IMG/VR virus record: IMGVR_UViG_3300033475_000012
Location: 1 to 64,000 of that record
Length of the DNA stretch: 64,000 nt
Reading direction: 5' to 3' (one strand)
From: a virus
Taxonomy: Duplodnaviria > Caudoviricetes
In this document: one piece after another, positions 1 through 64,000 of the stretch
Layout of the letters: each line of letters begins with the position of its first letter
Position numbering within the stretch: position 1 is the first letter of the stretch
Translations under genes and position numbers: made by a program
Notes under the pieces: generated by a model
Told to the model about the DNA's origin: nothing
The model's database searches: none
Seen by the model: the letters and a program-made list of their open reading frames with translations, nothing else

Positions 1-52
1 TCTTTGTTTTGTCATCGATACTTAATTAAATCATATTAAAGACTAAATTTTT

Positions 53-220
53 ATGCCAACGTATACAGTTAAATACCAAGCTGGCACCTATAGTGGCAAA
101 CGAACGGTGAACGCTGAAGATGAGGAAAATGCTATTGCAAAAGTTCGTTCGGAAGTCAGAAAAAGCATGACTTGGCCAATGTACTATGACAGTTACAGGA
201 TTGTAATACTGAAAACATAG
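53..220 (+). CDS. small hypothetical protein (55 aa, MPTYTVKYQAG...)
   Basis: Translated by hand from ATG at 53 to TAG at 218-220; first of a run of co-oriented small genes; below ORF-track cutoff. Confidence 0.6.
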   Translation: MPTYTVKYQAGTYSGKRTVNAEDEENAIAKVRSEVRKSMTWPMYYDSYRIVILKT

Positions 221-294
221 AATAAAAATATCTCGCCTGCTGGACACCCGATAGCCTAACCCGCATCGGGTTAAGGCGGTAAAAAACGTCAACC

Positions 295-519
295 ATGCAT
301 ATAAGAAGCTATAGTGTAACGCTAATCCAAGAAGGCAAACAAATAGCCGATATAGACTTAGATGCGGAAAATAAGAAAGACGCATATGCCGTTGGAAAGT
401 TCTTGGCAGAAAATATTTCCTTGGTACTTAGCGGCCATTATCGCGGAATGGGATTATCCGATCATTCTAAACCACCAAAGATAAAAGTACACGTATCTAA
501 TTATCAACCTAAAAAATAA
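295..519 (+). CDS. hypothetical early protein
   Basis: 74-aa ORF in a tightly packed + strand run. Confidence 0.65.
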   Translation: MHIRSYSVTLIQEGKQIADIDLDAENKKDAYAVGKFLAENISLVLSGHYRGMGLSDHSKPPKIKVHVSNYQPKK

Positions 520-524
520 TTTCC

Positions 525-755
525 ATGTCAGATAAACAACTATCCAAAAAGAAACGGAAAGACATTGCTAAGATGTGGATGGCCGGGGTTGTTTTGGCGA
601 CAGGTGGCGATGCGATTGGGCCAGATCTTTCGGATGACGATATAGAGGGTATTTTGGAAGAAGTAGAAAAAATTGGCAATCGGATTCTAGGCGATAGGCC
701 ACTTTTCGGCGACTTAACCAAGATTATTAAATACGTAAAACAAAATAATTACTAA
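525..755 (+). CDS. hypothetical early protein
   Basis: 76-aa ORF; stop overlaps next start (TAATG). Confidence 0.7.
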   Translation: MSDKQLSKKKRKDIAKMWMAGVVLATGGDAIGPDLSDDDIEGILEEVEKIGNRILGDRPLFGDLTKIIKYVKQNNY

Positions 756-1036
756 TGAGCACCAAACAACTATCCCCAGCAGAAATAGAAGCTAACAAAA
801 GATGGCCTACCAATCCACATGTTATGGATTATAATGATCGAAACAAAAGGCAATCTTTTATTGAAGGGGCTAAATGGCAAAAAGAACAAGATAAAGAGCT
901 TTGGAGCAATTTATCCGGGTTAGTTAATATGGTGGAGAAGTTTATCCATCATGGCAAATGCCAGCCCGTTATCGATGTTAACGACCCTCTTTTGATCCGC
1001 TGCCATGAATCTATCAACAAATATCTAAACCAATAA
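755..1036 (+). CDS. hypothetical phage protein
   Basis: 93 aa, translationally coupled; contains 'RQSFIEGAKWQKEQ', a motif type common in small Bacteroidota phage proteins. Confidence 0.7.
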   Translation: MSTKQLSPAEIEANKRWPTNPHVMDYNDRNKRQSFIEGAKWQKEQDKELWSNLSGLVNMVEKFIHHGKCQPVIDVNDPLLIRCHESINKYLNQ

Positions 1037-1043
1037 GTATTTT

Positions 1044-1363
1044 ATGTCAGAAAATAGATTTTACTCCCGGGCCATGGAAAGTTCGTTTTCTTCATGCAAG
1101 CGACCCGGAATCTGATTTTTTTGTAGAGGCTCCGAAAACAAACAAAAAAGCAGGCTACAACATCGAAGTATTAGGGTCGGAAGATGGACAAAATTATGAG
1201 AGAACAGAAATTGGCCGATGCTTATCTAGTCGCTTCGGCTCCCGAATTACTCGAAGCCTTGCAGGAATTAACTGACTATGTCGAAAATCAGGCTCTTTGG
1301 GATAAGTGCGGGCAATCCTATTACAAAGCTAAAGCAGCCATCAAAAAATCCTTAAATAAATAA
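1044..1363 (+). pseudogene. frameshifted TPGPW...APELLEAL-type small phage protein (pseudogene or sequencing error)
   Basis: MSENRF (first frame), TPGPWKVRF...NYE (second frame), EQKLADAYLVASAPELLEAL...* (third frame); breaks at TTTT 1059-1062 and in the GAGAGA run near 1198-1203. Confidence 0.65.
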
Positions 1364-1367
1364 TCTC

Positions 1368-1526
1368 ATGCAAATAGATTACTCGCCGTGGTATTTTAAA
1401 AAAATGCCTATAGCGATTACGCAAGATAATGTAAAAAGAGATGTTATATTATTTTTGTCTTGGTCAGCCCAAATCCACACATCTCCATACACCGTAGCTG
1501 TATTTCGCATAAAACCTAAAACATAA
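1368..1526 (+). CDS. small hypothetical protein (52 aa)
   Basis: Hand-translated ATG..TAA filling the gap between neighbours. Confidence 0.5.
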   Translation: MQIDYSPWYFKKMPIAITQDNVKRDVILFLSWSAQIHTSPYTVAVFRIKPKT

Positions 1527-1529
1527 ATA

Positions 1530-1763
1530 ATGGATAACTTAAATCAGACCGCTTTCCCGTTTGTCAATCAAACGGGCAGCTCCTTAGAGGATAGAGAAAT
1601 ATTTTATGGATTATCTAAACTTGAATACGCTTCTCTAGTACTCGCGAGCGGATTTATGGCCCGTGAAATGCCGGCAGGGCAAATAACAAATTTGGATAAA
1701 GTAGCCGAAATTTCGGTAAAATTAGCTAAGATTATCCTAAAACTAGTCAACAAAAACAAATAG
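1530..1763 (+). CDS. hypothetical phage protein
   Basis: 77 aa; 'TAFP...YGLSKLEYA' resembles a widespread small phage protein family. Confidence 0.7.
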   Translation: MDNLNQTAFPFVNQTGSSLEDREIFYGLSKLEYASLVLASGFMAREMPAGQITNLDKVAEISVKLAKIILKLVNKNK

Positions 1764-1766
1764 CCT

Positions 1767-1874
1767 ATGTCACATCCTTATATAGCCATTTTAAGTGCCG
1801 TTGGTTGGATTCTTTTGTACGGTGCTATTCGTCAACGTTATTACTTTAAAAAACAAAGAAAATGCAACAATTAA
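1767..1874 (+). CDS. small single-TM peptide (35 aa)
   Basis: MSHPYIAILSAVGWILLYGAIRQRYYFKKQRKCNN; hydrophobic stretch then basic tail. Confidence 0.4.
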   Translation: MSHPYIAILSAVGWILLYGAIRQRYYFKKQRKCNN

Positions 1875-2050
1875 CCCTACTTGAATTTCAGGTATTGACA
1901 TCGATTAAGATGGGCGACAAAAATTCTGTCCTATTCCCGAATACCATTATCCGACTAGAAGATATGGGCTTGGTGAAAAAGAGTAGAGGAAAATACAAAA
2001 TCATTCCCGGATCTACATACAATTACTGTGGTAACTCTTATAAATTATAA
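1862..2050 (+). CDS. hypothetical protein, possible small winged-helix
   Basis: 62 aa; 'IIRLEDMGLVKKSRGKYKI' resembles a wHTH wing. Confidence 0.5.
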   Translation: MQQLTLLEFQVLTSIKMGDKNSVLFPNTIIRLEDMGLVKKSRGKYKIIPGSTYNYCGNSYKL

Positions 2051-2055
2051 CGACA

Positions 2056-2259
2056 ATGGAAACAAAGTTTTTTGAGATGCAACTAACCACCGCCAAAAGT
2101 TGCGAAAATATAGGTGATATTATCAAGCTACCGTATGTCTTAATCCCTGGCGATATAGTAACGCTTCCATCAGGAGCCTACGAGGTTATCCATAGAGGAA
2201 TCGCGCCCTCTCCTGCTGTTCCTTATTATTTAGTAATCTTCGTTAAACCTATACTTTAA
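2056..2259 (+). CDS. hypothetical protein
   Basis: 67-aa ORF coupled to next gene. Confidence 0.65.
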   Translation: METKFFEMQLTTAKSCENIGDIIKLPYVLIPGDIVTLPSGAYEVIHRGIAPSPAVPYYLVIFVKPIL

Positions 2260-2504
2260 TGGAAAAGACAATCACTCATAACAGAACCCCTTATCAGCAA
2301 TCAATTATGACTGCAACCTACCCTGGCGTAGCAAGAGAGGCTATAATAAGAGGATTTGATGGATCATGGGAAAGACTCATTGCTCAGCGTCTTCGCATTG
2401 ACGCCAAATCTGGAATATCTGAAGCTGAAGTATTACTTCAATACTGTGAAGGAGATGCGCTAAAGGCTGCTTATTTGGTCACTAATTCAAAAATTATATC
2501 ATGA
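2259..2504 (+). CDS. hypothetical protein
   Basis: 81 aa, overlapping stop/start on both sides. Confidence 0.6.
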   Translation: MEKTITHNRTPYQQSIMTATYPGVAREAIIRGFDGSWERLIAQRLRIDAKSGISEAEVLLQYCEGDALKAAYLVTNSKIIS

Positions 2505-2788
2505 CCACCACCAAACAACGAAAAAAGATATACCAATCGGCATTAAAGATGCTCGCAAATGGTACTACAGGGGGCATGTGCTGGGTCATTGGAATATCTA
2601 CCCACAAGGGAAAGAATTTCGATTGGGACGATATAGAATCCCCTCACTTTCCTGAATTTCATTTACTTCACCCGATTAAAAACGGAGATAGATTTAATTG
2701 GAATATATCTTCCGAATGTTTGGACAAGACACAAGAAAACTCGCTTCGCCAAACAATATTAGCCTTTTGCATAGCTATATGTGAATAA
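2501..2788 (+). CDS. hypothetical protein
   Basis: 95 aa; last + strand gene before the terminator. Confidence 0.65.
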   Translation: MTTTKQRKKIYQSALKMLANGTTGGMCWVIGISTHKGKNFDWDDIESPHFPEFHLLHPIKNGDRFNWNISSECLDKTQENSLRQTILAFCIAICE

Positions 2789-2809
2789 ATTGGACGGTTT
2801 AATAAACAG

Positions 2810-2848
2810 AATAAGGCCCGGTAAGTATTTATACCGGGCCTTTATTTG
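2810..2848. terminator. bidirectional intrinsic terminator
   Basis: AGGCCCGGTA (2814-2823) / TACCGGGCCT (2832-2841) 10-bp stem with A/T-rich flanks between convergent genes. Confidence 0.8.
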
Positions 2849-2864
2849 TTCTATCATGTGTAGA

Positions 2865-4118
2865 CTATACTTTTGCTTTGATATGGGCGACGACTTTAGC
2901 CTGTAGTTCTTTCACCTCGACCAGCAGTTTTTTATACTTGGCACTTTTCATGTCTGGATAAATCAGACCTTCTATTTGAGTGACTATAGACTGGAATTTA
3001 TCCTTGTCTGAAGCCTTGGCTAGGCGTTCTTGTTCTTGTCTTTCTTCCTCTTCTTTACTGGCTTTTTCTTCGGCTAATGCTTTTTCAGCAGCTTCCTTGC
3101 GGATGCGTTCAACTTCGGCCTGACGTCGGTCTTCTTCCTCGTTAGCCCTTTTTTCTTCAGCAATCCGACGTTCTTCCAACACCTGCTCCGCTTCGGCATT
3201 ATGCTTATCTCGGAGTTTGGCGAATGCCTCATCTGATATAGATACCCCCTCTTCGAACGTTATAACTAAGTTCTCGGGATTGTCTTGATCCTGCCACTTC
3301 CATTTTTTAAACAAGAATTGCCCATTGCCGCCAACTTCTTTCAATTCGGCTGTTCTTTTGCGCCATAAAGTCAATTCCGCTTGATCTTTAAAAAGTTTGG
3401 CTCGCTGTTCGGCTTCCCGCTGCTGTTTTTCAATTTCTTGACGTTTGCGCTCCAACTCTTGTTCTTTTTCCCGGATAATCCGGTCAGCCTCTTCCTGCTT
3501 TTCGCGCAGGGTCTTTAGTTCGATACGGTCCCTTTCAGCCTGTTCATCCTTCTCTTTCTGCAAACGGTCGGCTTCTGTCTTGGCTACCACCTCCTTTTCA
3601 TGTTCCTGTCTGGCATTATCAACGACCTTTTCGAATTGATCATCATCAATACCTTTAAGGAAATTGATGTCAATGGCATAGCCGTACTCAGCCAGCCGAT
3701 CAATGCGAGTCTGAATTCGTTTCTCCTCTTTCTCCTGTTCTTCTCGCTTGATACGTTCTATTTCGGAATCTACCCAGTCTTCCTTTGATTTTAGGGCCTT
3801 TTCTGTTGGCTCGATGATATCGACTAATTCATTCTCCTTAGCCGAAATGGACTTGGAAACCTTAGTGAGCGGGTCCCGCATGGCCTTACCTTCGTTTTGG
3901 ATATCAACGCGCGCTTTCTTCAGTTCCTTACGCAACGTAGACACCTGCTTAATGCCGTCCTTATCATCTACGCCTTTTATCTCTAAACCATCTGCCTTAT
4001 CTTTTAAAGCAGTAAGTTCGGCCTTCCGAGTTTCGAAGGCCGCAAGTCCTGAAGAAATATTCTCAAAAATAATGGCGACCTCACTTTGGGGTTCTACCAC
4101 GGATAAATCCTTTGACAT
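2865..4118 (-). CDS. long coiled-coil protein (DUF1351-like, recombination module)
   Basis: Likely start MSKDLSVVEP at 4118, since the longer ORF overlaps the exonuclease; E/K/R-rich heptads; adjacent to exonuclease. Confidence 0.7.
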   Translation of the reverse strand: MSKDLSVVEPQSEVAIIFENISSGLAAFETRKAELTALKDKADGLEIKGVDDKDGIKQVSTLRKELKKARVDIQNEGKAMRDPLTKVSKSISAKENELVDIIEPTEKALKSKEDWVDSEIERIKREEQEKEEKRIQTRIDRLAEYGYAIDINFLKGIDDDQFEKVVDNARQEHEKEVVAKTEADRLQKEKDEQAERDRIELKTLREKQEEADRIIREKEQELERKRQEIEKQQREAEQRAKLFKDQAELTLWRKRTAELKEVGGNGQFLFKKWKWQDQDNPENLVITFEEGVSISDEAFAKLRDKHNAEAEQVLEERRIAEEKRANEEEDRRQAEVERIRKEAAEKALAEEKASKEEEERQEQERLAKASDKDKFQSIVTQIEGLIYPDMKSAKYKKLLVEVKELQAKVVAHIKAKV

Positions 4119-4123
4119 TTGTG

Positions 4124-4945
4124 TTATTTTATTTTGATGAGTGGAATTTCGGCTGCGGTTACTATTCGCTGCGGTGTTTTCCGGTGCAAACGCTCGATCT
4201 CGGATAAGAATTCGCGGGCTTTGGTTACCTTTTGGGGAATAAGGACAATCATCTCGTCGTTTCGTGGGACGTCTTTTCGGATCATCCGCTCTTCCAGCGG
4301 GATATAGTCTTCTACGATCAATTCCCGCTTTAATTTTTCCAGTTCTACTAGATACTTGGGGTCTTCTTCCCAAATGACGCCGCTCCGGAAATAAGCCTTC
4401 TTTTGCTCTTCCAGATACAATTCTTCCGGGCAGTCTACCAAGACCCAGCTTACCCGGGCAGCAGGCTTATTATATAGCCACATGTACCCGTTTTGTTGGC
4501 AATCGTACTCCTTGGACACCGGTGTAAACAACCAAGGGAGAAGGGTTATCATTGACCACGGCGCTTTTACGTCCTCGATAATATCGCTTTCTATATCACA
4601 CTCTCCTTGTATCCAATCGTTCTCTTTTCGGACGGTGTTTTTCACATATTCCTTCCTGTCAACGGCCGAAAGTATGTCGATGATCTTCCCCTCGACCATT
4701 TTCCCCTTTTTCATCTCCTTGGTCTCGACCTCAGTCTTAATCCCGTACTTCCATTCTTGGTAAACCTCGTATAAATGGGTCTTGGCCGTCTGGCTAAGGT
4801 TCCCTTTCTCCTTATCCTCCTTTAATTTGGGCTCCGTGAACAGATAATGGAGATTGCTACAGCGGCATTTCCAAGTGTCCCATCTTGTGCTATCGTCGTC
4901 TGGGTTCATTTCCAATATATTCGCCATTGCCAAATTTCCGTCCAT
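4124..4945 (-). CDS. YqaJ/lambda-exonuclease-like PD-(D/E)XK nuclease
   Basis: Motifs 'RCSNLH', 'MKKGKMVE', 'IQGECDI', 'EDVKAPWS', 'YDCQQNGYMWLY'. Confidence 0.8.
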   Translation of the reverse strand: MDGNLAMANILEMNPDDDSTRWDTWKCRCSNLHYLFTEPKLKEDKEKGNLSQTAKTHLYEVYQEWKYGIKTEVETKEMKKGKMVEGKIIDILSAVDRKEYVKNTVRKENDWIQGECDIESDIIEDVKAPWSMITLLPWLFTPVSKEYDCQQNGYMWLYNKPAARVSWVLVDCPEELYLEEQKKAYFRSGVIWEEDPKYLVELEKLKRELIVEDYIPLEERMIRKDVPRNDEMIVLIPQKVTKAREFLSEIERLHRKTPQRIVTAAEIPLIKIK

Positions 4946-4965
4946 ACAGTTTTTATTTAGACAAA

Positions 4966-5208
4966 TCAGTTGTGATCATTTTGGGTAGGCGTAGCGGTAA
5001 AGTAATCCGCAGATTTGCCGGGCTCCGGCTTCGCCGAATCCCAAACGAAGCCATATTTATGACCCATCCGTTTCCAAAATTCATTTGCCGCTTCTTGTGG
5101 GCCATCGCCAGTCCATGTGTTGCCTATTTTCATTACTGGCTCACGTCTGGATGCGATTTCCTTTATTTCCGAAAACTCTTCTGGGGTTAATTGATATTCT
5201 GTATTCAT
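4966..5208 (-). CDS. hypothetical protein
   Basis: 80-aa ORF in minus-strand run. Confidence 0.65.
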   Translation of the reverse strand: MNTEYQLTPEEFSEIKEIASRREPVMKIGNTWTGDGPQEAANEFWKRMGHKYGFVWDSAKPEPGKSADYFTATPTQNDHN

Positions 5209-5241
5209 AACGTTTATGTATTATTTATTTTTGTTTCGCAA

Positions 5242-5583
5242 TTAGCGTTTGTTCTTCTCAGTGTGAAGATATCTATCAGCCCAACTAGCAAAATCGGGAA
5301 AGTTCTCCTGAATCTTTGCTGATATTTTACGAACCATCTTTTTTTTCGGGATATTCCATTTTTTGTGCATTGCATAGGTTCGTAAAACGCTTTCTTGGCC
5401 GACTTGGGACTTAACCCCTTTCCTGCTTAAAAAGACGACTACTCCATGTGTAGTACCTTTCTTTCCTTTCTCCCAAGGCAAAGAACCATCCAGCGTGCGA
5501 GGTATGCCTTTGCCCCGACCAATATACTCACCAGTATAAAAGTCCATATCTCCGTTGATCATCATGTCTGCGATATCTCCCAT
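5242..5583 (-). CDS. hypothetical phage protein
   Basis: 113 aa; 'MGDIADMMING' N-terminus typical of a common small phage family. Confidence 0.7.
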   Translation of the reverse strand: MGDIADMMINGDMDFYTGEYIGRGKGIPRTLDGSLPWEKGKKGTTHGVVVFLSRKGVKSQVGQESVLRTYAMHKKWNIPKKKMVRKISAKIQENFPDFASWADRYLHTEKNKR

Positions 5584-5608
5584 AAATTGATATTTTTGAT
5601 AACGGTTA

Positions 5609-6031
5609 TTACTTGTTAATACACAATTCGTCTAATCTATTTTTATAATGAATCATCAGTTTACCAGGAAGGATATCGTATTTTGCTTTAGCTTCGATTA
5701 ATTGTTCAACCGTCTGGGCGTTATCGAAGTCTATTTCAGCGCGTTCCCATTCTTTGTTATACGATTGTGGTGCTGCCGGGCCAATTGGTGGCGTTTCTCG
5801 AATAGAGCCAGATACTACCTCATTAGTTACTTGCCCTCTCATAGAATCCGCTTCTATTTTTAATTTAGCTGCGACGGCTTCTAATTGTTTATTGGCTTCC
5901 AGCATTCCGTTTTCTACCGGATTAGATAGATTTTCATGCATGGATATATCGGCTTCTATTTGGAGCGTGGTATCCAGAAAATTGGAATAAATAGAAAACT
6001 TTCGCTGAACTAATATACTTTTGTATTTCAT
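5609..6031 (-). CDS. hypothetical protein
   Basis: Likely ATG start at 6031 (MKYKSIL...). Confidence 0.65.
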   Translation of the reverse strand: MKYKSILVQRKFSIYSNFLDTTLQIEADISMHENLSNPVENGMLEANKQLEAVAAKLKIEADSMRGQVTNEVVSGSIRETPPIGPAAPQSYNKEWERAEIDFDNAQTVEQLIEAKAKYDILPGKLMIHYKNRLDELCINK

Positions 6032-6068
6032 AATTAAAAAGTTGGCCCGCATAGAAAATCACCTGGTG

Positions 6069-6132
6069 TGGAGAAGAGAGGGATCGACCCCCTACACGCC
6101 GTCGCGCGTTCTGCCAATTAAACTACTTCCCC
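6069..6132 (-). ncRNA. 64-nt tRNA-like RNA lacking an anticodon arm
   Basis: GGGGAAG-TA-GTTT AATTGGCA GAAC-G-CGCG ACGG CGTG-T-AGGGG GTCGATC CCTCT-CTTCTCC-A: acceptor, D and T arms pair; a 4-bp tetraloop hairpin replaces the anticodon and variable arms. Confidence 0.7.
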
Positions 6133-6135
6133 ATA

Positions 6136-6155
6136 CCCGTCTTTCCGGGCTGTCC
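6136..6155 (-). repeat. GRCA-stem-GAAAGA hairpin, copy 1
   Basis: GGACA GCCCG GAAAGA CGGG, ending 3 nt before the tRNA-like RNA. Confidence 0.7.
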
Positions 6156-6274
6156 CGATTTGCAGATGTGCCGGACAATTGGTTTTGCTGGTCATCCTTC
6201 AGGAAGTTCGCTCCTATACTGCAATCTGGCACTTCTCTTCCTTAGCATTGCAGCGGAGAAATAAGTTTTAAAAA

Positions 6275-6298
6275 GTGCCGGTCTGTTCCCGGCTGCCA
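6275..6298 (-). repeat. GRCA-stem-GAAAGA hairpin, copy 2
   Basis: GGCA GCCGG GAACAGA CCGGC. Confidence 0.65.
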
Positions 6299-6439
6299 CC
6301 ATTAGTTTACGTCCTTATGGGCAAATCTATGGAGCGGCCCGCTGAAGCTTAGACGTTTTGCCGTTGAACCTATCTAACGCTTTAGTCAACGATTGGTAGG
6401 AGGAAGAAGACCGAAGTCTTGCCCATTAGACCAATATCG

Positions 6440-6549
6440 TGCCTCCCGGCCGGATTCGAACCGGCACCCATATCCTACTCAACGTTTTTTCAAATATGGG
6501 CCTTCGTATAGAGCATATACGACGCGTCTACCAATTCCGCCACGTAGGC
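6440..6549 (-). tRNA. non-canonical tRNA-Leu-like RNA (110 nt); probably not a decoding tRNA
   Basis: Leu-type 5' end GCCTACG-TG-GCGGAATTGGTAGACGC and T arm GCCGG-TTCGAAT-CCGGC; anticodon arm is a 7-bp stem with 5-nt loop; enlarged variable arm; 1x2 internal loop in acceptor stem; no encoded CCA. Confidence 0.65.
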
Positions 6550-6552
6550 AAA

Positions 6553-6572
6553 TGCCGTCTTTCCGGCTGTCA
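6553..6572 (-). repeat. GRCA-stem-GAAAGA hairpin, copy 3
   Basis: TGACA GCCG GAAAGA CGGC, stem ending 4 nt before the Leu-like RNA. Confidence 0.7.
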
Positions 6573-7048
6573 GGCTTCTTTTTTCGTGTTTTCAAGGTAT
6601 TGGGACGGACTAGGAGTCATCCCTCATGCCTTACTCACGGCATTCACTCACTGGAAAAAGTCAAACCGCTGTAAGTTTTGCACCCGTGGACGGCCGCGCC
6701 CCTACATTCCCGTTGGACGATAATTTCAGCAATAAGTTTTGCGGGGCGCTCTTCCAAGGACTACTCGCATTCCCGCGCCCGAGGCACGACTGCATTGCAC
6801 CTATAGAGCCTCTGAATGGGTCTTATAACTTTCCCTTCGTTTTTCGGTGATGCTTTAAGTAGAGCGCAGCCTTTAATTGCCCGCAATATATTTAAAGAAC
6901 TAACTTTTCAAAAATGGGAGCCGGTTATTCCTGTGTTGCTCCGACTCCCTTACCCTATGCTGAACGACCCACGAAAGTAATTTTAAAAGCCCCGTTTTGC
7001 CAAGAATGGTTATCCGGGGCCTATTGCTTGCTTGTCTGTCAGAAACAA

Positions 7049-7171
7049 TTATTTCATGCCACCATAATGGCTACGTACCCAATCGCATGAATTATGAGAA
7101 CTTGAACAACTCGAAATCAGAGCGCTAACCAATAAGGATATAATACCTACGTAAAAGAATGCTTTTTTCAT
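7049..7171 (-). CDS. tiny lipoprotein (40 aa, SPase II lipobox)
   Basis: MKKAFFYVGIISLLVSALISS|CSSSHNSCDWVRSHYGGMK, translated by hand. Confidence 0.65.
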   Translation of the reverse strand: MKKAFFYVGIISLLVSALISSCSSSHNSCDWVRSHYGGMK

Positions 7172-7185
7172 GATTTATATGGGTT

Positions 7186-7386
7186 TTAATTTTCTTGTGT
7201 TTCCTGCAATTCAGGATAATCTATTTCTGTTTCCGGAAATTCTTTATAGAATACATACATATTATCCCAGTATCGGCGATGGCGGCCTTTCCACTTCTTT
7301 TCTTCTCGTTTGCCTTTAACGACTAAGTATATAAGGGCCACCGCAATGCAACCACCAGCAATTAATAGGTAATATATAAAAGACAT
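7186..7386 (-). CDS. single-TM membrane protein
   Basis: N-terminal hydrophobic helix followed by basic residues. Confidence 0.65.
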   Translation of the reverse strand: MSFIYYLLIAGGCIAVALIYLVVKGKREEKKWKGRHRRYWDNMYVFYKEFPETEIDYPELQETQEN

Positions 7387-7431
7387 GGCTTTAGGATTTT
7401 TAGCATTAGGATAGAGAACGGGAAAAACGGG

Positions 7432-7605
7432 TTAAGAATTTACATACTCCGTCAGCAAATCAACCATTTTGCGGCTCAAATTTGTCCTCTCCTTGGGGGT
7501 TTTTGCTTTCAAATTTTCCTTATCTATTTTTCTTTTTACCGATAGCATAAGAGATGGATCTATTCTAAACGCGTAACTCGCCTTTTTGTCTTTTTCGCCT
7601 TTCAT
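7432..7605 (-). CDS. ribbon-helix-helix (Arc/MetJ-like) regulator, 57 aa
   Basis: MKGEKDKKASYAFRIDPSLMLSVKRKIDKENLKAKTPKERTNLSRKMVDLLTEYVNS: beta strand YAFRI plus two helices. Confidence 0.6.
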   Translation of the reverse strand: MKGEKDKKASYAFRIDPSLMLSVKRKIDKENLKAKTPKERTNLSRKMVDLLTEYVNS

Positions 7606-7609
7606 GCCA

Positions 7610-7640
7610 CTAAAGTAGTAAAATCTTTTTATCTTACAAA
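7610..7640 (-). promoter_or_regulatory. Bacteroidota sigma70-type promoter, nearly leaderless
   Basis: TTTG-N19-TACTTTAG (consensus TTTG-N19-21-TAnnTTTG), 4 nt before the RHH ATG; AAAATCTTTT direct repeats nearby. Confidence 0.55.
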
Positions 7641-7836
7641 AAAAATCTTTTAAATATTTTTACTATCTTAGTCTTTCAAACAGCGGGAATCTCTTGAAAC
7701 AGCCGCATTTTTTAATTATCAAAAAAAGATCAACATCATAAAAATTACCGAAAGCAGGATTCGTGGCCCCACTACTCCCTAATTATAATAATTAAATATT
7801 AGCAGAAAGGATACAATAATAATGAATTACTATAAG

Positions 7837-7865
7837 AAAGCCCCTTCAATAATGGAGGGGCTTTT
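7837..7865 (-). terminator. terminator ending the late/lysis operon
   Basis: AAAGCCCCT...AGGGGCTTT inverted repeat just after the endolysin stop. Confidence 0.75.
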
Positions 7866-7886
7866 AAAATGCAAACCATTGTGTCG

Positions 7887-8543
7887 CTATGAAAGAGATA
7901 AAAACAAAGCGTTGCCTCCTAATTTATCAGTTTGTACTGTGTTGGGATCAAAGGTTATTCCATTCAATGCTTGCTGGGTGTGCTGAAACATAGAAAATCC
8001 CCTGACGGGAATATCGTCGTCAAAATTATAAGCACGCCAATAAAACTTCACCGGTAGGTCATAAATTTGCGGCGGCGTCAAGCCGTTAGCCCAGCCAACG
8101 TATAGTCCTGGTAGATACCCGGCTACTGAGACCTGAGCCGCCCATTCTTTTACGTAAGCAATTACATCTACAGCAGCAGAGTCTTTAGAAACTCCTTCCA
8201 GATCCAGCCATACATTAACGCCAGAAGGTAGCCCTACAATTTCTTTACAATAAGCAGCGCAATAGCTCCCATAGCTTATTCCTAGCCCTGCTGTTGGATG
8301 CCAGCCATCTGGAGCGACGTGCTGCACTATGGCCAAGCAAAGTCCAGCATTTAGGATTCCTTGGGCCTCTCCGTTGGTCAGATTATCGCGTGATAAGTTC
8401 ACATCTCTTGGCACATATCGGATGCAGAAGGACTTCCCCGCATTCTTAAAGGCGGTTGCCTGAGTCTGCGAAATAGGCTGATTTACATCAAATCCATCTG
8501 CACCATTAGGAAGCGATTTAATAATACCCGATAGAGGTGTCAT
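7887..8543 (-). CDS. endolysin, DUF1906/Rv2525c-like (GH25-like) glycoside hydrolase
   Basis: 'GADGFD..Q', 'AGKSFCIRYV', 'VWLDLEG', 'GYLPGLYVG' motifs; at the end of the structural operon. Confidence 0.8.
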   Translation of the reverse strand: MTPLSGIIKSLPNGADGFDVNQPISQTQATAFKNAGKSFCIRYVPRDVNLSRDNLTNGEAQGILNAGLCLAIVQHVAPDGWHPTAGLGISYGSYCAAYCKEIVGLPSGVNVWLDLEGVSKDSAAVDVIAYVKEWAAQVSVAGYLPGLYVGWANGLTPPQIYDLPVKFYWRAYNFDDDIPVRGFSMFQHTQQALNGITFDPNTVQTDKLGGNALFLSLS

Positions 8544-8653
8544 TGTGCATCAAATTGAGAAAGTGTATAAAACAAGAGAGCCAATGACGCAATCAGAGTG
8601 AACAAACACCCTATAATGCGCCATTGGCGTTCCGATTTAGATTCTTCAGCCAT
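8540..8653 (-). CDS. 37-aa single-TM peptide; candidate holin/antiholin/lysis regulator
   Basis: MAEESKSERQWRIIGCLFTLIASLALLFYTLSQFDAQ; TGA overlaps endolysin ATG; starts 1 nt after upstream stop. Confidence 0.6.
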   Translation of the reverse strand: MAEESKSERQWRIIGCLFTLIASLALLFYTLSQFDAQ

Positions 8654-8654
8654 G

Positions 8655-9554
8655 TTAGTTGTTCAGGCCGTTGATGGGGCCAGTAACCGCCATTAGTTTA
8701 TTGGTTGAGGTATTATATCCTACCCCTACAACCAATTTGAAAGGCAATTCCGCATTAAATATAACCTGCGTTGATACCGTAAGGGCGGCCACACCAACAA
8801 TGCCAGTCCCAACAGCCCCACCCGGCCCTCCCAAAAGAGATACCCCAAATTTCTGATAGAACCTTTGCTTGGCCGCATCCCACACGTCATTCTCCCAGCC
8901 AATACCATAAACAACTGCGACGGCGGAAGTCGAAATGCTCAACGGTTTGAACGAAACACCATACAGAGCGCCGGCCCCTTGCAATCTCACTCCTTTAAAA
9001 TTTGTCCCCGGCGTGAGAGTGTCGCCTAACATTATCGCATGTGCTCTAGGGGTGGCTGAGATAGATATGCCGGCCGGATGAGCAATTGGGGCAGTGATGC
9101 TTTGCGCATGGCATACACTTCCCAAACAAATGAGTAAGATGATAATGCCGACTTTTGGGGACGCTTTTACTACTTTGCCCGTCGACTGTGCGTTTAACGT
9201 GCCATTCGCAATTTTGGCCGTTTTAGCCTTACTAAGATAACCCCACACTATCGGAACCGACAGAATAACAAAGGAAGTGATGGCGGCTAGTTCGCTGGAA
9301 TTTAACAATCCGGAACCTACTAGCAATCCTCCAGCGCCTTGCAGCAGTTGACGAACGAGGCTTTCCAATGTTTCTTCTGTAGCTGTGCCATTATAAATTG
9401 ACCACCCTATACTTCCGGCTGTGAGCATGCCGCCAGTAATTGTGTCCCATGTTGGCCCCAAAAGAGGATGTCCGAAAATGGTTTTACCAATGAGAAAGGT
9501 TCCTATCAGCGTCAACAATGCGCGGACTAAAGAACCAAGTGTTGAAGTGTTCAT
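8655..9554 (-). CDS. holin-like multi-TM protein fused to an internal signal peptide and beta-rich domain
   Basis: Duplicated 2-TM unit (SLVRALL.. / SLVRQLL..), then KVGIIILLICLGSVCHA|Q and alternating beta-strand-like segments. Confidence 0.55.
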   Translation of the reverse strand: MNTSTLGSLVRALLTLIGTFLIGKTIFGHPLLGPTWDTITGGMLTAGSIGWSIYNGTATEETLESLVRQLLQGAGGLLVGSGLLNSSELAAITSFVILSVPIVWGYLSKAKTAKIANGTLNAQSTGKVVKASPKVGIIILLICLGSVCHAQSITAPIAHPAGISISATPRAHAIMLGDTLTPGTNFKGVRLQGAGALYGVSFKPLSISTSAVAVVYGIGWENDVWDAAKQRFYQKFGVSLLGGPGGAVGTGIVGVAALTVSTQVIFNAELPFKLVVGVGYNTSTNKLMAVTGPINGLNN

Positions 9555-9563
9555 ATATTACTT

Positions 9564-9815
9564 TTAATTAGGAATATGATGTTGATTTAATTCCACAGAA
9601 TTTAGCCTTCCCTTAAAATCTTCGTCATTTAATTGAAGCTGATTAACGATTGGCTTTATCTCTTCTACGGAATTTATTCTTTCTTCCAATACGGCCAATC
9701 GGCTATCTATTTTATTTAAAGTCACTATAACGCCGATTATCCCCGCCACAATTAATGACTGAATGACATTTGAGAACAATTTATCCATCTTTATAGGGTT
9801 AGTATTGGCAGGCAT
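9564..9815 (-). CDS. TM plus coiled-coil lysis-module protein (holin- or i-spanin-like)
   Basis: One TM helix then 'RLAVLEERINSVEE' coiled coil, in lysis cassette. Confidence 0.55.
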   Translation of the reverse strand: MPANTNPIKMDKLFSNVIQSLIVAGIIGVIVTLNKIDSRLAVLEERINSVEEIKPIVNQLQLNDEDFKGRLNSVELNQHHIPN

Positions 9816-9831
9816 AAATATAATAATTTTA

Positions 9832-11556
9832 TCAATTATGGTAAAGTCTGCTTCCTCTATGTCTTAAAAAAGTATTTGACGGATTTACAGTGATCGTGTC
9901 ATAGGCTACATTTGTTTTCCACATTATATCAGTAGTGCTGTCTTTGAAAATATAGGGACCGGGAACAGATAATCCAGATATGGGAATATTAGCTCCCGTA
10001 TTAAATGGCATGACAGGCGTAACGGGGCCTGACACAAAAGTTACCACATTAAGATACTCTTTAGACCCAGACGCATATGATATGGAAGGCGTGATTGTAG
10101 CTGACGTAACGCCAGATAAAACTTGATTGGACGAATGTACTGCAGGGGCCGCTAATGTCCCATTATAACACCCTGTTCCCTGACTGCAATTGGTAGCTCC
10201 CGGATTGGCTATGCAATAAAAACAAGTAGGGGTGATAAGTGACCCACTGGTTATGGCAAAAGGAAATATTTGAATGGGATAAGGGATATTCACCATATCT
10301 GGATAGGTTCCATTTAGCCCCCCTGCTGGATAATCGCAAGAAGCCCTATTGTCCATTATTTGCCCCGACTTTCCGCGACCCCATGCCCACGATTCCCCCT
10401 TATTATTCACAAAAACAGCATTCCAGCAATTAGACGGACCCATATAACCACATACCCAATTATGCGTACCAGGGCATACGCTCACCCAAGAGGAAGTTAG
10501 GTATTCTCCTAATCCATTATCGTACGCATATGGTTGGGGAGTCGATCCAGCAGGAGGAGGACTGACAGAATATCCATTCATAGGATACATTTGTCCATTA
10601 CCGATTTCTCCGCATATATTATCTCCGCTAGATATAAGACAAGAATCAACACCAGATTTATTTCCGATTAAAAACACAGCCCCAGCATCCGCAAATGCTT
10701 TTTTGGCTAAGAAAGTACCCACCGAAGCAGAAATGAAAGATGTTATATTTTGTGGTGTATTGGATGTAGATGCGCTTGGACCAGCAAAATACTTTGGATG
10801 ATCACCAATCCCCAATGTCTCGCCGTCGTCTAAGACAATAACGCCAAAAGGACCCGCATCGGCTATATCAACCGCATATCTACCTGATGGCAGTCGGATG
10901 GTATCTGGAAGTGTATAAGGCACCGTTGGGCTACTTCCTCTCCCCAACTGCGCCTTATTGTTAGCTGCTGCCCAACTCCACACATGACCCTTACTGTCCA
11001 ACGCCAGTAATACATATTGTCCCGTTACTTTAATAATATGTGTTCCGTTGGGAAAAGTAGCCCACACAAAAGAAGTTTGATTAACCGCATTATCCGTTCC
11101 ATTACCATGCAGGCCGCCAGCTAGTTCGCCGGCTATTCCTACTTGTCTTCCTGTAGTACTATCGGTAGTTACGATTACATCTGTCCAATATGGAGAGGTA
11201 TTTGAAGCGGTACAATATAATTGAGTGACTGCCGGAAGTGCAGTCCCCGCACTATCAACAGTGATATTTATAGGGCCGCCACACGAAACGCCAAAAACAC
11301 TACCGCCGACATATAAATTACCAGGAGCGATAGGGCCAATATACCCGTCATCATGCGGGCCACCGAATATTTCGGCAACGTAACTCGGCTGTCCTGTACA
11401 AGACTGAGGCACGACATTTAAGATATGATACGCCTTGTGCGTTGACGCCCTATACACAAGATTGCAGTATTCCGCCAAATAAGGATGATCCACCGTGTCT
11501 GGGTTCTGACCCATCAAAATAGTTGGCAATAATAATATAATTAAAATAAATTTCAT
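9832..11556 (-). CDS. secreted RCC1-repeat-like/PKD-like protein, putative receptor-binding or accessory fibre
   Basis: Signal peptide MKFILIILLLPTILMG|Q; RCC1-like 'LALDSKGHVWSW...QLG' and 'SWAWGRGKSGQ'; C-terminal 'GPYIFKDSTTD..YDTITVN' PKD-like; Cys-rich. Confidence 0.6.
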   Translation of the reverse strand: MKFILIILLLPTILMGQNPDTVDHPYLAEYCNLVYRASTHKAYHILNVVPQSCTGQPSYVAEIFGGPHDDGYIGPIAPGNLYVGGSVFGVSCGGPINITVDSAGTALPAVTQLYCTASNTSPYWTDVIVTTDSTTGRQVGIAGELAGGLHGNGTDNAVNQTSFVWATFPNGTHIIKVTGQYVLLALDSKGHVWSWAAANNKAQLGRGSSPTVPYTLPDTIRLPSGRYAVDIADAGPFGVIVLDDGETLGIGDHPKYFAGPSASTSNTPQNITSFISASVGTFLAKKAFADAGAVFLIGNKSGVDSCLISSGDNICGEIGNGQMYPMNGYSVSPPPAGSTPQPYAYDNGLGEYLTSSWVSVCPGTHNWVCGYMGPSNCWNAVFVNNKGESWAWGRGKSGQIMDNRASCDYPAGGLNGTYPDMVNIPYPIQIFPFAITSGSLITPTCFYCIANPGATNCSQGTGCYNGTLAAPAVHSSNQVLSGVTSATITPSISYASGSKEYLNVVTFVSGPVTPVMPFNTGANIPISGLSVPGPYIFKDSTTDIMWKTNVAYDTITVNPSNTFLRHRGSRLYHN

Positions 11557-11590
11557 TCTAAAATCCTATTATGTAGCATGTTTTTATTAT

Positions 11591-13912
11591 TTACTCTAAA
11601 TACCAATTTGTAGATCCGGCTACTATAATCCTACTTATCCCAGCCGTTATAGTTAACGTAGTAACTTGAGATGTATCATATATATGATCACCAGATGCAG
11701 CATTTAGTGTGATGCTCGCAGAACCTGCATTCTTAATATAATATTTCTTCCCTTGAGAACCACTTAAAGAAGGAAGAGTCCATATTGTTGCCGAAGATCC
11801 GGTAAATACGTAATCAGAAATACCGGAAAGAGTTAGTGTTGTAGCAGAAGTTTCTGATAAATTAGTCTCAGAATTAGTGCTGAAAGAATTTATGACAACC
11901 CAAGTAGAGGCAATATCTTGAATTACATACCAAGTATCTGAATTTAAAGTGGTCAATTTAGTTGACAAATCAGGGAAATAGACATTTGATAAGAAAGACC
12001 AAGTATTAGTTCCCCCTAAATTATAAAAACTTATCTGCCTCCCACTTCCCGTAGCTGACGGAAGGGTTATTGTTAGATTAGATGAAGGAGCGCCAAGGTA
12101 ATATATAGGTACCCCTTCGGTAACTGTTAAATTTGAGCTAGTACTTGGAGAATTATATCCAAAATATAAACTTGTGAATAAATTAAAAATGCTCGTACCC
12201 CCGGACAAACTCAAAGTTTGACCATTCATATTTATGGAGGTTGATTTATTTAATGTTCCACCTAAAGATATTGTATCTGTTCCTCCAATAGGTCCGGTTA
12301 TTGTCAATCCATTTAATGCCTTAAGCGTATCTGTTGGCAAAGAAGGTGCAATCTTGGCAGCTATGGCGGACCATGTAAATCTACGCGTTGAACTGTCTGG
12401 CATCCATCCCATAAGACCAATTGAATTTGTCGTGTCTTGAGACATGCCAGTATATTTCCACGTTCCACTGCCGCCTAAAGCTATTGTTGTAGCAAAACCA
12501 GTTCCAGTTATGGTATTGGAGCTACTAAGAATGGACCCCGTTGTTATAACTTGCTGCAATGTTTGAGACCCCCCTCCCGATATAGCACCCTCGATCACAT
12601 TTCCCGAGGCATCCACATTAAGCGCATATGTTGGTGTGCCCGTATTTGTGCCTGAGCCATAACCAGTAATCGCCATCTTTCCACCCGAAGGTACTATGAT
12701 CAGTTTTCCGGCGCTGTTGGTCTGCCATGTGGTATAATGAGTGGCATCATAATGGGCAGCCAACTGCGGCTGAGTGGTGGACGTAATTTGGACCAACCCA
12801 GTAGAATTATCAATAGTACCGCCGACGAGAAATTTTTGCAATTCGGTGAACCGTGCAGCTTCTGCTTGTGAGCTGCCATTGGTGCGTGTCAGAATTTTTA
12901 AGCCCGCGCTATAATCCCCAGAGGTGGAATTGGCCTTGTACCCTTTCAACATTGCGCCGCCCGTATATTGAGGGGTCGTATTGAACTCGACGCCGAAATT
13001 GATCGTCGCTCCATTTCCAGCCGCCATGCCACTATTATCATTCAGCATCAGTGTTCCCGCATAGGGTTGTCCAGGCTCTGTGGCCAGAATCTCCATCGGT
13101 GAATATTGGGCATTGTTATCTGTAGAAGTAGACGGCGAGCCTACAAATAGATGCTTGACATTTGTCGTTTGGGTATTATCCAGCGATAACACCTGTAACA
13201 GAGCCGAAGGTGTGGCGGAGTTATTCGTCCAGAAATCCATCTCTCCGGGCATGTTAGTGGTAGACGGTGTGCCGGTCACCCGAGCGGAGATAAGGGCCGC
13301 TACCTGCGGTACGGTACCATTATAGCCGCTGAATTGAAAGCCACCCAGTGAGTCGCCAGAAGATGGAGTGCCAGGCGATGCAAATGAGCCACGGGTCTTG
13401 TAGAAATTGATATAGCTGCAGCCCGTTCCCGCGACCGATCGTTGAATCATAATTCCCGGCTTCAGCGCGCCGGACTCATTATGAAAAAGGTGAAAGTCCA
13501 TTTTCGGGGCAGTGCCGACATTCAACCCCAGAGCTATATTAGTCGGATCAAGATAATAGTTTCCAGACTGAGCAAGCAGTCCAGAACCATCCGTGTACAG
13601 AAGCTGATTGGCTGTAGATCCCGATACGCTGCCCCCTATGGCCATCCCTGCACCACCACCACCTCCCGAAGTGCCGTAGATGTTAACTGGATGAACGCTT
13701 GTTGTGATATAGTACAGGCCGCCAGTGATTGTCGATCCCAGACTATCCTGCACAGCACAGAGCATTGGGTAACTTGAGGACGAAGGAAGGTCCGAAACAT
13801 GCGTGTAGAGCGGGATAAATAACTTTCCTCCTTTCCCGCCCCAGCCGTAAAGCATCTGTGATCGCGCCGTAAACGCTATCGAACAACAGAGTATGAAAAG
13901 CAGCTTCTTCAT
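11591..13912 (-). CDS. tail-fibre-like protein with Sec signal peptide
   Basis: MKKLLFILCCSIAFTARS|Q; Gly/Ser/Thr-rich; 'LNVDASGNVI' and 'QTLQQVITTG' segments typical of Bacteroidota phage fibres. Confidence 0.7.
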   Translation of the reverse strand: MKKLLFILCCSIAFTARSQMLYGWGGKGGKLFIPLYTHVSDLPSSSSYPMLCAVQDSLGSTITGGLYYITTSVHPVNIYGTSGGGGGAGMAIGGSVSGSTANQLLYTDGSGLLAQSGNYYLDPTNIALGLNVGTAPKMDFHLFHNESGALKPGIMIQRSVAGTGCSYINFYKTRGSFASPGTPSSGDSLGGFQFSGYNGTVPQVAALISARVTGTPSTTNMPGEMDFWTNNSATPSALLQVLSLDNTQTTNVKHLFVGSPSTSTDNNAQYSPMEILATEPGQPYAGTLMLNDNSGMAAGNGATINFGVEFNTTPQYTGGAMLKGYKANSTSGDYSAGLKILTRTNGSSQAEAARFTELQKFLVGGTIDNSTGLVQITSTTQPQLAAHYDATHYTTWQTNSAGKLIIVPSGGKMAITGYGSGTNTGTPTYALNVDASGNVIEGAISGGGSQTLQQVITTGSILSSSNTITGTGFATTIALGGSGTWKYTGMSQDTTNSIGLMGWMPDSSTRRFTWSAIAAKIAPSLPTDTLKALNGLTITGPIGGTDTISLGGTLNKSTSINMNGQTLSLSGGTSIFNLFTSLYFGYNSPSTSSNLTVTEGVPIYYLGAPSSNLTITLPSATGSGRQISFYNLGGTNTWSFLSNVYFPDLSTKLTTLNSDTWYVIQDIASTWVVINSFSTNSETNLSETSATTLTLSGISDYVFTGSSATIWTLPSLSGSQGKKYYIKNAGSASITLNAASGDHIYDTSQVTTLTITAGISRIIVAGSTNWYLE

Positions 13913-16900
13913 TTATTTGCCATTGATTGAAAGGTGAAAAACATAAGTCGTCGATGGATCAAGCGGTATGGTCCCGGATGTGATTAATGGATAATTGAAT
14001 GATCCGGTATAAGTAGCCAGCGGCATTGCATCCCCTGCCAACTGCTTGGCTGCCGTGTTGGCGGGGGTGATCACTGGCGCGATACCTACTGTCGACCAAG
14101 CAATATCAAATCCATATACCATTATGGTGGCGCTAGCCGCCGGGCTTGTTCCGGTCGCGATAGTTATATCCCCCCCCAAACTGGTTGAGAAGCCGGATAG
14201 GGTCACCGTCCCGCCTGTACCCAAACCCGTTCCAGTAGAGAAAACAAACGCAGCCCCGCTGGCTCCTTTCGGCCATGCCACAGAGTAAGCAGTGCCGTAG
14301 TTGTGCTCGTAGTAATATCTTGTGGCAGCGGCCACCGTGCTGGTGGCGAAAGCAGGCCCGGGCCCCATTTCGTTCAGCGTCACATTGCTGTTAGCGCTCA
14401 GATCTACCGAATCACCGGTGAAATTGGTGCCAATGACATTGACCTGAAGCGGAAACGCGGCATTCACATATAGACCGTAGCTCGGAGTGAGGGTATTGGA
14501 GATATTCAGGTTCTCGAGCGTCACCTGCTGGTTTGCCAGAGTAGATTCGATCCGGATAAGAGATCCAACGTTGTGCTCGAACCAGGTTCCCCGCATCGTC
14601 AGCATAGAGACGCCTACCGTATTGGGGTTGGTAAAGTGGACACCGCCGGTATTTGTATTGTGCGTTGTTCCTTCATCGCTGATATCTCCGCCTTCGATGA
14701 TGATACCGCCTTGGGTTTGATTGACATTGAAAGCCCAGCTTGCGCAATTGTAAATGTGGCAGTGGACGAAGGTAATCAGGTTAGGAGCCACAAACCCACC
14801 GGGGGACCGGTTGATCGTGTCGGCATTGACTGCTATCGGGCACCATTTGATCAGCATATTATTAAACTGACCAGTAAGAGTACCCTTCAAATTTAATCCT
14901 ATGGAAGTACAAGAATCTATCGCTATATCGTTCCATTTAAACCAATAAATATATTGCAAATTCATTCCAATAGAAGCCTTATTATGCCCTTCTAAAAGCA
15001 TAGCACTAATGGGAGCATATCCATATCCTGGGGCATTCCCAACATTAGTTCCTGGAATAGTTATAAATGTATTATTATTCCATTTAATCATAGTATCCCC
15101 AACTACTATTTCAGATAGTATTGTATTGTTAATACCTGCCCCCATTATAGAAACATTAGGCATCCCAGTCATATCAAGAGAACTCCATGCCCATACTCCT
15201 GGTGGTATCCACACTGTTCCTCCTCCATGAGAAAAAGCAGAATCAACACATGCTTGAACATAAGGAGATATATCAGTTCCAGTACCGCTCATAGACATAG
15301 TTACGCCATAGTCAGTAACCCGGTAAAACGGCAACAATACTGTTCCTGTTCCGCTTGAGTTTATAGTAACCCCGCCTACATGAGTTACCGTGTCTATTGT
15401 CACATTTGTTCCAGCAAATAATTCTCTAATAGCAGATGCGTTTAAATTGAATAAAGGGAATCCTCCTGAAGGAGTATTGCTTAATGATGTCTGTATGCTT
15501 GATACCGGCGCTTGAATCACATTACCGGATACATCGGACTGAAGAAACGCTAAGGGTGTTCCAGGAAAAGAAGTTGCTGTTGTATAGTTATTTAGTTGGA
15601 CCTGCCCGGTTGAAATTAAAGTAATTCCAACGGATGCCCCAACAGATAGGCTTGATGAAAAACCACTAGCGCTTGCCAACGTTGCGGCTGCATCTGAATT
15701 AAATACTCGAGAAAAAACATGTGATGCGGCATTAGTTAGTGTACCTATTTGGTAGGTATTATTTGCCGAAAAGCTAATATTATTCCCCATTATAATTCCG
15801 CCATTAAATGTTTGCGGATTTGTCACCCATGTATTGCCATGAGCCAACGCCAAAGAAGCCACTACCGCTCCTGTTGTCGGAGTAATGTTCAACGTACCGT
15901 CTGAATTAGAAACAGATGATACCGTGCCGCCGCTGCTGCCTGTCGAATCTAATATTTCGTGTAATCTCCCACCAATCGTGAATTTGATGCTATCCACCCC
16001 TGGCGTACGCCACAATGTATCTAATCTATCGTTAACCGATATTACATAAGGAGTTCCTAAAGTTCCCGATCCCGTTAATGACCCATTTGATCCTGAAAAT
16101 GTGACAAGTCCTGTAATATTTGATAGTTTACCATTAAATGTATTCCAGTCTGTTGATAACAAATAACCATTTTGAGATGTTCCAGCAGCTTGCTGAGTAA
16201 TTGTTAAAGCATTTGCATTGGCAGAAGAATCCCATCCAATACCTGCTGAAGTGCTTCCAAATACTGTCTTGATGTTATTTGTATTTGGAATAGCCCATCG
16301 ATATCCTGTTCCGACATTAGAGTTTGTATTACCGCTTCCGCCGCCTCCCGTATTTGATATAATACCACCGGAAATAGATATCCCTGTACCGGCAGTCATA
16401 TTCACTAAATTTCCTGAATTATCATATCCGACAATAGTATTGGCTGAATTTGAAAAATTACCCAATAGACCGGAAAAGTTTGACGTAACAAGTCTAGTCC
16501 CCGTACCTGCCAAAGAATTAATACTGAAATTTCCACTATTGTCAATATTCGCCCGGTTGGATGAATTTGTTTGAAAAATCAAAGAATTTCCTACGGAGGA
16601 TAATATCAATGGTGTTCCGCTTATGGTTAACTGTCCTCCACCGCTACTAAAAGTGGATATGCCGCCACTTGTTCCTCCTATCAAAAGATTACCATTGCTT
16701 GTTCCCAAACTTGAACCTATCGACAATGTATTACTGGATGTGTTGTACAAGAATTGACCCACTCCGCCTAGTGTCCCAGAATTATTGAAAATAACTTGCT
16801 GATTGGAACTTGAAATGGCGTTCTGTTTATTCCCTATTTGTGATGGAGTTACATAAGTAGTTCCGCTATCTCTTTTTCGGATAAAGAAATTTCCCATAGC

Positions 16901-17446
16901 TGCGCTATCGGCATTAAACACCTTAGTTGTCCCGGAGATAGATTGAGTGATCCATAACCCCGGATTAACAGCAGAATCTACACTTCCGGAAGTATTGCAC
17001 GTTGGACACGAAATTACCCCTGTAGATTGATTGAAAGATATAGGAGATGTTCCGGATATGGCATTAAGGCCTACTTTGGTCGCCAATTGCCCGTAAACGC
17101 CATTTCGCATAGTGTCTACTGAAAACTTTGTAGCATAAGTAAGACTGTCTGAAAAAGATAATATTTGACGCCATGTATGTCCTCCTGAAATCACCGTGTC
17201 TCTATACCATAAATGCCTAGAGCTATCGTCGTATACAATTCCACCTAAAGTATCAAGGCCCGAATTTAACCCAAAACCATTTACGGGATTGAATCCATGT
17301 ATATGCGGGGCATACATATTCAAAAGAGCCCTCCAACGGGAGTCTTGTACGGTTACAGAAGAATTTGATCTGGGGGGCGCAAACGTCTGAGCGGAGGAAG
17401 TTATTCCAACGATCACCAAAATGAAAAGTATAATGAGTTTCTTCAT
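13913..17446 (-). CDS. tail spike/fibre with pectate-lyase-like beta-helix (depolymerase) and Sec signal peptide
   Basis: Start MKKLIILFILVIVGITSSA|Q at 17446, 1 nt after upstream stop; 'VTDYG...TD..YVQACVDSA...GGGTVWIPPG' beta-helix N-cap. Confidence 0.75.
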   Translation of the reverse strand: MKKLIILFILVIVGITSSAQTFAPPRSNSSVTVQDSRWRALLNMYAPHIHGFNPVNGFGLNSGLDTLGGIVYDDSSRHLWYRDTVISGGHTWRQILSFSDSLTYATKFSVDTMRNGVYGQLATKVGLNAISGTSPISFNQSTGVISCPTCNTSGSVDSAVNPGLWITQSISGTTKVFNADSAAMGNFFIRKRDSGTTYVTPSQIGNKQNAISSSNQQVIFNNSGTLGGVGQFLYNTSSNTLSIGSSLGTSNGNLLIGGTSGGISTFSSGGGQLTISGTPLILSSVGNSLIFQTNSSNRANIDNSGNFSINSLAGTGTRLVTSNFSGLLGNFSNSANTIVGYDNSGNLVNMTAGTGISISGGIISNTGGGGSGNTNSNVGTGYRWAIPNTNNIKTVFGSTSAGIGWDSSANANALTITQQAAGTSQNGYLLSTDWNTFNGKLSNITGLVTFSGSNGSLTGSGTLGTPYVISVNDRLDTLWRTPGVDSIKFTIGGRLHEILDSTGSSGGTVSSVSNSDGTLNITPTTGAVVASLALAHGNTWVTNPQTFNGGIIMGNNISFSANNTYQIGTLTNAASHVFSRVFNSDAAATLASASGFSSSLSVGASVGITLISTGQVQLNNYTTATSFPGTPLAFLQSDVSGNVIQAPVSSIQTSLSNTPSGGFPLFNLNASAIRELFAGTNVTIDTVTHVGGVTINSSGTGTVLLPFYRVTDYGVTMSMSGTGTDISPYVQACVDSAFSHGGGTVWIPPGVWAWSSLDMTGMPNVSIMGAGINNTILSEIVVGDTMIKWNNNTFITIPGTNVGNAPGYGYAPISAMLLEGHNKASIGMNLQYIYWFKWNDIAIDSCTSIGLNLKGTLTGQFNNMLIKWCPIAVNADTINRSPGGFVAPNLITFVHCHIYNCASWAFNVNQTQGGIIIEGGDISDEGTTHNTNTGGVHFTNPNTVGVSMLTMRGTWFEHNVGSLIRIESTLANQQVTLENLNISNTLTPSYGLYVNAAFPLQVNVIGTNFTGDSVDLSANSNVTLNEMGPGPAFATSTVAAATRYYYEHNYGTAYSVAWPKGASGAAFVFSTGTGLGTGGTVTLSGFSTSLGGDITIATGTSPAASATIMVYGFDIAWSTVGIAPVITPANTAAKQLAGDAMPLATYTGSFNYPLITSGTIPLDPSTTYVFHLSINGK

Positions 17447-17447
17447 A

Positions 17448-17885
17448 TTAAAACGTTTGAGGCCCATTGATGAATATCAAGAACAAATCTGCCGAAGTAT
17501 AAGTGCCGGGGATAAGAATTTGGACACCAGACACGCCTCCGACTATATCGGGAGCCCATGTGCTATTAGGATAAGATGGAGATGCGGAATTATAGGTTAA
17601 AAATCCTTGACCTTGATAATAAACAATCAGATTAAACCCAGACAAAGGATTGCCAGATGGTGGAATATATTTATTTGATCCATTTAAATCAGCCCCAGTA
17701 AACATTATAATTCCATTGCTGAAAAGCTGGTTATAAAGACACTGCTTAACCGATCCCCACGTACGGAAGGCATATCCCCCAGTCTGGCCTGCTACATTTA
17801 TGAAAAGGATTTGTTCGTTGTCGGCGGGGCACCCGGAGGCCAGCGGCGCTAGTGTAGAAAATTCTCCTTGACAAGGTGCTGCCAT
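17448..17885 (-). CDS. small structural protein, possible fibre adaptor
   Basis: 145 aa, beta-rich, directly upstream of fibre genes. Confidence 0.55.
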   Translation of the reverse strand: MAAPCQGEFSTLAPLASGCPADNEQILFINVAGQTGGYAFRTWGSVKQCLYNQLFSNGIIMFTGADLNGSNKYIPPSGNPLSGFNLIVYYQGQGFLTYNSASPSYPNSTWAPDIVGGVSGVQILIPGTYTSADLFLIFINGPQTF

Positions 17886-17889
17886 GATA

Positions 17890-18291
17890 TTAGTTTAAGA
17901 GTGCGCTACACCCATTTATAAGAATTTGACAATTATTCATTAAAGCATTATGCTGCGAACATCCACACATCTGAACTTCACACCCATTGATCAATATCAT
18001 GCACCCGTTTATGTACGGGAAACATTCTACACATGGACAACATTGACAGTTGGAAGCTACATATTGATCGTAGGCCGACTGAGATTGGAATAAAGTACTT
18101 CCAAAAGTTTGTTCTCCATACTTGACAATGAACGCTCTTTTGGCTATAATGACATTTACCCCTGCATCATAATCCCGGTAGACCATTTCCCCAATGGGTA
18201 TCACCCTATCGCACTGAAATGTGAAATTTACTGGCGATTCCTGTATCTCACCATTGACTATATCAGCCGGAAAAATAAAGCTCTTAGCCAA
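17890..18291 (-). CDS. Cys-rich small structural protein
   Basis: TTG start (an out-of-frame ATG lies 5 nt upstream); C-terminal 'INGC' repeats. Confidence 0.55.
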   Translation of the reverse strand: MAKSFIFPADIVNGEIQESPVNFTFQCDRVIPIGEMVYRDYDAGVNVIIAKRAFIVKYGEQTFGSTLFQSQSAYDQYVASNCQCCPCVECFPYINGCMILINGCEVQMCGCSQHNALMNNCQILINGCSALLN

Positions 18292-18370
18292 CTCATTTTG
18301 GCCGAAAGTTAATGAAAATCAGTAAGGGAGGAAGTGAATGCATCCCATTTGGGGGACAATTGTATTACAA

Positions 18371-19630
18371 TTATATAAAGGAGATGCCCGCTTTAGAAAG
18401 ACGTTCTAATGACTTTTTGGCCTTATCTACACTGTCCATTTTGATAGAAATATCGAATCCCTCTATTGAATAAGCAACCTCTTTGGCTTTTTTTATGGCT
18501 TCGTCCATGGTTCTCCCTAATCCAACTACGGCCCCCATTTCTTTCATTTTTTGACCGTTGGGTGTGTAATATGAAATACCATCGTCGTCAATGACCAAGT
18601 TCTTTATCTTTACAAATTTTTTATTCTCTTCTGGAATTTTTATGGGAGATGGGTCTGTTTCGGCTAAATCAGATTTTATTATAAACTGACAGGCATATTC
18701 GTAATCAAATCTTATTTCAGGTATTTTACCACCAGCAATCGTCCAAACTATTTCTGGGAAATTAGTCCACCAACTTGTTAGGATGGATGTGGGTGGCTGT
18801 CCAAAACGACAAGTGTAATCGAGCATATACCCCACCTTATCTTTGCCTATGATAGTTTCATTAGAGAATATACCGTTATACTCCATATCATTAAAGATCG
18901 GGGCAAGCCTATCGGTAATATCCTTTACTTGTCTTGGCAACGAATGATAAGGCACCATCCTCGTTATATACATACAATCTTTAACTTCTAGACCGGCACT
19001 ACAATAATAAGTATACGCTCCATTGGCTGTGGGAATATCAATACCTATTTCGGATAATCCGTCGATATGGTGTTCTACTGTATATTTTGGTTGATTTTGG
19101 AATATCTTCAATCCTGATTTAATTCTTTCAACTTCACCTTTTGAAAAAATCCAATCCTTATGCTCCCATGTTTCTCCATCCCCTCGAAGTCCCCCCTTAA
19201 CCCAAGAATGCGGCGCATTTTTCAATATTTCAGATAAACCATCAACACCATCAGCTTCGTAATAAGGGCCAACCGGCAGACCCAACTCTTTTAATATTCT
19301 CTTGCCTAATCTTCTGTCATTTTCTAATTCTGATGCAAAAAAACTACCGAATACTCTCTTACCTAAATTTTTCCAATGTTTCTGAAGGTAAGGTTCATGT
19401 GCGTCCGTAGTTACAACAATACTACATTGATCTATAACAGAAGCCCATTCCTTTACCCGTTCGATATTAGGCACATTACGAGCCATATCCATAGCCTCGT
19501 GAGAAGGATTGCCATTCATCACATAAGGACCGGTATAGAAAACACGTTCGAAAGACTCCGCAAGACGAATAGCGATTTCCATCTTGTCATAGTAGTCATA
19601 TACTAAACAGCATTCATTGGACAAATCCAT
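18371..19630 (-). CDS. PurD/GARS-like ATP-grasp ligase
   Basis: Start MDLSNEC at 19630; 'ASELENDRRLGKRILKELGLPV', 'WVKG', 'TVEHHI', 'LDYTCRFGQPP' match GARS-type ATP-grasp motifs. Confidence 0.75.
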   Translation of the reverse strand: MDLSNECCLVYDYYDKMEIAIRLAESFERVFYTGPYVMNGNPSHEAMDMARNVPNIERVKEWASVIDQCSIVVTTDAHEPYLQKHWKNLGKRVFGSFFASELENDRRLGKRILKELGLPVGPYYEADGVDGLSEILKNAPHSWVKGGLRGDGETWEHKDWIFSKGEVERIKSGLKIFQNQPKYTVEHHIDGLSEIGIDIPTANGAYTYYCSAGLEVKDCMYITRMVPYHSLPRQVKDITDRLAPIFNDMEYNGIFSNETIIGKDKVGYMLDYTCRFGQPPTSILTSWWTNFPEIVWTIAGGKIPEIRFDYEYACQFIIKSDLAETDPSPIKIPEENKKFVKIKNLVIDDDGISYYTPNGQKMKEMGAVVGLGRTMDEAIKKAKEVAYSIEGFDISIKMDSVDKAKKSLERLSKAGISFI

Positions 19631-19634
19631 AACA

Positions 19635-20501
19635 CTAAGTTGTTTTATATTTCCAATAAAATCCTTTAAATACAATTCCGCTAACACAGGCATCGGATAT
19701 CCCATGCCTATAGGCTCCTATATTGTCTTTTTCAGCCCGATTGAGAGAAAGATATTCGGATATAATTTCTCCTTCTAATGATATTTTTAATACATTAGGG
19801 AATCCTCTGGATTTCTTTATTTTATTTATGGATTCGTCCGTATGTTTTTTACCAAAAAAACTATTTTTTTCATTTCTCCTATCTTCGGACATTTTTGCTT
19901 TCGTTTCATCCGATGCTTTACGACCGAAACTATGACAATATGGTCCCCTTTTTCCATACGCCCAATGTTTTTCTCCTTTTTGAGATTCACTCATTTTTTT
20001 GATTGACTCTTCGGAATGTTTTTTACGGTAAAATGGGTTGTCTTTTCCCATTTTTTTACCCTTTTTTATGGCACTAATTTTATCTCCCGTTTCTTTTGGC
20101 CTTTTTCTACCTCTATGAAATTCAGCCAATCTAGCATATTTTTCCTTAGAAATAAAACACTTCCCTTTTCTGCTTTCGCTCATCTTCTTTTTGGTTGATT
20201 CAGAATGAATCATACCTAATACTCCATCGCCTCCGTTAGTTAAGTTACACAAAATGCCACCATTAGATTTCCTTCCATACAAACTAATAAACTCCTTTTC
20301 TTTTTCAATAGCATCTTCCCACGATATATTATCCACTATTATTTGAACCTCATATGAAGTATTTTTAACTATATTATGCCAATGCCTATTTCTGTCCAGC
20401 ATAGAATTAGCTCTTGTGTACTTTCCATTATCATCACTACCTATACCAATATAAAATGGCTCGTTCTTATCAAGTCTTATATGTCTATATACGTATGCCA
20501 T
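19635..20501 (-). CDS. free-standing GIY-YIG-like homing endonuclease with NUMOD3/NUMOD1 repeats
   Basis: 'AYVYRHIR...FYIGIG', repeated 'KHSEESIKKMSE' NUMOD3 motifs. Confidence 0.85.
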   Translation of the reverse strand: MAYVYRHIRLDKNEPFYIGIGSDDNGKYTRANSMLDRNRHWHNIVKNTSYEVQIIVDNISWEDAIEKEKEFISLYGRKSNGGILCNLTNGGDGVLGMIHSESTKKKMSESRKGKCFISKEKYARLAEFHRGRKRPKETGDKISAIKKGKKMGKDNPFYRKKHSEESIKKMSESQKGEKHWAYGKRGPYCHSFGRKASDETKAKMSEDRRNEKNSFFGKKHTDESINKIKKSRGFPNVLKISLEGEIISEYLSLNRAEKDNIGAYRHGISDACVSGIVFKGFYWKYKTT

Positions 20502-20503
20502 TA

Positions 20504-20935
20504 TTACTCTTTTATAGGTTGAATAAACCACCCTTTACCGTATCGTTCGCTATACCAGTTTTCTTCGAGATATTGGGAATCTAGCTTTTCTATCTCTCCT
20601 GTTGCTGGATTATATATTGTAAAGAATCCGTGTCCTTGACCTAGAACAACGCAGTAATGCCCGTCCTTGCCGTCTTCGTCTTCATACTGGTAGTTAATGA
20701 TAGCTGGCAAGAATTCCTGTAAAGATGATATATGGGCATTGTCCCAGCTTACCCATTTCATTCCAAAATGCTTAAACGCCTTTTTAATCCCCTCGTGAGA
20801 AGTGCCATCCTCTTCCGTGGCCCCCATTATTGGCTCCAAAGCTTCTGGCAATACTTTGTGACCGTGTAATCCCAAAAGAAACCATGCGGCATATATTCCA
20901 CACGTATAATTCTTGTCTTGTTCTATTGGTCTCAC
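20504..20935 (-). CDS. stand-alone peptidase C39-like cysteine protease
   Basis: 'Q..NYTCG..A' (Cys), 'GTS', 'GHYCVV' (His), 'IYNPA' (Asn/Asp). Confidence 0.8.
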   Translation of the reverse strand: MRPIEQDKNYTCGIYAAWFLLGLHGHKVLPEALEPIMGATEEDGTSHEGIKKAFKHFGMKWVSWDNAHISSLQEFLPAIINYQYEDEDGKDGHYCVVLGQGHGFFTIYNPATGEIEKLDSQYLEENWYSERYGKGWFIQPIKE

Positions 20936-21429
20936 AGTTCTTGTTTATATAAAGTTACCATTTCTGCGGTTTGATACCAATCATCTATATGCTCAACCGC
21001 TTCCGCCCCGAATGATTTATTTAGTTGCAACGAGCCGTTATGCCGGGCGTGTCCTACGACTATTTTCCAACCTTCGGCTCTCAAATAACCTAGCATATAA
21101 GATTTAAGGATGCCCCCAAATCCCTGTTTTTGAAACTTAGGTAGAATAGTATTGGAATAACAGTATACAGCTTCTTTACCGTAAAATGGATCAAGTCCAT
21201 CGTAATCTTGGTGCTCATCTGCATCCCAATCCTGCATAAGGTCTAATGGAAGGAAATACGTTTCTCCTATTAGTTCTCCCGTTTCACCATCTTTCAAATA
21301 AACAAACTCCGCCCCTTCTTCAGCCAATTCTTTTTTATCTTCCAAAGACATGGATAGGTTTTCTGGATAAATCGATTCAAAAACCATTGATTCCTCTACG
21401 GGAATGTTATGAACAAATTTTAGTATCAT
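20932..21429 (-). CDS. GNAT acetyltransferase
   Basis: Acetyl-CoA motif A 'ILPKFQKQGFGGIL'; 'NGSLQLNKSFG' motif B. Confidence 0.8.
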   Translation of the reverse strand: MILKFVHNIPVEESMVFESIYPENLSMSLEDKKELAEEGAEFVYLKDGETGELIGETYFLPLDLMQDWDADEHQDYDGLDPFYGKEAVYCYSNTILPKFQKQGFGGILKSYMLGYLRAEGWKIVVGHARHNGSLQLNKSFGAEAVEHIDDWYQTAEMVTLYKQEL

Positions 21430-22001
21430 TTGCTTTGAATTAAATATTTTTTAGCTAAATCTGGATTGTTTAAAGAACGAACGTAGTCTTCCATGTTAAC
21501 TCCGAAGTCATATTTTTCTCCTGTATTGGTCGATCTATATGAAGTAGGGTAGAAGAGACGGCTTGTGATACTGCCTAACCAACCGTCCACCGGAGATACT
21601 TCTCGGTCAAGATAAGGACTAGTTCCACTTGCCGTTCTAAGACCTCTTTTTATGAAGGCAATTTCTTCCGGCTTTAGTCCGGGGAACCTATCCGTTTTTC
21701 TCAAAAGGTATTGCTCATATTGGATGTTTGGTATGATAGATGGATCAATGGCTCTATCTGGATTAGCGGCATTCCATTTTTTCAAATAGGATAACCCTAA
21801 GGTTTGATCCCTTTTGTCCAAATCAGCCTTCCCACCTACGCCTTCCTTTTGCAGGTAATCCAAAAAGTCGTTCCAATCCTTCCGCTGCATGACAGAAAGA
21901 GTCTTATACCCTTTTGGCGCGTCTTTGTATTCATCAGAAGGCGGTGTCCCCCCGCCGCCTTTGCCACCACCCTCTTCTGCCATATAGTAAAGTCTTATCA
22001 T
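21426..22001 (-). CDS. hypothetical protein with scaffold-like N-terminal leader
   Basis: MIRLYYMAEEGGGKGGGG; coupled to giant cargo gene and GNAT. Confidence 0.7.
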   Translation of the reverse strand: MIRLYYMAEEGGGKGGGGTPPSDEYKDAPKGYKTLSVMQRKDWNDFLDYLQKEGVGGKADLDKRDQTLGLSYLKKWNAANPDRAIDPSIIPNIQYEQYLLRKTDRFPGLKPEEIAFIKRGLRTASGTSPYLDREVSPVDGWLGSITSRLFYPTSYRSTNTGEKYDFGVNMEDYVRSLNNPDLAKKYLIQSK

Positions 22002-25000
22002 TCTGGATTTTCTTCGTTTTGACGGTAAATCTCGTCTATTTGCTGATTCATTTCATTCATGATTTGCCCTCGACGTTCGGCCTTTTCTTCTTTGGAAAGA
22101 CTTGTGTTTGTCTCCACTTCAGTAATTTGATCTCGATAAGCCTTTTGGGTAGCCACAGCTTGTTTATAATATCCTTCTGATAATGCGCCCTTTTTGCTGA
22201 ACCCTGGAAGATGGATGAGATAATCGGATGGGCGAAATACTTTACGCTTCATTGGGTTTCCGTTTTGATCCACATCCTGCCATTGACCCGAAGCGTATTT
22301 TTGCTGAATGCTTTGAATTGCGCCGCCAGCTAATGGCCCGGCTACTTTATCGATCATTGGAATCGAATTCATGATGTGGTTGATGTGAGTCAAGGCGTCA
22401 TCCGAAACCGCCCTTGCCGTAGACTCGCCATCTACTATTTTATTTTGATATACCTGAACCAGAGACAACCCAAACAATGCGGATTGAAGTTGGGGAGCGT
22501 GTTCCATTATTTTAGCCGCCGTCTCCGGAACCACCCAATCTCCTATTTTTATTTCAGAGGTCTTTATCTCTGGAACCCCTGTTTCCAATTCTCTTTTTAA
22601 CTTCTTTTGGTCTTCTGCCGTCTGCCCCTTATGAGCGAATCCGCCAAAGGCCGCATGACCCAAGACGGCCAACGCGTATATGCCTAGTCCAAATCCACCT
22701 TTACGGTAGGCCCTAACAATAGCAGCGGCCTTATCGGCATCCATTTTTTGCAACTGTTCTCCCAATTCCTTTTTGAACTGTGCTCTTTCATTTTCTCCCC
22801 ACTCTGACTGAAGGACTATTTTCTTTGCTTTTAAATATTCCTTGCCGGCAATCCAAGAGCCGGTTAATGCCCCTAGCGTATATTCCATAATCCCTTCGTA
22901 GAGCATATTAATAGGAACACGGGTAATAGCTACATCCGCCCGCATAAGGTAAGCCAACCCCTCTCCCAACTTTCTCGTTTTAGACCCTTCCGTACCAATT
23001 CGTTCTACGGCATTGGTGGCCGAATTCCATGCATCGGTTATAGCGTTACTCTCTTGATACTTGCCTCTTTCAAAGTCTTGGTAACTTTCATTAGCAAGTT
23101 CCAATATCTTATCAGCCTTTGATACATCTACTCCATTTTGTACGGCATATTCCAAGCGAGCCATGAACCCAGCAGAAAAGCTAAATCTTCCTGAAAAATT
23201 CTTTAATGCAGCATGAGAACGACCGAAGAAGTTGATGAGGTACGACCAATTATCTATATCCGACAAGGACCGTTTAGACAACAATGCCTGTTCACCTCTT
23301 TTGTCCCATGCTTCCCGGTCAAAATTGCCCATATTCCGTTCTAACTCAGTAGAACGATGAAGAAACACATCCCACCCTTCAGACAAAGACTTCCCTGAAA
23401 TAAAGTCATACATTTTATACCCAACGGAATTTACAAGGGCATCATTCTTAGCATTCTGCAATTGGCCCAATTTTTTCTCAGCAGAACGATATTCGTCCGT
23501 ATCTTTTCCAACGGCGTATTTGATTCGATTGACCTCTTTTTCTTGATCCTGAAAATCCCCTAATGCCTTATGGTATTTATCAGAAGCGTCTTGGTACATT
23601 TTACCTATCTTATCTTCGCTATACTGTCCAAGATATGCCTTCCATCCACGTTCTATTTGTTTTACGTTACTTCCTTCCCCGCCTGCCTTAGCTCGTTCGG
23701 ATACCGTCTTAGTAAAATCAGTAGGTATTTTTTCGAATAACTTACCTACAGTAAGTTTGGTGGCCGTTTCGATAGTAGGACGAATAACGGCGCTTCCGGC
23801 CACTTTTAGGAAAGTGATAGGACTTCCGATCAATCCGGCAACCTCAGCCCCACGCAAGAACTCCCATGCCCGTCTCATTCTGGTTTTGTTATCTTTCTGG
23901 AATGTCTTTTGACGGTTCTTATATATTTGACCAATAGCATTTTTCTCCCTTTCCAATTTAAGTAGTTCGGCGTCGGTTTTGGATAAGACAGTGACCGGCT
24001 CGTCCTCGTATTCCCCATTGTATATTTTTTTAAAATACATCTCAGCATCTCTCTTGGCTTTATCCTTGGCCCTTTTCAGTTTTATTTCTTGTTCTGATTC
24101 ATTCTTATCGGTATCGAATCCATCCACAGCCTTTTGTAAGGAGCGCCGAATGTCGGCAGCTTTTGAAATATCCCCGCTTGTATTTCTGTTGAATTCGCTT
24201 TGAAGACTTTTTAACAAGGACAACCCTCCATCCAAGGTTCGTTCTTGACTTAATGCCGAAGTTGGGTCTAAAACAATACCAGATGCGTCCAATTGAGATT
24301 TCAATTTTTTTAGGGCCTTTTCTGAATCCGTAGACAGTTCCCCTTTAGACAGCTTTTCTTCAATGGATTTTGAGATATCATTAAGTCGATCATTATGGGA
24401 TTTGGCTCGTTGATCATAAGAAGACTTCTTATACTTATCCTCCCCGGTAATTTTAATGCCCATTGAATCCATAAGATTCTTTCTCTCCCTTTCTTTGGCT
24501 TCAATGGTTTTATCCTCCGGTAACGGTTTACTACTATCTCTTCGAAATATATCCTTCTTATTTTTTAGGTCGTTGATATCTTTTTCAAGTTTAGCCAGTT
24601 TATCGAATTGGCGTTTCGCATCTTTAAAACCACTTTCCAATTGTTTCTTAGTCATCTGCTTAAAATCACCTTGCTTCAGATAGGCTTCCAGCAAACGGTC
24701 TTTTTCTACATCCGGAAGAATAGTTTTAAGTTGGTTCGCAGCTACGTCCAATATTTCATTAGCATCATGCAATCCTACATGAGAATTAATGTAATCCCGG
24801 ATAAGATTTTGGCCTACCATTTCGTTGGTAACGTCCATTACGCCATTGTTTTCAGCAAAGTCCTTTATTTTTTCAAAGGATTCGGCACGCATATCCTGTT
24901 TATCAAGAACGGCAAGTAGATTATCCGTAAACTGCTGCTTATTCCCCCCATGTTCTTTGATGAAACTATCTATGGCTTCGGCCAACGTTGCACCCTTCTC

Positions 25001-28000
25001 GACGGCCTGTGCTATAAATTCTATTACAAAGTTGACCGTTTGTTTAAATCCAGGGAATGGAACTGACGTTAATTGATCGCCTTTCATCTTTCCGCCACGT
25101 ATCCTATCGGCGAAGTCTTTCCCTTTTTCCTTCAAAGTCTTTTCACGCTGTTCGGCTTTGCTGAGTTTTCGGCCTTCTCTGGCCGTCTTTAGCTGTTTCT
25201 CATAGTCTGCCTTCACATCAGCCATTTGCTTGTCAAAGGTTTCCTGCATTCCTCTTTGCTTCAAATCGGCCTCTTTTTGCATTAAAGCCCTTTCCTGTTC
25301 CCATAGCCTAGCACTTTCATCCAATTCCTCTGGCGTCAATCGTTCACCACCTTTAGCTGCAAGCAATTCCATTCGGCGTAACTTCAAGCCCTCATCCGGA
25401 TCAATATTGGCCTCGGATTGGAGCATATACATAGCCCTACCAGTCTCTCCTTCTGGATTGGTTACACGGGCGATGTTGTAAAGATCATTACTCAATGTAG
25501 CCCATGTAGCCACAGCCCCCATGCGCTCCAAGTTGTTATCGCTGTCCCATCCCGGAATCTCAGCCATTCTCTTTTCAGTCTCATTTCTGAGCACATTGAA
25601 TACGGCAATATCTTCAGATGTGGGATTGAATAATTCTCCGGCATTCAACCTATCCACAAAATCATTTACACGGGAACGCATGGCCTCATATAGCCTTTTG
25701 TCAGGATACATGGCCAATACATTCTTCATAGCATTTTGATACGTTTCAGTCCACTTCACTTTCTTGCGGCCCGAAAACAATTCTTTGGCACCCTTTATTT
25801 CCCGAAGTCGTTCCTTCCGAACGCTGGTAAATTCATCTTTTGGAGACTCCTTCGGCACACGAGGTTCGGAAGGAGGAAGAGGGGGAGCGGGTGGCGCCGA
25901 TTTTTCCGCTCCCTCCTTTTCGGTTAGCAGCGGCCCGGAGACTTCTTTCCCTGTACCCCCATCTGGCCGCCCTTTACCTTTCCCTTGGCTTTCTTGGCCC
26001 CCTTGCTTACCTTCGCTGCGTGGGGCATTGGGCTCTGTTTTTTCATCGTTTTCGATTTTTGGTGAAGAAATATCTTTTACCGGTTCTATTTTTTCTCGTT
26101 GAACTGGTTCATCAACTTTAACTGTTTCTCCTTCGGGAGTAACTGAAATTCCTGCATTGTCCATTTCTTTTCTTGCCCCTTCGTTTTCGTTGAGGAATTG
26201 TTCGAATGCTGGTTGTTCATTGGAGATTTGTTTTAGAGTTAATTCATAAGCCAAGTCTTCGGCCACTTGACCACGGAAAGTACGACGCTGACCATCCGGC
26301 GTTTCCAACTTTACGGCTACTACATTCCCATTCTTATCATGAACGATAGCCTTTAATGGGTCTTCATTTGGATTAACGTAATCTTTCCCACGGACGGATA
26401 TTTTACCTTCAGGGCTTACATCAACGACGGATTTTTCCGTATCGATGCCAAAATCTTTCAATGACCGACCACCGACCTCGTTGATGTTACCTAATTCATA
26501 TTCTCGATTACTGTTTTCTGGTTTAAATATTACCGTCTGTCCATCTTGGATGAAAGTTCCACGCTGACCCTTGTAGACACCTTTTTTATCCAACATTTCT
26601 GAGACGGTAATATTGTCTTCCGGAGCTATTTCTTGCCCCGTGCTGTCCGTTCGGCGATTGCCACGATCTGCTGGTGGCTGCGCTTCTTCTTCCCGTGGTG
26701 CGCCAACTCGTGGATGTTCTTTCCCACCTGCTTGTTGATCGCCTTCTCCGACTTTCCCTTTGCCTTCGGTAGCGGCATACGTACCTCCTTGTTTTATAAG
26801 TTGTTCAGAATGATCGGCTCCAAATTCTTTCATGGCCTCTTCTCTGGTGATTATTCTCCCATCAGATGTTCTAAACATCCCATCTCGTTCTCTGTCAATT
26901 TGAGACACATCTTCACCAGCTTGTCTAGCTTTTTCTATTGCTTCACCATGATCATTACCTTCGTAAACCTTATCACCTATTTTAATAACAGCGCTTTCTA
27001 CTTTAGGCGCTTCCGGATATAGCATTTTGGCCATATCAACGATGTCATTGCCGTATTGCTCTCTGGCTGATTTTTCGGCATCGGGTAAGTCCGACTTAAT
27101 GGGATTGCCATCCGAATCTCTCATTATACCATGTACTTGATCGGAAACTGTCTTGAAAAATTCTTCCGGATTGGATTTGGCCACAAAGTAAAAAGCTCCC
27201 AATTTTTCTTTGTTAGCCTCGATAAGATCAGCACCGTGTTCGGCTAAGTCTTTACCTGATATTTCAGCCTCTCCCTTGGCTGAAACGAAATCTTTATAAC
27301 GTTGAGCAAATTCTGGATCATCTAAAAAATGAGCGCCTTTGATCGTTCCCTCATTCATCCATTGCTTGATTATCCCCGTAGATTCAAGGTCTTTAAAGGA
27401 TTTGTCGGACAAGAAAATAGGCGTCCCTTCAGAACTCATCAAATAATACCCTTTAGCATCGCCATTGGCGGCAGCTTTAGCCTGTTCTCTATAATCCTTG
27501 GCTTTATCTTTGTATACTTCAGCCAATGTTTTATTCCCTTCTTTTTGAGCCTGTTCGGAAAGATAATCGTGCTGATCGGCCAATGCTAAATTATGAGCCT
27601 GATAAAGGTCATTAACATTAGTCCGGTCTAAATTTCCGGATTTAATGTTCCTTTCAAGATTTGTGCTATAAAGAAGAGTGTTTTTTAAATCAATCAGCTG
27701 CCTTTTACCCTCATCATTTAATCCATCAACATCAATATTGATGGTATGAAGTTTCAACGCATCTCTCAAATAATTTCCATTCCCGTTCATTTCCTGTCCC
27801 AAGGCATAATTTTGAGACAATTGATTTTTGAAGTCCCCTTCAGCAGTCGTTAGTTTTTGCCAATTTTTTAGATTGTGCATGTATTGTCCCGGTGCATGGA
27901 TTAAAGAGAACCCAGCACCCATAATCATGGCATTGGCTACATTATCCTTGAAATCATCGGACTGCATATAGTCGAAAAAATCAGTAGGATGCCCTTGCGC

Positions 28001-30094
28001 CTCTTTCATTTCGGCATAACTGGTATATCCTTGCGCTACGTTAAATGGAAGTTGTTCTGCTGTGCTTACTCCCACTTTTGCTAAGGCTCCTGCTATGGTA
28101 GGATTGGCTATATTCTTTGCCTTTAGCAACGTTCCGGAAGTAATGGCCATCATCAACACATTAGGCAGAAAATCTTTTGCAGCCTGATCCGCTGTTCTGG
28201 CTGCTGCGTCGGACTCGGAGATCATATGCCCATCCTTCGTCTTTGTGGTCAAAATCTGGTTATATGTCGAAAAGGCGCTCTGAGCAGTAAACAGTCCGGC
28301 ATTAGCGAGCCAACCGATATATTCCGGCACTCCTTCACCCCCGGTAGCTACCCCTACAGCGACACCTCCTGCCAATGCAGGCACAGATGCCCCTAATTTA
28401 GATAGATAGAAATTTTTATTTAGCAAAGACTCCCACCCTTTCCAATTCCATGTAGCGGCGACATCAGATTGAGACGCTTGCGGTGCGGCTACATCTTTAG
28501 CCTCAAACCATCTTACATTGTCTCCGCCCCACCCTGTTCTACCGAAGAACCACTTAGTCATCCCTTCAATCATATCATTGGCGGAAGACTTTAACGAGCC
28601 GAAGAAAGCTCCTTCAGCCTTAGCCCTTTCATTTGCCGATCTTTTCCATGCTTCATTATTCTCAGCCCCCATTTGTTTAGCTACATCGTCTTGCTGTTTT
28701 CTATAATCTTCTAACAACTTTTTATATTGATCCTCTGGCATGGAAGCTAATCCCGGCGTTCCATCACTATAAACAGTATAAGAAGGATGCTCTTTTCTTA
28801 GTCCATCTACCAGGAATTTATCGTATTGTTTTTGGGCGTCTAAAGACACCTTATTTACCTCACTTTCATAATTATTGGTAATGGATTTTAATTCAGGGTT
28901 CTGTTCAATTTCTGCTACCATTTGCTTTCTGGCCACATCGTCCTCCATCTTTCCGTCATGGACCAACTGAGCGTATTTTTCCTGAATGTCTTTCATCATA
29001 GGACTACGCATCATAATCCCATTCGATCCGTAATATTTATCCTTTATCTGAATGTAAGATTTGTCTGCATCTACTTTAACCTTGGTCTTTACATCATTTA
29101 CATTGGCATGTGAAAAATAGTCGTTAACTTCTTCGTTGGCTTTTAATGCGGCTTGAATCTGTGGATGATCTTTAAAAAACTCAAGCGCCTTTTGTTGCTG
29201 TGCCTTTTGAATGGGAATAAGGTTTAACTGATCCAGAACCGACCTTCCAAGATCAAAATAATTCCTATTCTTTTTATCCAAATTCCCCGAAACGGCCGCG
29301 TTGACAATAGGGTTATTTCGACGATTCATTTCCGCGTCTACCTTATCAAATACCCATTTGGCAGATATGGGCCGAAGCGTATGTGTCTTAGGATCAAACT
29401 CACTGTCGTCTACTAATCCCTTTAATTGATTAGCCAATTCTGGAACCAGAGAATTCTTTTCAAATTCATAGTTTTTTTGAATCTCCCCCTGATAGAAGTC
29501 TCTTTGTGATCTCAGCTGAGCCATTCTATCCTTGTCTTCTCTCAAACCGGCTACACCCGGAACATGACTTTCCGCTCCCAGACTATATATTTGTCTGTCT
29601 AAATCTTGTTGTTTTTGCAGTAAGTATTGAGTAGATAGGCGAGAAGGTTCGTTTTGAAGTCGTTGAAGTCCTATCCCCTTATTGTTGATAAGGTCTTTAA
29701 CCAAATCGGGAGTTAGGCCATCACCCTGAACCGGACCAACATCTTTTGCAGTAAGAGAATTATTCTTAAAATTGGCCGTTGGTGGTTTCTGATCGGAAAC
29801 CGAAGTACCTACAGGTTGTTCCGTCTGAACGAGTTTCGGTGAAGAAACCGAAGGAGCAGGAGAGCCAGTATCTTCTTTTTTTTTTACGCTATCACCAGTT
29901 ATCTTTTGTTCAAAATCCTTGTATGACCCTAGATTAAACTCTTTACCAACACCATCATAGAAGGCTTTTCTTTTGGCCGGATCGGCCAACTTTTGCCTAA
30001 ACTCATCGTAGGTACCTACATTATAATCCTTAGACACAGCATCATATAAAAGTTGTGTCTTGGAAGGTGGTTGTATGTTTGTAGTGCCGCCCAT
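21998..30094 (-). CDS. giant (2698 aa) internal virion/DNA-ejection protein
   Basis: Size, helical composition, position as third of three cargo genes after tail genes. Confidence 0.65.
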   Translation of the reverse strand: MGGTTNIQPPSKTQLLYDAVSKDYNVGTYDEFRQKLADPAKRKAFYDGVGKEFNLGSYKDFEQKITGDSVKKKEDTGSPAPSVSSPKLVQTEQPVGTSVSDQKPPTANFKNNSLTAKDVGPVQGDGLTPDLVKDLINNKGIGLQRLQNEPSRLSTQYLLQKQQDLDRQIYSLGAESHVPGVAGLREDKDRMAQLRSQRDFYQGEIQKNYEFEKNSLVPELANQLKGLVDDSEFDPKTHTLRPISAKWVFDKVDAEMNRRNNPIVNAAVSGNLDKKNRNYFDLGRSVLDQLNLIPIQKAQQQKALEFFKDHPQIQAALKANEEVNDYFSHANVNDVKTKVKVDADKSYIQIKDKYYGSNGIMMRSPMMKDIQEKYAQLVHDGKMEDDVARKQMVAEIEQNPELKSITNNYESEVNKVSLDAQKQYDKFLVDGLRKEHPSYTVYSDGTPGLASMPEDQYKKLLEDYRKQQDDVAKQMGAENNEAWKRSANERAKAEGAFFGSLKSSANDMIEGMTKWFFGRTGWGGDNVRWFEAKDVAAPQASQSDVAATWNWKGWESLLNKNFYLSKLGASVPALAGGVAVGVATGGEGVPEYIGWLANAGLFTAQSAFSTYNQILTTKTKDGHMISESDAAARTADQAAKDFLPNVLMMAITSGTLLKAKNIANPTIAGALAKVGVSTAEQLPFNVAQGYTSYAEMKEAQGHPTDFFDYMQSDDFKDNVANAMIMGAGFSLIHAPGQYMHNLKNWQKLTTAEGDFKNQLSQNYALGQEMNGNGNYLRDALKLHTINIDVDGLNDEGKRQLIDLKNTLLYSTNLERNIKSGNLDRTNVNDLYQAHNLALADQHDYLSEQAQKEGNKTLAEVYKDKAKDYREQAKAAANGDAKGYYLMSSEGTPIFLSDKSFKDLESTGIIKQWMNEGTIKGAHFLDDPEFAQRYKDFVSAKGEAEISGKDLAEHGADLIEANKEKLGAFYFVAKSNPEEFFKTVSDQVHGIMRDSDGNPIKSDLPDAEKSAREQYGNDIVDMAKMLYPEAPKVESAVIKIGDKVYEGNDHGEAIEKARQAGEDVSQIDRERDGMFRTSDGRIITREEAMKEFGADHSEQLIKQGGTYAATEGKGKVGEGDQQAGGKEHPRVGAPREEEAQPPADRGNRRTDSTGQEIAPEDNITVSEMLDKKGVYKGQRGTFIQDGQTVIFKPENSNREYELGNINEVGGRSLKDFGIDTEKSVVDVSPEGKISVRGKDYVNPNEDPLKAIVHDKNGNVVAVKLETPDGQRRTFRGQVAEDLAYELTLKQISNEQPAFEQFLNENEGARKEMDNAGISVTPEGETVKVDEPVQREKIEPVKDISSPKIENDEKTEPNAPRSEGKQGGQESQGKGKGRPDGGTGKEVSGPLLTEKEGAEKSAPPAPPLPPSEPRVPKESPKDEFTSVRKERLREIKGAKELFSGRKKVKWTETYQNAMKNVLAMYPDKRLYEAMRSRVNDFVDRLNAGELFNPTSEDIAVFNVLRNETEKRMAEIPGWDSDNNLERMGAVATWATLSNDLYNIARVTNPEGETGRAMYMLQSEANIDPDEGLKLRRMELLAAKGGERLTPEELDESARLWEQERALMQKEADLKQRGMQETFDKQMADVKADYEKQLKTAREGRKLSKAEQREKTLKEKGKDFADRIRGGKMKGDQLTSVPFPGFKQTVNFVIEFIAQAVEKGATLAEAIDSFIKEHGGNKQQFTDNLLAVLDKQDMRAESFEKIKDFAENNGVMDVTNEMVGQNLIRDYINSHVGLHDANEILDVAANQLKTILPDVEKDRLLEAYLKQGDFKQMTKKQLESGFKDAKRQFDKLAKLEKDINDLKNKKDIFRRDSSKPLPEDKTIEAKERERKNLMDSMGIKITGEDKYKKSSYDQRAKSHNDRLNDISKSIEEKLSKGELSTDSEKALKKLKSQLDASGIVLDPTSALSQERTLDGGLSLLKSLQSEFNRNTSGDISKAADIRRSLQKAVDGFDTDKNESEQEIKLKRAKDKAKRDAEMYFKKIYNGEYEDEPVTVLSKTDAELLKLEREKNAIGQIYKNRQKTFQKDNKTRMRRAWEFLRGAEVAGLIGSPITFLKVAGSAVIRPTIETATKLTVGKLFEKIPTDFTKTVSERAKAGGEGSNVKQIERGWKAYLGQYSEDKIGKMYQDASDKYHKALGDFQDQEKEVNRIKYAVGKDTDEYRSAEKKLGQLQNAKNDALVNSVGYKMYDFISGKSLSEGWDVFLHRSTELERNMGNFDREAWDKRGEQALLSKRSLSDIDNWSYLINFFGRSHAALKNFSGRFSFSAGFMARLEYAVQNGVDVSKADKILELANESYQDFERGKYQESNAITDAWNSATNAVERIGTEGSKTRKLGEGLAYLMRADVAITRVPINMLYEGIMEYTLGALTGSWIAGKEYLKAKKIVLQSEWGENERAQFKKELGEQLQKMDADKAAAIVRAYRKGGFGLGIYALAVLGHAAFGGFAHKGQTAEDQKKLKRELETGVPEIKTSEIKIGDWVVPETAAKIMEHAPQLQSALFGLSLVQVYQNKIVDGESTARAVSDDALTHINHIMNSIPMIDKVAGPLAGGAIQSIQQKYASGQWQDVDQNGNPMKRKVFRPSDYLIHLPGFSKKGALSEGYYKQAVATQKAYRDQITEVETNTSLSKEEKAERRGQIMNEMNQQIDEIYRQNEENPE

Positions 30095-31543
30095 TTAAAA
30101 TCCTTGTATAGTCTTTTTAGTTGGAGTTGTTGTTTGGATAGTTCCAGAACTACTAGATTCTGTAGTTTCTTCTTCGTCATCGGCTGATGCGTTAATCTCC
30201 TTTTCTGTTGCCGAAGTTCCCAGTACGTCTTTACCGAATCTCAACTTGAACTCATCTATGCCGAATTTCTGTACATTCTGTAATTTACCTCCTTGCCCAC
30301 GAAATACGGCATATACTCTTTTGCCATCTTGACTAACCAATAGCTGATCTGGTGAATCTTCTACAGTTTTACCAACTACAGCCTTTTTCTTGGCGAAGTC
30401 TTTAAGGGTTCCGGCAGAAATAGGTAACGTATACACTACATCATCATTAATTAATCCACCCGGTATGTCTTTCGGAGCTTGACCGGCTGCAATAGCATCG
30501 TTAACAAAAGTGTCTACAATTCCATTTAATGCGCCGGTCTGATCTTTTTTGGACATACTTTTAAGATGCTCCTTATATTTGGCTAATTCTTTTTGACCTC
30601 CTAACTTCATTTCCTCCAATACCTTGTCATACCCAAACTTAACCGCCATCTGACCCAATTTGTCCTTATTCTTCATAGCCTCCAATGCAAATGGCTCTTG
30701 TTTGAATTCGGTCTTTGTGATTTTTTCGGGAGACATATACGACTTAACCATGTCGTCATAAAAAGCCTTAGCTGGATCGTTCGGATTTTTTTGTTTATAA
30801 GCATCCTGAACGTAAGCAGGCATACTATTAAACCGTTTTTGAACAGCAGATTGTATTGATCTTCCTTGCGCATCTTGTCCAAAATACATATGGTCTATAA
30901 TTCCTTGAAACCTGCTTGGATCAACTCTACTTCCGGTAACCGACTGAATAAACTTTTGATCAGGCGTCAAAGTATTACTGAAAAATGGGGTTTGAGAAAG
31001 TGTACTTGCTGTTTGCCCTATTTCTTCTGGCTTGAATAAAGAAGGCAGATCGAACGTATAATATTTTCGTTGGCCCAAAGGCTGTTTAAAAAACCCGTTG
31101 ATCATGGCCTTATTCTCATCTGTATTCAGTGTAGGGTCTCTATCCAAAAAAGAACGGTGCGCCTGATCGAAAACTTGATCCTGCGCACTCTGAGTAGATT
31201 CGCTTCTTAGTTTACCAATCGCTTGTTCTATTTCCGGCAATCCACCTTGAAAGAATTTTTTTGGGTCAGAACCTATTTGTTTGAATATAGCCGCAGCCTG
31301 TTTTTGTAGATAGGGTCGATCCGCCGAAGCCACCTCCATCCCTTGTAAATCTCCTAATTGCTTATAGACACCAGCCAGATTTTGTTGAAATAGATTGTAT
31401 TTGCGCCAATCCATTTCTGCTTTTTGTTGAGCGGCTTGATTAGCCTGCCTAGCTAAAGAAGTGTTGTCAAAAAGGACCCTAGGCGATATTTCTCCGCCGC
31501 CCGGTTCTTTAACAATGGATTCTATTTCGGATAGTGTAGGCAT
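30095..31543 (-). CDS. internal virion/ejection protein
   Basis: 482 aa, Gln/Ala-rich helices, second of the cargo trio. Confidence 0.6.
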   Translation of the reverse strand: MPTLSEIESIVKEPGGGEISPRVLFDNTSLARQANQAAQQKAEMDWRKYNLFQQNLAGVYKQLGDLQGMEVASADRPYLQKQAAAIFKQIGSDPKKFFQGGLPEIEQAIGKLRSESTQSAQDQVFDQAHRSFLDRDPTLNTDENKAMINGFFKQPLGQRKYYTFDLPSLFKPEEIGQTASTLSQTPFFSNTLTPDQKFIQSVTGSRVDPSRFQGIIDHMYFGQDAQGRSIQSAVQKRFNSMPAYVQDAYKQKNPNDPAKAFYDDMVKSYMSPEKITKTEFKQEPFALEAMKNKDKLGQMAVKFGYDKVLEEMKLGGQKELAKYKEHLKSMSKKDQTGALNGIVDTFVNDAIAAGQAPKDIPGGLINDDVVYTLPISAGTLKDFAKKKAVVGKTVEDSPDQLLVSQDGKRVYAVFRGQGGKLQNVQKFGIDEFKLRFGKDVLGTSATEKEINASADDEEETTESSSSGTIQTTTPTKKTIQGF

Positions 31544-31544
31544 T

Positions 31545-32315
31545 TTACATACGTTCCCATGGGCTTACTACAGCACCGGGAGAATAACTATTTGCATTAA
31601 TTGTACCCACATCGGCAGCAGGAGAATTAGTCCCAGAAGGGGTTGTTGTGGCTATAGACGGCGTATTGGTTGCATAAGGCGCAGAGTATTGTGGCGCTTG
31701 TTGCTTTTGTCCATACAACTGATTCAACAAGCTCTTATATTGATTCCCCTGAAATCCGGACATTACCCCAGAAGCGATAGAATCAAAAGCCCCATATTCG
31801 TTTGCCGTATCCGTTTGCACGCTTGTTTGCAACTGCTTCAACTTAGCCTCGTATGGTTGAAGTTCATTTACCGCCCATGTCTTTTCTTTTTGTTCAGCTA
31901 GTTGCTTATTTACATCCATGAAATACCGGATGTTATTCATATGAGTTTCGGCATCCTGTGCTCCTATTTTGTTGATATTGTCATTATACCCTTGCAGGAG
32001 CATGGAAATATCGTTAGGAGTAGCACCGCCCATTTCCGCAGCCTTTACTCCTGTTCCAAGTCCACGTTCGGCCCCTTGGGTCAGATATTGCATTTCAGAA
32101 TACGGCAATCCTTGTCCCGCCATCTGTTCGGCTAAATTCCGGTTCTGGAAATATTCTCCTTGAACTTGCTCGAATGGCTGTTTCAGCGCGTCTAACTGCT
32201 TTTGATCCTTATGATGAGATATGGCACCACTAATCAACTTGCCAGCGCCAACGGCCACTGTGATGCCAGATGCTACCCACGTACGCATTAATATCGGAGT
32301 GAAATCAGTTCTCAT
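31545..32315 (-). CDS. internal virion/ejection (pilot) protein
   Basis: Small-residue hydrophobic N-terminus 'WVASGITVAVGAG', Gln/Ala-rich. Confidence 0.6.
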   Translation of the reverse strand: MRTDFTPILMRTWVASGITVAVGAGKLISGAISHHKDQKQLDALKQPFEQVQGEYFQNRNLAEQMAGQGLPYSEMQYLTQGAERGLGTGVKAAEMGGATPNDISMLLQGYNDNINKIGAQDAETHMNNIRYFMDVNKQLAEQKEKTWAVNELQPYEAKLKQLQTSVQTDTANEYGAFDSIASGVMSGFQGNQYKSLLNQLYGQKQQAPQYSAPYATNTPSIATTTPSGTNSPAADVGTINANSYSPGAVVSPWERM

Positions 32316-32787
32316 TTTTGACTGATTTTAGTTTAGGTCTTTTTTCAATAATCTCATCTTCGATCATATCTACCGCATCTTTTAACGCTTCGGGACTATC
32401 ATCAACGGGCATTATATTGGTAGGATGACAGGTAGCAAATAAGCAATTTTCTTCAATGTATAATATTCGACGCGTTCCCGGTTCGGTAATCCCGAGATAC
32501 GGGGCCTCCACTCTTTCCCACTTTTTCCCATTTACTTGTATCCAAGCTATCCCAGCTAGAACAAAAAATTGATGGCGGGAACGATGTATCTTGGACACAA
32601 TAAGATCACCAGCTTTCATTAGGATCGTACGAGAATACAATCCGGGCGTGAACACATGCTGTAAAGGACAATCAGCCGGGGGATATTCCGACATCTTTAA
32701 TTCCAGTTCATCTATCCTATCATGATAGGATTTATCTGAAGCCAGAATTTGATCAAAATCTTGTATGGAAACGTTTGCAACTTCCAA
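32305..32787 (-). CDS. cupin-fold protein
   Basis: 'HVFTPGLYSRTILMKAG...SKIHRSRHQFFVLAG' cupin motif with His ligands. Confidence 0.7.
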   Translation of the reverse strand: MEVANVSIQDFDQILASDKSYHDRIDELELKMSEYPPADCPLQHVFTPGLYSRTILMKAGDLIVSKIHRSRHQFFVLAGIAWIQVNGKKWERVEAPYLGITEPGTRRILYIEENCLFATCHPTNIMPVDDSPEALKDAVDMIEDEIIEKRPKLKSVKNEN

Positions 32788-32799
32788 TTGATCAATTTG

Positions 32800-33144
32800 T
32801 TAGGTTAATGTATCAAAAACAAAGTTACCGCTGTTGATAAAATTAGTCAAAAAGCTCGATATATCGCTGGAAAATGTTGAGAATGCGGGTCTTAATTGAA
32901 GCAAAAGCACCGAAACCGGCCCCGGATTGACCTGCAAAACAGTGTACCCAGCAATATTCCCGTCTACCGTCCGGATAGCATAAGGTATAGTCCCTGGCAC
33001 TACTTGGGAGGTCTGACTTTGGACATAGGCTTGAATAGCAAACCCGTCCTGATCTTTTACGGCAGGGATATTCGCTCGGGAATCGGCGATCACTCCCCAC
33101 ATGAGACTTTGGTAATTGTCTGCGTATGTCAGATTGTATGTCAT
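32800..33144 (-). CDS. hypothetical, possibly degenerate GNAT fold
   Basis: 'NIAGYTVL', 'LQLRPAF' resemble GNAT strands; Q/RxxGxG absent. Confidence 0.45.
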   Translation of the reverse strand: MTYNLTYADNYQSLMWGVIADSRANIPAVKDQDGFAIQAYVQSQTSQVVPGTIPYAIRTVDGNIAGYTVLQVNPGPVSVLLLQLRPAFSTFSSDISSFLTNFINSGNFVFDTLT

Positions 33145-36100
33145 TTCTTCGCTGTTCCGCTTTGGGTGTATAGATATTCGACGCTCTGCAATTCCGAATA
33201 AACGCCTGCCTCATGGGGTACAAACCTACAGATAAAATACCGGCCAAATACTCTTTTACCCGCCGTATCGGTCAATGTGCTTCGATATAGCTTGTCGTCA
33301 TTCGTGTTCGGTTGGGGGTAACTTGCCGTATTCCGGAGCACCGGCGCATAATACATATTCTCTTTCCGTTTAAAATAGTTCCAAGGGATATAAGAAAATG
33401 ATCCAGATTCTTCCGATGAAATAGCGTCTACCCTATAACCGTCATACACCGAATTAGGAGAGATGTTTTCCAGCACCTTTATAAACTCCTTGTCGGCATT
33501 CAAGACCCCATGAAAACAGGGGGTAACTTGTACGCCATAAAAGATACAGTACATCGGATTATCTGTATTATTATGGATATATGGGATACCTGCCGCAAAG
33601 GATAGTAATTCAAGTCCACTCTGCGACCCCTTCAACATTCCATAAGATTCTGGCGTCTGGCCAGTGAAACGGACGAATCTTTTTGATGGAAGATTGTAAA
33701 TGATAGTTTCTTGATAAGCTAAGTTTACGTTCTGTTGGTTGTTCACATAGGACAAAGGATTATTGGAATTATTCCTTCTTGGCCGGAAAGTGATATATAT
33801 ATTATCCAGATCGGAATCAATACCAGCCATTACGTCAAACTTTTCAGGCATACTATGACTGTTGTTCCAGTTTTTTAATGTCTGTGTTTTCTTGCTAAAG
33901 TATGCTTTTATGAAACCTTCTTTCACTAAGTCAACGGAAGGACCCCATCCCATTTGAATAAAGGCTTCATTCTTGTAATCGAACCAAAAAACAAACTTAT
34001 CGTGGAACAGGATAGTTCCCGTATCTTCATAAGCACAACCAAATGCATCTCCTATCTTTTGATGAGGCAACCCTAGGTTATTATCCAGATTGGCTATTTG
34101 AATACCTTGGGCATTGGCATAAATATATTGATAGTTATAGTCAGTAATGAAGTAGTCATTCTCGCAAATGAACGCAACCAAATTCCTAAGCGCCTTGACA
34201 GCAACTATTCCGCCCGACTTGAAGTCTTTGAACACCTTTCGGTTAGTAGAACGGAATGTGCCTATGCCATTAAGGATTCCTTCACTTATAAAGTCATCCG
34301 ATTTTATAGACTCATCAACATACCAAATTTGTTTTGCGTTGTCATTCTTAACGTTTTCTCTGCCGCCGCTGGTAATGTTTGATCCGAAGGTGTCGCTTAT
34401 ATTAGGACTTTCGAAAGGATGAGAAAAAAACTTGTCTCCTACGTTAGGTATAGTTATGTTTCTAGGATAAAGATAAGTATCCCAAAAGTTAAGATTTAAC
34501 TGAGTGTAATAATTATAAACCGGCAGGTTGCTGCTGTAACCAGTAAAATCACATATTCGCCCGTTAACTATCGGATAGAACCCTCCATCTTCTCTGTAAA
34601 TTAAAGTGTCGGATTGCAATGAAGGAGTATATAATTCAATCCAAAATCCGGTACTATTAATTAACTTATTTAACCTTGGATCATATAAGACATATAATGT
34701 GATCGATTGATTGTTTTGCTGGGTTGCCAGTGATATAGTAGTCGTAACCGTCCCACTAGTCACACTTGTAGATGCGGATGTCCCAAGATTATTATTGACT
34801 ATAGGAACGGTACTATTGTTTGGCAACAAGTTGGAATTGATAGCGGCCTGATTGTAATTTTGGCCTAAAATACGAAGGTCAATAGGATTACCTGTGAGTA
34901 GGTTCCCATTACCATCATCTAAAAACAATATCCTATCTCCTAAAGTGAATTGATAATTAGCTAACGTCGAGAAATTTCTGGACAAATTGTAGTTGTATAG
35001 GCTATTGATAGTTATACTACAATATACGGCGCTGGAAACATCGGTCACCACATTACCACTGTTGTCAATATAGATTATGCTATCTCCCACCCATTGCAAG
35101 TAACTTTTTTCTCTCAGGTTCTTGCTAACTACCGGGCAGGCCCATTTAAAATCCGGATTGATCGTTCTAAAATCGAATGTAGAGTCAATAAGCAATTGAA
35201 GAAAAGTTGCTGCCGTGTCTTGCCTTTCAGTAAAAGATGTAACTGTAGCTACTCCAACAACATTAACAAAACTCATTCTTCCGGCCAAATCAGCCACCAA
35301 CAAACCTCCTGAATAAGCTCCGCCATCTTTCAATGACATCTGGCTATAATTCTGTACCTGAATCAATAAGTTTAATGGTATAGGATAATTTCTAACCTGA
35401 CAATAAACACAAGGCGCATTAGATTCGTCATAATGGTATAATGGTAAATATCCACATCCGGTTAAAGTAATAAGGAAGTTTCCACCGGCATTCACATAAA
35501 CATTGCTTACTCTCGGTTGAGACTGACCATTATGAATAATCAACGTAAATGTACCATCACTTCCGCTTACTACGGTTGCCCCGTCTTTAATTGATATAGA
35601 TATGTCTGAATAATTTATAGTTCCATCCAAAGACGTAACTTTCCCTGTATACAAAACCCGGTTGCAATCTCCAACAACGCCGTTATTATGATCGGCCAAA
35701 TAAGCTGTACCATTTATCCTATATCCCTCTCCTGCCTGACTTGTTTGGATATTGAAACTGACAGGATAAGAACAATTCAACCGAATGGTAAAATAAATAT
35801 CACTAACGTCTGCGTGAGGCCCCCTATAAGAACCGAAATAAAATCCATTTTTGTCCGTAAATCCTCCTATGACATTGAAACCTTGGGTCATGGTATAAGG
35901 AAACATCTCTACGCCAATAGGCGATCCTTGACTTTCCTGAAAATACCCTTCTATAAATCTCCATGACCCGGCACTAATGAATGGGCAATACACGTAAAAC
36001 AAGTCCTCTCCGTTTCCCCAAACATCCACATCGCCAGAAGTACAGTCTATTTCCATCTCTTTAGACTGAGTAACTATTGTTCCTTGTTTTTGTGGGTTTA

Positions 36101-37898
36101 TGCTTGTTACGGTAGTGCCAGAAAATGTTCCAGTACTTTTTACTCTGGAATTGGCTATACCCAATACATACGTGCTTGTACTCCTATAATCTCCCGAACT
36201 AGGTACATTATGTCTACCAACGGATGCATTATACCTTCCGGCAGGAACCTGAAAGTCAAAAACACAGACAAAATATCCTCCGGCTATGAATACATTTTGA
36301 ACGAATGTAAGTACGTCGTTATTAGAAAAGTCCAACAATCCTGTTAGCTTGACTAAAGAATTGTCGGAATTTGCCTGATACCATGTTCCGTCTGCATAAT
36401 AAGGAGTACCCTTCAGATATACCCTCAAAGCATTCCTATCGGCAAAATCCAAGTTGAATGTCTTACTCTGGGAAATGTTTACCTGTGCCGATCCGCCTCC
36501 CCCAGGCCCAGCCTGAAGACCGCCAAATCGCATCTGAGTATCTGTTCCATTATAATATCCCACCTGAGATTCCCAGCTTTCCCTATCCCCATCACGACCT
36601 ATATACGCATACAACCTTATTTTTCTGGTAGGTATATTACACCCAGAATTAGGCTTTTCGGTAACCTGTAGACTGAAATTGGAGATCGCCTGACCGCTTA
36701 GGTTATCATAATCTCTCCGGTTATTGGCGAGCAACTGCGCATCTCCCAAATCACTAAGACCCACGCTCAATTGAGGAATGTCATTTTGAAGTCTCGCAGC
36801 ATCGGTTTGATCTATGATCTGACATACATTCGAATTATCGAATTTGTATTGAATGGTGTTTAAAACAGCATCATAGTTGTAATTTTCCCAAGGGTTCGTC
36901 CGTAGCCAATATTTAGTACCTATAACGGAAGATTCGCTCGTTTGGGATGATCCAAATTTATATATCGTATCGTAAAGATACCAGTCCGACCATTCCGTTA
37001 TCGTAGCAATAGAGTTGCTATTCAATGCCGACTTTCTTGTATAGATCATTATCTTCTCTACCAATGGAGAGCCAGCATAAAACGAAAACTGAGCGTTTTT
37101 GGGAAGATTGTCCGGGTTGCTTAGATAGTCTTCTGATTTAACTATCAACGGGAGGGAATAAGGGCTAAATACCGTAGTTCTCCCATCGGTCATCTGAAAT
37201 GCGTAGGCTACTTGTATACACTGATCAATAAGCCGGTTCACTTTATCGGTGTCAGCCGGAATGTTTGGCAGAGTAGCTACTATTGGTTTATACATAGGAG
37301 GTCGAACTGCCCACTCAATCAATTCCCTACGATCAAAGTGTGGTGGTTGTAAACGCCAATAAGGATAGGCATTAGCATTGAATCCATGTGTCTGTATCGA
37401 CGAATTAACAAGTATATATTTTTGCCAGCTATTACCATCGGTTAACACCAATATCTTTTCAACTACGTTTTTGTCGGCATCCAAAAATGTTCTAATAGAT
37501 ACCCGGTGAGATGCTATAAATCCATCCTGTTCATCGGTGAATTGAAGTTCTGGATCAATGATAACAGTATCTACCGTGAGAGATACCCCATATATTACAT
37601 ATATAACGTGGTTACCATTGCCATTATATATAAATACGTAAGTTTCATTAGTTGTTGGGCTAAAGAATGATCCTATGTTTTTATTGTACCCATCTGGAAG
37701 AGTTACTGGAAGTCCTTGGTTACTTCTTAATGGCGTTATAGAAAGTTGATTATTCCCTTCCCCAATGGCGGAGCCTATAAGGTTCTGGTTTTCGTCCCAA
37801 GTGACGTCTCGAATAAACGGGGAACTATTCGGTTTTAAATCCGAATAATTAGAATCCATATCCAAAAACAGAGGCTTTATGGAACCTACTTTCTGCAT
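33141..37898 (-). CDS. tail stabilisation/nozzle (muzzle-like) protein
   Basis: 1585 aa, beta-rich, after ring genes and before cargo genes as in Crassvirales-like podoviruses. Confidence 0.65.
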   Translation of the reverse strand: MQKVGSIKPLFLDMDSNYSDLKPNSSPFIRDVTWDENQNLIGSAIGEGNNQLSITPLRSNQGLPVTLPDGYNKNIGSFFSPTTNETYVFIYNGNGNHVIYVIYGVSLTVDTVIIDPELQFTDEQDGFIASHRVSIRTFLDADKNVVEKILVLTDGNSWQKYILVNSSIQTHGFNANAYPYWRLQPPHFDRRELIEWAVRPPMYKPIVATLPNIPADTDKVNRLIDQCIQVAYAFQMTDGRTTVFSPYSLPLIVKSEDYLSNPDNLPKNAQFSFYAGSPLVEKIMIYTRKSALNSNSIATITEWSDWYLYDTIYKFGSSQTSESSVIGTKYWLRTNPWENYNYDAVLNTIQYKFDNSNVCQIIDQTDAARLQNDIPQLSVGLSDLGDAQLLANNRRDYDNLSGQAISNFSLQVTEKPNSGCNIPTRKIRLYAYIGRDGDRESWESQVGYYNGTDTQMRFGGLQAGPGGGGSAQVNISQSKTFNLDFADRNALRVYLKGTPYYADGTWYQANSDNSLVKLTGLLDFSNNDVLTFVQNVFIAGGYFVCVFDFQVPAGRYNASVGRHNVPSSGDYRSTSTYVLGIANSRVKSTGTFSGTTVTSINPQKQGTIVTQSKEMEIDCTSGDVDVWGNGEDLFYVYCPFISAGSWRFIEGYFQESQGSPIGVEMFPYTMTQGFNVIGGFTDKNGFYFGSYRGPHADVSDIYFTIRLNCSYPVSFNIQTSQAGEGYRINGTAYLADHNNGVVGDCNRVLYTGKVTSLDGTINYSDISISIKDGATVVSGSDGTFTLIIHNGQSQPRVSNVYVNAGGNFLITLTGCGYLPLYHYDESNAPCVYCQVRNYPIPLNLLIQVQNYSQMSLKDGGAYSGGLLVADLAGRMSFVNVVGVATVTSFTERQDTAATFLQLLIDSTFDFRTINPDFKWACPVVSKNLREKSYLQWVGDSIIYIDNSGNVVTDVSSAVYCSITINSLYNYNLSRNFSTLANYQFTLGDRILFLDDGNGNLLTGNPIDLRILGQNYNQAAINSNLLPNNSTVPIVNNNLGTSASTSVTSGTVTTTISLATQQNNQSITLYVLYDPRLNKLINSTGFWIELYTPSLQSDTLIYREDGGFYPIVNGRICDFTGYSSNLPVYNYYTQLNLNFWDTYLYPRNITIPNVGDKFFSHPFESPNISDTFGSNITSGGRENVKNDNAKQIWYVDESIKSDDFISEGILNGIGTFRSTNRKVFKDFKSGGIVAVKALRNLVAFICENDYFITDYNYQYIYANAQGIQIANLDNNLGLPHQKIGDAFGCAYEDTGTILFHDKFVFWFDYKNEAFIQMGWGPSVDLVKEGFIKAYFSKKTQTLKNWNNSHSMPEKFDVMAGIDSDLDNIYITFRPRRNNSNNPLSYVNNQQNVNLAYQETIIYNLPSKRFVRFTGQTPESYGMLKGSQSGLELLSFAAGIPYIHNNTDNPMYCIFYGVQVTPCFHGVLNADKEFIKVLENISPNSVYDGYRVDAISSEESGSFSYIPWNYFKRKENMYYAPVLRNTASYPQPNTNDDKLYRSTLTDTAGKRVFGRYFICRFVPHEAGVYSELQSVEYLYTQSGTAKK

Positions 37899-39025
37899 TA
37901 GTAAAGATATCCGTCTCTGTACCGATCTTGCCGATGATCAATATAGGAAGGAACGTGTGTTTTTGGTGTAAGAATCTGAGCATTTTCGGCAATACGATAC
38001 ATATTCATATCCTTCAGTAATCCAAACTTCATTTGAGAATACCGGCTTCCATAAAACTTGGCTAAGTCTTGGTGCATATCATCGTATTGATTATCCCAAA
38101 ATTTCAGTCCCATAATGAAAGTAGGTACAGCAATAACGGGTATTTCAAGATGCTGCAAATCTACATCGTAGTAATACCTGACAATGACTTTATCGAATCC
38201 GAAGTGATGAGGGAAGATAAGCGTATCTCCTAGTTCATTGATATTGTATATTTGGTTACAATCCTTTTTAAAATGAGTGGAATGCCCGCATTGTACATTG
38301 AACCAATCTTGTTTTGAATTGCAGTGATATATCCATGTGTTTGATTGCGCGGTCGGGCCTTGTTGGGCGTCTCCACCGAATGGAATCCCAAGAATACCGG
38401 AAGCCTCACATACCCGATTCCAGTTTTCTTCACTATCACAAATGCATCCATTTTCGTCCGTTTCGCACTCGCACAGTTTCTTTTGTTCAGTCTGCAATAT
38501 AGTATCTGTCCAAACACCATTTGTAAAAACATGCAAAGGATATTGCCATTCCAAATATAAAAAACCGTTTCTATCTACGGCCTTTCGACTAATACAAGTA
38601 AAGGTTATTGGCGTTCCATTAGGTAGAGAATCCGTAACGATAGAAGTAATTGCTTCATAACCTTTAATAGTATTACATAATTGATACCCGCATCCATTCT
38701 CGCAAGCACAGTTTTTATCTGCTGGTATTTCAACAACATCGATATGCAATCGATCATTTCTGTAAACAGGCCATTCTACTCCATGATGATCCATTACGTT
38801 GACCGAACTTAGATACTGGAAGTCAAAAGGCATCTTAACGGTATTCGTCCGCTTATTGATCTTGAATTCTTCCCGTTTGACTTTTTTTACCGTTGACAGG
38901 TTCAAATCCAACCACACCTCTTTAGCCCAACGCAGCATTCTACCTTTAGCCCGTCTTCCGATATCTTTGTTGCCCAATAACGCAGAATCGATTACGTAGT
39001 CAATATGTTGAAATCTTGTACTCAT
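37898..39025 (-). CDS. tail ring/adaptor protein with Cys-rich insert
   Basis: Position; 'IPVIAVPTFIMGLKFW' adaptor-like C-terminus. Confidence 0.55.
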   Translation of the reverse strand: MSTRFQHIDYVIDSALLGNKDIGRRAKGRMLRWAKEVWLDLNLSTVKKVKREEFKINKRTNTVKMPFDFQYLSSVNVMDHHGVEWPVYRNDRLHIDVVEIPADKNCACENGCGYQLCNTIKGYEAITSIVTDSLPNGTPITFTCISRKAVDRNGFLYLEWQYPLHVFTNGVWTDTILQTEQKKLCECETDENGCICDSEENWNRVCEASGILGIPFGGDAQQGPTAQSNTWIYHCNSKQDWFNVQCGHSTHFKKDCNQIYNINELGDTLIFPHHFGFDKVIVRYYYDVDLQHLEIPVIAVPTFIMGLKFWDNQYDDMHQDLAKFYGSRYSQMKFGLLKDMNMYRIAENAQILTPKTHVPSYIDHRQDRYRDGYLY

Positions 39026-39711
39026 TGTGGTTGTGATTGAACGGATTCTTCAGCCATCCTTCTTCTTAAATCTGCGCCCGAAGTGGTCTGATAAGGGTTG
39101 TCGGACGGGGATGCCGTTCTAAATTGTTTTATTTTCAATTCCCATCCTAATATATTCCATGCTACCTCGAAGGCTATATCCATAGGAATATCGATCATGT
39201 CGTCTTTCCGGTCGAATGTAGTTTCTACGTCTAATTCTTCCACGCATTCAGGGATATGATATGTGTCTAAACCATTGGCCTTAACCTCGTAAAATTTGAA
39301 AAACTGGAAGTCTGGTCCAAGATAAAATTTAGATTCCCCTGGTTCCACTTGAACAATCTCCCAATTGGGGTCATCCGGCCCACAGCATGATCCAACAGGC
39401 CACAAACTTGTAAAGTTCTCATTTTTGGGCATCCTAAAAATATCAATGCCAGTCATATCCAAAAATCGCTTACCTCTTAAATCGGATTTTCCCAATTTAA
39501 ACCGCTGTATGGATAAAAGTCCGGAGTAGAAATAATACTCATTCCCAAGCCCCATTTTTTTGTTCTGGTAATAAAGATCACGGGCTCTACTTGTATATCC
39601 CAACCTAATCAATTGGCTAATATCTGCTACAGAATATGTTTTATCAGTAGCCCGGTTTCTACCCTGCTTCTCTACACTTAGAATTACCTGAGCTAGTTGC
39701 TTTATTATCAT
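39022..39711 (-). CDS. tail ring/adaptor protein
   Basis: 'MIDIPMDIAFEVAWNIL' adaptor-like C-terminus; synteny. Confidence 0.55.
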   Translation of the reverse strand: MIIKQLAQVILSVEKQGRNRATDKTYSVADISQLIRLGYTSRARDLYYQNKKMGLGNEYYFYSGLLSIQRFKLGKSDLRGKRFLDMTGIDIFRMPKNENFTSLWPVGSCCGPDDPNWEIVQVEPGESKFYLGPDFQFFKFYEVKANGLDTYHIPECVEELDVETTFDRKDDMIDIPMDIAFEVAWNILGWELKIKQFRTASPSDNPYQTTSGADLRRRMAEESVQSQPQ

Positions 39712-40067
39712 AACTTTTTAAATACCCAGTAATTTAAAGAAATAAGGGCCACACTATCCAATACCCACGCATATATTTCTATCCAATGGAACCCAAAAAC
39801 ATATAATACCAACGGCCAGAAAGTAAGTATAGAATATAACGAAGACATACATTTTACGCATGATCCCAAGGGCCTAAACCATACCTTATTTTTATTTCGT
39901 TCAAAAAACTCGGGACTAATTTTATACATTAAGTTTCCATCGCATATTCTCCCCTTATTCATGTCCTGTACACACTTTCCTTGAAACAATTCGTACATTC
40001 CGTTGATAAAAAGAGATTGAATAAACATGAATACCAATCCTCCCAAAAGATAAAATAATATTGTCAT
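39708..40067 (-). CDS. multi-TM membrane protein (DUF1360-like)
   Basis: Three hydrophobic segments; 'PLGSCVKCMSS' CxxC. Confidence 0.55.
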   Translation of the reverse strand: MTILFYLLGGLVFMFIQSLFINGMYELFQGKCVQDMNKGRICDGNLMYKISPEFFERNKNKVWFRPLGSCVKCMSSLYSILTFWPLVLYVFGFHWIEIYAWVLDSVALISLNYWVFKKL

Positions 40068-40804
40068 ACTATGTCAATTTGAGACAGTAAGTTACTCCAT
40101 TCTTTTATTTCTTGGTCACGAACATAGGCAGAATATAGGTGACAAAGACCTTTGAACAAACTTTTAAACGCGGAATTATTCCAATTGCCATCAACCGTAT
40201 TTTTAGGATCATAATTCCACGTGTCATCTGGATTTGGCAAATACGCCAATTGATATATTCCTTCCTGCTGCGTATAAAGGAAAAATATTTTCGGAATATC
40301 GAAAGGACACACCTTTAATGTTTTCTTTCCCGTAAAATAAGCAATCGGATATTCCCATGTTGGGTAATTATAGGTTGAATTTGTCCGGATAGAAAACTCT
40401 GCCTGACTTACTATTTCCAGAGGATTTACCCGGCAGGAAGACCGATTCATGGCTGCCTGAAATTGAATCTGGTTGTTTATTTCTGGTTGAGATTCGCAAG
40501 ACCCGTTATTTTTTGGATTGGCAAATACGTATGGCGAACCAAGTATGTTTCGATAGTCGTCCGGAAGAGTTACCAATCCATTATTTACCGGCTGCATGGC
40601 GTATCCCACATACGGATCAATAATATCCAGAACGAACGGTTTTTCTGGGTATAATTGTACACACCTATCCAGTAAAAATGATGTTACAATATTGTAATGC
40701 GTAGAAAAAATAGACGGCGGATAAAGAGCAGATTGCTCTTCATTAGCCACAGACAATACCGCCTGCAACATATTGTACATTCTGCTTTTGCTTGTATTCG
40801 CCAT
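40064..40804 (-). CDS. head-tail adaptor (ring) protein
   Basis: 246 aa; 'TLPDDYRNIL', 'YPTWEYPIAYF'; synteny. Confidence 0.55.
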   Translation of the reverse strand: MANTSKSRMYNMLQAVLSVANEEQSALYPPSIFSTHYNIVTSFLLDRCVQLYPEKPFVLDIIDPYVGYAMQPVNNGLVTLPDDYRNILGSPYVFANPKNNGSCESQPEINNQIQFQAAMNRSSCRVNPLEIVSQAEFSIRTNSTYNYPTWEYPIAYFTGKKTLKVCPFDIPKIFFLYTQQEGIYQLAYLPNPDDTWNYDPKNTVDGNWNNSAFKSLFKGLCHLYSAYVRDQEIKEWSNLLSQIDIV

Positions 40805-40813
40805 TATCTATTT

Positions 40814-43800
40814 TTATGATACGCTAATACTACCTCCACCCGAAGAATTCGACGATGTGTATATCCCGGTGAAAGAAACAGAACCAGGAACAGGCATTAC
40901 AAACTGCAAAGTATTCGACCCATTGCTGGCAATTACAGTCCCCTCTCCTGATACATTACATTCCATTGTATAAGTGCCTCCGGGAGGTCCAGAAGCGTTC
41001 ACTGTGACGGTCACAAGCATTCCAACAGGGGCAGATATAGTTCCACTTCCGTTTGGAACGGACGTGCTATAAGATGTAGTCCCGCTTATGCTTGGCGTAC
41101 AAGACAATCCGGTAGACGAACCGATAAGACCCGTTGATGAATTCAAGTTATAAATAACTCCGCTATAAACCACATAAGTACTTCCTGTTTGAGGATTTGT
41201 CAGGGCGCTGTCTGTATACAAAGTCAACCCTACTGAGAAGTTGCCATTAGTGTATAATGTCACACTAGAACCGCTGCATATGGTCGATGTGCTATTGCCA
41301 AGCACATAAGTTCCTGCCGTTCCTGTAGTACAATTGCTTCCGGTATTTGCACCAACAAGACCTGTGGAAGAATTAAGGTTATAGATAGCGCCAGATGCGG
41401 TAGCTACATAGGTAAATGTCGTTACAGGAGTGGTCAGACCCGCGTCCTGATATAATGTTACTCCGGTTCCAAAATTAGTGCTGGAATAGAGCGTTACAGG
41501 CGTCCTCGGACAGATATTGGCAATTACCGTATCCAGCCTATAGGAACCGCTTACTACAGGAGTAGCCGGGGTAGTTACCTGATTGACAAATTGATTGCCG
41601 CCACAGTTATTGGTAATGCCGATATCGTAAGTGGTTCCGGCTGTTAGACCGCCAATAACATAGGGAGAAGTGCCGGTTATAGTTCCATTTGGACCGATTG
41701 TCAGATTGCTGGTAGATGTTAGCCAAGCCGTCGTTCCAGTTGGTCGATATTGAACCGTAACCGTCTGAGACGAATTTGGTGTTGCCTGCCATGTAACTCC
41801 ATACACTCCAATAGTAGTTGTATTGACGGCGGACACATTGATTGCTGAAATCTCTGCGCAGCTTCCCGGAGTAGTACAATTAATGGCACACCAAGCAGTT
41901 TTTACAGAGGTATATTTACTAACTGCTGCAATTACAAGATTGGCGATCTGCAAGTCAGTTAATCCGGCACATGAACCTCCTAATGTTCCATACAATACAT
42001 CCGAATTACCAAAAGAACCGGCAGAATTAAGAGGGAATAACGCTTGTAGTTTAGCACATGTAACCCCTGTTATAGTATTGATCCTATTAGCCAGATTGCA
42101 GATAGAATTTACTGCCGCCACATTGAAATCGTTCTGCTTATTGGCTGCGGTTAAATTTGTTGTCTGAATATCCCCATTATAGTCAAAGTAGCATAACGCT
42201 AAATTATTTCCTATCCCAACTTGCGCGGCAGTGATCTGGCAGATATAATCCACCATAGCCTGCAAGAAAGCAATGACGCTTTTATTCGTCTTTTGGAAGA
42301 ATATAACAGTATTACCAGATGAGAGTGACAATGACATGCTTACCGGACCGAAAGTATTGGCGTTTGTAAGCACACTGAAATAAGACCCGTTTGAGCTATT
42401 ATCAAATGCCACCTCGTAGGAACCTACGGATAGTCCATTAAGCCATGCTTCTACACCCGTTATATTGCTCACCAACAATCCGGCAGGAGCATTGTAAGTT
42501 GTCGATCCTACAATGATATTGTTTATAGTCACATTTGCCCCCGGAACAAGAATGGAAAGGAAATAGTTTACTGAGCTTAGATCAATGATGCACTTACCAT
42601 CCAAATTAGTTAGGTCAATATTAACTGTAGCACTGATTAAAGCGTTTAGCTGGGCTGTAAGTGTTGGACTAGCACCAATAGCGGTTAAAATAGCCGAAGA
42701 AAGATTTGCATAATTGAACGTGATAATATATTTTACCGTATTGGCGGTTGCCGTGTTTACGGTTACGGAAAAAGTGTTATCTCCATTACCGTTTACAACT
42801 TGGTAAATACTTGAAGTAATGGCAAACGTCTTTGTATTTCCCACTACGGTTGGAGAAGGCACACTTGTTCCACCAGCGCCAGTAAGAACAATATTTGTTA
42901 CGGAAGGATTTAATGGGGTTGGCTCGTTTTGCCCCATTGCGTTAGGTCCGCAGTTGCAATTAAGTTGTTTTTTAATGGATTGATAAGCCCATTCCGAATC
43001 CATCCCATTCATCTCCTGACCTAATCCAAGGAAAAAAGGAAGTTCTACTTCATCCAATTGTTGCGCAGCCCTTTTCCCAAGTGCGTTGTCATAGTTTTTT
43101 ATCTTCATTCGATACAAATCTTCTATACAACAGAGTAGGTCAGAAACTTTGTTAGAACAAGTAATGTCGAACTGCTGATTCGTTACGTATGAAACTAAAA
43201 CATACGTGTCATCCTGAAGATTATAAGTGGCTATGCTTGTGCATGACAGCATATACCTGCCCGTGTAAACGACACTATTGATGAAAGGAGTAACGGAAAA
43301 TGAAACTGCTGGAATTGTACCAGTTGGATAATTTAAAGTCCCTGTTTTAAATATAGACTGAGGTGTAAGGTTATTATAGACAAATACAGTGAACTCCTTG
43401 ACCAAAATATCATTGTTCGTACAATCAGCCCTTAATTGAAACATCCCGCACACATACCCAGACTCCTGAAAATCATTAGGCTGACATATCTTTTTATAAA
43501 TGGGAGGTATGGTGTAAACGGTAGAATTTTGGTCTTGGATAGCAGCCGATATTTGGTAGGTCTGAAATAAAAAGGCATAATTAAGACTAGACAAATCAAT
43601 CGTATAGGATGTTGTAGTTCCCGGATTTGGTATTTGAGGCGAAGACCAATTTATGGAAGCGAGAATAACACCCTCCTGATCTATAACACTAAATGCCACT
43701 CCCAAAGTATTAGACAATCCGGTTCCGGTAGTAAATGGAGACAAAGAGAATATCATCCTCTTATTGGCTATATCCACTGTAACGGAATACCCGAATGTAT

Positions 43801-43834
43801 TTATGTTTGCTGAACCTATGGTTATCTGTGGCAC
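40814..43834 (-). CDS. large virion structural protein with FN3-like domain and duplicated C-terminal module
   Basis: GTG start; FN3-like 'VTWQ...TVQYRP...GLTAGTTYDIGIT'; two copies of 'TLY...TLY.D..LT.P...IYNLNSSTGL.G..TG..C'; no signal peptide. Confidence 0.65.
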   Translation of the reverse strand: MPQITIGSANINTFGYSVTVDIANKRMIFSLSPFTTGTGLSNTLGVAFSVIDQEGVILASINWSSPQIPNPGTTTSYTIDLSSLNYAFLFQTYQISAAIQDQNSTVYTIPPIYKKICQPNDFQESGYVCGMFQLRADCTNNDILVKEFTVFVYNNLTPQSIFKTGTLNYPTGTIPAVSFSVTPFINSVVYTGRYMLSCTSIATYNLQDDTYVLVSYVTNQQFDITCSNKVSDLLCCIEDLYRMKIKNYDNALGKRAAQQLDEVELPFFLGLGQEMNGMDSEWAYQSIKKQLNCNCGPNAMGQNEPTPLNPSVTNIVLTGAGGTSVPSPTVVGNTKTFAITSSIYQVVNGNGDNTFSVTVNTATANTVKYIITFNYANLSSAILTAIGASPTLTAQLNALISATVNIDLTNLDGKCIIDLSSVNYFLSILVPGANVTINNIIVGSTTYNAPAGLLVSNITGVEAWLNGLSVGSYEVAFDNSSNGSYFSVLTNANTFGPVSMSLSLSSGNTVIFFQKTNKSVIAFLQAMVDYICQITAAQVGIGNNLALCYFDYNGDIQTTNLTAANKQNDFNVAAVNSICNLANRINTITGVTCAKLQALFPLNSAGSFGNSDVLYGTLGGSCAGLTDLQIANLVIAAVSKYTSVKTAWCAINCTTPGSCAEISAINVSAVNTTTIGVYGVTWQATPNSSQTVTVQYRPTGTTAWLTSTSNLTIGPNGTITGTSPYVIGGLTAGTTYDIGITNNCGGNQFVNQVTTPATPVVSGSYRLDTVIANICPRTPVTLYSSTNFGTGVTLYQDAGLTTPVTTFTYVATASGAIYNLNSSTGLVGANTGSNCTTGTAGTYVLGNSTSTICSGSSVTLYTNGNFSVGLTLYTDSALTNPQTGSTYVVYSGVIYNLNSSTGLIGSSTGLSCTPSISGTTSYSTSVPNGSGTISAPVGMLVTVTVNASGPPGGTYTMECNVSGEGTVIASNGSNTLQFVMPVPGSVSFTGIYTSSNSSGGGSISVS

Positions 43835-43858
43835 TCTATGATATTTTATTAATTAACT

Positions 43859-43886
43859 AAAAAGCCACCTGCGAGAGATGGCTTTT
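43859..43886 (-). terminator. intrinsic terminator after head genes
   Basis: AAAAGCCA...TGGCTTTTT hairpin plus U-tract on minus strand. Confidence 0.7.
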
Positions 43887-43925
43887 GCCCCGCTTACGCA
43901 GGATATTGTTTTGCTACAAATTCCG

Positions 43926-44522
43926 TTAGCTTGCGCACGGCCCTGGATATACCACATCCGAAAGAAGAACAATCCCCATGAACTGGGCCAGCGTATAATA
44001 AGACTGAATTGTGTAGTGAGACAAGCCGCTGAAATTGGAACGCAGTTGTGCACTTCCAACAAAGAGGCCCGTGTAATCGAAAGCGAATGCATCATGCGCG
44101 CCGGCGGAACCGTCATCGAACCGGTAGATACAAAGGCTATTCAGAGCCAGAGGACTAAAGGCCGTGACATTACCTGCGTATTGATTTGCAATGATGGTCG
44201 GTACTGCACCGCAGCAAGCGTCGCAAGCCTGCTGGAAGGCCGATACACTTTGGTTAAGTACATCAATCATAGTATCCTGTCCGTCTACCTCGATCCACAT
44301 ACCCGGAACTATGTTCGGGTCAAGCAATTCGTCCGAAGTAGGATTAAACGTAGGTTCGTACAGGATAATGGTTCCGTCACCGGGAGCCAATGTCCGCTTC
44401 AACCAAACTGCCCGTGGCGAATACGAACGCAGCCTTTCGCAGTTAATGGAAATGGTGACTCCCTGATCCCCTACATATTGGGCGGTAGTACCATTATAGA
44501 TGACATACGCATTTACGAGCAT
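43926..44522 (-). CDS. probable capsid decoration/auxiliary head protein
   Basis: 198 aa in highly expressed head block, before the terminator. Confidence 0.5.
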   Translation of the reverse strand: MLVNAYVIYNGTTAQYVGDQGVTISINCERLRSYSPRAVWLKRTLAPGDGTIILYEPTFNPTSDELLDPNIVPGMWIEVDGQDTMIDVLNQSVSAFQQACDACCGAVPTIIANQYAGNVTAFSPLALNSLCIYRFDDGSAGAHDAFAFDYTGLFVGSAQLRSNFSGLSHYTIQSYYTLAQFMGIVLLSDVVYPGPCAS

Positions 44523-44528
44523 GGTTTA

Positions 44529-45518
44529 CTATTTTAATTTGTCGGTGATTTGTTTGAGTTGATGAGCGGCCCGATATGCAACGGGATGAACAGGATGATC
44601 ATACACCCATTGTACCATTGAATCTCCCTTCGCTTCGATACCCTCAGCAAGGATAGTCTTTTTATCTTTACCGGCTACCAGAACTCCGTCTTTAGTTGTG
44701 TCCAAAAGTCCGTATGCCTTGGCCTTGGCGAAGGTATCAGACACCTCCTGCTTATGGCCTTTTACCTTGTTCATGAACTCGGTTGGAACCGAATCGGCCA
44801 GGCCCATCAAAGCATCAAAAAGAAGGTCGTCGTGAATTTCAGCATTATGGGTAAGACCCTGAACTATGCCATAAAGGTTACGGAGAGAATCACGGTTAGA
44901 AGCCGCATTCTTTACCAACAGGATACATTCGCCTTTGTCCTCGATAGCCTTGGAAACCATTTTCAATTCCTGGCCTTCGTTTTTCTCCTTGTACATATAG
45001 GAGATATGGCTAGGACTTTTGGAAATGCTGTCCTGATTATAGGCGTGGTTCTTGATGAACAAAGTTTTGTATTTGTCCTGCTGTTCGTCGAACTCGTTCT
45101 CGCCACTGAGCAATTCCAAGAAATATACTTCAGCGGAATTCGCGTCGTCGGGATTGATATTAGAATCGGCATTCAGAACAAGGTTCTGGTAAAGCAAATC
45201 CAAGGTTTCATACCCCTTAAGATACCGGGTCTGAATCAGCGTCCCCCGGGGATCTCCCCATTTAAGGAACTCGATCTCACCACGGTAAGCAGAATCCTTT
45301 ACATCTACCGGGTTGGAAGGAATCTTTCCATCGATCTTTCGTACGGCCCAGTTTTCGGAAAGATTAGGGATGCCGCATACACCCCGTCGATTGACTACCT
45401 TCCCGGACAGGATACCTTCTTGGTGGCGCGTTTGTCCGCTGCCCTTTTCAAGGAACCCTGTTTCAATATACGGCGGCCGGGGATCTCCTGCGATTACGGT
45501 ATATAGTTCTTTAGCCAT
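44529..45518 (-). CDS. conserved head-module protein following MCP
   Basis: 329 aa immediately downstream of MCP, as in crAss-like gene order. Confidence 0.6.
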   Translation of the reverse strand: MAKELYTVIAGDPRPPYIETGFLEKGSGQTRHQEGILSGKVVNRRGVCGIPNLSENWAVRKIDGKIPSNPVDVKDSAYRGEIEFLKWGDPRGTLIQTRYLKGYETLDLLYQNLVLNADSNINPDDANSAEVYFLELLSGENEFDEQQDKYKTLFIKNHAYNQDSISKSPSHISYMYKEKNEGQELKMVSKAIEDKGECILLVKNAASNRDSLRNLYGIVQGLTHNAEIHDDLLFDALMGLADSVPTEFMNKVKGHKQEVSDTFAKAKAYGLLDTTKDGVLVAGKDKKTILAEGIEAKGDSMVQWVYDHPVHPVAYRAAHQLKQITDKLK

Positions 45519-45528
45519 TGTTCAATTG

Positions 45529-46995
45529 TTATGCGGCATTGCTGTTACCCCTCCAAATCATGCCCAATTGGGTAGGTTTGTTCAATTCGATACCGAAGGC
45601 ATCCTTGGCGAATACCGATGCGATGCGCTGACCCTGATCACGGAAGTCATACATCCAGCAGCGTTGTTCCCATGCCGGTTCTGCGCCTTCAATTCCCACG
45701 TAGTTCAGTATGGGAACTCGTTCGCCATCGGTGGCGGTATAAGCCCGTGCTGGCCACAGCAATGCGAAGTATTCCAAGATACGACCGTACCGGTAGCTAT
45801 CGAACATATCCATCTGATAGGCCAAGAAGTTGTAGTTAGACCACTTGAAGTTCTTGAACTGGAAGTATTCGAAATCACGCATCCCTTCACCTCCCTCACC
45901 AAACAGTCGGTATTGGTAATCCTGTTTATAGTTCCGGACAATGTTGGCGATGGCTTCGCCCCAATCGATACCGAAATTGAAGTCGTGGATGAGGAAATAG
46001 TCATTGGAACCGTTGATCTTCCGAAGAGACTTGATAATGGAGAATAGCAACGACTTGAACGAACCGCTCAGGAAAGAATCGTAAGCATAGTTGAACAACC
46101 CGTATTGCCGAGTCGTCGGCACTACGCCATTAAATTCCTGATCCAGATCGGCGTCATATTGGTTGAAAAGCGTTTGTACTGTCCGGTTCTGGATAATCCA
46201 GTCTTCCAGTTCCGTCTGAAGTTGCGGAATGTAGAAGTATTCCACCTCCTCCCCACGAGAGTTAAGTCCCTTGGCGATCATGATGTCCTTGTCGTAAACG
46301 TAGTTGTCGATTTCGGACTCATCAACGTCAATACGGGCTTCGTATTTTTGTACGGCACTCTTATACAAGGCCGGGGGGTTCTTTACGATGGCCTGACCTT
46401 GGATTTGGGAAGGCGTATTGTTCAACTGATAGGCCCTCATCGCTGCCATAACCACGGTATATTGACCCCTTTGCGTGAGGTTGAGAACCTGATTGTTGAT
46501 GGGAGTGAAGGTGATGTTGAAAATGCCGGGCGAAACTTCCGTAACCGCCGTGATGTTAACCACTTGCTGGTTAAGCTCTTTGATGAACGCCTTGTACCCT
46601 TCCAGCGGCTTGGCAAAAAGGCCATTTGCCGTAAGGGATGCCCTGCTAATCTGAACGGTAACCGGGAAACCAGCGCCGGGAACGCCAGCCGTAGACTTAT
46701 TTACCGTAAACGAAAATGTCTGGAACTGATCGTACTCGGCCCACCAGAACTTACGAGCTTTCACTGTTTTCTTGTCAGAACCCAACATCTGTTGGAGTTG
46801 AGAGAAAAGTCCCCAAATCCCGGAGTCCGGAAAAGGAAGAGTGGCCGCAATTTTGCCTTGTGCATTGCGTCGAATAGAAGGCTGATAAGCGATCTGCTTC
46901 AGCGGATCATAGAACGTCAACGGGGTTTGTCCTTTGATAACACCATCGATCTGGTACGTTCCTGCTTCAGAGAAAAACTGGTTCTGGTTGGGCAT
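45529..46995 (-). CDS. major capsid protein
   Basis: 488 aa after scaffold and portal; size and synteny match crAss-like MCP; GC-rich biased codons. Confidence 0.75.
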   Translation of the reverse strand: MPNQNQFFSEAGTYQIDGVIKGQTPLTFYDPLKQIAYQPSIRRNAQGKIAATLPFPDSGIWGLFSQLQQMLGSDKKTVKARKFWWAEYDQFQTFSFTVNKSTAGVPGAGFPVTVQISRASLTANGLFAKPLEGYKAFIKELNQQVVNITAVTEVSPGIFNITFTPINNQVLNLTQRGQYTVVMAAMRAYQLNNTPSQIQGQAIVKNPPALYKSAVQKYEARIDVDESEIDNYVYDKDIMIAKGLNSRGEEVEYFYIPQLQTELEDWIIQNRTVQTLFNQYDADLDQEFNGVVPTTRQYGLFNYAYDSFLSGSFKSLLFSIIKSLRKINGSNDYFLIHDFNFGIDWGEAIANIVRNYKQDYQYRLFGEGGEGMRDFEYFQFKNFKWSNYNFLAYQMDMFDSYRYGRILEYFALLWPARAYTATDGERVPILNYVGIEGAEPAWEQRCWMYDFRDQGQRIASVFAKDAFGIELNKPTQLGMIWRGNSNAA

Positions 46996-47007
46996 TTGAT
47001 TTCAGTT

Positions 47008-48042
47008 TTATTTCGCGTATCGCGCCCTTGCGGCCGCAATTTTTTCATTTGATTTTTCTAGACTTAACACGTTGTTTCCATCCTTTCCAGGGGCCTGACC
47101 TTTGATAACAGAAAAAGGCTGTTCGGATCCTACATTAGAACCTTTTACAACCCCTCTTCCCTTACCCAATTCGAAGGCTTTGCCTACAATTTGATCATGG
47201 TATTTTTCCCGGAGGTATCCGTTGATCTTCTTGGAAATTCCGGCCTCCACTTTCGAAAGGTCTTTTTCTCCGTTCTCATAGGCGGCATAGGTCTTGGCAG
47301 TGCGAAAATGCTCGGAAAGCTCTTCCCGATCTTTTTTCGACAATTCCACCTCAACTTGAATTTCTTCTTCACCGTCTTTTACTTTGGAAACGGATAGTTT
47401 ATCCGGAGTGCATTTTTCAATCAGTGTGTCAACGAATTTGTTGAAGTCGGGTATCTTTCCCAACATGGCCTTTTCCCGATTATAGGCGGCCTCAGCACTT
47501 TGATATTTGGATGTCAACGGGGATCGCAACTCTTCGGCTTCTTTCTTCAGCCGGGCCTCGCCTCTGGCCTTCTGAGCAGCATTTTCGCTGTTTAGCCGGA
47601 ACTCATTTTCGAAGTCGGACTTTGCCTGGGACTGAATTTCTTCGGCATCGGTCACTTCCGGATTGTCTTCCCGCCACTCTTTCAGATAGGATTCAAACCT
47701 AAGGTCGCGATCCGACTTGTTTTTTAAAGACTCGTAGGAATTAAAATCTTCCACTTTCATCAATCCCTTTTCAGCGGCATATTTGATGAAAGTGGCCTTA
47801 TTGACCTGAGCCTCTTTTTCCTTTTGCTCGGCAGGGATGGCGTTCTCCTTGTGAGATTGGAGAATGGTTCTAAGCTGATCCCGGTCTATTCCGTAGTTTT
47901 TCAACTCTTCTGCGGTGATGATGCTTTCGGGAACATCTACAGGCGCGGCAGATGCGGCAGCAGCACCAGCATTCGGTTCTGCACCACCAGCGCCTCCGGC
48001 CCCCTCAGCCCCATCTTCGAAAAAGAATCTTGGAATAAACAT
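47008..48042 (-). CDS. capsid scaffolding protein
   Basis: N-terminal MFIPRFFFEDGAEGAGG leader; acidic coiled coil; directly upstream of MCP. Confidence 0.65.
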   Translation of the reverse strand: MFIPRFFFEDGAEGAGGAGGAEPNAGAAAASAAPVDVPESIITAEELKNYGIDRDQLRTILQSHKENAIPAEQKEKEAQVNKATFIKYAAEKGLMKVEDFNSYESLKNKSDRDLRFESYLKEWREDNPEVTDAEEIQSQAKSDFENEFRLNSENAAQKARGEARLKKEAEELRSPLTSKYQSAEAAYNREKAMLGKIPDFNKFVDTLIEKCTPDKLSVSKVKDGEEEIQVEVELSKKDREELSEHFRTAKTYAAYENGEKDLSKVEAGISKKINGYLREKYHDQIVGKAFELGKGRGVVKGSNVGSEQPFSVIKGQAPGKDGNNVLSLEKSNEKIAAARARYAK

Positions 48043-48083
48043 CGTAAAGAATTGAGATATTGGGGGTAAAGTAAAATCAATTC

Positions 48084-48114
48084 TTTAAGACTTATTATTT
48101 TTTTGTTAGATTTG
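48084..48114 (+). promoter_or_regulatory. Bacteroidota sigma70-type promoter for the antisense two-gene island
   Basis: TTTA-N19-TAGATTTG (perfect TAnnTTTG at 48107-48114), 29 nt before ATG 48144. Confidence 0.6.
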
Positions 48115-48143
48115 GGGGACAAACATTAACCCAAACAACATCC

Positions 48144-48404
48144 ATGTCCGAAAAAGGCAATCCGATATTGGACACCTATAAAGGCCATCCCATAAGGAAA
48201 TACAATAAAATTTACATCCGAGTGACGCCATCCGAGATGCGGCAATTTATCGACGCCAGGGAAGAACTTGGAATTTCATCCAGACGTCTGGTGGAAATGT
48301 GTGCAGGTAAGACGGCCGAATGCCGGGGAATTGAAATAACCGTCTGGAATAAGAAGAAAAATAAAAGCATCACTTTAACCCGTGGATTCCTATGCAGAAA
48401 ATAG
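48144..48404 (+). CDS. small DNA-binding protein (RHH-like)
   Basis: 'KIYIRVTPSEMRQF...LGISSRRLVEM'. Confidence 0.55.
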   Translation: MSEKGNPILDTYKGHPIRKYNKIYIRVTPSEMRQFIDAREELGISSRRLVEMCAGKTAECRGIEITVWNKKKNKSITLTRGFLCRK

Positions 48405-49108
48405 CCTTGGCGTCAAAAATGTCGAAAGACCTAGAAAAAAACTGGCTTTCAGAAATAGAAGAGGTTAATCTTCACAACATATTTTCTCCCATATATAGAC
48501 TCAATCACAGCATATCGGTTTGCAATGCTATTGTAGTTTACATCATTCACGCCTACACGAACGAATCTCCTTGGTTGAATTTAAAACAAGACAGATGGGA
48601 TAACAAGGTTAAAATACTTTCCAGATTGGTTGAGGATATAAAGAAACCAATCTTCGACCGACTATTAAAAAACGATGATGAAGAAATAAACGAAGTTATA
48701 GCATCTTATCTGGAAGATCAGGCTACATGGAAATTCCGATCCGTTGTGGATCACCTCGAATACCATTCCCGAACCATGCGTTTTGTTAGGCAGAAAACAG
48801 ACTCCGAAAAAAAAGAGGACGTCATGGGAAAGGACGGAAAGGAAACCCTGACTATTGAAGTGAATCAGGACTTGGTAGGTAAAATTAATATACAAAAAGG
48901 TCAACTACTCGAAAAGGCAACCGAAGCGAGAGAAAAGGCAGACAAACTTATTGAAGAATTAAATAAAGAATTTGTTATGCTTAACCATGTTGTACTGTCC
49001 GATTTTAATTTCAACATACTTGACGAAAAGAAAATCGATCCTTATTCTTGGTCACAATGGATAAGACACCGGGTTTTGCCAGCAAAACAAAAACAGAAAA
49101 GTCAATAG
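48392..49108 (+). CDS. helical protein; possible crAss-type terminase small subunit
   Basis: Helical with C-terminal coiled coil; recalled resemblance to the conserved protein upstream of TerL in crAss-like phages (unverified). Confidence 0.4.
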   Translation: MQKIALASKMSKDLEKNWLSEIEEVNLHNIFSPIYRLNHSISVCNAIVVYIIHAYTNESPWLNLKQDRWDNKVKILSRLVEDIKKPIFDRLLKNDDEEINEVIASYLEDQATWKFRSVVDHLEYHSRTMRFVRQKTDSEKKEDVMGKDGKETLTIEVNQDLVGKINIQKGQLLEKATEAREKADKLIEELNKEFVMLNHVVLSDFNFNILDEKKIDPYSWSQWIRHRVLPAKQKQKSQ

Positions 49109-51634
49109 CTATTTTTGCTCAGGGCTTAATGCCTGGAATGTCTCATCCCCTCTTTGTAATTGATGTTTTTGATCTTCTTGCGTTAGTTTATTGTTTAATA
49201 ACTGCTGTTTTTGATCGGCCATAGTGCTTGCTTTTCCTTTATTGAGAGCATCATTTACAGCCATGTCAACACGACCTTGATTTTGAATATTGGAATTTTT
49301 ACCATCAGCTTTCGACTTATTGAGCGCCATTGCTATCTGCAAGTCCATTTGCTTCATCTGCTTTTCACGCTCGAATTGTAATTGCTCTTTATGCACAATT
49401 TCCTCTTGCTGTTTCTTAGCGGCTATCATTAGTAAACAATAGGCATATTTCCAATTTATCCTACTTTGATTGATAACGAGCCCGACTGCATCCCTAGAAA
49501 CTTGATTTTCATCGGCCATTTTATTAGCCAATTCGAATAGATATTTTTCATAAAACGAGACGTCTTCTAGCGAAACTGTCATCCCAATAGTTTCCGGATC
49601 GAGTTCTTCTATACTTTCCAACAGCCAGCTATTCGCTAAGCCAATCACATTTTGAATCTCGTTCCACCTATCCGAGTACCCATACTTTTTATGTTCTTTA
49701 ACAACTGTAATAAGCCATTGTATCGTTCGCTGTCCGAACATTATCTGCAACTCTCGGATAGGCTTTTCCATAAACCACATGCCATCGCTGCTGGCGGCTA
49801 GTGTTGCTTGAATCCCGGCTTCCGGAACGTGAGATTTACCAGATTGCCCTTCCGTCATAGAATTTTGGGAAAGGGACATTTGCATTAGATTGTATTGCTC
49901 TATAATGAGCTTTATATATCTTTCTGCTTTGGCGATATGACCGGAGTCTACGGGTACGAATAACTTAGAAGGATCAGCAACATACTCTCCGGTTTTTGAA
50001 TCTCTAAAGTCAAGGAAAACGAGATTACCCTGCTTAATCATCTTCATAGATTCTACTGAAGCATCTTTGCCGTTTCCACCAGTTGGATAAGCCGGATCAC
50101 CGGGATCTCGTTTATTGGTTTCATCGACAGCCTTCAGAACGGCTCCCAAAAAATCTTTGGCGATGCCCAAGGCTTGTGTATCCTGAATGAGACAGTTTTC
50201 GAACTTGTGCCATGTGCTCCTGATTTTGGGCATGAAGGCTTCTTTAATATCGGTATAAGACATCCGGGTATCGTCTTTGTAGATAACCAATGTTGATTTA
50301 GCATACCGGAAGTCCACTCCGTACCGATACATATCAATATCCTTTTTGATGTTGAAAATGTATTGAGACTGCCAGAGCCAGTCGGTCATCTGGTTACGTG
50401 CTTGCCGGTCGCCGGGAGGTGGAATGTAATAGCAGCTATACCATGTGTTGTAAATCTTTTGTCGTTTTGACCCTTCGCCATCCTTGTTATTTTCTTCGGG
50501 AATCCAAGACGGTGGTTTACGCTGCCAGATGGGGAGTCTATTTTGGGTGAAGTCTTCAGAGAACGAGTCGGCATCTTGAGTAAGGATACTGAAAATTCCC
50601 ACCATGATAGTGGTATTGCTTCCCTTGAAACTCTTTGCCTTGGAATAGCTCATGCCATGACGGGTGCCGCTGTATCGGTTCAGTTCGAACACCTCTTTCA
50701 ATTGCTCATCCGTCATGGTCGTTCCGAACTGCCGGACAAACTCAGCAAAGGTTATAGAATATTCATAGTGCCACATCGTAATATCCTCTCCATTGTTCCG
50801 TTTGAAAGGACTCGTGAAAAGACGGTCTGGTTCCAGATATTCTACTTGGTGACGGCCATTGGTTTCATCCGTATAAGATCGACCGCAATATTTGTTAAAA
50901 TGCTTATAGTCGTCCGTAAACCATTCCCCGATTATCGGCCATTTATTTAAGTCAATGAGGTAATGCTGGATGCCCATTTCAAAAGCCCGTTCTACGTCAC
51001 CCTTGTATACATAGGCATCATATAATTGAAGGTCTTGGTTGTCTTTTATCTGGCTACGGATATAGTCTAAGGTCTTGTCAATTCCGGAAGTTACTTTGGC
51101 CGCATCCTCTCCATCTAAACTACGGATATATTCTTCCAAATTTTCACTGTCCTTTATTTTCGGTAGGCCAATAGTCTGATTAATGTCGTTGATTAGGTTT
51201 CGGAACTCACGCTGGTAGATAATCCGCTGCCGGTCACGCTGTTTTTGGCTAAGAGCAAACTTATCAATCTCGTTTACCTGTAATTTATTTTGAAGGCATA
51301 TTTTATCTAACCGGGCACGAACGATATTGTCAATGTGTATATCTACCGGGCAGGTTTGGAAAGAAGAGGAAAAGTATTCCGCTTTACCGCCGCCGCCCAT
51401 AGGAGTGGGCGGATCAATCATGTCGATGTACTCCTGCTTATTTAACTCGCCTCGTTCTAATTGACGGTATATCTTCTTTCGCTTTGGATCAAGGAATACG
51501 ACGGAGTTTTGCTTCGAGTAGAAGATAGCCTGTCCAAGCCACAGCGAATTTTTCGCCTCGGGAGGAAAGAAATTTAAGTAGTCGTAATAGAGAGTATTAT
51601 CAGCAATTGGCGGCAGAGTCTTCTTTCTTGCCAT
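49109..51634 (-). CDS. portal protein
   Basis: 841 aa between TerL and scaffold/MCP; Gln-rich coiled-coil C-terminal barrel. Confidence 0.8.
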   Translation of the reverse strand: MARKKTLPPIADNTLYYDYLNFFPPEAKNSLWLGQAIFYSKQNSVVFLDPKRKKIYRQLERGELNKQEYIDMIDPPTPMGGGGKAEYFSSSFQTCPVDIHIDNIVRARLDKICLQNKLQVNEIDKFALSQKQRDRQRIIYQREFRNLINDINQTIGLPKIKDSENLEEYIRSLDGEDAAKVTSGIDKTLDYIRSQIKDNQDLQLYDAYVYKGDVERAFEMGIQHYLIDLNKWPIIGEWFTDDYKHFNKYCGRSYTDETNGRHQVEYLEPDRLFTSPFKRNNGEDITMWHYEYSITFAEFVRQFGTTMTDEQLKEVFELNRYSGTRHGMSYSKAKSFKGSNTTIMVGIFSILTQDADSFSEDFTQNRLPIWQRKPPSWIPEENNKDGEGSKRQKIYNTWYSCYYIPPPGDRQARNQMTDWLWQSQYIFNIKKDIDMYRYGVDFRYAKSTLVIYKDDTRMSYTDIKEAFMPKIRSTWHKFENCLIQDTQALGIAKDFLGAVLKAVDETNKRDPGDPAYPTGGNGKDASVESMKMIKQGNLVFLDFRDSKTGEYVADPSKLFVPVDSGHIAKAERYIKLIIEQYNLMQMSLSQNSMTEGQSGKSHVPEAGIQATLAASSDGMWFMEKPIRELQIMFGQRTIQWLITVVKEHKKYGYSDRWNEIQNVIGLANSWLLESIEELDPETIGMTVSLEDVSFYEKYLFELANKMADENQVSRDAVGLVINQSRINWKYAYCLLMIAAKKQQEEIVHKEQLQFEREKQMKQMDLQIAMALNKSKADGKNSNIQNQGRVDMAVNDALNKGKASTMADQKQQLLNNKLTQEDQKHQLQRGDETFQALSPEQK

Positions 51635-51664
51635 CTTTTTTTATATAAATGTAGTAATTTTTGT

Positions 51665-52735
51665 TTATTCCGTATTTTTTACCGTAATTATGTCAATGTC
51701 GTTCATGCAGTGAATCTTTCTTCCTTCTATGACTACATCGAAAATATCGAAATCATCGACGACGACAGTATCACCCGTTTTTGCTCCAACTTTTTCTTCC
51801 GATTCCTTGGATATTGCTAGTATCTTCCGTTCGAAAATCTTCAACGTTTCGCTATATAAAATGCCACCAGCAGACACACGTTGTACGGTATTTGATTCAT
51901 GGACAAGGAATACATAGGGGTCAAAGCTGATCACTTCATTGTCCCGAACAACTCCGTATACTGAGGTTAATGTTTCGTAGTCTCCCTGAACGGAAACCAA
52001 CATATCTTTTGGGCATAGTCGTTGTCCGAATGATTGTTTTGTAGGGTTTTCTTCGGTAGACCTATTGGCTCTGACCCATTCGTCTTGCCCGACATAACTC
52101 GTTACAGCCACAACGGTAACCAATTTATCTTCTCCATCATAACCAACGATGATTGTTTCGTCGTTGTCCACCAGATAATCCAAAATAGCGACATCTCCCA
52201 CTTGTGCGTGATGAATGTTTTCTCCGACGAATACAACTTCCCCAGTAGACACAAACCTAGCATTATGATCGGTATCATCGCTCGTTGTGGGATTATACAT
52301 GAAAAGATCGGTTACTGTTCCGTCATCACGGATAATCTTTTTGGTAAATAAAGACTCCCTCGCCTCTTTACTTATCTTCACAATAACGTGGTTGGGATGG
52401 CAAATCAACTTACCCTCGACTTCTTTACAAAGAACGTCATCTTCAGTAACCATTACACAATCCATCCCATCGTACACGAATTTCTTTTGTTCTGTGTTCT
52501 TTTTGTATATAACCGCATCGCCTTCTTTAAAGAACGAGCATTTTTTACCAGAGGCCAATATCTTTCCCCGGTTCTGCTTTTTCTTGTACAAAATATCTGA
52601 AGCTAAAACTTCATCTTGCCCCCACTGATAAAGATTAAAATTACTTCTCAATACCACTAGCCCTGAAGGTCTTTGCTCTTCAGTAACTATATCTTCTACT
52701 GCTATTAACACTAAATTTCTGAGTGGTTGAAACAT
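51665..52735 (-). CDS. groES: tandem triple GroES/Cpn10-like co-chaperonin fusion
   Basis: Unit 1 'PLRNLVLI..SGLVV..GKILASG..GDAVIY..EDDVL'; unit 2 'HPNHVIVK..GEVVFVG..VGDVAIL'; unit 3 'FDPYVFL..GGIL..GDTVVV..DIDII'. Confidence 0.75.
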   Translation of the reverse strand: MFQPLRNLVLIAVEDIVTEEQRPSGLVVLRSNFNLYQWGQDEVLASDILYKKKQNRGKILASGKKCSFFKEGDAVIYKKNTEQKKFVYDGMDCVMVTEDDVLCKEVEGKLICHPNHVIVKISKEARESLFTKKIIRDDGTVTDLFMYNPTTSDDTDHNARFVSTGEVVFVGENIHHAQVGDVAILDYLVDNDETIIVGYDGEDKLVTVVAVTSYVGQDEWVRANRSTEENPTKQSFGQRLCPKDMLVSVQGDYETLTSVYGVVRDNEVISFDPYVFLVHESNTVQRVSAGGILYSETLKIFERKILAISKESEEKVGAKTGDTVVVDDFDIFDVVIEGRKIHCMNDIDIITVKNTE

Positions 52736-52745
52736 AAAAATTATT

Positions 52746-54779
52746 TTAACGTCTTGGTGGAGTTATTTCCCATATTCTTGCCATGTAACTTCTAACATGG
52801 TCGTCTGTCACGTTTGTTCGCTTGGCTTGTTTCAACGCATATTCAAGCATAATTTCAGACATCGTTACGTCAAATGCTGTTGTATTTGCCATGTCAAAGT
52901 TCTCCAAATCAATTAGGCCGTCTTCAAAAGGATAACAGGCAATATGATCTTTTTCATCAATGGTTTTGGGAGCCCGGTATCTTGTCTGTAGCATCTCCAC
53001 TCCATTCTTTACTATCTTACCAGTACTATCAGTCCATATACCACACCCTCCATCTTTTTCATTATTCATTAGGAATCTTCCCATCCCTACCTCTTCAAAC
53101 ATTTCTTTTACACTTTCCACTTGCCGTTCGTGCATTAATGAACAACCAAAAAACTTACATGCTTTAGTCGCCTCTCGATGCACATCTTTAGGGTCGTCCA
53201 TACGACCAAGAAATAGAGCGGCCTTTTCATCCTCCAAGAAATCTTCACTATCTGGCTTGTTAAAATAATCAAATCTTTTATGAATGATGATAGATGCTCT
53301 TGAAAAGTTAGAACTTTTTATATCTTCTTTTCGATATCGCACAGGGTCATACCCTCCATAAAACTCAGGATTGATAGGCGGAATGACTTGGCCATTATCG
53401 GTTACAAAGAACCGATTGCTGGCATCTATTTTACGGTCAATAGAAATAAAAGGAAGCAACGAAATTAGCCATAAGCCAGACGGATCTTGTTCGAAGACGA
53501 TGCGCCCAGATGACCCCTCATTCAATACGCCCCTTACATATGGCTTATCGTCGTATGCCTTGCCCTCTAATTCTTTTCTTCTAGAAACCAACCGTATTTT
53601 GTCGAAATACGACGCTTCTGACGCGCTAATAAGGGCCTCATCCTCAGTCAATGGCAATTTTCTTTTCTCGTAGTAATATTCCTTTGTTCCCTTTGTTTTT
53701 TTATTAATCTCGTTTTCTATCCACTCTTCGTTTCTAGCTTCATCAATTTCTCCGTATTTGTCTGGCAATAACTCAATGGGCAGGTATTGGCTCCATAGGC
53801 TACTAACAAATCGTTTCACAAAACCGCTAATCGTTGTTTTCTTCCCTGGCAACAAGGAAGATTCCCCAGCCATCTTTATCCACTCTTTCGTAGATTGTAT
53901 AACTGAATCCGAGTCGCCGGTAGTGGACAGAGCAGACAGTTTACCGCGACGGCCGGCATTACGAATAGTCTTTCTGTTTACCTCGATGGTCTGCCGGGGA
54001 TTGGCATCAGTAGGATGTTTAGAAACCTCATCAACAGTTACCTTCATCTTTTCGGTTCCGTCCATCGCTTTTTCCTCAGTAGGATATACATAGACCCGGC
54101 CGCCGAGCCAAGGTTCGCCCTCCGAGTCATCTTTGTTATTGACTAATTCTAGCGAATTACGCGGGCGCTTCCCATTACTCTTATAGTAATTCTCCCGCAT
54201 CCAAAAAGGACGACTGAAATAGGCTTCGAGAAGGGGGAACAGAAGGGTCTTTTTAGCCTTGTCCATTGTGTCGGACTGAAGGCCGATATTGTTATTGAAG
54301 TCAGAAAGGAGTACGTAAATATTCTCCGTTGTCTCTTCCGTGCTCATCCCATAGCGTCGCGGCTTGATCCACATCGGGCCATCTATCTCGTCTTGTTCTG
54401 GCTGCCAATACCAATCTCGAAAGTAAAAATCCTCTCTTTGTGAACGATTATGCCGGAGAAAGCGGTTGTTGTATTTATTGAAAACCAAATGATCAACATT
54501 CATCCCTGTGAGATAAGTTGGGACTCCGTTATTCATAAAATACATACCATTCAGCCACCGATAGCGCCATTTTTCTATGTATTCAATCCTGTCTTTCTCC
54601 GACATCCGACGAACATCTCTAATGTCTAACTCGAAAGTAAGATCGGCAGGCGTCCGCCAATACTGATCCTCTTTTTTTAGATTATAATACAAAATCTCCC
54701 GCTCCGGAGGAAGGGGCGGGAGTTTATATATAATTCCCTGCTTGGCATCAAGAGTTATTATCTGACCCATCCTCAACAA
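52746..54779 (-). CDS. terL: terminase large subunit
   Basis: Walker A-like 'KPRRYGMST', Walker B 'KVTVDEVSK', 'LSTTG' coupling motif, nuclease 'GGYDPV'. Confidence 0.9.
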   Translation of the reverse strand: MLRMGQIITLDAKQGIIYKLPPLPPEREILYYNLKKEDQYWRTPADLTFELDIRDVRRMSEKDRIEYIEKWRYRWLNGMYFMNNGVPTYLTGMNVDHLVFNKYNNRFLRHNRSQREDFYFRDWYWQPEQDEIDGPMWIKPRRYGMSTEETTENIYVLLSDFNNNIGLQSDTMDKAKKTLLFPLLEAYFSRPFWMRENYYKSNGKRPRNSLELVNNKDDSEGEPWLGGRVYVYPTEEKAMDGTEKMKVTVDEVSKHPTDANPRQTIEVNRKTIRNAGRRGKLSALSTTGDSDSVIQSTKEWIKMAGESSLLPGKKTTISGFVKRFVSSLWSQYLPIELLPDKYGEIDEARNEEWIENEINKKTKGTKEYYYEKRKLPLTEDEALISASEASYFDKIRLVSRRKELEGKAYDDKPYVRGVLNEGSSGRIVFEQDPSGLWLISLLPFISIDRKIDASNRFFVTDNGQVIPPINPEFYGGYDPVRYRKEDIKSSNFSRASIIIHKRFDYFNKPDSEDFLEDEKAALFLGRMDDPKDVHREATKACKFFGCSLMHERQVESVKEMFEEVGMGRFLMNNEKDGGCGIWTDSTGKIVKNGVEMLQTRYRAPKTIDEKDHIACYPFEDGLIDLENFDMANTTAFDVTMSEIMLEYALKQAKRTNVTDDHVRSYMARIWEITPPRR

Positions 54780-55410
54780 ATTTAAAGGAATAGCCGCCTG
54801 TATGATGCCTCACTCCATAGCAGACTTTACTTATATTTTGAAAACTCAAATTTAGTTCTCTTCCAGCCTCAGCAACCGACCCATACATAATTCCATTTGT
54901 AATACATAACACTTTTTTAGAACAAGGGCTTTGGTCTCCCGTCTTGCCCTTTCCGGGATGCCGTCGGCCAAGAACTCGCCAAGCATGTAAATGTTGTTCG
55001 CGGTGAGTGTTCCATTCAAGTTGAGAGGCCCTATTATCCCATTTTATACCCCATTTATGATTGACCGTTCTTTTTTTTAAAGGATTGGGTATAAAATGAA
55101 GTCCCACAAGAATTTGAACATATTTCAATGACGTTTTACCCTCTCGATTTAGGCCCACACAAAGATAGCCCCGTTCATCTCTTGGGCGAGGAGGGAGAAT
55201 TGTTTCTTTTATTTTTTGATAAGACCTCCCATTCCATTTTTCCCTCTCCAAAGACTTAATCCGACCCATATTACTTACCTCATATACTCCTTCATAGCCG
55301 GCAATTGGCCTCCATATTTCGCCTTCAAGGTCAAAAAGAGAAAAATTTTTATAATGTTCTGGTATTCCTTCTTTTATGGTAGATATAGCGTATTCTTGAC
55401 TCATTTTCAC
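54748..55410 (-). CDS. NUMOD4-HNH homing endonuclease
   Basis: 'EIWRPIAGYEGVYEVSNMGRIKS', 'VNHKWGIKWDNRASQLEW'. Confidence 0.9.
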   Translation of the reverse strand: MKMSQEYAISTIKEGIPEHYKNFSLFDLEGEIWRPIAGYEGVYEVSNMGRIKSLEREKWNGRSYQKIKETILPPRPRDERGYLCVGLNREGKTSLKYVQILVGLHFIPNPLKKRTVNHKWGIKWDNRASQLEWNTHREQHLHAWRVLGRRHPGKGKTGDQSPCSKKVLCITNGIMYGSVAEAGRELNLSFQNISKVCYGVRHHTGGYSFKFVEDGSDNNS

Positions 55411-55505
55411 TTTTTAGTCATTCAGGCTCCAAATATGCGCATTTTTTGTGATTATGCGTATGCGTATTAGTAAAAATCGTGCGCATCAAAAGGGCCCCGA
55501 AATAT

Positions 55506-56300
55506 TTAACAGTCAATCGCGTACTTTTTCAGGATTTGACTTAGTGCATCTTTGCCCAATGCCGTAATTTGCATCTTTGCGCCCCTCCCCTCGCCAATTT
55601 TACTGATATATCTTTTAGCCTGAAGTGTCCCGAAGGCGTTCTTTATCTTCCTAGTGCTTGACTGATAGGTTCTTTTGAATTTCTCCTTGTAGATAAAAGC
55701 AGTATTCTTGGCCTCCCCGTCAAAAAGAGATAAGAGAACATAAAATTCAGGGATAGTCACCCCGGTATTTACCGTCATTGTTTTACGGTTGGTCTCCCAG
55801 AAGGTCAGGAAACGGACGATATAGGCCAATTCCTTTTGGGATTGATCCACCTTATTGGGGGGGACGTTTTTGTTACGTAAAAGGTAGTTATAAGCCGGGG
55901 AGGTAGATAAAAAGTTGAGGTAATGGAAGGCGTTCACAAGCTCTTTATTTGCCAAAACCATTCGGTCTGCGACTAGTAGCTGTTCGGCAGATTGCAGGGA
56001 ATAATCCCGTTCAGGAGCCTTGGAAATAAGTGCCTGAAATTGTTCGACGCCTATGCCCTCTTGCTCATCTTCTATAACCAAAAAAAAGCGCTTTTTGAGC
56101 GCCCGTAGTAAAACAAACATTTTGGACAGAAACGACAGTCGGCTGGTTGATTTGGCATCCCATTCCCCTCCTTTTCGGAATAGCTTAAAGGCTATATCCC
56201 TTGGGAGGTCTATTTTAGCTTGCTCTGTTATCCCCTCTATCTGTCGGGCGAAATACAGATCCAAACTTTCGCAAGATATGTCAAGAATAGTTTTTTGCAC
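55506..56300 (-). CDS. putative transcription regulator with C-terminal winged helix (MarR-like)
   Basis: 'KNAFGTLQAKRYISKIGEGRGAKMQITALGKDAL' wing motif. Confidence 0.6.
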   Translation of the reverse strand: MQKTILDISCESLDLYFARQIEGITEQAKIDLPRDIAFKLFRKGGEWDAKSTSRLSFLSKMFVLLRALKKRFFLVIEDEQEGIGVEQFQALISKAPERDYSLQSAEQLLVADRMVLANKELVNAFHYLNFLSTSPAYNYLLRNKNVPPNKVDQSQKELAYIVRFLTFWETNRKTMTVNTGVTIPEFYVLLSLFDGEAKNTAFIYKEKFKRTYQSSTRKIKNAFGTLQAKRYISKIGEGRGAKMQITALGKDALSQILKKYAIDC

Positions 56301-57027
56301 TATGTCTTTTGTTTTCAGTTTTATAGATAGGCGAAAAAACCTTCCCGGTAATTTTACTCCATTTTCTGCCTGTTTTTATTTGCCCTATTAAATGGATATT
56401 AACGCCATATTTTTGTGAAATGTCTTTATAGCTCATATTGGCGTTAAAAATAGTCAAAACCATTTCTTCAGACAAGTACTTAACGTCTTTTTTGATGTAC
56501 TTAGCACCTGTGACGCGATGCCAAATTTTCCCAATCTTAATATTGGAAATGTTTTGCTCAGTCGTATGATAAATAACCGATAATTCTGTTGGAGTTAATT
56601 CAGAATGATATATCTCAATGACTTGTGTTTTAGTGAGTTTAGAATCTCGATGGGTATGCCCGACCAATGAAGTCAATCCATTATCCAAAGCATGAATAGT
56701 GTTTTCTGAATAAGTAACCCATTCTATATTGGAGACACGATTATCACTGGGAATGGCGTTTATATGATTAACGCAGGGCTTGTTTAATGGATTGGGGATA
56801 AAAGTATTAGCTACAAGCCGGTGAACCTGCTCGCTCTTTGTTGTGCTCACCCACACACGGATATATCCCGGCTTGTTCTTTCTGCCCAACAATATTCTTC
56901 CTTTGACTGGCTTTTTCGCCCCTCTTTTTGTAATCAATACTCTATCTATGCTCCTAATACGACCCATATTGGAACATTGAAGCCTATCCTCATACCCTTT
57001 GCACGGAAGCCAAATCTCATTATCCAT
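56281..57027 (-). CDS. NUMOD4-HNH homing endonuclease with two C-terminal HTH modules
   Basis: 'EIWLPCKGYE', 'VHRLVANTFIPNP..CVNHINAIPSDNRVSNIEW'. Confidence 0.9.
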   Translation of the reverse strand: MDNEIWLPCKGYEDRLQCSNMGRIRSIDRVLITKRGAKKPVKGRILLGRKNKPGYIRVWVSTTKSEQVHRLVANTFIPNPLNKPCVNHINAIPSDNRVSNIEWVTYSENTIHALDNGLTSLVGHTHRDSKLTKTQVIEIYHSELTPTELSVIYHTTEQNISNIKIGKIWHRVTGAKYIKKDVKYLSEEMVLTIFNANMSYKDISQKYGVNIHLIGQIKTGRKWSKITGKVFSPIYKTENKRHSAKNYS

Positions 57028-57238
57028 TATATTCAGGATTAGGTATTTGTTTTAATACTTTGCCGCCATGTGGACAACCACAGTTTTCTACGACAAATAG
57101 AAACCGACCGCAATCACATTGCGAATTATCATATTTTAAGTCGTTGGCCAGCGGCATGTACCCGTCCACCCCATGAAACTCAAGGCACTTTCTTTTGGCC
57201 GGTTGTTCAGTTTGCTGCTGGTTGTTGGCCCAATTCAT
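57020..57238 (-). CDS. small Cys-rich (metal-binding?) protein
   Basis: 'CDCG...CGCPH'. Confidence 0.55.
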   Translation of the reverse strand: MNWANNQQQTEQPAKRKCLEFHGVDGYMPLANDLKYDNSQCDCGRFLFVVENCGCPHGGKVLKQIPNPEYNG

Positions 57239-58229
57239 TTTTTCTTGTTTGAATAAAGTTAAGGATATTTTCCAATCTTACGCGCCAGGAGTGGTGTTTT
57301 AAGACCCATTCCCGGCCAACCTTAGCCAGTTCTTCCCGTTCTGCATCGTTTTTCAAGAGTCGGTCAATCTCCGTTTTTAGCATATCAAAGTCCAACCAAG
57401 TCTTTATTACGTTCTTATTGAAGTCTTGGTTTATGCCGTAGTAGTATTGGGAGATAGTCGCGCAACCGCAGCCCATGGCTCTCCAAATTCGGTCTGAAGT
57501 ATATCCCCGGCGATTGAACTGGTTTTGAGTAATGGCTATTTTTGCAGTATTGTAAATGGCTATTTCATCATTCTTTTCTGCAATTCGGGAATGTCCGCCC
57601 CAGCCCATGCCGTAAACAGCGAACCTATTCCCGTATTCATTTCTCAAAAAATCAACCATTTCTACCCGTTGTTGAGCCAAAGGAAATTCATCTTTCAGAG
57701 AGGATGTAGTATAATTTCCGCCAATGAATACTATTTCAGGAAATGGGAACACCTTCTTTTCATCTCCTATTTTATAGGAGGTTATCAACTCAGGCTGAGG
57801 CGAATAAACATCATAATCGGCTGCACTATTCGACCACATTACGTTATTGAATCCGGCCCTCTTTAACTCGTCTACCGTTTCCATATCTCCTACCACAACT
57901 AATCCTAAATGCGGTGCTAAGTCTTTTATCCATCCTATGTCCTGTCTAACGTCGAACGAAAAAAGAACCGTGAATGTTTTTTCGGGAAGCGAATGTAATA
58001 AGTCAGCGTCTAAATTTCCGCCAGATTGAACATGGAGAAATAACAAATCCGGCTCTTCCATATGCGCCTTTGCAATAAGCCTTTCCCACATGCCTATGAT
58101 TCCTTCATTTGCTTTTACGGACTGCCAATTAAAGACACTCACCTCTTCAAATAGTTCTTTCATGGCATTGGTGATGCCGGAAGATCTATAAGAAGGGCTT
58201 TCGATAGCGCAGTGCAGTATTGACTTCAT
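57207..58229 (-). CDS. glycosyltransferase, CgeB/Glyco_trans_1_2-like (GT-B)
   Basis: 'IYNTAKIAI', 'SDRIWRAMGCG', 'WVLKHHSWRVR'. Confidence 0.8.
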   Translation of the reverse strand: MKSILHCAIESPSYRSSGITNAMKELFEEVSVFNWQSVKANEGIIGMWERLIAKAHMEEPDLLFLHVQSGGNLDADLLHSLPEKTFTVLFSFDVRQDIGWIKDLAPHLGLVVVGDMETVDELKRAGFNNVMWSNSAADYDVYSPQPELITSYKIGDEKKVFPFPEIVFIGGNYTTSSLKDEFPLAQQRVEMVDFLRNEYGNRFAVYGMGWGGHSRIAEKNDEIAIYNTAKIAITQNQFNRRGYTSDRIWRAMGCGCATISQYYYGINQDFNKNVIKTWLDFDMLKTEIDRLLKNDAEREELAKVGREWVLKHHSWRVRLENILNFIQTRKNELGQQPAAN

Positions 58230-58233
58230 GTTA

Positions 58234-59094
58234 TTAATAATTTAACCATGCTAATGGGTCTGGCTTGGCGATCTTATTTAATATTATTTCTCTGTTCTTT
58301 TCAAAGGTATAGTATTCCTTAAATATTTCAGCACCTCGTTCTTGCTTTTTGATTATTTCGGCATGGGATATAGAATGAAGTATTTGTTCAAGCCTTGGTA
58401 ATTCTTCCTCTTTAACCAATACCCCGTATTCATTGAAGTCTATCCAATGAGGTTGGACGTGAGTATCCGACAAATATACCGGAATGCTACCGTATTCTAG
58501 GGCCTCCAATATACGAAAGGAGCTGGCCCCGCACCCACGGGGGCATATTGTATAAGTCGATTTTGCAAGGATTTGACAGAAGTCTCTAAGCGGGTGTTGA
58601 GCCTCGGATACATAAATACTACGGCCGCTGAAATCTCTCAAAAGCCGCTGGCGAATCGGATGAGTGTTACGCCCGATAAAATTAGCAAAAAGGCTTTTCT
58701 GGATACCGACCTTAAAATTATGCGGCGCACACAATAATGGCAACGGATAGTCTATTCTGCCTCCACTCATCCCAAAACATAATATATCCAAATCTTTGAA
58801 ATCGACCATAGGCCCTAAGTCGAATTGATGAATACAGTAATACTTCTTTGAACGATCCAAGGTGTCAACAAAGTCTTGGAGCCTTTTTACGGCCGCCTTA
58901 TCCTCCCCAAATTTATGTGTAACTAAATAGCCGTTAAAGAAAATGGGCAAATATTCCCGTTCCGTCTCCCCTGGCATGTACGGGTAATTGTCATAGAACC
59001 ACTCTTCAAAGTTGATTTTATTATCCGAAGGATAAGGAAAACTTTGACGAATCCTAAACTCAGGTGGTACTCCGTAATGTGATTTCCAGTTCAT
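58234..59094 (-). CDS. exostosin-family (GT47) glycosyltransferase
   Basis: 'YTICPRGCGASSFRILEALEYGSIPVYLSD'. Confidence 0.85.
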   Translation of the reverse strand: MNWKSHYGVPPEFRIRQSFPYPSDNKINFEEWFYDNYPYMPGETEREYLPIFFNGYLVTHKFGEDKAAVKRLQDFVDTLDRSKKYYCIHQFDLGPMVDFKDLDILCFGMSGGRIDYPLPLLCAPHNFKVGIQKSLFANFIGRNTHPIRQRLLRDFSGRSIYVSEAQHPLRDFCQILAKSTYTICPRGCGASSFRILEALEYGSIPVYLSDTHVQPHWIDFNEYGVLVKEEELPRLEQILHSISHAEIIKKQERGAEIFKEYYTFEKNREIILNKIAKPDPLAWLNY

Positions 59095-60260
59095 TTATAT
59101 TTCCATTTAAATCCGTACGCTGTTTTCTTAACCCCAGAACACACCCTTACTATGCAAGACGTATCTGATCGCCCAAAAGACAGAGCCGCATCTAATGCAG
59201 AATCCCAATCTTTAATAAATTCGTTTTCTTTTGAAAATTGTTGTATCGGCCTTTTGTGCCCGTATCTTGGTGACATATTCAGTGTAGACTCGTCTTCCAA
59301 ATATTTCCAAAAAAATCCACCGGCGGTTCTGCCCTTTTTCTTACAACAATCTTTTATGTGGCTAGGGCATAATGACAAACAATCAGCGGCTATTTTTATA
59401 CTATCAAAAGACCTTACAAAATCACCAGACATGGAAAATTGACTGACCCTTCTATAGTTTGATGTTTTCTTCCTTTTAAATTGTACGCTTTCACTCGGGG
59501 AAGAACCGGAATACGCCCAGAAAAAACCGCCTACTGATTTTTGCCTATTATTACAACATCGACTAATACTTCCGGCGTTTATATTTAAAGACCTCGCTGC
59601 ATCAATCATGGAATCCCATTTCTTAATAAAAATTAGCCCAATGCCGAACTGATAAACGGACTTAGAATATGGGTTTAGATGTCCCAACCTACCAACAGAC
59701 ATCTTTTTATAAAAGATGGGGTTACCCCAATTTTTCTTAGAAACCACGGAACAACCCATCCGCCTTTCACTGGTAAATACTTGTGGCTTTCTAACCAGAG
59801 CGTCCATGACTTTTCTTTTCTTATCAGACCATCCAACACCCCTTCGCATAGAGGAAAAGAGAGCTTTTGTTTCATCGGAATGCTTTCGACCAAACCAAGG
59901 ATTTAAAACACCTATTTTGCCCTTCATGTGTCTGCCCATCTTAGCCCTGCTTTCATCAGACATTTTTGACCCAAGTCTACCGCCATTCATCAAGTTTAAT
60001 CCGACAGAAGAATTAAAGGAGTTGTATTTGTCTATATAATATGTCTCGTAATAATTTAAAGAATCCTCGCTACAATAAATCAACACTTCAAACAAATGTG
60101 CATCCCACCCGTATTTTTTTATAGAATTATACAGCTTGGGTTGACTTTTACACTGGACATTGGCATAGTTTCTTTTCCGTTTAGCTAGATTAATTGATTG
60201 ACCAATATATATTCGTCCAGAGGGAGATGTTATTTTATATATTCCGATGAGCCTATTCAT
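59091..60260 (-). CDS. GIY-YIG homing endonuclease with NUMOD3 and three NUMOD1 repeats
   Basis: 'GIYKITSPSGRIYIGQS'; three 'V.QF....F...W.S...AA..L....I..CC......AGGFFW' units. Confidence 0.9.
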   Translation of the reverse strand: MNRLIGIYKITSPSGRIYIGQSINLAKRKRNYANVQCKSQPKLYNSIKKYGWDAHLFEVLIYCSEDSLNYYETYYIDKYNSFNSSVGLNLMNGGRLGSKMSDESRAKMGRHMKGKIGVLNPWFGRKHSDETKALFSSMRRGVGWSDKKRKVMDALVRKPQVFTSERRMGCSVVSKKNWGNPIFYKKMSVGRLGHLNPYSKSVYQFGIGLIFIKKWDSMIDAARSLNINAGSISRCCNNRQKSVGGFFWAYSGSSPSESVQFKRKKTSNYRRVSQFSMSGDFVRSFDSIKIAADCLSLCPSHIKDCCKKKGRTAGGFFWKYLEDESTLNMSPRYGHKRPIQQFSKENEFIKDWDSALDAALSFGRSDTSCIVRVCSGVKKTAYGFKWKYK

Positions 60261-60891
60261 TGCTCAAATGTTTTCTAACATAAAAAGCGTCCGTCCACGC
60301 ATCGCCAACCCAAGGGCCAGTTTCAACTCTTTCGAAATCAGAAAGAATCGTATCTATTTCTTCTACAAGAGCGTTCCCAGAATAAACAGATTTTTTATTT
60401 ATCTCGGTATAAACCCAATTTATTTGTCTAAGAGTTTTTAAACCGCCCGACAAGACTCTGTTTTCATATCCCTGACAATCCAAGACAAGGAGGTCATATC
60501 CCTTGTTTATTAATCCAAGATTATCAAGAATATCAACATCTACCAATTCTTCATCAGTAAATTTTACCGAATCGTGAAGAATAAGATGTAGGTCTGGGCG
60601 AAGAATACTATTCGATTGCCCGTGGTTGACTGTATTATCCCCGGTATACATCGTCACATCCACTTGCGATTTGTCGCCGCAAGCCAGATTAAACAATTTG
60701 ATATTCTCCATTCCAAAGAACTTCTTATGAAGAACACCGAAGGCTGCCGCACAGGGCTCGATAAGCGCCATTCGTTTTATACCTACCGCCACATAATCGT
60801 CGTACTCTTCACAAAAGTGAGCGCCGCAAACGATTACTCCATTTGCATTGATGTTATACTTTTTTACAAGTTCTTTGAAGTTAAGGAGCAT
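60253..60891 (-). CDS. FkbM-family SAM methyltransferase
   Basis: 'CGAH..EE', 'IEP', 'LVLDCQGYE..VL.G', 'YTEIN'. Confidence 0.85.
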   Translation of the reverse strand: MLLNFKELVKKYNINANGVIVCGAHFCEEYDDYVAVGIKRMALIEPCAAAFGVLHKKFFGMENIKLFNLACGDKSQVDVTMYTGDNTVNHGQSNSILRPDLHLILHDSVKFTDEELVDVDILDNLGLINKGYDLLVLDCQGYENRVLSGGLKTLRQINWVYTEINKKSVYSGNALVEEIDTILSDFERVETGPWVGDAWTDAFYVRKHLSNE

Positions 60892-60892
60892 C

Positions 60893-61540
60893 TTACTTTC
60901 TTTTTATAACGATTAGTTTTTCATACGCACATATCTCTACTGAGTCAATTAGTTTTTTGAATATGGCTGAATCTTCAGAAGTAAAGTACGGATTTACTAT
61001 CTCTCCTGTTTTTAAAAATTCTTTGAACATATGCAAGGGGGTGTCTTCAAACCTATGCACCAATCCGCCCCAATAAAAGGAGTCCAAATTGCAGTGGCAG
61101 TCTTCAATATAATAGATTCCGCCTTCGGTCATTTTACCCCAAAATATCTCTTTGAAGGAAACAATCTGATGATGTGCGTTATGACTACCATCATCCACAG
61201 CCACTTCGTATTTGCCGGGAAGCGATCGAAGTAGATTGACGTCTGATTGATCCCCTTGTATAGGGTAGAATCCTTGGTTCCGACACCATCGTGCGCTAAC
61301 AAACTCAGGATTCATGAACAAATCCAAACAATGAATATCCACCTCATTTGCGCCGAAAATGTCATTCCATATTTTCAGCGATTGCCCTCTGGCAACGCCT
61401 ATTTCCAACAAAGTCCGACACGACTCGGGTAGTGTTCTGGAATAAACCTCCCAATACCCATGCTCTCCTTTGTCGGTATTAAGCCATCGATTTAGAAAAC
61501 CAAAACGAGCAAGCCTTATTTCCTGTATAGTCTTATCCAT
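60893..61540 (-). CDS. class I SAM methyltransferase (sugar O-methyltransferase-like)
   Basis: 'LLEIGVARGQSLKIW', 'GDQSD', 'DDGSH', 'GGIYYIED'. Confidence 0.85.
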   Translation of the reverse strand: MDKTIQEIRLARFGFLNRWLNTDKGEHGYWEVYSRTLPESCRTLLEIGVARGQSLKIWNDIFGANEVDIHCLDLFMNPEFVSARWCRNQGFYPIQGDQSDVNLLRSLPGKYEVAVDDGSHNAHHQIVSFKEIFWGKMTEGGIYYIEDCHCNLDSFYWGGLVHRFEDTPLHMFKEFLKTGEIVNPYFTSEDSAIFKKLIDSVEICAYEKLIVIKRK

Positions 61541-61543
61541 AGG

Positions 61544-62377
61544 TTAGTATTTTATTCTATGCCATCGAGGAGGCATAATATCCATGGTAGCCAATGCCGA
61601 ATTATCGGGTCCAAAGTAATTGTCTTCATGCGGACAAACCACCATAATTGAATGTCTATTTAAGATGCCAGCCAAAACAGAAAAGCTACTATTAGATGTT
61701 ACCAAAAAAGGACAGTTGCACATGGCTATAAAATCATCTTGCGTAGTCCCTATTGAAAATGAAAATTGATCTTCAGAACTAATAAAATATTTTTTCACAA
61801 ATCCTCTACAGTATGGAATGTCGTCTGAACAAAACATGAATTTGGGAAGTCTCACCCATGAAGATGTGAAATTATTTTGAATAAAATGAATGGCAGATAG
61901 CAAATATTCATCTGTAACGACCGGATGTTTTGTTGAATATTGTAAGTAATCGCCCCTTCTGACATGAATAATAACCATCTCTGTGTTATACTCAGCATTA
62001 TGATAGCCTATTGATAAGTTAAATTCATTTATAAGATTAGACTGCCACCCATCAATATACCGCCAACTTTGAAAGTATCCTGTCCTAATATCCTTTGTCC
62101 CGATCATTATGTTTTTATCTCTCCACTCTTCTTTGAAAGGCAGTTCGACGAATGAGTGCCGCCCATCATTTACTTCAACTATTTCAAGATCGGGATTCCA
62201 ATTTGGATTTTGTAAGTGCTGGTGATAAGTCGGCCAAACTGATGGGGCTAGCGATTCTTTTGGCGCGCAATACTCTAATCCATGCTTTTTAGCATAAACC
62301 CACCCCGTCATTTGCTGCCAAGTCGAGTTGGCGAAACGCCCTTTCGTAAATACGCTTACCATTACGCTTTGGTCCAA
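61544..62377 (-). CDS. GT11 alpha-1,2-fucosyltransferase-like
   Basis: 'GRFANSTWQ', 'IHVRRGDY', 'SDDIPYC', 'NSSFS'. Confidence 0.85.
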   Translation of the reverse strand: MDQSVMVSVFTKGRFANSTWQQMTGWVYAKKHGLEYCAPKESLAPSVWPTYHQHLQNPNWNPDLEIVEVNDGRHSFVELPFKEEWRDKNIMIGTKDIRTGYFQSWRYIDGWQSNLINEFNLSIGYHNAEYNTEMVIIHVRRGDYLQYSTKHPVVTDEYLLSAIHFIQNNFTSSWVRLPKFMFCSDDIPYCRGFVKKYFISSEDQFSFSIGTTQDDFIAMCNCPFLVTSNSSFSVLAGILNRHSIMVVCPHEDNYFGPDNSALATMDIMPPRWHRIKY

Positions 62378-63093
62378 TTTTTATAAGTCATCCCTAGTAC
62401 TATTTTATTTACTGCGGCCCTTCCGATGTTCATATCTTTTGCAATTATAAATTGTGGCACTCCACTTTTATATTTTTTCATCACTTTTTTCACTTGAGAT
62501 TCTTTAAGTTTAAGATTGTTTTTGGCTTCCCTCCATTCATGGCCAAGATTTTTGGTCATAAAACCCCAAGTCCTCCCACCTCTAACGTTATTTATGCAGC
62601 TTATGGTTACTCCATACTTTTTTGCCAATTCACGTTCGGTATACTCCCCAGTAGAGTATAATTTAAGCATTTCGACGACTTGTTGCTCGCTTAATTTAGC
62701 ACCGGGGCCTTTTTCACCTAAATGACACTGTAATCCAGTAGCTATGGCATGTCTTTGGTTTTCCAGCTTAGTGGCCCATTCAAGATTAACAGCCCTGTTG
62801 TCCCATTTTATTCCATTTTTGTGATTAATTTGAGACTTTTTACTAGGGTTCGGTTTAAAAGCTTTTCCAACCAGCCTATGAACAAGACGCCCATGCTCCT
62901 TTTTGTCTTTAAATAAAGAAACTCTTACGTAATCGTCTTTGCTTGGTTTTAGCTTAAGATGTATCCCCTTTTTAATATATCTGCCCCCATATGGAAGATA
63001 CCCAATAAATCTATCCAATGACCTAACTCGACCCAGATTACTTATTTCGTAATACCCAGTAAACCCCCATATTGGTTTCCAAATTTCTTTCAT
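62362..63093 (-). CDS. NUMOD4-HNH homing endonuclease
   Basis: 'EIWKPIWGFTGYYEISNLGRVRS', 'INHKNGIKWDNRAVNLEW'. Confidence 0.9.
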   Translation of the reverse strand: MKEIWKPIWGFTGYYEISNLGRVRSLDRFIGYLPYGGRYIKKGIHLKLKPSKDDYVRVSLFKDKKEHGRLVHRLVGKAFKPNPSKKSQINHKNGIKWDNRAVNLEWATKLENQRHAIATGLQCHLGEKGPGAKLSEQQVVEMLKLYSTGEYTERELAKKYGVTISCINNVRGGRTWGFMTKNLGHEWREAKNNLKLKESQVKKVMKKYKSGVPQFIIAKDMNIGRAAVNKIVLGMTYKNWTKA

Positions 63094-63797
63094 AGTTCAA
63101 TAATCATCTTTTCTATCTCAGAAACTTTTTTCATATTTTCATTGAGGTCTTTTAGGAAGCCAGATTCCGAATGTTGGAGGTGATCATATTGCATTCCCGG
63201 AACGACATATAGACTACCCCCGGCTTTTAACCATAGATAGTTGAAGAATATAGTATCCGAAGCTAGGATTGACGGATCGTGTCGATATACCTTGCAATAA
63301 GCCTCACGCGGCACTACATAGTTGGCGGTGTTACACATACAGCGAAACATGGGGTTATCCATAAATCCTTTAGCATTCTCTTTCGTAAAGGACATGCTGG
63401 CAAACTCTCTGTAATCGAAGGACGGGCGCGCCCATTCTGGACAGAAAATCGTTCCGCTCATTGCGTCTGGTTCGGCCCCATTCAATTCGGCGTATAAAGC
63501 ATCAAGGTAGCCGGGCGAAAAGGTGTTATCTGAATCCCATAGACAAACAAGCGGCATTGTACAGTGAGCCACTGCATCTGCCTTGTTTTTTGACATATTC
63601 ACGTTCTTGTACTGCTGAAAAAGAACCACCTTATCGTTATTCCGATAATAGTTACTTAATCGATGAAAGGAACCGTCTGTAGAGGCATCATCTGCGATAA
63701 TGATACTGTTTACTCGTTCATCATTCAACACCTGTTCGATGGCGTTTTTTGTCATCGACTCACGATTATACGTAGTTATTGCAATGTCAATTTTCAT
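63090..63797 (-). CDS. GT2 (GT-A) glycosyltransferase
   Basis: 'IAITTYNR', 'IADDASTDGS', DxD in 'WDSDN'. Confidence 0.9.
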   Translation of the reverse strand: MKIDIAITTYNRESMTKNAIEQVLNDERVNSIIIADDASTDGSFHRLSNYYRNNDKVVLFQQYKNVNMSKNKADAVAHCTMPLVCLWDSDNTFSPGYLDALYAELNGAEPDAMSGTIFCPEWARPSFDYREFASMSFTKENAKGFMDNPMFRCMCNTANYVVPREAYCKVYRHDPSILASDTIFFNYLWLKAGGSLYVVPGMQYDHLQHSESGFLKDLNENMKKVSEIEKMIIEL

Positions 63798-64000
63798 ACA
63801 AAAAAGTTACCGGAGGGTGCATCCAACGGTATCTCGTCCGGCCTGACGGCCTTTAGTGAAGTGTTGTCCCTCCGGTATCCTTATCGTTAAAAACTAATGC
63901 CTCTGTTTTTAACGAGATATCTTTGGATGCGGGACTAAGGTACAATCTTAGAGTTATTCTGCAAATTTAATTTTTGGGTATGTTTTTTAAAGGCTCCTTC

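Follow-up and report, generated by a model that had tools for sequence, protein, structure and literature searches.

Why should a phage carry a tRNA-shaped sequence that has no anticodon arm, and what might it do there? The DNA analysed here, which we call the window, is the first 64 kb (64,000 nucleotides) of an 80,291-bp IMG/VR contig that is 69% complete. The record is that of a phage, as it encodes a terminase, a holin, a lysin, large tail-like proteins, and two NUMOD/GIY-YIG homing endonucleases. Its distant terminase relatives were found mostly in Bacteroidota MAGs. Tiny identical contigs are present in soil metagenomes of three studies, and four soil DNA runs gave tiny letter-identical contigs over parts of 5600-6301 and 7300-7400, in which no variants, joints, or ends were seen. 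An earlier note on this DNA had described a mini-tRNA of 64 nt (hereafter the 64-mer) and had offered several functions for it.

The sequence of the 64-mer on the minus strand is GGGGAAG-UA-GUUU-AAUUGGCA-GAAC-GCGC-GACG-GCGU-GU-AGGGG-GUCGAUC-CCUCU-CUUCUCC-A (Table 1). All seven acceptor pairs are formed, comprising six Watson-Crick pairs and G3.U70, and U8 and A9 come next. The D stem has four pairs, one of which is G.U, and its loop contains G18 and G19. The central stem also has four pairs (G.U, C-G, G-C, and C-G) and is closed by a GACG tetraloop. The T stem has five pairs, including one G.U, and the sequence of its loop places a G at position 54. The Rfam tRNA model RF00005 matched exactly the 64 nt with a score of 35.2 bits (gathering score, 29 bits; E = 3.5e-7 for the 80-kb genome), and assigned 6 nt to the 15 positions of the anticodon arm, which corresponds to a deletion of nine positions. 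No other match to the tRNA model above the cut-off was found in the rest of the 80-kb record, and ARAGORN reported neither a tRNA nor a tmRNA in the whole 64-kb window. The anatomy given in the earlier note, namely a 7-bp acceptor, a 4-bp D arm with the GG sequence, a 5-bp T arm with G54, and a tetraloop hairpin at the site of the anticodon arm, was therefore confirmed by the model score and by direct reading, and its claim that the element cannot decode was borne out by the missing anticodon arm and the absence of an ARAGORN tRNA call.

Table 1. Features in and around the 64-mer (window coordinates)
Feature	Position	Strand	Basis or remark
Non-coding block of ~1 kb, from the lysis cassette to ORF147	6053-7045	minus	Without credible ORF; absent from kin phages
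ORF147, the downstream co-oriented ORF	5609-6052 (140 aa from Met-8, 5609-6031)	minus	Start codon 37 nt after the 64-mer
Anticodon-less tRNA-like unit, 64 nt	6069-6132	minus	Rfam RF00005 match and fold; RNA position i = window coordinate 6133-i
Acceptor 5' strand GGGGAAG	6126-6132	minus	Pairs with 6070-6076 (CUUCUCC), pair 3:70 being G.U; direct reading
D arm GUUU-AAUUGGCA-GAAC, including G18 and G19	6108-6123	minus	Sequence and Rfam model
Central GC-rich hairpin GCGC-GACG-GCGU, replacing the anticodon arm	6096-6107	minus	Sequence and fold
T arm AGGGG-GUCGAUC-CCUCU, G at position 54	6077-6093	minus	Sequence and Rfam model
Discriminator A73, followed by CAC rather than CCA	6069	minus	Sequence; trailer statistics
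Hairpin GACA-GCCCG-GAAAGA-CGGGU	6135-6154	minus	Ends 2 nt ahead of the 5' end of the 64-mer
Variant hairpin GGCA-GCCGG-GAACAGA-CCGGC, then a T run; terminator-like	6277-6297	minus	Sequence
tRNA-like unit #2	6440-6549	minus	Leu-type D arm, perfect T arm, long non-anticodon body
Hairpin GACA-GCCG-GAAAGA-CGGC	6554-6571	minus	4 nt ahead of tRNA-like unit #2

The predicted folding energy of the 64-mer is -26.1 kcal/mol (z = -2.5), and three of 200 shuffled sequences were as stable, while the plus strand of the same positions gave z = +0.1. The two ends of the RNA close the acceptor stem, and the fold is kept in the native context up to the start codon of ORF147. The structure favoured by ViennaRNA has a central hairpin of 6 bp, for which C25 is borrowed, and extends the T stem to 6 bp with a loop of 5 nt, the latter because G54 is able to pair with C60. 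Taken by itself, the central hairpin exceeds chance only weakly, as we estimate p ~0.05-0.1 for a 4-bp hairpin in a 14-nt linker. One way to read it is as the 26.44 pair and the top three pairs of the anticodon stem with a tetraloop cap. The strength of the case for a tRNA shape lies in the 16 intact tRNA pairs of the acceptor, D, and T stems (20 of 20 proposed pairs with the central stem included) and in the conservation of tertiary positions (U8, A14, A15:U48, G18, G19, A21, G53:C61, U55, C56, and A58). The exception in the tertiary core is position 54, where G replaces U and the T-loop departs from the canonical one. A nearly identical D arm is present in a normal tRNA of another phage locus (L110). 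The usual 5-bp anticodon stem with its 7-nt loop is replaced by a stem of 4 bp and a loop of 4 nt. These results led us to conclude that the 64-mer has a genuine tRNA shape, lacking only the anticodon arm, and that it is unable to decode.

The acceptor stem (G1-C72, G2-C71, G3.U70, G4-C69, and the discriminator A73) pointed to alanine. The acceptor-stem determinants listed for bacterial alanine tRNAs are A73, G2-C71, G3.U70, and G4-C69, with no anticodon determinant, and G20 in the D loop is listed as a minor core determinant (PMC9976931 Table 1). The 64-mer possesses all four of the acceptor-stem determinants; G20 is replaced by C. When the signature GGGG...CUCCA was searched for in five Bacteroidota/FCB genomes, all seven matches were tRNA-Ala genes, and a control with the reversed pattern gave none. 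The D and T arms of the 64-mer are unlike those of the seven host-type tRNA-Ala genes, indicating that it is not a fresh copy of a host gene. Judged by these sequence features, the 64-mer is derived from a tRNA-Ala.

The 64-mer is the last unit of the non-coding block, which is GC-rich in patches. Three hairpins of the form GACA, 4-5-bp stem, and GAAAGA loop (one of them a variant) are found in the block, and its modules follow a common order in which such a hairpin is followed after 2-4 nt by a tRNA-like unit. The terminator-like variant is located 135 nt upstream of the 64-mer. An exact 12-mer of the hairpin core occurs twice in the 64 kb (one copy at 6137-6148), compared with 0.21 copies expected by chance, and both copies end 2-4 nt ahead of the 5' end of a tRNA-like unit. 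The 19-mer of the hairpin next to the 64-mer is also found inside the tRNA cluster of an unrelated phage. The acceptor of unit #2 contains an A.G mismatch and a bulged G, making this unit the worst-formed member of a family of at least 11 loci, whose homologues have perfect covarying acceptors. In the loci of this family, which include L013, L018, L033, L090, L093, and L107, the D and T arms are fixed and the bodies are 50-100 nt long. The hairpins and the tRNA-like units are the only parts of the block with relatives elsewhere, and a blastn search with the 1.2-kb block found no match among GenBank phages.

Other features of the block and its flanks were also observed. A 16-nt motif, TTTKAAAANTTANTTYC, has three minus-strand copies inside the non-coding block (6973-6988, 6897-6912, and 6258-6273 in plus-strand coordinates), each of which comes after a GC-rich hairpin and a T run. 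By their sequence, these sites resemble a series of three intrinsic terminators or junctions of terminator and promoter. A search of the block for sigma-70-type promoters gave nothing useful, Bacteroidota and phage promoters being outside the coverage of the tool. Downstream of the lysin, the minus strand encodes a 66-aa membrane protein with a single pass (7186-7386) and, at about 7050-7170, a small ORF that resembles a lipoprotein and has a lipobox of the Bacteroidota type; these two ORFs (7050-7386) look like a spanin-like pair that may complete the lysis cassette. On the other side of the block, the likely start codon of ORF147 was placed at 6031 because its 42%-identical relative, encoded on a 1,088-bp contig, begins at Met-8 of ORF147. 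ORF147 and this relative, the only one found, share an identical 18-residue N-terminal block, LVQRKFSIYSNFLDTTLQ. ORF147 also gave a weak, sub-threshold match to the "restriction endonuclease fold toxin 5" family, and no nuclease domain above the cut-off was detected in the ORFs adjoining the 64-mer.

In order to place the block among related phages, the terminase was used as a profile, and seven IMG/VR kin with 35-46% identity were obtained. Six of the seven have no match to the tRNA model, and the distant G007 is the only one with a tRNA cluster. The whole block is missing from four kin genomes including G005, a phage with synteny at this end (43% identity in the lysin), with small ORFs right after the lysis cassette, and with no GACA hairpin. 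Because the kin phages do not possess it, the block is a lineage-specific acquisition. Three Logan contigs of 75-82 kb carry a terminase that is ~82% identical, and an 89-kb twin contig also exists. Neither ORF147, the lysin, nor the terminase, used as single-protein anchors in IMG/VR, found close kin, and an ORF147 profile found no match in metagenome contigs. The phage of L027, one unit of which has the acceptor of the 64-mer (see below), was considered as kin and rejected by its terminase. A two-anchor pattern for the 64-mer had no match in IMG/VR or in the JGI metagenome contigs. A covariance model of the 64-mer (R1; self-score of 99.3 bits, by construction) found, in 1.5 Mb of phage DNA, only ordinary tRNAs and an artefact inside the tRNA-Ser of L110. 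By these searches, the 64-mer appears to be a one-off by sequence, but not by architecture.

The recurrence of the architecture became apparent from the hairpin. Its exact pattern was matched by more than 117 IMG/VR contigs, whose base composition runs from AT-rich to GC-rich (loci including L003-L119). In every case, the GACA hairpin is co-oriented with the feature that follows it, which is a normal tRNA, a start codon, a hairpin, or an aberrant tRNA-shaped unit. Comparison with second copies of the GACA hairpin showed that the stems covary and that the GAAAGA loop and the GACA flank are fixed. Of 110 distinct sites, 19 have a closed-acceptor unit with a T arm starting no more than 12 nt after the hairpin, although ARAGORN calls a tRNA at only six of the sites. 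A strict detector of closed acceptors with T arms returned 36 units in 1.1 Mb, compared with 0.3 per shuffled replicate, and 13 of the 36 were oversized (90-159 nt). We defined the module class as GACA, a 4-5-bp stem, and a GAAAGA loop, followed after 0-12 nt by a unit that has a T arm and a closed acceptor but lacks a usable anticodon arm. The 64-mer, with its spacer of 2 nt, is a member of this class.

Short members similar in size to the 64-mer were also found. A scan of IMG/VR for the hairpin followed 30-50 nt later by a T-loop retrieved 18 contigs, where we estimate ~0.06 by chance, and at least seven distinct short units (49-68 nt) with seven of seven acceptor pairs and five of five T-stem pairs follow the hairpin. 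One of them, the 59-mer of L249, has the same design as the 64-mer: it has G3.U70, A73, and a GGCC-UACG-GGCC tetraloop hairpin directly ahead of the T arm. In the homologous pair of L058 and L235, the D stem shows a compensatory change and the middle part differs by an indel. The 3' trailers set the aberrant units apart from genuine tRNAs of the same phages, since CCA is encoded by 13 of 14 genuine tRNAs and by 5 of 40 aberrant units (Fisher p = 1e-7). Where an aberrant unit follows the hairpin (19 units), a CA trailer other than CCA is present in 11 cases (CAC in the 64-mer) and T at position -1 in 12, the 64-mer included. In the non-decoding units (L003-L119 and L235-L249), a discriminator followed by CAA, CAC, or CAG is far commoner than one followed by CCA. 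A co-oriented ORF starts within 45 nt downstream of nine of the 19 units. Among the seven short units, this is the case only for the 64-mer, and punctuation before a gene is therefore not a universal role.

The combination of G3.U70 and A73 was also observed in the hairpin-preceded non-decoding units of L027, L094/L068 (133-134 nt), and L249 (59 nt). The unit of L027 (4431-4535, minus strand) has an acceptor and discriminator identical to those of the 64-mer (GGGGAAG...CUUCUCCA) on a Y-shaped body of 105 nt that lacks a D arm; the phage that carries this unit is unrelated and has terminal repeats. Rfam has no family for the hairpin or for the odd bodies, and permissive thresholds over the module-bearing loci gave matches to the tRNA model only. 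A literature search with the hairpin sequence returned unrelated papers only. Judged by architecture, the hairpin-preceded tRNA top halves form a recurrent and apparently undescribed class in phages.

A cultured phage also carries such modules. In BS-TP2 (PQ571275.1), whose host is Bacteroides salyersiae, an unannotated member of the unit #2 family is located at 19550-19657. The gp31 stop codon is followed by 2 nt, the hairpin, 4 nt, the 108-nt unit (40.1 bits), 12 nt, and the gp32 ATG. The two flanking genes encode a DUF2303 protein (gp31) and a NinG/Rap protein (gp32), and the syntenic site between them in different phages holds unit bodies of 104, 108, 133, and 154 nt. A second aberrant unit of BS-TP2, which is tRNA-like, intercistronic, and 82 nt long (13732-13813), has a 16-nt "anticodon" loop and ends 27 nt ahead of the gp21 ATG. 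A lone T-arm-like terminator hairpin (13430-13446) and an ordinary tRNA-Gly attP fragment beside the integrase (5873-5923) were also noted in this phage. The presence of a sister module in BS-TP2 opens the class to bench tests in a cultured phage.

What, then, might the 64-mer do? RNase P and RNase Z recognize the acceptor/T-arm domain of their substrates and can dispense with the anticodon arm; RNase Z is blocked where CCA is encoded. Of a tRNA, the 64-mer would keep only the parts recognized by the end-processing enzymes (acceptor, T arm, and D/T elbow). This non-decoding tRNA-shaped fold stands at a boundary of RNA units, with a stable hairpin 2 nt upstream and the start codon of ORF147 37 nt downstream. 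Our tentative preference, held at a little short of even confidence, is that the 64-mer may be the last module of a horizontally acquired cassette and may serve there as an RNase P/RNase Z processing module. The 64-mer would be co-transcribed with the RNA upstream and with ORF147 downstream. Cleavage by RNase P ahead of G6132 would leave an upstream RNA ending in the GACA hairpin and 2 nt, which would be a poor substrate for 3' exonucleases. Cleavage by RNase Z after A6069, for which the absence of an encoded CCA leaves the way open, would free an ORF147 message whose leader is 37 nt long. In this scheme, the 64-mer would be left over as a by-product, which might receive CCA, and its alanylation is conceivable given the alanine identity set, whereas codon reading would be impossible. 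We infer each of these enzymatic steps from established properties of RNase P and RNase Z. Among the three functions offered in the earlier note, only the RNase P/RNase Z processing signal gained support, of a comparative kind, from the layout of hairpin, short spacer, and tRNA-shaped unit, the absence of an encoded CCA, the U at position -1, and the intercistronic placement. Against the processing reading stand the damaged acceptor of unit #2, which indicates that decay occurs in this cassette, the G at position 54, the terminator-like hairpin upstream, the lack of a nearby ORF start at the other six short units, the absence of a homologue of the 64-mer from the 1.5 Mb of phage DNA and from the pattern scans, and the absence of the block from four kin genomes.

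Known systems provide partial parallels. In the mascRNA at the 3' end of MALAT1 and the MEN-beta tRNA-like RNA of vertebrates, as in the 64-mer, the acceptor, D, and T regions are intact, the anticodon arm is reduced and non-decoding, and a stable RNA structure is located directly upstream. In MALAT1, the RNase P cut creates a protected upstream 3' end, and RNase Z and CCA addition release the small RNA. Unlike the 64-mer, mascRNA is eukaryotic and nuclear, and the two have no common sequence ancestry; the upstream protector is a triple helix in the mascRNA system and a short GAAAGA-loop hairpin at the 64-mer, and cleavage is proven for MALAT1 whereas we infer it for the 64-mer. Plant mitochondrial t-elements and animal mitochondrial tRNA punctuation are tRNA-shaped folds marking RNase P/RNase Z sites, and like the phage unit they lie between or beside coding units. 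They are organellar, however, and have neither the upstream hairpin motif nor the alanine set, while the phage units are found in acquired cassettes. The T4 stable RNAs species 1 and 2 (rnaC and rnaD), which are co-transcribed and processed with tRNAs, resemble the 64-mer in being phage-encoded, non-decoding small RNAs, but they are longer, are not closed cloverleaf top halves, and have no known conserved hairpin upstream. tmRNA, which is charged by AlaRS, shares with the 64-mer the GGGG...CUCCA acceptor, G3.U70, A73, the T arm, and the lack of an anticodon; it has no D stem and has pseudoknots and a tag reading frame, whereas the 64-mer has a D stem and neither of these. The identification of the 64-mer as a tmRNA was rejected, as 64 nt leaves no room for the tag frame or the pseudoknots, ARAGORN and Rfam found no tmRNA, and the 69%-complete record has no SmpB. 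A bacterial Y RNA of the YrlA type was also rejected: such RNAs end in a Ro-binding stem, while the ends of the 64-mer form an acceptor, and the record (69% complete) contains no TROVE domain.

The 64-mer may instead be an inert relic. It would then be what is left of a phage tRNA-Ala gene after loss of the anticodon arm, or its exchange for a short GC hairpin, by deletion, by a repair scar, or by a nuclease-cassette "plug", and it would be carried in an acquired cassette and be too young for the other stems to have been lost. We consider this reading somewhat unlikely but a substantial possibility. The 64-mer being a singleton, the absence of the block from the kin phages, the poor state of the neighbouring unit #2, and the atypical G54 are all consistent with it, and so are the G+C content of the plug (79%, against 42% for the genome) and the two GIY-YIG/NUMOD homing endonucleases. 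These two large genes, 13 kb and 53 kb from the 64-mer, are the only GIY-YIG genes of the record. A scar of a nuclease cassette of the Ssn type, a family of GIY-YIG nucleases (Chenal et al. 2025, PMC11893778), was rejected, as no small single-domain GIY-YIG gene is adjacent, no intact tRNA copy is nearby, and the 64-mer has retained both strands of its acceptor. The plug was also rejected as a mobile palindrome; it is unique in the window, and all 53 IMG/VR copies of its 16-mer are in GC-rich coding DNA and none is tRNA-like. Relic status is further opposed by the intactness of all 20 base pairs and of nearly all tertiary-core positions, and by the independent recurrence of the architecture after the same hairpin in at least seven unrelated contigs, where compensatory changes and a CA trailer that is not random are also seen.

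Alternatively, a CCA-tailed 64-mer might act by itself in trans as a tRNA mimic, its alanine acceptor engaging AlaRS, EF-Tu, or SmpB, or the RNA capturing, as a decoy or sponge, a host factor or a defence system that senses the elbow or the acceptor. The complete set of acceptor-stem determinants and the specificity of the signature for tRNA-Ala are in line with this idea, which we regard as unlikely, and three other hairpin-preceded units share G3.U70 and A73. In addition, PMC9976931, where it cites Francklyn and Schimmel (1989), describes AlaRS as independent of the anticodon and as charging minihelices. The C at position 20, however, is not the minor determinant, G3.U70 is present in 3-4 of ~20 aberrant families, which is not clearly above expectation, and CCA is not encoded. 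The 80-kb record (69% complete) contains no SmpB, CCA-adding enzyme, peptidyl-tRNA hydrolase, or Ro60/TROVE, and nothing found points to a particular partner or defence system. A broader form of the idea, to which we assign a distinctly low likelihood, is that phage tRNA top halves are a widespread class in which the members with the alanine set, including the 64-mer, are charged and act in trans without decoding. Such charged top halves might titrate AlaRS or EF-Tu, provide a minimal tmRNA-like entry with SmpB, or blunt a defence that senses or cuts tRNAs. It is very improbable that the 64-mer is a domain of a larger structured non-coding RNA across much of the 1-kb block, which the patchy GC-richness and the lack of a credible ORF would allow, as the flanking stretches fold no better than shuffled sequences (z = -1.5 and -0.6) and have neither relatives nor an Rfam family, and the 64-mer is self-closing and keeps its fold in context.

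If the processing reading is true, tailed phages of Bacteroidota and other hosts would borrow the tRNA-trimming enzymes of the host to cut and stabilize their transcripts, and stripped-down tRNA shapes would do this work paired with a conserved hairpin. To our knowledge, the tRNA-shape processing logic has so far been documented in organelles and in vertebrate long non-coding RNAs. The reading would also explain why tRNA finders miss many tRNA-like matches in phages, and it would provide a new class of intercistronic signals for phage annotation and natural "tRNA scaffold" parts for RNA expression in Bacteroides. The alanine identity set of the 64-mer adds the further possibility of a charged non-decoding RNA.

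Follow-up and report, generated by a model that had tools for sequence, protein, structure and literature searches.

Three consecutive minus-strand genes of an uncultured crAss-like phage of Bacteroidota, encoding proteins of 1177, 773, and 574 residues, open with a short Sec-type leader that is followed by glutamine. These leaders are real and strictly conserved, and on sequence grounds the three proteins are very likely exported. In the window, by which we mean the whole analyzed stretch of 64,000 nucleotides (positions 1 to 64,000 of IMG/VR record IMGVR_UViG_3300033475_000012), the three genes come after the virion genes and before the holin and endolysin genes, in the tail-fibre slot. We propose that they encode late, Sec-exported appendages that are cut by the Q-rule, reside in the periplasm, and dock on the particle at lysis. 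The docking step is hypothetical, and we give the proposal as a whole about an even chance.

Results

Three consecutive genes open with a Sec-type leader and Gln

The ORFs and N-termini are exactly those of the original prediction, which had described three consecutive genes with a Sec leader before Gln (Table 1). It had also placed each start just past the upstream stop, and this holds with a spacing of 1 nt for the 1177-aa gene (stop at 17448-17450, ahead of the MKK start) and of 0 nt for the 773-aa gene, which starts immediately past the stop of the 1177-aa gene; the 574-aa gene is preceded by a 34-nt gap. An in-frame ATG at 17467, 7 codons upstream of the 1177-aa gene, would merely extend the n-region.

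Table 1. Positions in the window of the leader-bearing genes, their parts, and the adjoining lysis block
Feature	Coordinates	Strand	Remarks
1177-aa spike-like protein	13913..17446	(-)	N-terminus MKKLIILFILVIVGITSSA, then Q
Leader MKKLIILFILVIVGITSSA	17390..17446	(-)	Residues 1-19 of the 1177-aa protein; predicted cleavage before Gln20
Conserved N-domain, residues 20-105, motif TVQDSRWRALLN.Y.PH...LN.GLDTLG...RDT..GGH.W	17132..17389	(-)	Directly after the leader of the 1177-aa protein
773-aa fibre-like protein	11591..13912	(-)	N-terminus MKKLLFILCCSIAFTARS, then Q
Leader MKKLLFILCCSIAFTARS	13859-13912	(-)	773-aa protein; predicted cleavage before Gln19
574-aa protein	9832..11556	(-)	N-terminus MKFILIILLLPTILMG, then Q
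Leader MKFILIILLLPTILMG	11509-11556	(-)	574-aa protein
83-aa protein, transmembrane segment and coiled coil	9564..9815	(-)	First lysis-block gene; slot and architecture as crAss001 gp27
Holin-like protein	8655..9554	(-)	Pfam PF23987 Phage_holin_10, E 3.5e-16
Endolysin-like glycoside hydrolase	7887..8543	(-)	Pfam PF08924 Rv2525c_GlyHyd-like, E 2.4e-18

Leaders were called with a simple heuristic of our own for n-, h-, and c-regions. A type I signal peptide that follows the Q-rule should have a positively charged n-region, an uncharged h-region of ~10-15 residues, a length of ~17-30 residues, small residues at -1 and -3, and Gln at +1. All three window proteins have an n-region of MKK or MK, an h-region of 13-14 residues, and Gln at +1. 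Two of the leaders end in canonical -1/-3 residues (SSA and ARS), and that of the 574-aa protein ends in LMG, a weaker site with Gly at -1 and Leu at -3. The Gln agrees with the Q-rule of Bacteroidota, by which signal peptidase I (SPase I) cleavage leaves Gln at +1 (PMC10653852), as the original prediction had stated. Routing as lipoproteins by SPase II was rejected, as in none of the three leaders does the h-region run into an [ASG]-C, and the CC of the 773-aa leader follows Leu. The window proteins gave no NCBIfam or Pfam match to a type IX sorting CTD at E <= 0.1, a search that divergent CTDs could escape.

Over the full contig of 80,291 bp, with ~95 ORFs, the heuristic flagged five: the three genes described here and two outside the window, one lipoprotein-like (73131-74864 of the contig) and one of 130 aa with the sequence GKG/QD (the slash marks the cleavage site). 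It flagged no ORF for a head, portal, or terminase protein, a large 'cargo' protein, or anything polymerase-like, which bears out the earlier statement that head, ring, nozzle, and cargo proteins show no such leader. Another earlier argument, that the many Cys of the 574-aa protein point to periplasmic disulfides, is weak because leaderless virion-module proteins are equally Cys-rich (2.4% in the 1006-aa and 3.5% in the 375-aa protein vs 2.4% in the 574-aa protein). In the tail-fibre slot of the window we see no further gene that resembles a fibre or spike; the contig is ~69% complete, and leaderless fibres could lie in the remainder. A variant contig of 89 kb is also known. A scan of the region for promoters and terminators found nothing above chance.

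The leader is a constant feature of a phage-only protein family

The 1177-aa protein consists of the leader, a conserved N-domain of ~85 aa, a long middle rich in G, S, N, and T, and a C-terminal region. The last of these has a weak pectate-lyase-like start at residues 707-757; a match to rhamnogalacturonidase is weak (E 0.0028, far below the cut-off). A phmmer search with the N-domain of this protein, without the leader, yielded a family that we analyzed through 90 representatives. The N-domain starts at residue 19-43 in 88 of them, and the remaining two have truncated N-termini. The signal-peptide heuristic was passed by 81 representatives, 80 of these with Gln at +1, while most of the nine that failed have a miscalled start or a truncated N-terminus. 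Alignments of 54 and of 17 family sequences show Gln20 without exception. The leaders have a median length of 19 aa (range 17-28 aa). Their uncharged stretch, at 14-18 aa, is too short to anchor a protein in the membrane. Sequence pairs share on average 42% of residues in the N-domain, compared with 24% in the leader and 17% downstream; the sequence of the leaders drifts and their architecture stays constant. Short leaders with drifting sequence, fixed architecture, and Gln at +1, found in 54-90 homologues with a leaderless query, thus strongly support the original claim that these proteins are exported.

Behind the N-domain, family members carry GDSL/SGNH, SASA esterase, pectate-lyase-like, fn3, DUF5907, or BNR modules. 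A constant N-domain followed by glycan-acting modules is the usual design of tailspikes, and the family follows this pattern, with a conserved N-terminal module and interchangeable C-terminal modules that bind or cut glycans. The AlphaFold model of the full-length 1177-aa protein (mean pLDDT 40) is confident only for the leader, modelled as a lone helix of residues 2-16 with a pLDDT of ~90, and for residues ~40-100. In a wide VIA-align search with this model the matches were weak (best Z <= 4.0), and many of them are N-terminal or neck domains of tailspikes, which we regard as no more than a lead.

The family has no relatives in 185,579 bacterial species genomes, and neither has the family of the 574-aa protein. 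The absence of both from bacterial genomes argues that the genes belong to phages and are no host morons. Among 50,697 phage records, two members of the N-domain family match cyanophages and other phages through internal fibre-like repeats and not once through the N-domain, and tblastn of the three window proteins against the same records gave no match. Likewise, none of the three has a PHROG, INPHARED, or PDB sequence match to a characterised fibre or spike, and Pfam searches of their sub-regions at E <= 1 returned nothing.

N-domain proteins are found on crAss-like and siphovirus-like contigs, and in the loci examined they lie at the end of the tail module, before lysis genes or small membrane proteins. 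The same gene block occurs in this position in a related phage (L002), and also on a siphovirus-like contig (L006) that encodes a tape measure protein and a major tail protein. Locus L005 has four consecutive leader-plus-Gln genes and, just upstream, two leaderless fibre-like proteins, so the exported proteins need not be the sole receptor binders. Locus L011 also has four leader-plus-Gln genes, and its 20 kb show no further fibre- or spike-like gene in the tail-fibre slot. That the N-domain occurs in podovirus-like and siphovirus-like genomes alike is surprising if it docks to one kind of tail, and suits a host-envelope anchor just as well.

The host's O-glycosylation sequon D-[ST]-[AILVMT] is found at 3.0x expectation in the leader-bearing proteins of the contig vs 1.2x in the leaderless ones, and at 2.9x in the 90-member N-domain family. 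This enrichment is missing in L011 and reversed in the leader-bearing proteins of two Cellulophaga phages (0.3-0.4x), which in this respect differ from the window proteins (3x).

The 773- and 574-aa proteins

The 773-aa protein has no Pfam, PHROG, or PDB sequence match. Its nearest ESM Atlas clusters are viral and fibre-like (PTL_trimer, Mtd_N, head fibre, and Peptidase_S74), and we take them as a lead only. The layout of the 574-aa protein is a leader, a seven-bladed RCC1-like beta-propeller (residues ~25-430), a Cys-rich linker, and a C-terminal beta-sandwich (~470-560). It matches Pfam RCC1 with 22.1 bits (cut-off 21.7) and WD40_RLD with an E-value of 1.8e-10 at a score under that model's cut-off. 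Foldseek aligned its structure model (pTM 0.71) with UVR8, RCC1, and HERC2 at E 1e-14 to 1e-12 and TM by target of 0.6-0.7. As modelled, the protein is therefore an RCC1-like seven-bladed propeller joined to a beta-sandwich and not a fibre; the RCC1 propeller fold is also present in annotated phage tail fibres. Its 13 relatives all carry a leader, nine of them clearly with Gln at or near +1, and the predicted cleavage sites mostly end in xKA, xFG, or AMA.

The original prediction had taken all three genes to encode tail fibres or spikes. A receptor-binding role is plausible from the slot, the glycan-acting modules, the RCC1 fold, and the Cellulophaga analogues described below, but the label of fibre does not suit the 574-aa protein. 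Of the virion module, the proteins of 1006, 1585, and 488 aa have no meaningful PDB sequence match, and the 1006-aa protein has weak fn3-like leads only (ESM Atlas).

Similar leaders in cultured phages and related arrangements elsewhere

We found comparable N-termini in two phages of Cellulophaga baltica. Leader-plus-Gln N-termini are encoded before the lysis genes by gp085-087 of the podovirus phi18:3 (Pachyviridae, NC_021794) and by gp091-095 of the siphovirus phi10:1 (Assiduviridae, NC_021802). As in the window, large genes follow one another here, 3-5 in a row, where the tail module ends, with N-termini of the form MKK-hydrophobic-small-x-small before Q. GenBank describes the products of phi18:3 gp085-087 and phi10:1 gp091-094 as virion, structural, tail, or tail-fibre proteins 'based on experimental MS/MS proteomics', and the leader-bearing products include a 'pectate lyase' and a 'tail fiber'. 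The podovirus and the siphovirus share leader-bearing proteins (83% identical across the first 118 residues), just as the N-domain family spans morphotypes. Unlike these parallels in layout, sequence similarity to the three window proteins is not detectable. Detection by MS/MS in purified phage could stem from co-purifying outer-membrane vesicles. We found no discussion of the Cellulophaga leaders in the literature covered, to which the original report (Holmfeldt et al., 2013) did not belong, and no paper describing Sec leaders on the fibres of tailed phages.

The same slot is occupied in crAss001 (Kehishuvirus) by the fibres and spikes gp22-26, followed by gp27 (transmembrane segment and coiled coil), holin, and endolysin. 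The annotations of gp22-26 are glycan-acting as well (polygalacturonase/tailspike, hyaluronidase, and lectin), whereas these proteins lack leaders and sequence similarity to the window proteins. The gp22 fibre is docked on the tail hub, and its free N-terminal residues 1-26 bind this cytoplasm-built structure (PMC10172136). Fibres of the gut Bacteroides phages crAss001 and B40-8 are leaderless.

Outside phages, the MAT fibres of Bdellovibrio bacteriovorus combine a signal peptide, a conserved domain rich in beta-structure at the N-terminus, a shaft resembling phage tail fibres, and interchangeable glycan-binding tips (Caulton et al., 2024, PMC10769870), which shows that fibres of this kind are able to fold once exported by Sec. 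The likeness to the window is one of layout: MAT fibres are encoded by the bacterium and stand on its own cell surface, outside any virus particle. Phage-encoded SPase I leaders that expose Gln, as in the window, are known from Porphyromonas gingivalis prophages, where the Q-rule proteins were read as host-envelope modifiers (Matrishin et al., 2023, PMC10367356). These phages are temperate, while ours looks lytic, and their Q-rule proteins were not described as fibre-like or as lying in the tail-fibre slot.

Discussion

Textbook assembly of tailed phages is wholly cytoplasmic, and our analysis suggests that the outer gear of this phage probably matures in the periplasm instead. From synteny with crAss001 gp22-26, the glycan-acting modular architecture, and the Cellulophaga analogues we infer that the three proteins belong to the virion. 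They would be produced late, since their genes share one tightly packed minus-strand run with those for the virion and for lysis, and be threaded across the membrane by the SecYEG translocon of the host. SPase I would cleave just before Gln, which probably is then converted to pyroglutamate, and the proteins would fold in the periplasm, probably with O-glycosylation there. They may serve as a modular spike with a docking or trimerising N-domain, a fibre, and an RCC1-propeller binder, that is, as appendages that recognize the host by binding or cutting glycans. Because capsids and tails are assembled in the cytoplasm, the exported appendages could reach the particle only once the inner membrane is opened by the holin and endolysin encoded next to them.

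The proteins may instead be exported and act apart from the virion, as secreted or envelope-anchored glycan esterases, lyases, and binders or as surface adhesins. They could remodel or strip the capsule or surface glycans of the infected cell and so release progeny, remove receptors from debris, or prevent superinfection, with the N-domain as an envelope anchor as in the Bdellovibrio MAT fibres. It fits this reading that the N-domain is not bound to one tail type, that enzymatic modules are equally typical of secreted enzymes, that the genes adjoin the lysis cassette, that leaderless fibres are present alongside in L005, and that the Q-rule proteins encoded by P. gingivalis phages were taken to modify the host envelope (PMC10367356). 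Yet the Cellulophaga analogues are annotated as virion proteins by MS/MS, one of them by the name of tail fiber, and neither the window nor the 20-kb locus L011 shows another fibre- or spike-like gene in the slot. The combination of a constant N-terminus with variable C-termini and the position of the genes match receptor-binding proteins. Moreover, the logic of lysogenic conversion does not apply to a phage that looks lytic and to families that bacterial genomes lack. On balance we consider a purely non-virion role less likely than virion membership, if well worth keeping in mind.

Both destinations might also be served at once, with one part of each product exported as a free enzyme or binder and another, made from an internal start or escaping export, built into virions in the cytoplasm. 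Free and virion-bound forms of depolymerases exist in other phages. In the 773-aa protein, Met20 directly follows the predicted cleavage site, and another gene call (P0029) begins the protein there; in the 574-aa protein, Met15 lies ahead of the site. As conserved internal starts these candidates were rejected, since neither Met is kept in homologues, and the 1177-aa protein has no internal Met near its cleavage site; the invariant Gln directly after the leader indicates that the cleaved form is the selected one. Such a double fate seems improbable to us. We find it harder still to credit that the leaders do not serve export and are hydrophobic N-terminal helices buried in fibres, or propeptides for a phage protease, in proteins assembled in the cytoplasm. 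There is a precedent in the capsid proteins of P. gingivalis phages, whose predicted 'signal peptides' were ascribed to processing by a prohead protease (PMC10367356). However, n/h/c-regions, a length of 17-28 aa, small residues at -1 and -3, and a Gln at +1 that is particular to SPase I substrates of Bacteroidota recur with drifting sequence in 80 of 90 diverse proteins, the sequon is enriched specifically in leader-bearing proteins, and the leaderless fibres of crAss001 and B40-8 show such helices to be structurally dispensable.

Assembly in two compartments, with docking at lysis, may extend beyond this phage. More tentatively, we suggest that in many non-gut phages of Bacteroidota, with short or with long tails, every receptor-binding appendage passes through Sec. 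These appendages would be cut by the Q-rule, capped by pyroglutamate, glycosylated by the host, and joined to finished particles when the holin opens the membrane, with the N-domain as a portable module for docking after lysis. If a broad range of Bacteroidota phages export their host-recognition proteins, host periplasmic chemistry (pyroglutamate capping, O-glycosylation, and disulfides) would shape the host range and stability of the phages, infectivity would hinge on the Sec machinery, signal peptidase, and glutaminyl cyclase of the host, and the timing of lysis would be an assembly step. Annotation pipelines in which a signal peptide counts against a structural role would then misfile these receptor-binding proteins. 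Should the proteins prove to be absent from virions, lytic phages would still have a conserved family, confined to phages, of large exported proteins that act on glycans, and this would itself be an undescribed infection strategy.

Three adjacent genes encode predicted Sec substrates

The IMG/VR viral contig is linear, 80,291 bp long and an estimated 69% complete; the window is its first 64 kb, and the minus strand carries nearly all genes. The three ORFs of the original prediction were recovered with exactly the N-termini quoted there, and their starts adjoin the upstream stops, at 1, 0 and 34 nt for the 1177-, 773- and 574-aa genes. A simple n/h/c-region heuristic applied to the ~95 ORFs of the whole contig flagged five, these three and two outside the window; the head, portal and terminase ORFs and the giant ones all went unflagged, in line with the earlier claim. 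As controls, a single ORF of Bacteroides phage B40-8 was picked out by the same heuristic, and none of those called within the first 50 kb of crAss001. The premise of a Gln behind the cleavage site is likewise documented: the Q-rule covers ~71% of SPase I substrates across the phylum, the Gln being cyclised by glutaminyl cyclase (PMC10653852). Judged from these sequence features, the three proteins are very probably exported.

Features of the contig, in gene order along the minus-strand run and then outside the window (a slash marks a predicted cut)
Feature	Position	Strand	Remark
Terminase		-	First in gene order; PHROG 6681
Portal-sized ORF, then capsid-region ORFs		-	After terminase
329-aa protein	44529-45518	-	Beside putative major capsid gene
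Giant ORF, 1006 aa	40814-43834	-	After capsid region
Giant ORF, 1585 aa		-	After capsid region
Giant ORF, 2698 aa	21998-30094	-	After capsid region
GNAT/peptidase/ATP-grasp group and two small ORFs		-	Between giant ORFs and leader genes
1177-aa protein	13913-17446	-	Leader and Gln
773-aa protein	11591-13912	-	Leader and Gln
574-aa protein	9832-11556	-	Leader and Gln
83-aa protein	9564-9815	-	After leader genes; transmembrane segment and coiled coil
Holin, Pam3-gp28-type, 299 aa	8655-9554	-	PF23987
Rv2525c-like glycoside-hydrolase endolysin		-	End of run, after holin
577-aa lipoprotein-like ORF	73131-74864	+	...AVFAIGC/G; heuristic; non-structural region
130-aa ORF	76310-76702	-	...GKG/QD; heuristic; non-structural region

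The intergenic DNA between the leader genes and the lysis genes held no terminator-like sites. PF23987 matches the holin-like protein in two stretches, and its ORF runs in frame into an internal leader-like ...IIILLICLGSVCHA/QS and a ~150-aa beta-rich tail; one possibility is a fusion of a holin with an exported or outer-membrane domain, another a substitute for a spanin. The 1006-aa protein, Cys-rich, leaderless and adjoining the capsid genes, is a candidate head fibre, decoration or tail part with weak fn3-like leads; in the related contig L002 it is two separate genes (4337-6478 and 7388-8455) with an endonuclease-like insert between them.

The leader is conserved across phage-only families

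A query of residues 20-130 from the 1177-aa protein, which excludes the leader, retrieved 90 proteins from 1.84 billion representatives. The match to the N-domain, the ~85 residues behind the leader, starts at residue 19-43 in 88 of them and at residue 5 or 9 in two N-terminally truncated ones. The leader heuristic was passed by 81, and 80 have a small-x-small/Q site. Most of the remaining nine are gene calls that were extended upstream or truncated, and ...FSQTF- or ...HAQTF-type junctions can still be recognised in them. Gln20 is invariant in both family alignments. The leaders, with a median of 19 residues, have 14-18 uncharged residues, fewer than a membrane anchor needs. On average, pairs of family members share 42% identity in the N-domain, but 24% in the leader and 17% past the N-domain. 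Signal peptides drift in sequence while their architecture stays constant, and the leaders behave in this way; that they are not used for export is highly improbable.

The 574-aa family comprises 13 homologues (38-69% identity), all with a leader and nine with a clear Gln at or near +1. Neither family had relatives in 185,579 bacterial and archaeal species genomes, which marks both as phage genes; the phages carrying them are apparently lytic.

In other viral contigs the N-domain gene again closes the tail module and precedes small membrane proteins. The related phage L002 also has a 574-aa homologue and pieces of the 1006-aa protein. In contig L005, four leader-Gln genes come after two leaderless fibre-like ones, and the 46.6-kb L011 has four large leader-Gln genes (922, 1333, 526 and 562 aa) among those downstream of the head genes. 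L016 again pairs an RCC1 protein with another large leader-Gln protein, and L006 encodes a major tail protein and a tape measure protein and is thus siphovirus-like. Small transmembrane proteins like the 83-aa protein come after the leader genes in L002, L005 and L011.

Predicted binding and glycan-acting modules lie behind the leaders

In the 1177-aa protein the N-domain is followed by a long middle part rich in G, S, N and T, and the C-terminal region begins with a weakly pectate-lyase-like stretch. Its relatives have only the N-domain in common, followed by SGNH/GDSL esterase, SASA sialate-O-acetylesterase, pectate-lyase-like, BNR, fn3 or DUF5907 modules. Structural matches of the N-domain are weak (Z <= 4), many being phage tailspike N-terminal or neck domains. 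The 773-aa protein had no family match; its protein-language-model neighbours, a lead only, are viral fibre-like clusters. The 574-aa model (pTM 0.71) is a seven-bladed RCC1-like propeller with a C-terminal beta-sandwich, found by Foldseek to resemble UVR8 and RCC1 (E ~1e-14); some annotated tail fibres of Pseudomonas phages contain similar propellers, and the modelled fold is that of a predicted binder, not a fibre.

The Bacteroidota O-glycosylation sequon occurs at 3.0x expectation in the leader-bearing proteins of the contig, against 1.2x in leaderless ones, and at 2.9x in the 90-member and 3.9x in the 574-aa family. This enrichment would fit exposure to the periplasmic glycosylation system. 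L011 shows no such enrichment, and the Cellulophaga leader-bearing proteins show the opposite. The leaderless 329-aa protein has six D-[ST]-[AILVMT] sequons against 0.9 expected, so the excess is not exclusive to exported proteins. The argument from Cys residues and disulfides did not hold, as Cys content does not tell exported virion-module proteins from non-exported ones.

Exported proteins as possible virion parts

The gene order mirrors that of crAss001 (tail fibres/spikes gp22-26, gp27, holin, endolysin), the 83-aa protein occupying the slot of gp27, a 'lysis regulatory protein' that also has a transmembrane segment and coiled coil. There, gp22 docks onto the tail hub via its first 26 residues (PMC10172136). 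Unlike the three proteins here, crAss001 gp22-26 and the B40-8 fibres have no leaders. Leaders do occur in Cellulophaga phages: phi18:3 gp085-087 and phi10:1 gp091-095 all start MKK-hydrophobic-.../Q just ahead of the lysis region, and all but gp095 are virion, structural, tail or tail-fibre proteins in GenBank "based on experimental MS/MS proteomics analysis". The first 118 residues of podovirus gp086 (phi18:3) and siphovirus gp093 (phi10:1) match at 83% identity, so the N-terminal module moves between tail types. In these phages of the same host (4545-8584 in phi18:3, 44100-47391 in phi10:1) the leaders are near-identical in two virion protein pairs, the second with 59% identity over 70 aa of the N-terminal region. 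Residues 9-73 of the 2698-aa protein are 68% identical to the product of phi18:3 gp122, a small gene just upstream of that for the 1935-aa virion protein gp123; no other strong link to a cultured phage was found.

By analogy, the MS/MS annotations make the strongest case at present that proteins encoded in this slot with a leader would enter particles. They speak against proteins that are exported yet not virion parts, although co-purifying vesicles could be a source of the signal. Bdellovibrio MAT fibres, with a signal peptide, conserved N-domain, phage-like trimeric shaft, variable tips and cell-surface display, offer a concrete model for such an envelope-anchored role (PMC10769870), and P. 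gingivalis prophages encode Q-rule proteins without assigned function (PMC10367356); we regard the non-virion reading as unlikely. The same MAT fibres show, by analogy, that folding after export is possible for fibres of this kind. Dual forms, exported and virion-borne, seem distinctly improbable. We favour, with some reserve, the view that the three proteins serve the phage as its receptor-binding or glycan-acting appendages; for the full split-compartment model, with exported appendages joining cytoplasm-built particles at or after membrane rupture, the chances are even.

We found no description of Sec-routed fibres of tailed phages in the literature. The window adds a phage-only N-domain family, always behind a Q-rule leader and across tail morphotypes, an exported RCC1-propeller partner family, and gut Bacteroides phages as negative controls.

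Follow-up and report, generated by a model that had tools for sequence, protein, structure and literature searches.

Why do three consecutive genes in the late operon of an uncultured tailed phage encode large proteins that start with a host-type secretion signal and are rich in D-[ST]-[AILVMT], the O-glycosylation sequon of Bacteroidota? This signal, together with a threefold excess of the sequon, makes it probable that the host exports and glycosylates the proteins. Bacteroidota have a general system of protein O-glycosylation, reportedly described by Fletcher et al. in 2009. In these bacteria modification of the sequon is restricted to non-cytoplasmic proteins, where the motif occurs above chance and is usually almost fully occupied, and engineered sites also become glycosylated (PMC12871550).

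The window, i.e. the whole stretch of 64,000 nucleotides analysed, belongs to an 80-kb phage genome. From terminase to endolysin every gene has the same orientation; the three ORFs, referred to as spike, fibre and RCC1-like, are co-directional on the minus strand between large virion-type genes and the holin gene. The relevant features are:

13913..17467, minus strand: spike-like ORF, 1184 aa, 14 sequons
17390..17446, minus strand: spike signal peptide MKKLIILFILVIVGITSSA, followed by the Gln codon at 17387-17389
17246..17254, minus strand: conserved sequon 1 of the spike N-terminal domain, DTL, Asp72 of the ORF
17192..17200, minus strand: conserved sequon 2 of the same domain, DTV, Asp90 of the ORF
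11591..13912, minus strand: fibre-like ORF, 773 aa, leader MKKLLFILCCSIAFTARSQ, 5 sequons
9832..11556, minus strand: RCC1-like beta-propeller ORF, 574 aa, leader MKFILIILLLPTILMG then Gln, 6 sequons, 14 Cys
7887..9554, minus strand: lysis genes, directly downstream of the three leader-bearing ORFs
8655-9554, minus strand: holin-family protein, 2 of 4 Asp in sequons
7887-8543, minus strand: endolysin candidate, Rv2525c-like glycoside hydrolase
40814..43834, minus strand: internal control, Ser/Thr-rich 1006-aa protein without leader, 2 sequons versus 3.2 expected
44529..45518, minus strand: counter-example, charged (Lys/Glu-rich) 329-aa protein without leader, 6 sequons versus 0.88 expected

Position 17446, given as the spike end in an earlier note on this DNA, is the Met8 start; the whole ORF extends to 17467. 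The spike leader runs from Met8 to Ala26, and Gln27 comes directly after it; the rest of the protein comprises a conserved N-terminal domain (N-domain), a Gly/Ser/Thr/Asn-rich middle and a C-terminal part that weakly matches a rhamnogalacturonidase. In the fibre, a second Met (residue 20) lies right behind the leader and is the start used by the public gene call. Two more leader-bearing ORFs are found in the same genome outside the window, and one of the leader-bearing ORFs is lipoprotein-like.

Leaders were called with an in-house heuristic and by eye. According to the heuristic, that of the spike begins with a basic n-region, continues with a hydrophobic core free of charges and ends in a small-residue site, after which comes Gln. 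The RCC1-like leader is similar but with a lone Lys in its n-region, and its site is also followed by Gln, while Gln is the last residue of the fibre leader as delimited here. Gln stands right behind the leader in 49/49 aligned members of the spike family. This invariant residue agrees with the Q-rule, the occurrence of Gln after signal peptide cleavage in Bacteroidetes (PMC5837995), and, together with a large terminase nearest to those of Flavobacterium phages (25-29% identity), leads us to infer a host belonging to the Bacteroidota. None of the three proteins matched a C-terminal sorting domain of type IX secretion (NCBIfam TIGR04183 or TIGR04131) at E <= 0.1.

Sequon expectations were obtained for each protein from 20,000 composition-preserving shuffles. 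On recount, the numbers counted by hand in the earlier note proved exact (14 of 38 Asp residues within a sequon in the spike, 5 of 24 in the fibre, 6 of 25 in the RCC1-like protein and 2 of 30 in the control), as did its observation that nine of the first ten spike Asp residues precede Ser or Thr. The spike count compares with an expected 3.73 (sd 1.83) and was reached in none of the 20,000 shuffles, and that of the RCC1-like protein with 1.66 (p = 0.004); the fibre, with 2.63 expected (p = 0.11), is not significant alone. Pooled, the three proteins carry 25 sequons against 7.99 expected (sd 2.69; maximum of 22 in 20,000 shuffle runs; Poisson P ~1e-6). The shuffle test proposed in the earlier note thus places the pooled set, the spike and the RCC1-like protein above chance and leaves the middle fibre within it, and rules out composition alone as the cause.

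The excess is specific to the exact sequon and limited to ORFs with a leader. Sequons include 25/87 Asp residues (29%) in the three leader-bearing ORFs versus 58/1218 (4.8%) in ORFs of the same genome that lack a leader (Fisher p = 7e-12). The five leader-bearing ORFs of the genome together have 33 sequons versus 10.3 expected (3.2x, z 7.6), and the same five ORFs give 0.9x for D[ST] followed by other residues, 0.57x for E[ST]h, 1.0x for N[ST]h and 0.88x for the reversed motif. The ratio for the 65 non-leader ORFs is 1.24x. The leaderless 329-aa protein shows that other causes are able to raise the motif in single proteins. Cys content, considered as a second mark of export, was uninformative overall (1.03% versus 1.40%).

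The earlier note had also called for sequon counts in homologues, and there the excess recurs, in both the spike N-domain and the RCC1-like families. The N-domain family was sampled as 80 representatives of 50%-identity clusters. The 74 flagged by the leader rule contain 877 sequons versus 275.9 expected (3.18x). Four of the remaining six have a leader by eye, giving 78 leader-bearing clusters in all, and the two representatives without a leader have 3 sequons versus 11.1 and 0 versus 1.8. The two best-conserved residues of the N-domain are sequon Asp residues. At the first site Asp is invariant and D-[TS]-[LIV] occurs in 46/48 homologues; at the second the sequon is kept in about 44/48, as judged from the commonest tripeptides per column. 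In such fixed columns Ser and Thr, and Leu, Ile and Val, interchange while the sequon pattern is retained. Across 17 homologues of the spike, the non-homologous C-terminal parts together have 197 sequons versus 67.8 (z 16), which supports independent gain of sequons in unrelated domains. Twelve RCC1-like homologues carry 82 versus 21.2; 11/12 have a leader, the public call of the twelfth beginning inside its leader, and some sequon columns are invariant while others were gained lineage by lineage. In two other whole virus records (G001 and G003), leader-bearing ORFs have 36 sequons versus 12.0 and 36 versus 10.5, and the rest 49 versus 47.8 and 63 versus 66.2. Conservation of the pattern and its independent gain are as expected under selection for host O-glycosylation.

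The pooled fibres of E. coli phages (T4 gp34-37, lambda J and side fibres) have 22 sequons versus 18.7 (1.18x), which rules out that fibres are always rich in the tripeptide, although the T4 long fibres by themselves show a mild excess (1.7x). Flavobacterium phages without leader-bearing fibres give 1.15x and 1.02x, and the idea that all Bacteroidota phages follow this pattern is ruled out by Flavobacterium phages elemoF and FCL-2 and Bacteroides phage B40-8, which have no leader-bearing fibres.

An excess that is motif-specific, confined to leader-bearing proteins and family-wide lends good support to export and to selection for host O-glycosylation. The earlier claim that such selection acts on the fibres therefore holds insofar as the excess is real, sequon-specific, leader-confined and kept in homologues, and falls short for the fibre taken alone. 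We consider it fairly likely that the leader-bearing ORFs are Sec substrates of a Bacteroidota host which become O-glycosylated and whose sequons are held by selection. Signal peptidase I, or signal peptidase II for the lipoprotein-like ORF, would cut the leader and expose Gln. In the periplasm, the general O-glycosylation system of the host would add a glycan to the Ser or Thr of the sequon, and selection would hold the sequon near three times its chance density, including the two almost invariant N-domain sites. The most likely role of the glycans would be to keep these large extracytoplasmic proteins stable or soluble, as proposed for host glycoproteins. Gene position and modular build suggest tail fibres or spikes, and in that case addition to the particle would have to take place outside the cytoplasm. 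We infer leader cleavage, glycan attachment and virion incorporation from sequence features. This genome also carries a GT2-like glycosyltransferase gene, with homologues in 2/4 related records; limitation of the excess to exported proteins points to the host periplasmic system rather than to phage cytoplasmic glycosyltransferases.

Are these proteins fibres or spikes? Their position in the genome and modular build suggest that they are, as do weak leads from folds and features. Gene order in related records is the same as here, and in those records the end of the large upstream ORF directly adjoins or overlaps the spike gene. Homologues match the spike over just its first 5-24% and carry GDSL esterase, DUF5907 and other domains towards the C-terminus, and this conserved N-terminal domain with apparently exchangeable C-terminal domains corresponds to a tailspike-type build. 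Structural comparison provided leads only at low model confidence: the AlphaFold2 model of the whole spike (12-sequence alignment) has a pLDDT of 33 and that of the N-domain one of 60. Foldseek with the latter gave no match in the PDB at E <= 0.001, and VIA-align of the N-domain against 48,161 chains gave Z <= 3.5 at most, many rows being tailspike N-terminal modules. PDB sequence searches with all three proteins returned no match, and Pfam and PHROGs an RCC1-like match only. The spike, the RCC1-like protein and a 488-aa protein have no relative among the cultured-phage collection.

The closest parallel, and the only one found among cultured phages, is provided by two Cellulophaga phages, phi18:3 (gp085-gp087, NC_021794) and phi10:1 (gp091-gp095, NC_021802). 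These include three to five consecutive leader genes, in each of which the leader is followed by Gln, closing the tail module, with the endolysin a few genes further downstream; pectate-lyase-type proteins are among them. GenBank notes list all of the products except phi10:1 gp095 in virions by MS/MS. BLAST revealed no similarity between them and the proteins of the window. Both groups thus encode leader-plus-Gln proteins near tail and lysis genes, but the sequon is enriched here and depleted in the Cellulophaga proteins (3 versus 9.8 and 5 versus 12.9; pooled 8 versus 22.7). A glycan coat is consequently no general property of exported phage fibres, and the virion glycan coat put forward in the earlier note may apply to the present lineage. 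Tentatively, this large uncultured Bacteroidota phage lineage might mature its host-recognition proteins outside the cytoplasm: they would pass through Sec, be trimmed to a pyroglutamate N-terminus, receive O-glycans from the general system of the host and be added to particles in the periplasm or during lysis, yielding a virion with host-type glycans; the sequon would then be tuned both ways, three-fold up here and three-fold down in the Cellulophaga virion leader proteins.

The proteins could instead be exported and glycosylated without becoming part of the virion, as late periplasmic, surface or secreted phage enzymes, and the particle would then have no glycan coat. We regard this as rather unlikely, but several observations speak for it. 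Tailed phages assemble in the cytoplasm, from which a Sec leader normally removes a protein; GDSL esterase domains occur in relatives, and the spike has its weak glycanase match; the three genes adjoin the lysis cassette; the genome has further small leader-bearing ORFs, equally rich in sequons, away from the structural block; and the leaderless 1006-aa protein could be the real fibre. Possible roles include receptor-destroying or capsule-modifying enzymes, superinfection exclusion and an aid to release. Against it are the usual tailspike build, with enzyme domains swapped behind a conserved N-terminal domain, the abutting or overlapping upstream large ORF in related records, the Cellulophaga pectate-lyase and tail proteins recorded in virions by MS/MS, and the weak leads towards tailspike N-terminal modules.

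The motif might also have been carried over with genes captured from sequon-rich host surface-protein genes and be under no selection in the phage. Its enrichment in host non-cytoplasmic proteins (PMC12871550) and C-terminal enzyme domains of kinds common in bacteria would fit such an origin. We nevertheless find it improbable: a pattern-based, non-exhaustive scan across the genomes of 185,579 bacterial and archaeal species turned up no N-domain relative, all five loci in which this domain was found lie in viral records, its two best-conserved residues, in a phage-specific domain, are sequon Asp, new sequon columns have been gained inside the RCC1-like family, and the excess spans 78 divergent clusters. 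Slightly less probable still is that the hydrophobic N-termini are not for export (uncleaved anchors, assembly tags or mis-called starts) and that the proteins fold in the cytoplasm with an excess of structural origin unrelated to glycosylation: the second start of the fibre, the enriched 329-aa protein and the T4 long fibres fit this, but the excess is absent from motif variants, tracks the leader both within genomes and within one family, is close to chance in pooled E. coli phage fibres, and the invariant Gln would be left unexplained without signal-peptidase cleavage.

Export and host glycosylation of these proteins, the reading we favour, can be set beside known systems. Glycans also occur on mycobacteriophage particles, whose capsid and tail proteins are said, in work by Freeman et al. 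in 2023, to be glycosylated in the cytoplasm by phage-encoded glycosyltransferases; the route proposed here is in contrast periplasmic, sequon-directed and dependent on host enzymes acting on exported proteins. Like the substrates of the Bacteroidota system, the proteins combine an export signal with D-[ST]-[AILVMT], Glu not being used for Asp. The substrates described for that system are all host proteins, whereas the genes here belong to the late operon of a phage and the sequon reaches about three times chance throughout an entire family of phage proteins; a review of Bacteroidota O-glycosylation does not mention phages (PMC12871550). Porphyromonas gingivalis phages also encode signal-peptide proteins with Bacteroidota-type leaders that expose Gln according to the Q-rule, interpreted as adaptation to host secretion; these are small prophage genes of unknown function, not fibre-like, and the paper is silent on glycosylation (PMC10367356). 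We found no published description of this export and host-glycosylation route for tailed-phage parts.

If the proteins are glycosylated, phages of a main gut, soil and marine phylum would apply a host post-translational system to their own exported proteins, the first case of sequon-directed glycosylation of phage proteins, and host O-glycosylation genes would help to determine phage fitness and host range. Should they be fibres, assembly of a tailed virion would take place partly outside the cytoplasm. The excess of sequons represents a cheap marker, read from sequence only, which provides independent evidence that the odd signal peptides of phage fibres are really used and could help to assign uncultured phages to Bacteroidota hosts.

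The source record of the window is linear, 80,291 bp long and an estimated 69% complete, the window being its first 64 kb, and nearly all genes of the window lie on the minus strand. Gene order runs from the large terminase through virion-type genes, which include proteins of 1006, 1585 and 2698 aa, to three ORFs with an N-terminal leader (a predicted export signal, called by our own heuristic rule and by eye), after which come a holin-family protein and a candidate endolysin of glycoside-hydrolase type.

52746-54779: large terminase, the start of this order
13913-17467 (-): leader-bearing ORF, spike
11591-13912 (-): leader-bearing ORF, middle fibre
9832-11556 (-): leader-bearing ORF, RCC1-like protein

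The closest terminases are those of Flavobacterium podophages (25-29% identity). By BLAST, the spike, the RCC1-like protein and a 488-aa protein had no match in any cultured phage. The first ~70 residues of the 2698-aa protein (21998-30094, minus strand) are 68% identical to gp122 of Cellulophaga phage phi18:3 (L010:29310-29621), a separate 103-aa protein located just before the 1935-aa virion protein of that phage.

The earlier note had proposed that the exported fibres are enriched in the Bacteroidota O-glycosylation sequon, D-[ST]-[AILVMT]. Its hand counts of Asp residues within sequons proved exact: 14 of 38 in the spike, 5 of 24 in the fibre, 6 of 25 in the RCC1-like protein and 2 of 30 in a control that is Ser/Thr-rich but leaderless (40814-43834). 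In 20,000 composition-preserving shuffles the spike count (14 vs 3.73 expected) was never matched, the RCC1-like excess was significant (p = 0.004) and the control fell under expectation. Enrichment thus stands for the spike, the RCC1-like protein and the set as a whole (25 vs 7.99, the highest of the 20,000 shuffles being 22), but not for the middle fibre alone (p = 0.11). Sequons include 29% of Asp residues in the three window ORFs vs 4.8% in non-leader ORFs (Fisher p = 7e-12).

Some features of individual genes are also of note. The 19-residue fibre leader (13856-13912, minus strand) is immediately followed by a second Met, at which the public gene call (754 aa) begins; the gene could have two starts, giving one exported and one cytoplasmic form. 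Past its leader the RCC1-like protein contains 14 Cys (2.6%), while the remaining leader-bearing ORFs are not Cys-rich; this even number is compatible with disulfide bonding outside the cytoplasm. In the holin-family protein (8655-9554, minus strand) two of four Asp lie in sequons (2 vs 0.34).

To test specificity, the leaders were removed from all five leader-bearing ORFs in the genome, of which two lie outside the window. The sequon itself was 3.2x over-represented (33 vs 10.3, z 7.6). With a different third residue D[ST] gave 0.9x, replacement of Asp by Glu or Asn 0.57x and 1.0x, replacement of Ser/Thr by Ala/Gly 0.46x, and the reversed and permuted motifs 0.88x and 0.87x; the 65 leaderless ORFs of the genome gave 1.24x. 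Three ORFs outside the window are sequon-rich, the first and third listed here being the two included in this test.

73131-74864 (+): lipoprotein-like 577-aa ORF, sequons 5 vs 1.9
75491-76027 (+): membrane-anchored 178-aa ORF, 3 vs 0.8
76310-76702 (-): 130-aa leader ORF, 5 of 10 Asp in sequons, 5 vs 0.53

In the Bacteroidota system Asp is required and Glu not tolerated, Ser/Thr and then a hydrophobic residue or Thr must follow, and modification is restricted to non-cytoplasmic proteins (PMC12871550). The motif and leader specificity seen in the genome match these rules. There is one exception, a leaderless 329-aa protein with abundant charged residues (44529-45518, minus strand; 6 vs 0.88, P ~3e-4), and tripeptide richness of single proteins can therefore have other causes. 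This protein adjoins capsid-region genes, and no other non-exported protein of the genome is a clear outlier.

Homology to the spike is limited to its first 5-24%, after which relatives carry other domains, such as a GDSL esterase or DUF5907. Among the first 18 relatives, 17 have a leader followed by Gln; all 280 sequons counted, vs 92 expected over the full 18, lie in these 17, and the remaining relative lacks any. From residue 301 onward, where the 17 are non-homologous, they hold 197 vs 67.8 (z 16), with every control motif at or below 1, so that inheritance of a single block does not account for the excess. A full HMMER scan, run with the mature N-terminal domain, gave 80 further representatives, clustered at 50%. 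Our rule assigned a leader to 74 of them, and four of the other six have one by eye; the 74 contain 877 sequons vs 275.9 (3.18x), and 97% of members of at least 400 aa exceed 1.5x. The only two leaderless members have 3 vs 11.1 and 0 vs 1.8. In a 49-sequence alignment both the Gln following the leader and the Asp of the first sequon are invariant. Of 48 homologues, 46 have DTL, DSL, DTI, DTV, DSV or DSI at the first site, and about 44 have a sequon at the second, counted from the commonest tripeptides. Letters vary at these sites while the sequon pattern is conserved.

Similar observations were made elsewhere in the lineage. Eleven of 12 RCC1-like homologues (38-69% identity) have a leader, and one public call starts inside it; together they carry 82 sequons vs 21.2. 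Three sequon columns are invariant or almost so, and divergent members show gains at new columns. In two other whole virus records (G001 and G003) a run of leader-bearing ORFs immediately follows the spike homologue, with 36 vs 12.0 and 36 vs 10.5 sequons; the other ORFs of these records give 1.02x and 0.95x. The phage has a glycosyltransferase block, and a GT2-like gene in it (63090-63797, minus strand) has homologues (G001:C1:15171-15827 and G004:C1:9097-9768; 35-42% identity) in two of four related incomplete records that also encode sequon-rich leader-bearing fibres.

Among controls from other lineages, the long tail fibres of T4 by themselves reach 1.7x; together with lambda J and side fibres they give 22 vs 18.7, with unremarkable control motifs. 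No leader-bearing fibres were found in Flavobacterium phages elemoF and FCL-2 or Bacteroides phage B40-8, whose leaderless proteins show ratios of 1.15x, 1.02x and 1.39x, respectively. Immediately after its endolysin gene, B40-8 has a 201-aa ORF whose N-terminus forms a membrane or leader segment (L022:15801-16406; 5 vs 0.83).

Several observations favour a virion role for the leader ORFs: their position in the late operon, an architecture of conserved head and swapped tail, and, in related records, a gene that either directly abuts the large ORF upstream of it or overlaps the end of that ORF. Protein-language features provide weak leads (viral clusters, T4 gp9/10_N and Mtd_N, 0.85-0.88), and structure alignments list many tailspike N-terminal modules, all with Z <= 3.5. 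Proteins with a leader and then Gln, pectate-lyase types among them, also occur upstream of the endolysin in two cultured Cellulophaga phages.

L011:6892-12584: phage phi18:3 gp085-087, leader then Gln in every protein
L012:4748-11779: phage phi10:1 gp091-095, leader then Gln in every protein

All except phi10:1 gp095 are entered in GenBank as structural or tail proteins, with the note 'annotation based on experimental MS/MS proteomics analysis'; leader-bearing distal tail proteins therefore occur in purified Bacteroidota phage particles. In contrast to those of the window lineage, the Cellulophaga proteins are depleted in sequons about three-fold (3 vs 9.8 in phi18:3, 5 vs 12.9 in phi10:1; pooled Poisson probability of <=8 given 22.7, 4e-4). 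Departure from chance in both directions is compatible with proteins that meet the glycosylation machinery.

Glycosylated virions are known in mycobacteriophages, where the phage enzymes act in the cytoplasm. Full-text literature searching revealed no account of Bacteroidota phage fibres that are rich in the sequon or O-glycosylated. A review of the Bacteroidota system does not mention phages (PMC12871550), and a study of P. gingivalis phages describes Q-rule leaders on phage genes without mention of glycosylation (PMC10367356). The analysis confirms the enrichment, at a strength well beyond what the earlier note could show. Judging from these sequences, its best explanation, and a probable one, is export together with selection for host O-glycosylation. 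That the virion carries a glycan coat is plausible but more tentative; given the Cellulophaga depletion, such a coat would be a trait of this lineage and not a rule.

Follow-up and report, generated by a model that had tools for sequence, protein, structure and literature searches.

A widespread phage cassette of sugar-adding and sugar-methylating enzymes that may glycosylate phage proteins

The viral DNA analyzed here (the window; 64,000 nucleotides, part of the 80,291-bp record IMGVR_UViG_3300033475_000012) encodes, in closely packed genes, seven soluble enzymes that add or methylate sugars. Dozens of unrelated, uncultured phages have this set too, so the cassette is a widespread virus module. 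Among its conceivable roles we tentatively rank first a cytoplasmic assembly line that would decorate phage proteins with a fucosylated glycan capped by O-methyl groups. Cytoplasmic glycosylation of this kind had been named only as an alternative in an earlier, sequence-only reading of the same DNA, which favored glycosylation of exported fibers.

The six enzymes named in the sequence-only reading are all encoded upstream of TerL and, like TerL itself, on the minus strand, as it had claimed, and Pfam searches and motif inspection found their catalytic motifs intact (Table 1). Neighboring cassette genes overlap or are separated by gaps of 1-4 nt. The description as a six-enzyme cassette was correct for the enzymes present, but two homing endonucleases are inserted within it, a seventh, GT25-like enzyme belongs to it, and the set is not peculiar to this phage. 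Two further HNH genes and two unknown ORFs lie between the cassette and TerL. In the leader preceding the GT2 gene, the second hairpin ends in a U-run 2 nt 5' of the GT2 ATG; the folding energy of the leader (MFE -41.6 kcal/mol, z -2.0) is a modest signal, and a search against Rfam gave no match. No transmembrane or signal segments were found in any of the six enzymes at 57207-63797. Epimerase/dehydratase and nucleotidyltransferase families were not detected across the 80-kb record, which agrees with the earlier claim that the cassette would rely on nucleotide sugars of the host; nor does the cassette carry export or transfer proteins, again as had been stated.

Table 1. Position and assignment of the cassette genes and of TerL.
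Feature	Coordinates	Strand	Size	Evidence
GT25-like glycosyltransferase	63935-64579 of the 80,291-bp record (only the 3' end, 63935..64000, inside the window)	minus	214 aa	ORF call
Leader between GT25-like and GT2 genes	63798..63934	minus	137 nt	two hairpins
GT2 glycosyltransferase, soluble	63090-63797	minus	235 aa	PF00535, 4e-18, 66 bits (cut-off 23)
HNH + NUMOD4 homing endonuclease, between GT2 and GT11	62362-63093	minus		Pfam
GT11, alpha-1,2-fucosyltransferase family	61544-62377	minus	277 aa	PF01531, 6e-18; phrog_2644
Putative Methyltransf_24-type sugar O-methyltransferase (MT24)	60893-61540	minus	215 aa	Pfam, phrog_21658, PDB phmmer
FkbM-family methyltransferase	60253-60891	minus	212 aa	PF05050
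GIY-YIG + NUMOD homing endonuclease, between FkbM and GT47-like	59091-60260	minus		Pfam
GT47/exostosin-like GT-B glycosyltransferase	58234-59094	minus	286 aa	GT47/RXYLT1_C, 52.2 bits (cut-off 33.4)
CgeB-type (Glyco_trans_1_2) GT-B glycosyltransferase	57207-58229	minus	340 aa, or 318 aa from a later ATG	66.7 bits (cut-off 25)
TerL	52746-54779	minus		

The GT2 enzyme contains DDAS and DSD motifs and has orthologues at the same cassette position in phages G001, G003 and L106 (38-42% identity). GT11 scored well above the curated cut-off of Pfam Glyco_transf_11 (65.5 versus 23.9 bits), and its residues 138-144 (HVRRGDY) fit HxRRGDY, the conserved donor-binding motif of the GT11 family; in the expanded relative L108, genes for a GDP-mannose 4,6-dehydratase and an epimerase/reductase adjoin GT11. 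GT11 is a predicted fucosyltransferase that would take fucose from GDP-L-fucose. MT24 scored slightly below the Pfam cut-off (24.7 versus 26.3 bits) and matched phrog_21658 (1e-24) as well as, in a phmmer search of the PDB, the sugar O-methyltransferases MycE (3ssm, 5.6e-6) and demethylmacrocin O-methyltransferase (8ia9, 5e-5). The FkbM protein exceeded the cut-off of Pfam Methyltransf_21 (35.1 versus 22.7 bits) and is 55-57% identical to its orthologues in G001 and G003. The GT47-like enzyme matched Pfam Exostosin_GT47 above cut-off and its GT-B fold is nearest to exostosins: a Foldseek search with the predicted structure (pLDDT 86.8) returned EXT1, EXT2 and EXTL3 as the best PDB matches (E 6e-11, TMq ~0.55), with the sequence alignment to exostosins covering the C-terminal half only, while the top viral structure match was an exostosin-like protein of S-SKS1 (TM 0.8). 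Assignment to GT114 was rejected, the representative A075L being only the 20th-ranked structure match (TM 0.37-0.38, E 6e-6) and giving no phmmer hit. The predicted structure of the CgeB-type enzyme (pLDDT 93.3) resembles the GT4-type retaining enzymes BshA, PglA and MshA, and its homologues are found on contigs of the same sizes as those with GT47-like homologues; G001-type cassettes have a GT7 enzyme in its place. The GT25-like protein groups with a family that adjoins the cassette in 21 loci. Pfam Glyco_transf_25 was detected in 17 of the 18 aligned members of this family, though not in the protein of this phage; an EDD motif is invariant across the family, including E71-D73 here, and PDB matches of the family profile include mimivirus R655 and procollagen galactosyltransferase 1.

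An ordered core, [GT25]-GT2-GT11-MT24-FkbM-GT47-like, was seen in many IMG/VR phage contigs, among them complete genomes of 41-72 kb without similarity to the TerL or capsid protein of this phage. At 84 loci with a GT47-like gene, FkbM was present in 70, GT11 in 62, GT2 in 53, MT24 in about 50 and the GT25-like gene in 21; the genes lie on a single strand, and the commonest order is that of this phage. The content that G001-G003 share with this phage is limited to the cassette, homing endonucleases and a primase-helicase. The TerL relatives G004 and G005 have no cassette. Huge phages have remoter versions, and so do the cyanophages S-SKS1 and P-SSM2. The HNH family of the GT2/GT11 junction occupies the same junction in L121, L169 and L175, and the FkbM/GT47-like junction is elsewhere taken by an HNH gene or replaced by an FkbM-GT47 fusion, which is common in other phages. 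No ORF with at least three transmembrane-like segments was found within or up to 1.5 kb from any of the 84 cassettes.

The GT47-like branch is virus-specific and almost entirely viral, judged from its homologues. The best 120 of 385 all lie on metagenomic contigs (the longest among those listed being 89 kb), with no bacterial names among them. A search of 185,579 species genomes of bacteria and archaea gave only 4 matches, and one or more of these is a G001-like phage contig; the nearest Atlas clusters are 84-100% viral, one consisting mostly of giant viruses. A long-lived, virus-only enzyme set fits better with an acceptor owned by the virus than with recent capture from polysaccharide loci of the host.

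In the reading that we cautiously prefer, the five glycosyltransferases (GT25-like, GT2, GT11, GT47-like and CgeB/GT4-like) and the two putative sugar O-methyltransferases (MT24 and FkbM) would draw nucleotide sugars (GDP-fucose, UDP-sugars) and SAM from the host and would assemble in the cytoplasm, one step at a time, a short oligosaccharide that carries fucose and O-methyl caps. FkbM may act on, or beside, the sugar added by the GT47-like enzyme, because both are often one polypeptide. The final enzyme, which differs among phages, would determine the outer sugar. We infer that the likeliest acceptors are the phage's own proteins, probably virion proteins modified before lysis, on the precedents of mycobacteriophages and chloroviruses; if so, a glycan coat would alter recognition or stability of the particle. 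Just downstream of the cassette lie the packaging and head genes of this phage, and a relative's contig of 2,895 bp seems to have the GT47-like gene right next to TerL. In the gp16-gp17 region of mycobacteriophage Omega, the gp17 gene comes after those for the major head protein and a glycosyltransferase. Against this reading, no structural proteins common to this phage and G001 could be detected. The capsid protein and its neighbor have the same lengths as in the cassette-less G004 and G005, so the cassette is not accompanied by an added tail comparable to the glycosylated C-termini that the citing literature reports on capsid and tail-tube subunits of mycobacteriophages.

Remodeling of host envelope glycans is the main alternative and ranks somewhat lower. 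Here the soluble enzymes would add sugars to a glycolipid of the host on the membrane's inner face. That glycolipid could be lipid A-core (LOS/LPS) or the undecaprenyl-linked unit of a capsule or O-antigen. Host exporters would carry the glycan out, and the altered surface of infected or lysogenic cells would block adsorption of other phages or of progeny. GT25, GT11, GT10, GT32 and GT2 are typical families of LOS/LPS outer cores, including those of the Lewis-antigen type, and the lack of membrane proteins at the 84 cassettes matches sequential soluble transferases, which require no flippase or polymerase of their own. A cluster of the cyanomyovirus P-SSM2, which includes a GT11 and an FkbM of 45% identity, was read as putative LPS genes (PMC1079782), and genes of S-SCSM2R were given a similar putative role. 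The G001-type cassettes look moron-like, being antisense among tail genes and followed by a gene for a small lipoprotein or exported protein; a recombinase match was obtained in 8 of 19 near-complete carriers, and one carrier record is classed as a provirus. Together with the cassette-less G004 and G005, the LOS/LPS-type families, the moron-like arrangement and the recombinases count against a phage-protein acceptor. However, genes borrowed for editing host glycans usually have close host homologues, and bacterial genomes contain next to no members of the GT47-like branch or copies of the cassette. A fixed five-enzyme core across presumably different hosts would also be odd for so variable an acceptor, and an integrase match is missing in the other 11 of the 19 carriers, so the cassette must pay off in lytic growth. 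A Gtr-type module for seroconversion or O-antigen modification was rejected: such modules carry membrane components (a GtrA flippase, GtrB, GtrC, or Wzy or an acetyltransferase), but the 84 cassettes and their 1.5-kb flanks contain no ORF with at least three transmembrane-like segments, and the enzymes here have no transmembrane segments.

The model favored in the sequence-only reading, in which a lipid-linked Bacteroidota O-glycan core would receive from the enzymes a fucosylated and methylated outer arm, and in which host flippase and transferase would then place it on Sec-exported, sequon-rich fibers and host surface proteins, is unlikely. Its background holds, since Bacteroidota O-glycans do combine a conserved core, a possible common acceptor, with an outer glycan that varies and includes fucose and O-methyl sugars (PMC8698959). 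In favor of the model, the cassette itself lacks an initiating transferase, a flippase and an oligosaccharyltransferase. Three fibre-like proteins (9832-11556, 11591-13912 and 13913-17467) start with Sec-type signal peptides, and the D[ST][AILVMT] sequon is enriched in two of them (6 observed versus 1.6 expected; 14 versus 3.7). Yet the proposed co-occurrence of cassettes and such fibers revealed no special link: large signal-peptide proteins enriched in sequons occur in this phage and G001 but equally in the cassette-less G005, where one has a polysaccharide lyase domain, and in the cassette-less Flavobacterium-type phages L022 and L045, indicating that host glycosylation of exported phage proteins needs no cassette. 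Signal-peptide-like proteins make up 0.9% of the large ORFs within 10 kb of 80 cassettes versus 1.2% beside TerL in cassette-less phages. Moreover, related clusters reside in cyanophages, whose hosts do not belong to Bacteroidota, the phylum for which an O-glycosylation system of this kind has been described; the conserved fucosyltransferase of the host system was reported as GT2-type, not GT11 (PMC8698959), and our literature search found no paper linking phages to it. Least probable is DNA hypermodification, in which a glycan on a modified base would protect the phage DNA from restriction. There are phage glycosyltransferases that attach mono- to oligosaccharides to DNA (Pyle 2024, as described by a citing paper), and T4 alpha-glucosyltransferase is among the remote fold matches of the GT47-like enzyme; this is generic GT-B similarity far below that to exostosins. 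A thymidylate-synthase-like hydroxymethylase (PF00303) is absent from this phage and from G001-G003, of which G001 is complete; a control search detected it in 10 of 14 reference genomes. We know of no fucose or O-methyl sugars on DNA.

Compared with known systems, the cyanophage clusters termed LPS or cell-wall genes (P-SSM2, PMC1079782; S-SKS1; S-SCSM2R, PMC12801897) have the same putative enzyme families on one strand. FkbM shares 41-45% identity with that of P-SSM2, P-SSM5 and S-SRM01, GT11 24-27% with cyanomyovirus genes and the GT47-like enzyme 29% with the S-SKS1 protein. The cyanophage clusters differ in being larger, in having their own nucleotide-sugar epimerases, in gene order and in their cyanobacterial hosts.

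A Wzx-type flippase is expected within an lfg-type Bacteroidota O-glycosylation locus, whereas none was found in or near any of the 84 cassettes. The lfg region encodes outer-glycan enzymes (PMC8698959), and loci of this type (PMC6120980) resemble the cassette in that soluble transferases and methyltransferases make fucosylated, O-methylated glycans and in that their sequon is present in exported proteins of this phage; they differ in the type of fucosyltransferase and in being host loci, the cassette being of a virus lineage.

Mycobacteriophages reportedly have glycosylated virions (Freeman 2023, as cited in PMC12619734). As far as that account goes, the sets of Che8, Corndog and others likewise comprise soluble glycosyltransferases and a methyltransferase near or inside the structural genes, with no membrane or export proteins. 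MT24 is 28-35% identical to methyltransferases of Wildcat, Omega, Cosmo and M. abscessus prophages (Omega gp17, ~34-35%), but is the only similar enzyme, the GT47-like, GT11, FkbM and GT25-like proteins giving no mycobacteriophage hits; the host here is of the Gram-negative Bacteroidota type. The capsid machinery of chlorovirus PBCV-1 (A064R, A075L/GT114, A111/114R; PMC11571054, PMC7826918) differs in its eukaryotic host, in enzymes without evident orthology to ours and in A075L being a remote GT-B match (TM 0.37, versus 0.55 for exostosins). It is alike in that cytoplasmic, host-independent transferases and a methyltransferase produce a fucosylated, O-methyl-capped capsid glycan, and the GT47-like branch has relatives in giant viruses.

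All six enzymes that a sequence-only reading had assigned to a glycan cassette (GT2, GT11, a Methyltransf_24 enzyme called MT24 here, FkbM, a GT47-like and a CgeB-type enzyme) were found where it had placed them. The GT2, GT11, FkbM, GT47 and CgeB-type enzymes scored above the Pfam curated cut-offs and the Methyltransf_24 match lay slightly below its own; the label 'sugar-type O-methyltransferase' is nevertheless fair, as the nearest solved relatives of MT24 are MycE and demethylmacrocin O-methyltransferase. Motifs were intact in GT11 (HVRRGDY) and GT2 (DDAS and DSD). The AlphaFold model of the GT47-like enzyme (pLDDT 86.8) adopts a GT-B fold closest to human exostosins, and that of the CgeB-like enzyme (pLDDT 93.3) a GT4-type retaining GT-B fold. 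A 214-aa ORF directly upstream of GT2, which runs past the window end, had been missed; in 21 other loci a member of its family goes with the cassette, and at family level it is GT25, which brings the set to seven enzymes. None of the enzymes carries a signal peptide or TM segment, and the seven intact soluble enzymes constitute a conserved, mobile, virus-specific module. The earlier proposal that the cassette needs host nucleotide sugars is sound, because SDR epimerase/dehydratase and nucleotidyltransferase genes are absent from the record. Searches with the CgeB-like enzyme yielded no cultured-phage match and no PDB sequence match, GT11 and FkbM had no meaningful PDB sequence match, and the cassette DNA matched no cultured phage. 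The GT47-like enzyme was also considered as an orthologue of A075L/GT114, a capsid glycosylation enzyme of chlorovirus PBCV-1, and this was rejected by structural comparison.

The source record (80,291 bp, linear, ~69% complete according to CheckV) has nearly all its genes on the minus strand, and an 89,250-bp contig carries the same phage. The gene order runs from the primase-helicase through small ORFs and the glycan block to TerL, a GroES-like fusion and an 841-aa portal-like protein, followed by head genes, very large internal proteins, fibre-like genes and a holin. Most structural proteins had no match in Pfam or PHROG, PHROGs left the fibre, head and portal proteins unnamed, and no tRNA genes were found. 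TerL shared just 29% identity with the Flavobacterium podophage protein. Used as a single-protein query against IMG/VR it retrieved nothing, and an alignment-based TerL scan of IMG/VR retrieved only two relatives (35% identity; G004 and G005) and distant Flavobacterium-phage types.

Coordinates of the glycan block and other features of the window phage
Feature	Position	Strand	Remarks
299-aa protein	8655-9554	minus	two matches to the Pam3 gp28 holin family in its N-terminal part
Three consecutive fibre-like proteins	9832-17467	minus	Sec-type signal peptides; one with RCC1-like domain
329-aa protein	44529-45518	minus	adjoins putative major capsid gene; no signal peptide
356-aa protein, GroES/Cpn10-like N-terminal part	51665-52735	minus	between TerL and portal-like gene; conserved in G004 and G005
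TerL	52746-54779	minus	
Glycan block, seven enzymes	57207-64579	minus	
GIY-YIG homing endonuclease	59091-60260	minus	inside cassette, FkbM/GT47 junction
HNH-NUMOD4 homing endonuclease	62362-63093	minus	inside cassette, GT2/GT11 junction
Structured leader, 137 nt	63798-63934	minus	between GT25-like and GT2 genes
214-aa ORF, GT25-like	63935-64579	minus	
Primase-helicase	~66.6-68.5 kb of record		

The GT47-like protein as a query identified three IMG/VR phages (G001-G003), a profile scan identified 80 IMG/VR loci on contigs of up to 675 kb, and the neighbours of the GT47-like gene were clustered across 84 loci. All three phages carry GT2, GT11, MT24, FkbM and GT47-like genes in the order of the window, and in G001-type phages the end enzyme is a GT7 instead of the CgeB-type. 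Their TerL and capsid proteins show no similarity to those of the window phage, and what they have in common with it is limited to the cassette, homing endonucleases and a primase-helicase; G001 is a complete genome of 60,958 bp with terminal repeats. Beside the GT47-like gene we found FkbM in 70, GT11 in 62 and GT2 in 53 of the 84 loci, followed by a nucleotide-sugar epimerase/dehydratase (36/84), two MT24-type subfamilies (29/84 and 22/84), GT32 (23/84), GT25-like (21/84), GT10 (15/84) and GT7 (11/84). These neighbours lie on one strand throughout, and their commonest order is exactly that of the window. Fusions of FkbM and GT47 (~500 aa) are frequent among the GT47-like homologues, indicating that these two steps are tied together. 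A membrane partner was present in none of the 84 loci. Nineteen of the carrier records checked were at least 90% complete (41-72 kb); a Pfam Terminase_6C search of 47 carrier records detected no terminase at all and hence gave no cassette-terminase distances. In G001-type phages the next gene after the cassette, on its strand, encodes a small lipoprotein or signal-peptide protein (L003:11809-12198 and L005:7950-8468 in two compared contigs, 18318-18827 in G002); nothing comparable comes after the cassette of the window phage.

Within the phage's own lineage the cassette is patchy: none of its enzymes occurs anywhere in G004 (100 kb) or G005 (83 kb), and closer relatives, which are Logan contigs, appear to have cassette genes. 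Their gene content was inferred from contigs of the same length that recur in separate lists of matches. These indicate that a relative with an 82%-identical TerL (75,636 bp) retains a 73%-identical GT47-like gene, that a relative with a 59%-identical TerL (18,135 bp) has FkbM fused to GT47 and also a CgeB-like gene, and that a 2,895-bp contig consists of just a TerL gene and a GT47-like gene. A further Logan contig of a close TerL relative measures 81,655 bp. The CgeB-type end enzyme travels with the cassette in at least nine contigs. The GT47-like branch comprises 385 homologues, the best 120 of which are all on metagenomic contigs, the longest of 89 kb. Among prokaryotes (one genome each for 185,579 species) only four matches were obtained. 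Of these, L106 was assigned to a Taibaiella MAG and is clearly a phage contig of the G001 kind. L108, a MAG contig labelled uncultured Flavobacterium, has an expanded cassette (5696-20211) that comprises one GT6, two FkbM and three GT2 genes, a fused epimerase/C-methyltransferase of 853 aa, GDP-mannose 4,6-dehydratase and an epimerase/reductase. Directly after the cassette comes a class II ribonucleotide reductase of class II type, and L108 probably derives from a large phage that was placed in a MAG during binning. The Atlas clusters nearest to the GT47-like branch are 84-100% viral, one of them consisting mainly of giant viruses.

Two homing endonuclease genes inside the cassette had been missed by the sequence-only reading, and two further HNH genes lie between the glycan block and TerL. 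The GT2/GT11 and FkbM/GT47 junctions hold HNH genes in several unrelated phages too (contigs L121, L123, L169 and L175), which suggests that homing among co-infecting phages has a conserved target in the cassette DNA. The window phage has three or more HNH paralogues within 9 kb. In the leader upstream of GT2, a GC-rich stem of 10 bp closes a long loop and precedes a U-run, which stops 2 nt short of the GT2 start codon; its fold z-score is only -2.0 and Rfam gave no match. Situated between the GT25-like and GT2 genes, the leader may serve as a terminator or an attenuator. A Bacteroidota-type promoter pattern was not enriched, and a combined sigma-70 and terminator scan was uninformative.

It had been proposed that the cassette adds an outer arm to the host O-glycan, which is then placed on exported fibres. 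Two of the three fibre-like proteins are indeed enriched relative to shuffles in D[ST][AILVMT], the sequon of Bacteroidota general O-glycosylation, and their signal peptides and sequons stand as an observation apart from any link to the cassette. When co-occurrence of cassettes with signal-peptide, sequon-rich fibres was checked, no link emerged. One such protein (695 aa) is encoded by cassette-bearing G001, two equally enriched ones (57773-62889, one with a polysaccharide-lyase domain) by cassette-less G005, and no large protein of this kind by cassette-less G004. Likewise, of 697 large ORFs located up to 10 kb from 80 cassettes, 6 looked exported, compared to 4 of 322 beside TerL in cassette-less phages. 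With no cassette-fibre link seen, the proposed mechanism is not supported. As a separate observation, the 329-aa protein contains six D[ST][AILVMT] sequons compared to 0.9 expected from shuffling (p ~0.0005), and has homologues in G004 and G005.

Judging from the chemistry of the enzyme families, the cassette would synthesize stepwise a short glycan with fucose and O-methyl sugars, drawing on host GDP-fucose and UDP-sugars as donors and on SAM for methylation, with a last sugar that would vary. We tentatively rank phage proteins, probably virion proteins, first as the acceptor, because the module is virus-only and long-lived, its fixed core is kept across unrelated phages, 11 of 19 complete carrier genomes are without an integrase match, the cassette adjoins packaging and head genes in the window phage, and a mycobacteriophage has a relative of the methyltransferase near head genes. 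A remodelled host LOS/LPS or capsule comes a close second and is possible, if rather unlikely: the enzyme families are classic ones of the LOS outer core, cyanophage homologue clusters have been interpreted as putative LPS genes (PMC1079782), G001-type cassettes resemble antisense morons and are followed by the small lipoprotein gene, and a recombinase match was obtained in 8 of 19 carriers.

Hijacking of the lipid-linked core of the O-glycan common to the phylum Bacteroidota, by which all cell exports including the phage's Sec-routed fibre-like proteins would receive a phage-specified fucosylated, methylated arm, we consider quite improbable. It retains a small probability since the phylum-wide core would be a convenient common acceptor, but no finding of this analysis favours it, related clusters occur in cyanophages, whose hosts lie outside Bacteroidota, and for the host O-glycan system a conserved fucosyltransferase of GT2 type has been reported (PMC8698959). 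DNA is an unlikely target because no hydroxymethylase was found.

If the glycan is on virions, self-made sugar coats would extend well beyond mycobacteriophages to uncultured phages that are abundant and infect Gram-negative bacteria, and this would bear on how phages are recognised, on their stability and on their use in therapy. A glycan on the host envelope would mean a common lytic-cycle surface-conversion system, and one on the host O-glycan core a virus that re-codes a general bacterial protein-glycosylation system. Whether the glycan is on virions or on the envelope, the ordered GT2-GT11-MT-FkbM-GT47like core with its swappable end enzyme is a concrete experimental target, and the virus-only GT47 branch and the natural FkbM-GT47 fusions offer further handles. 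Cultured carriers of related clusters exist (S-SKS1, P-SSM2), so that experiments are feasible. What this widespread glycan pathway of phages acts on is a question testable at the bench.

Literature searches found no description of this ordered cassette, and it does not show the features that define Gtr-type seroconversion, lfg-type O-glycosylation loci or DNA glycosylation systems. In Synechococcus phage S-SKS1, a match to the GT47-like enzyme (29% identity, TM 0.8) lies between epimerases and a fucosyltransferase, and the FkbM gene of the P-SSM2 glycan cluster is 41-45% identical to that of the window. Mycobacteriophage methyltransferases are 28-35% identical to MT24, and the match in phage Omega, gp17, sits after the major head protein and a glycosyltransferase. 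The cassette belongs to the known class of phage-encoded multi-glycosyltransferase clusters, which includes the cyanophage 'LPS' clusters and the mycobacteriophage glycosylation genes, and to which the chlorovirus capsid machinery is related by analogy only.
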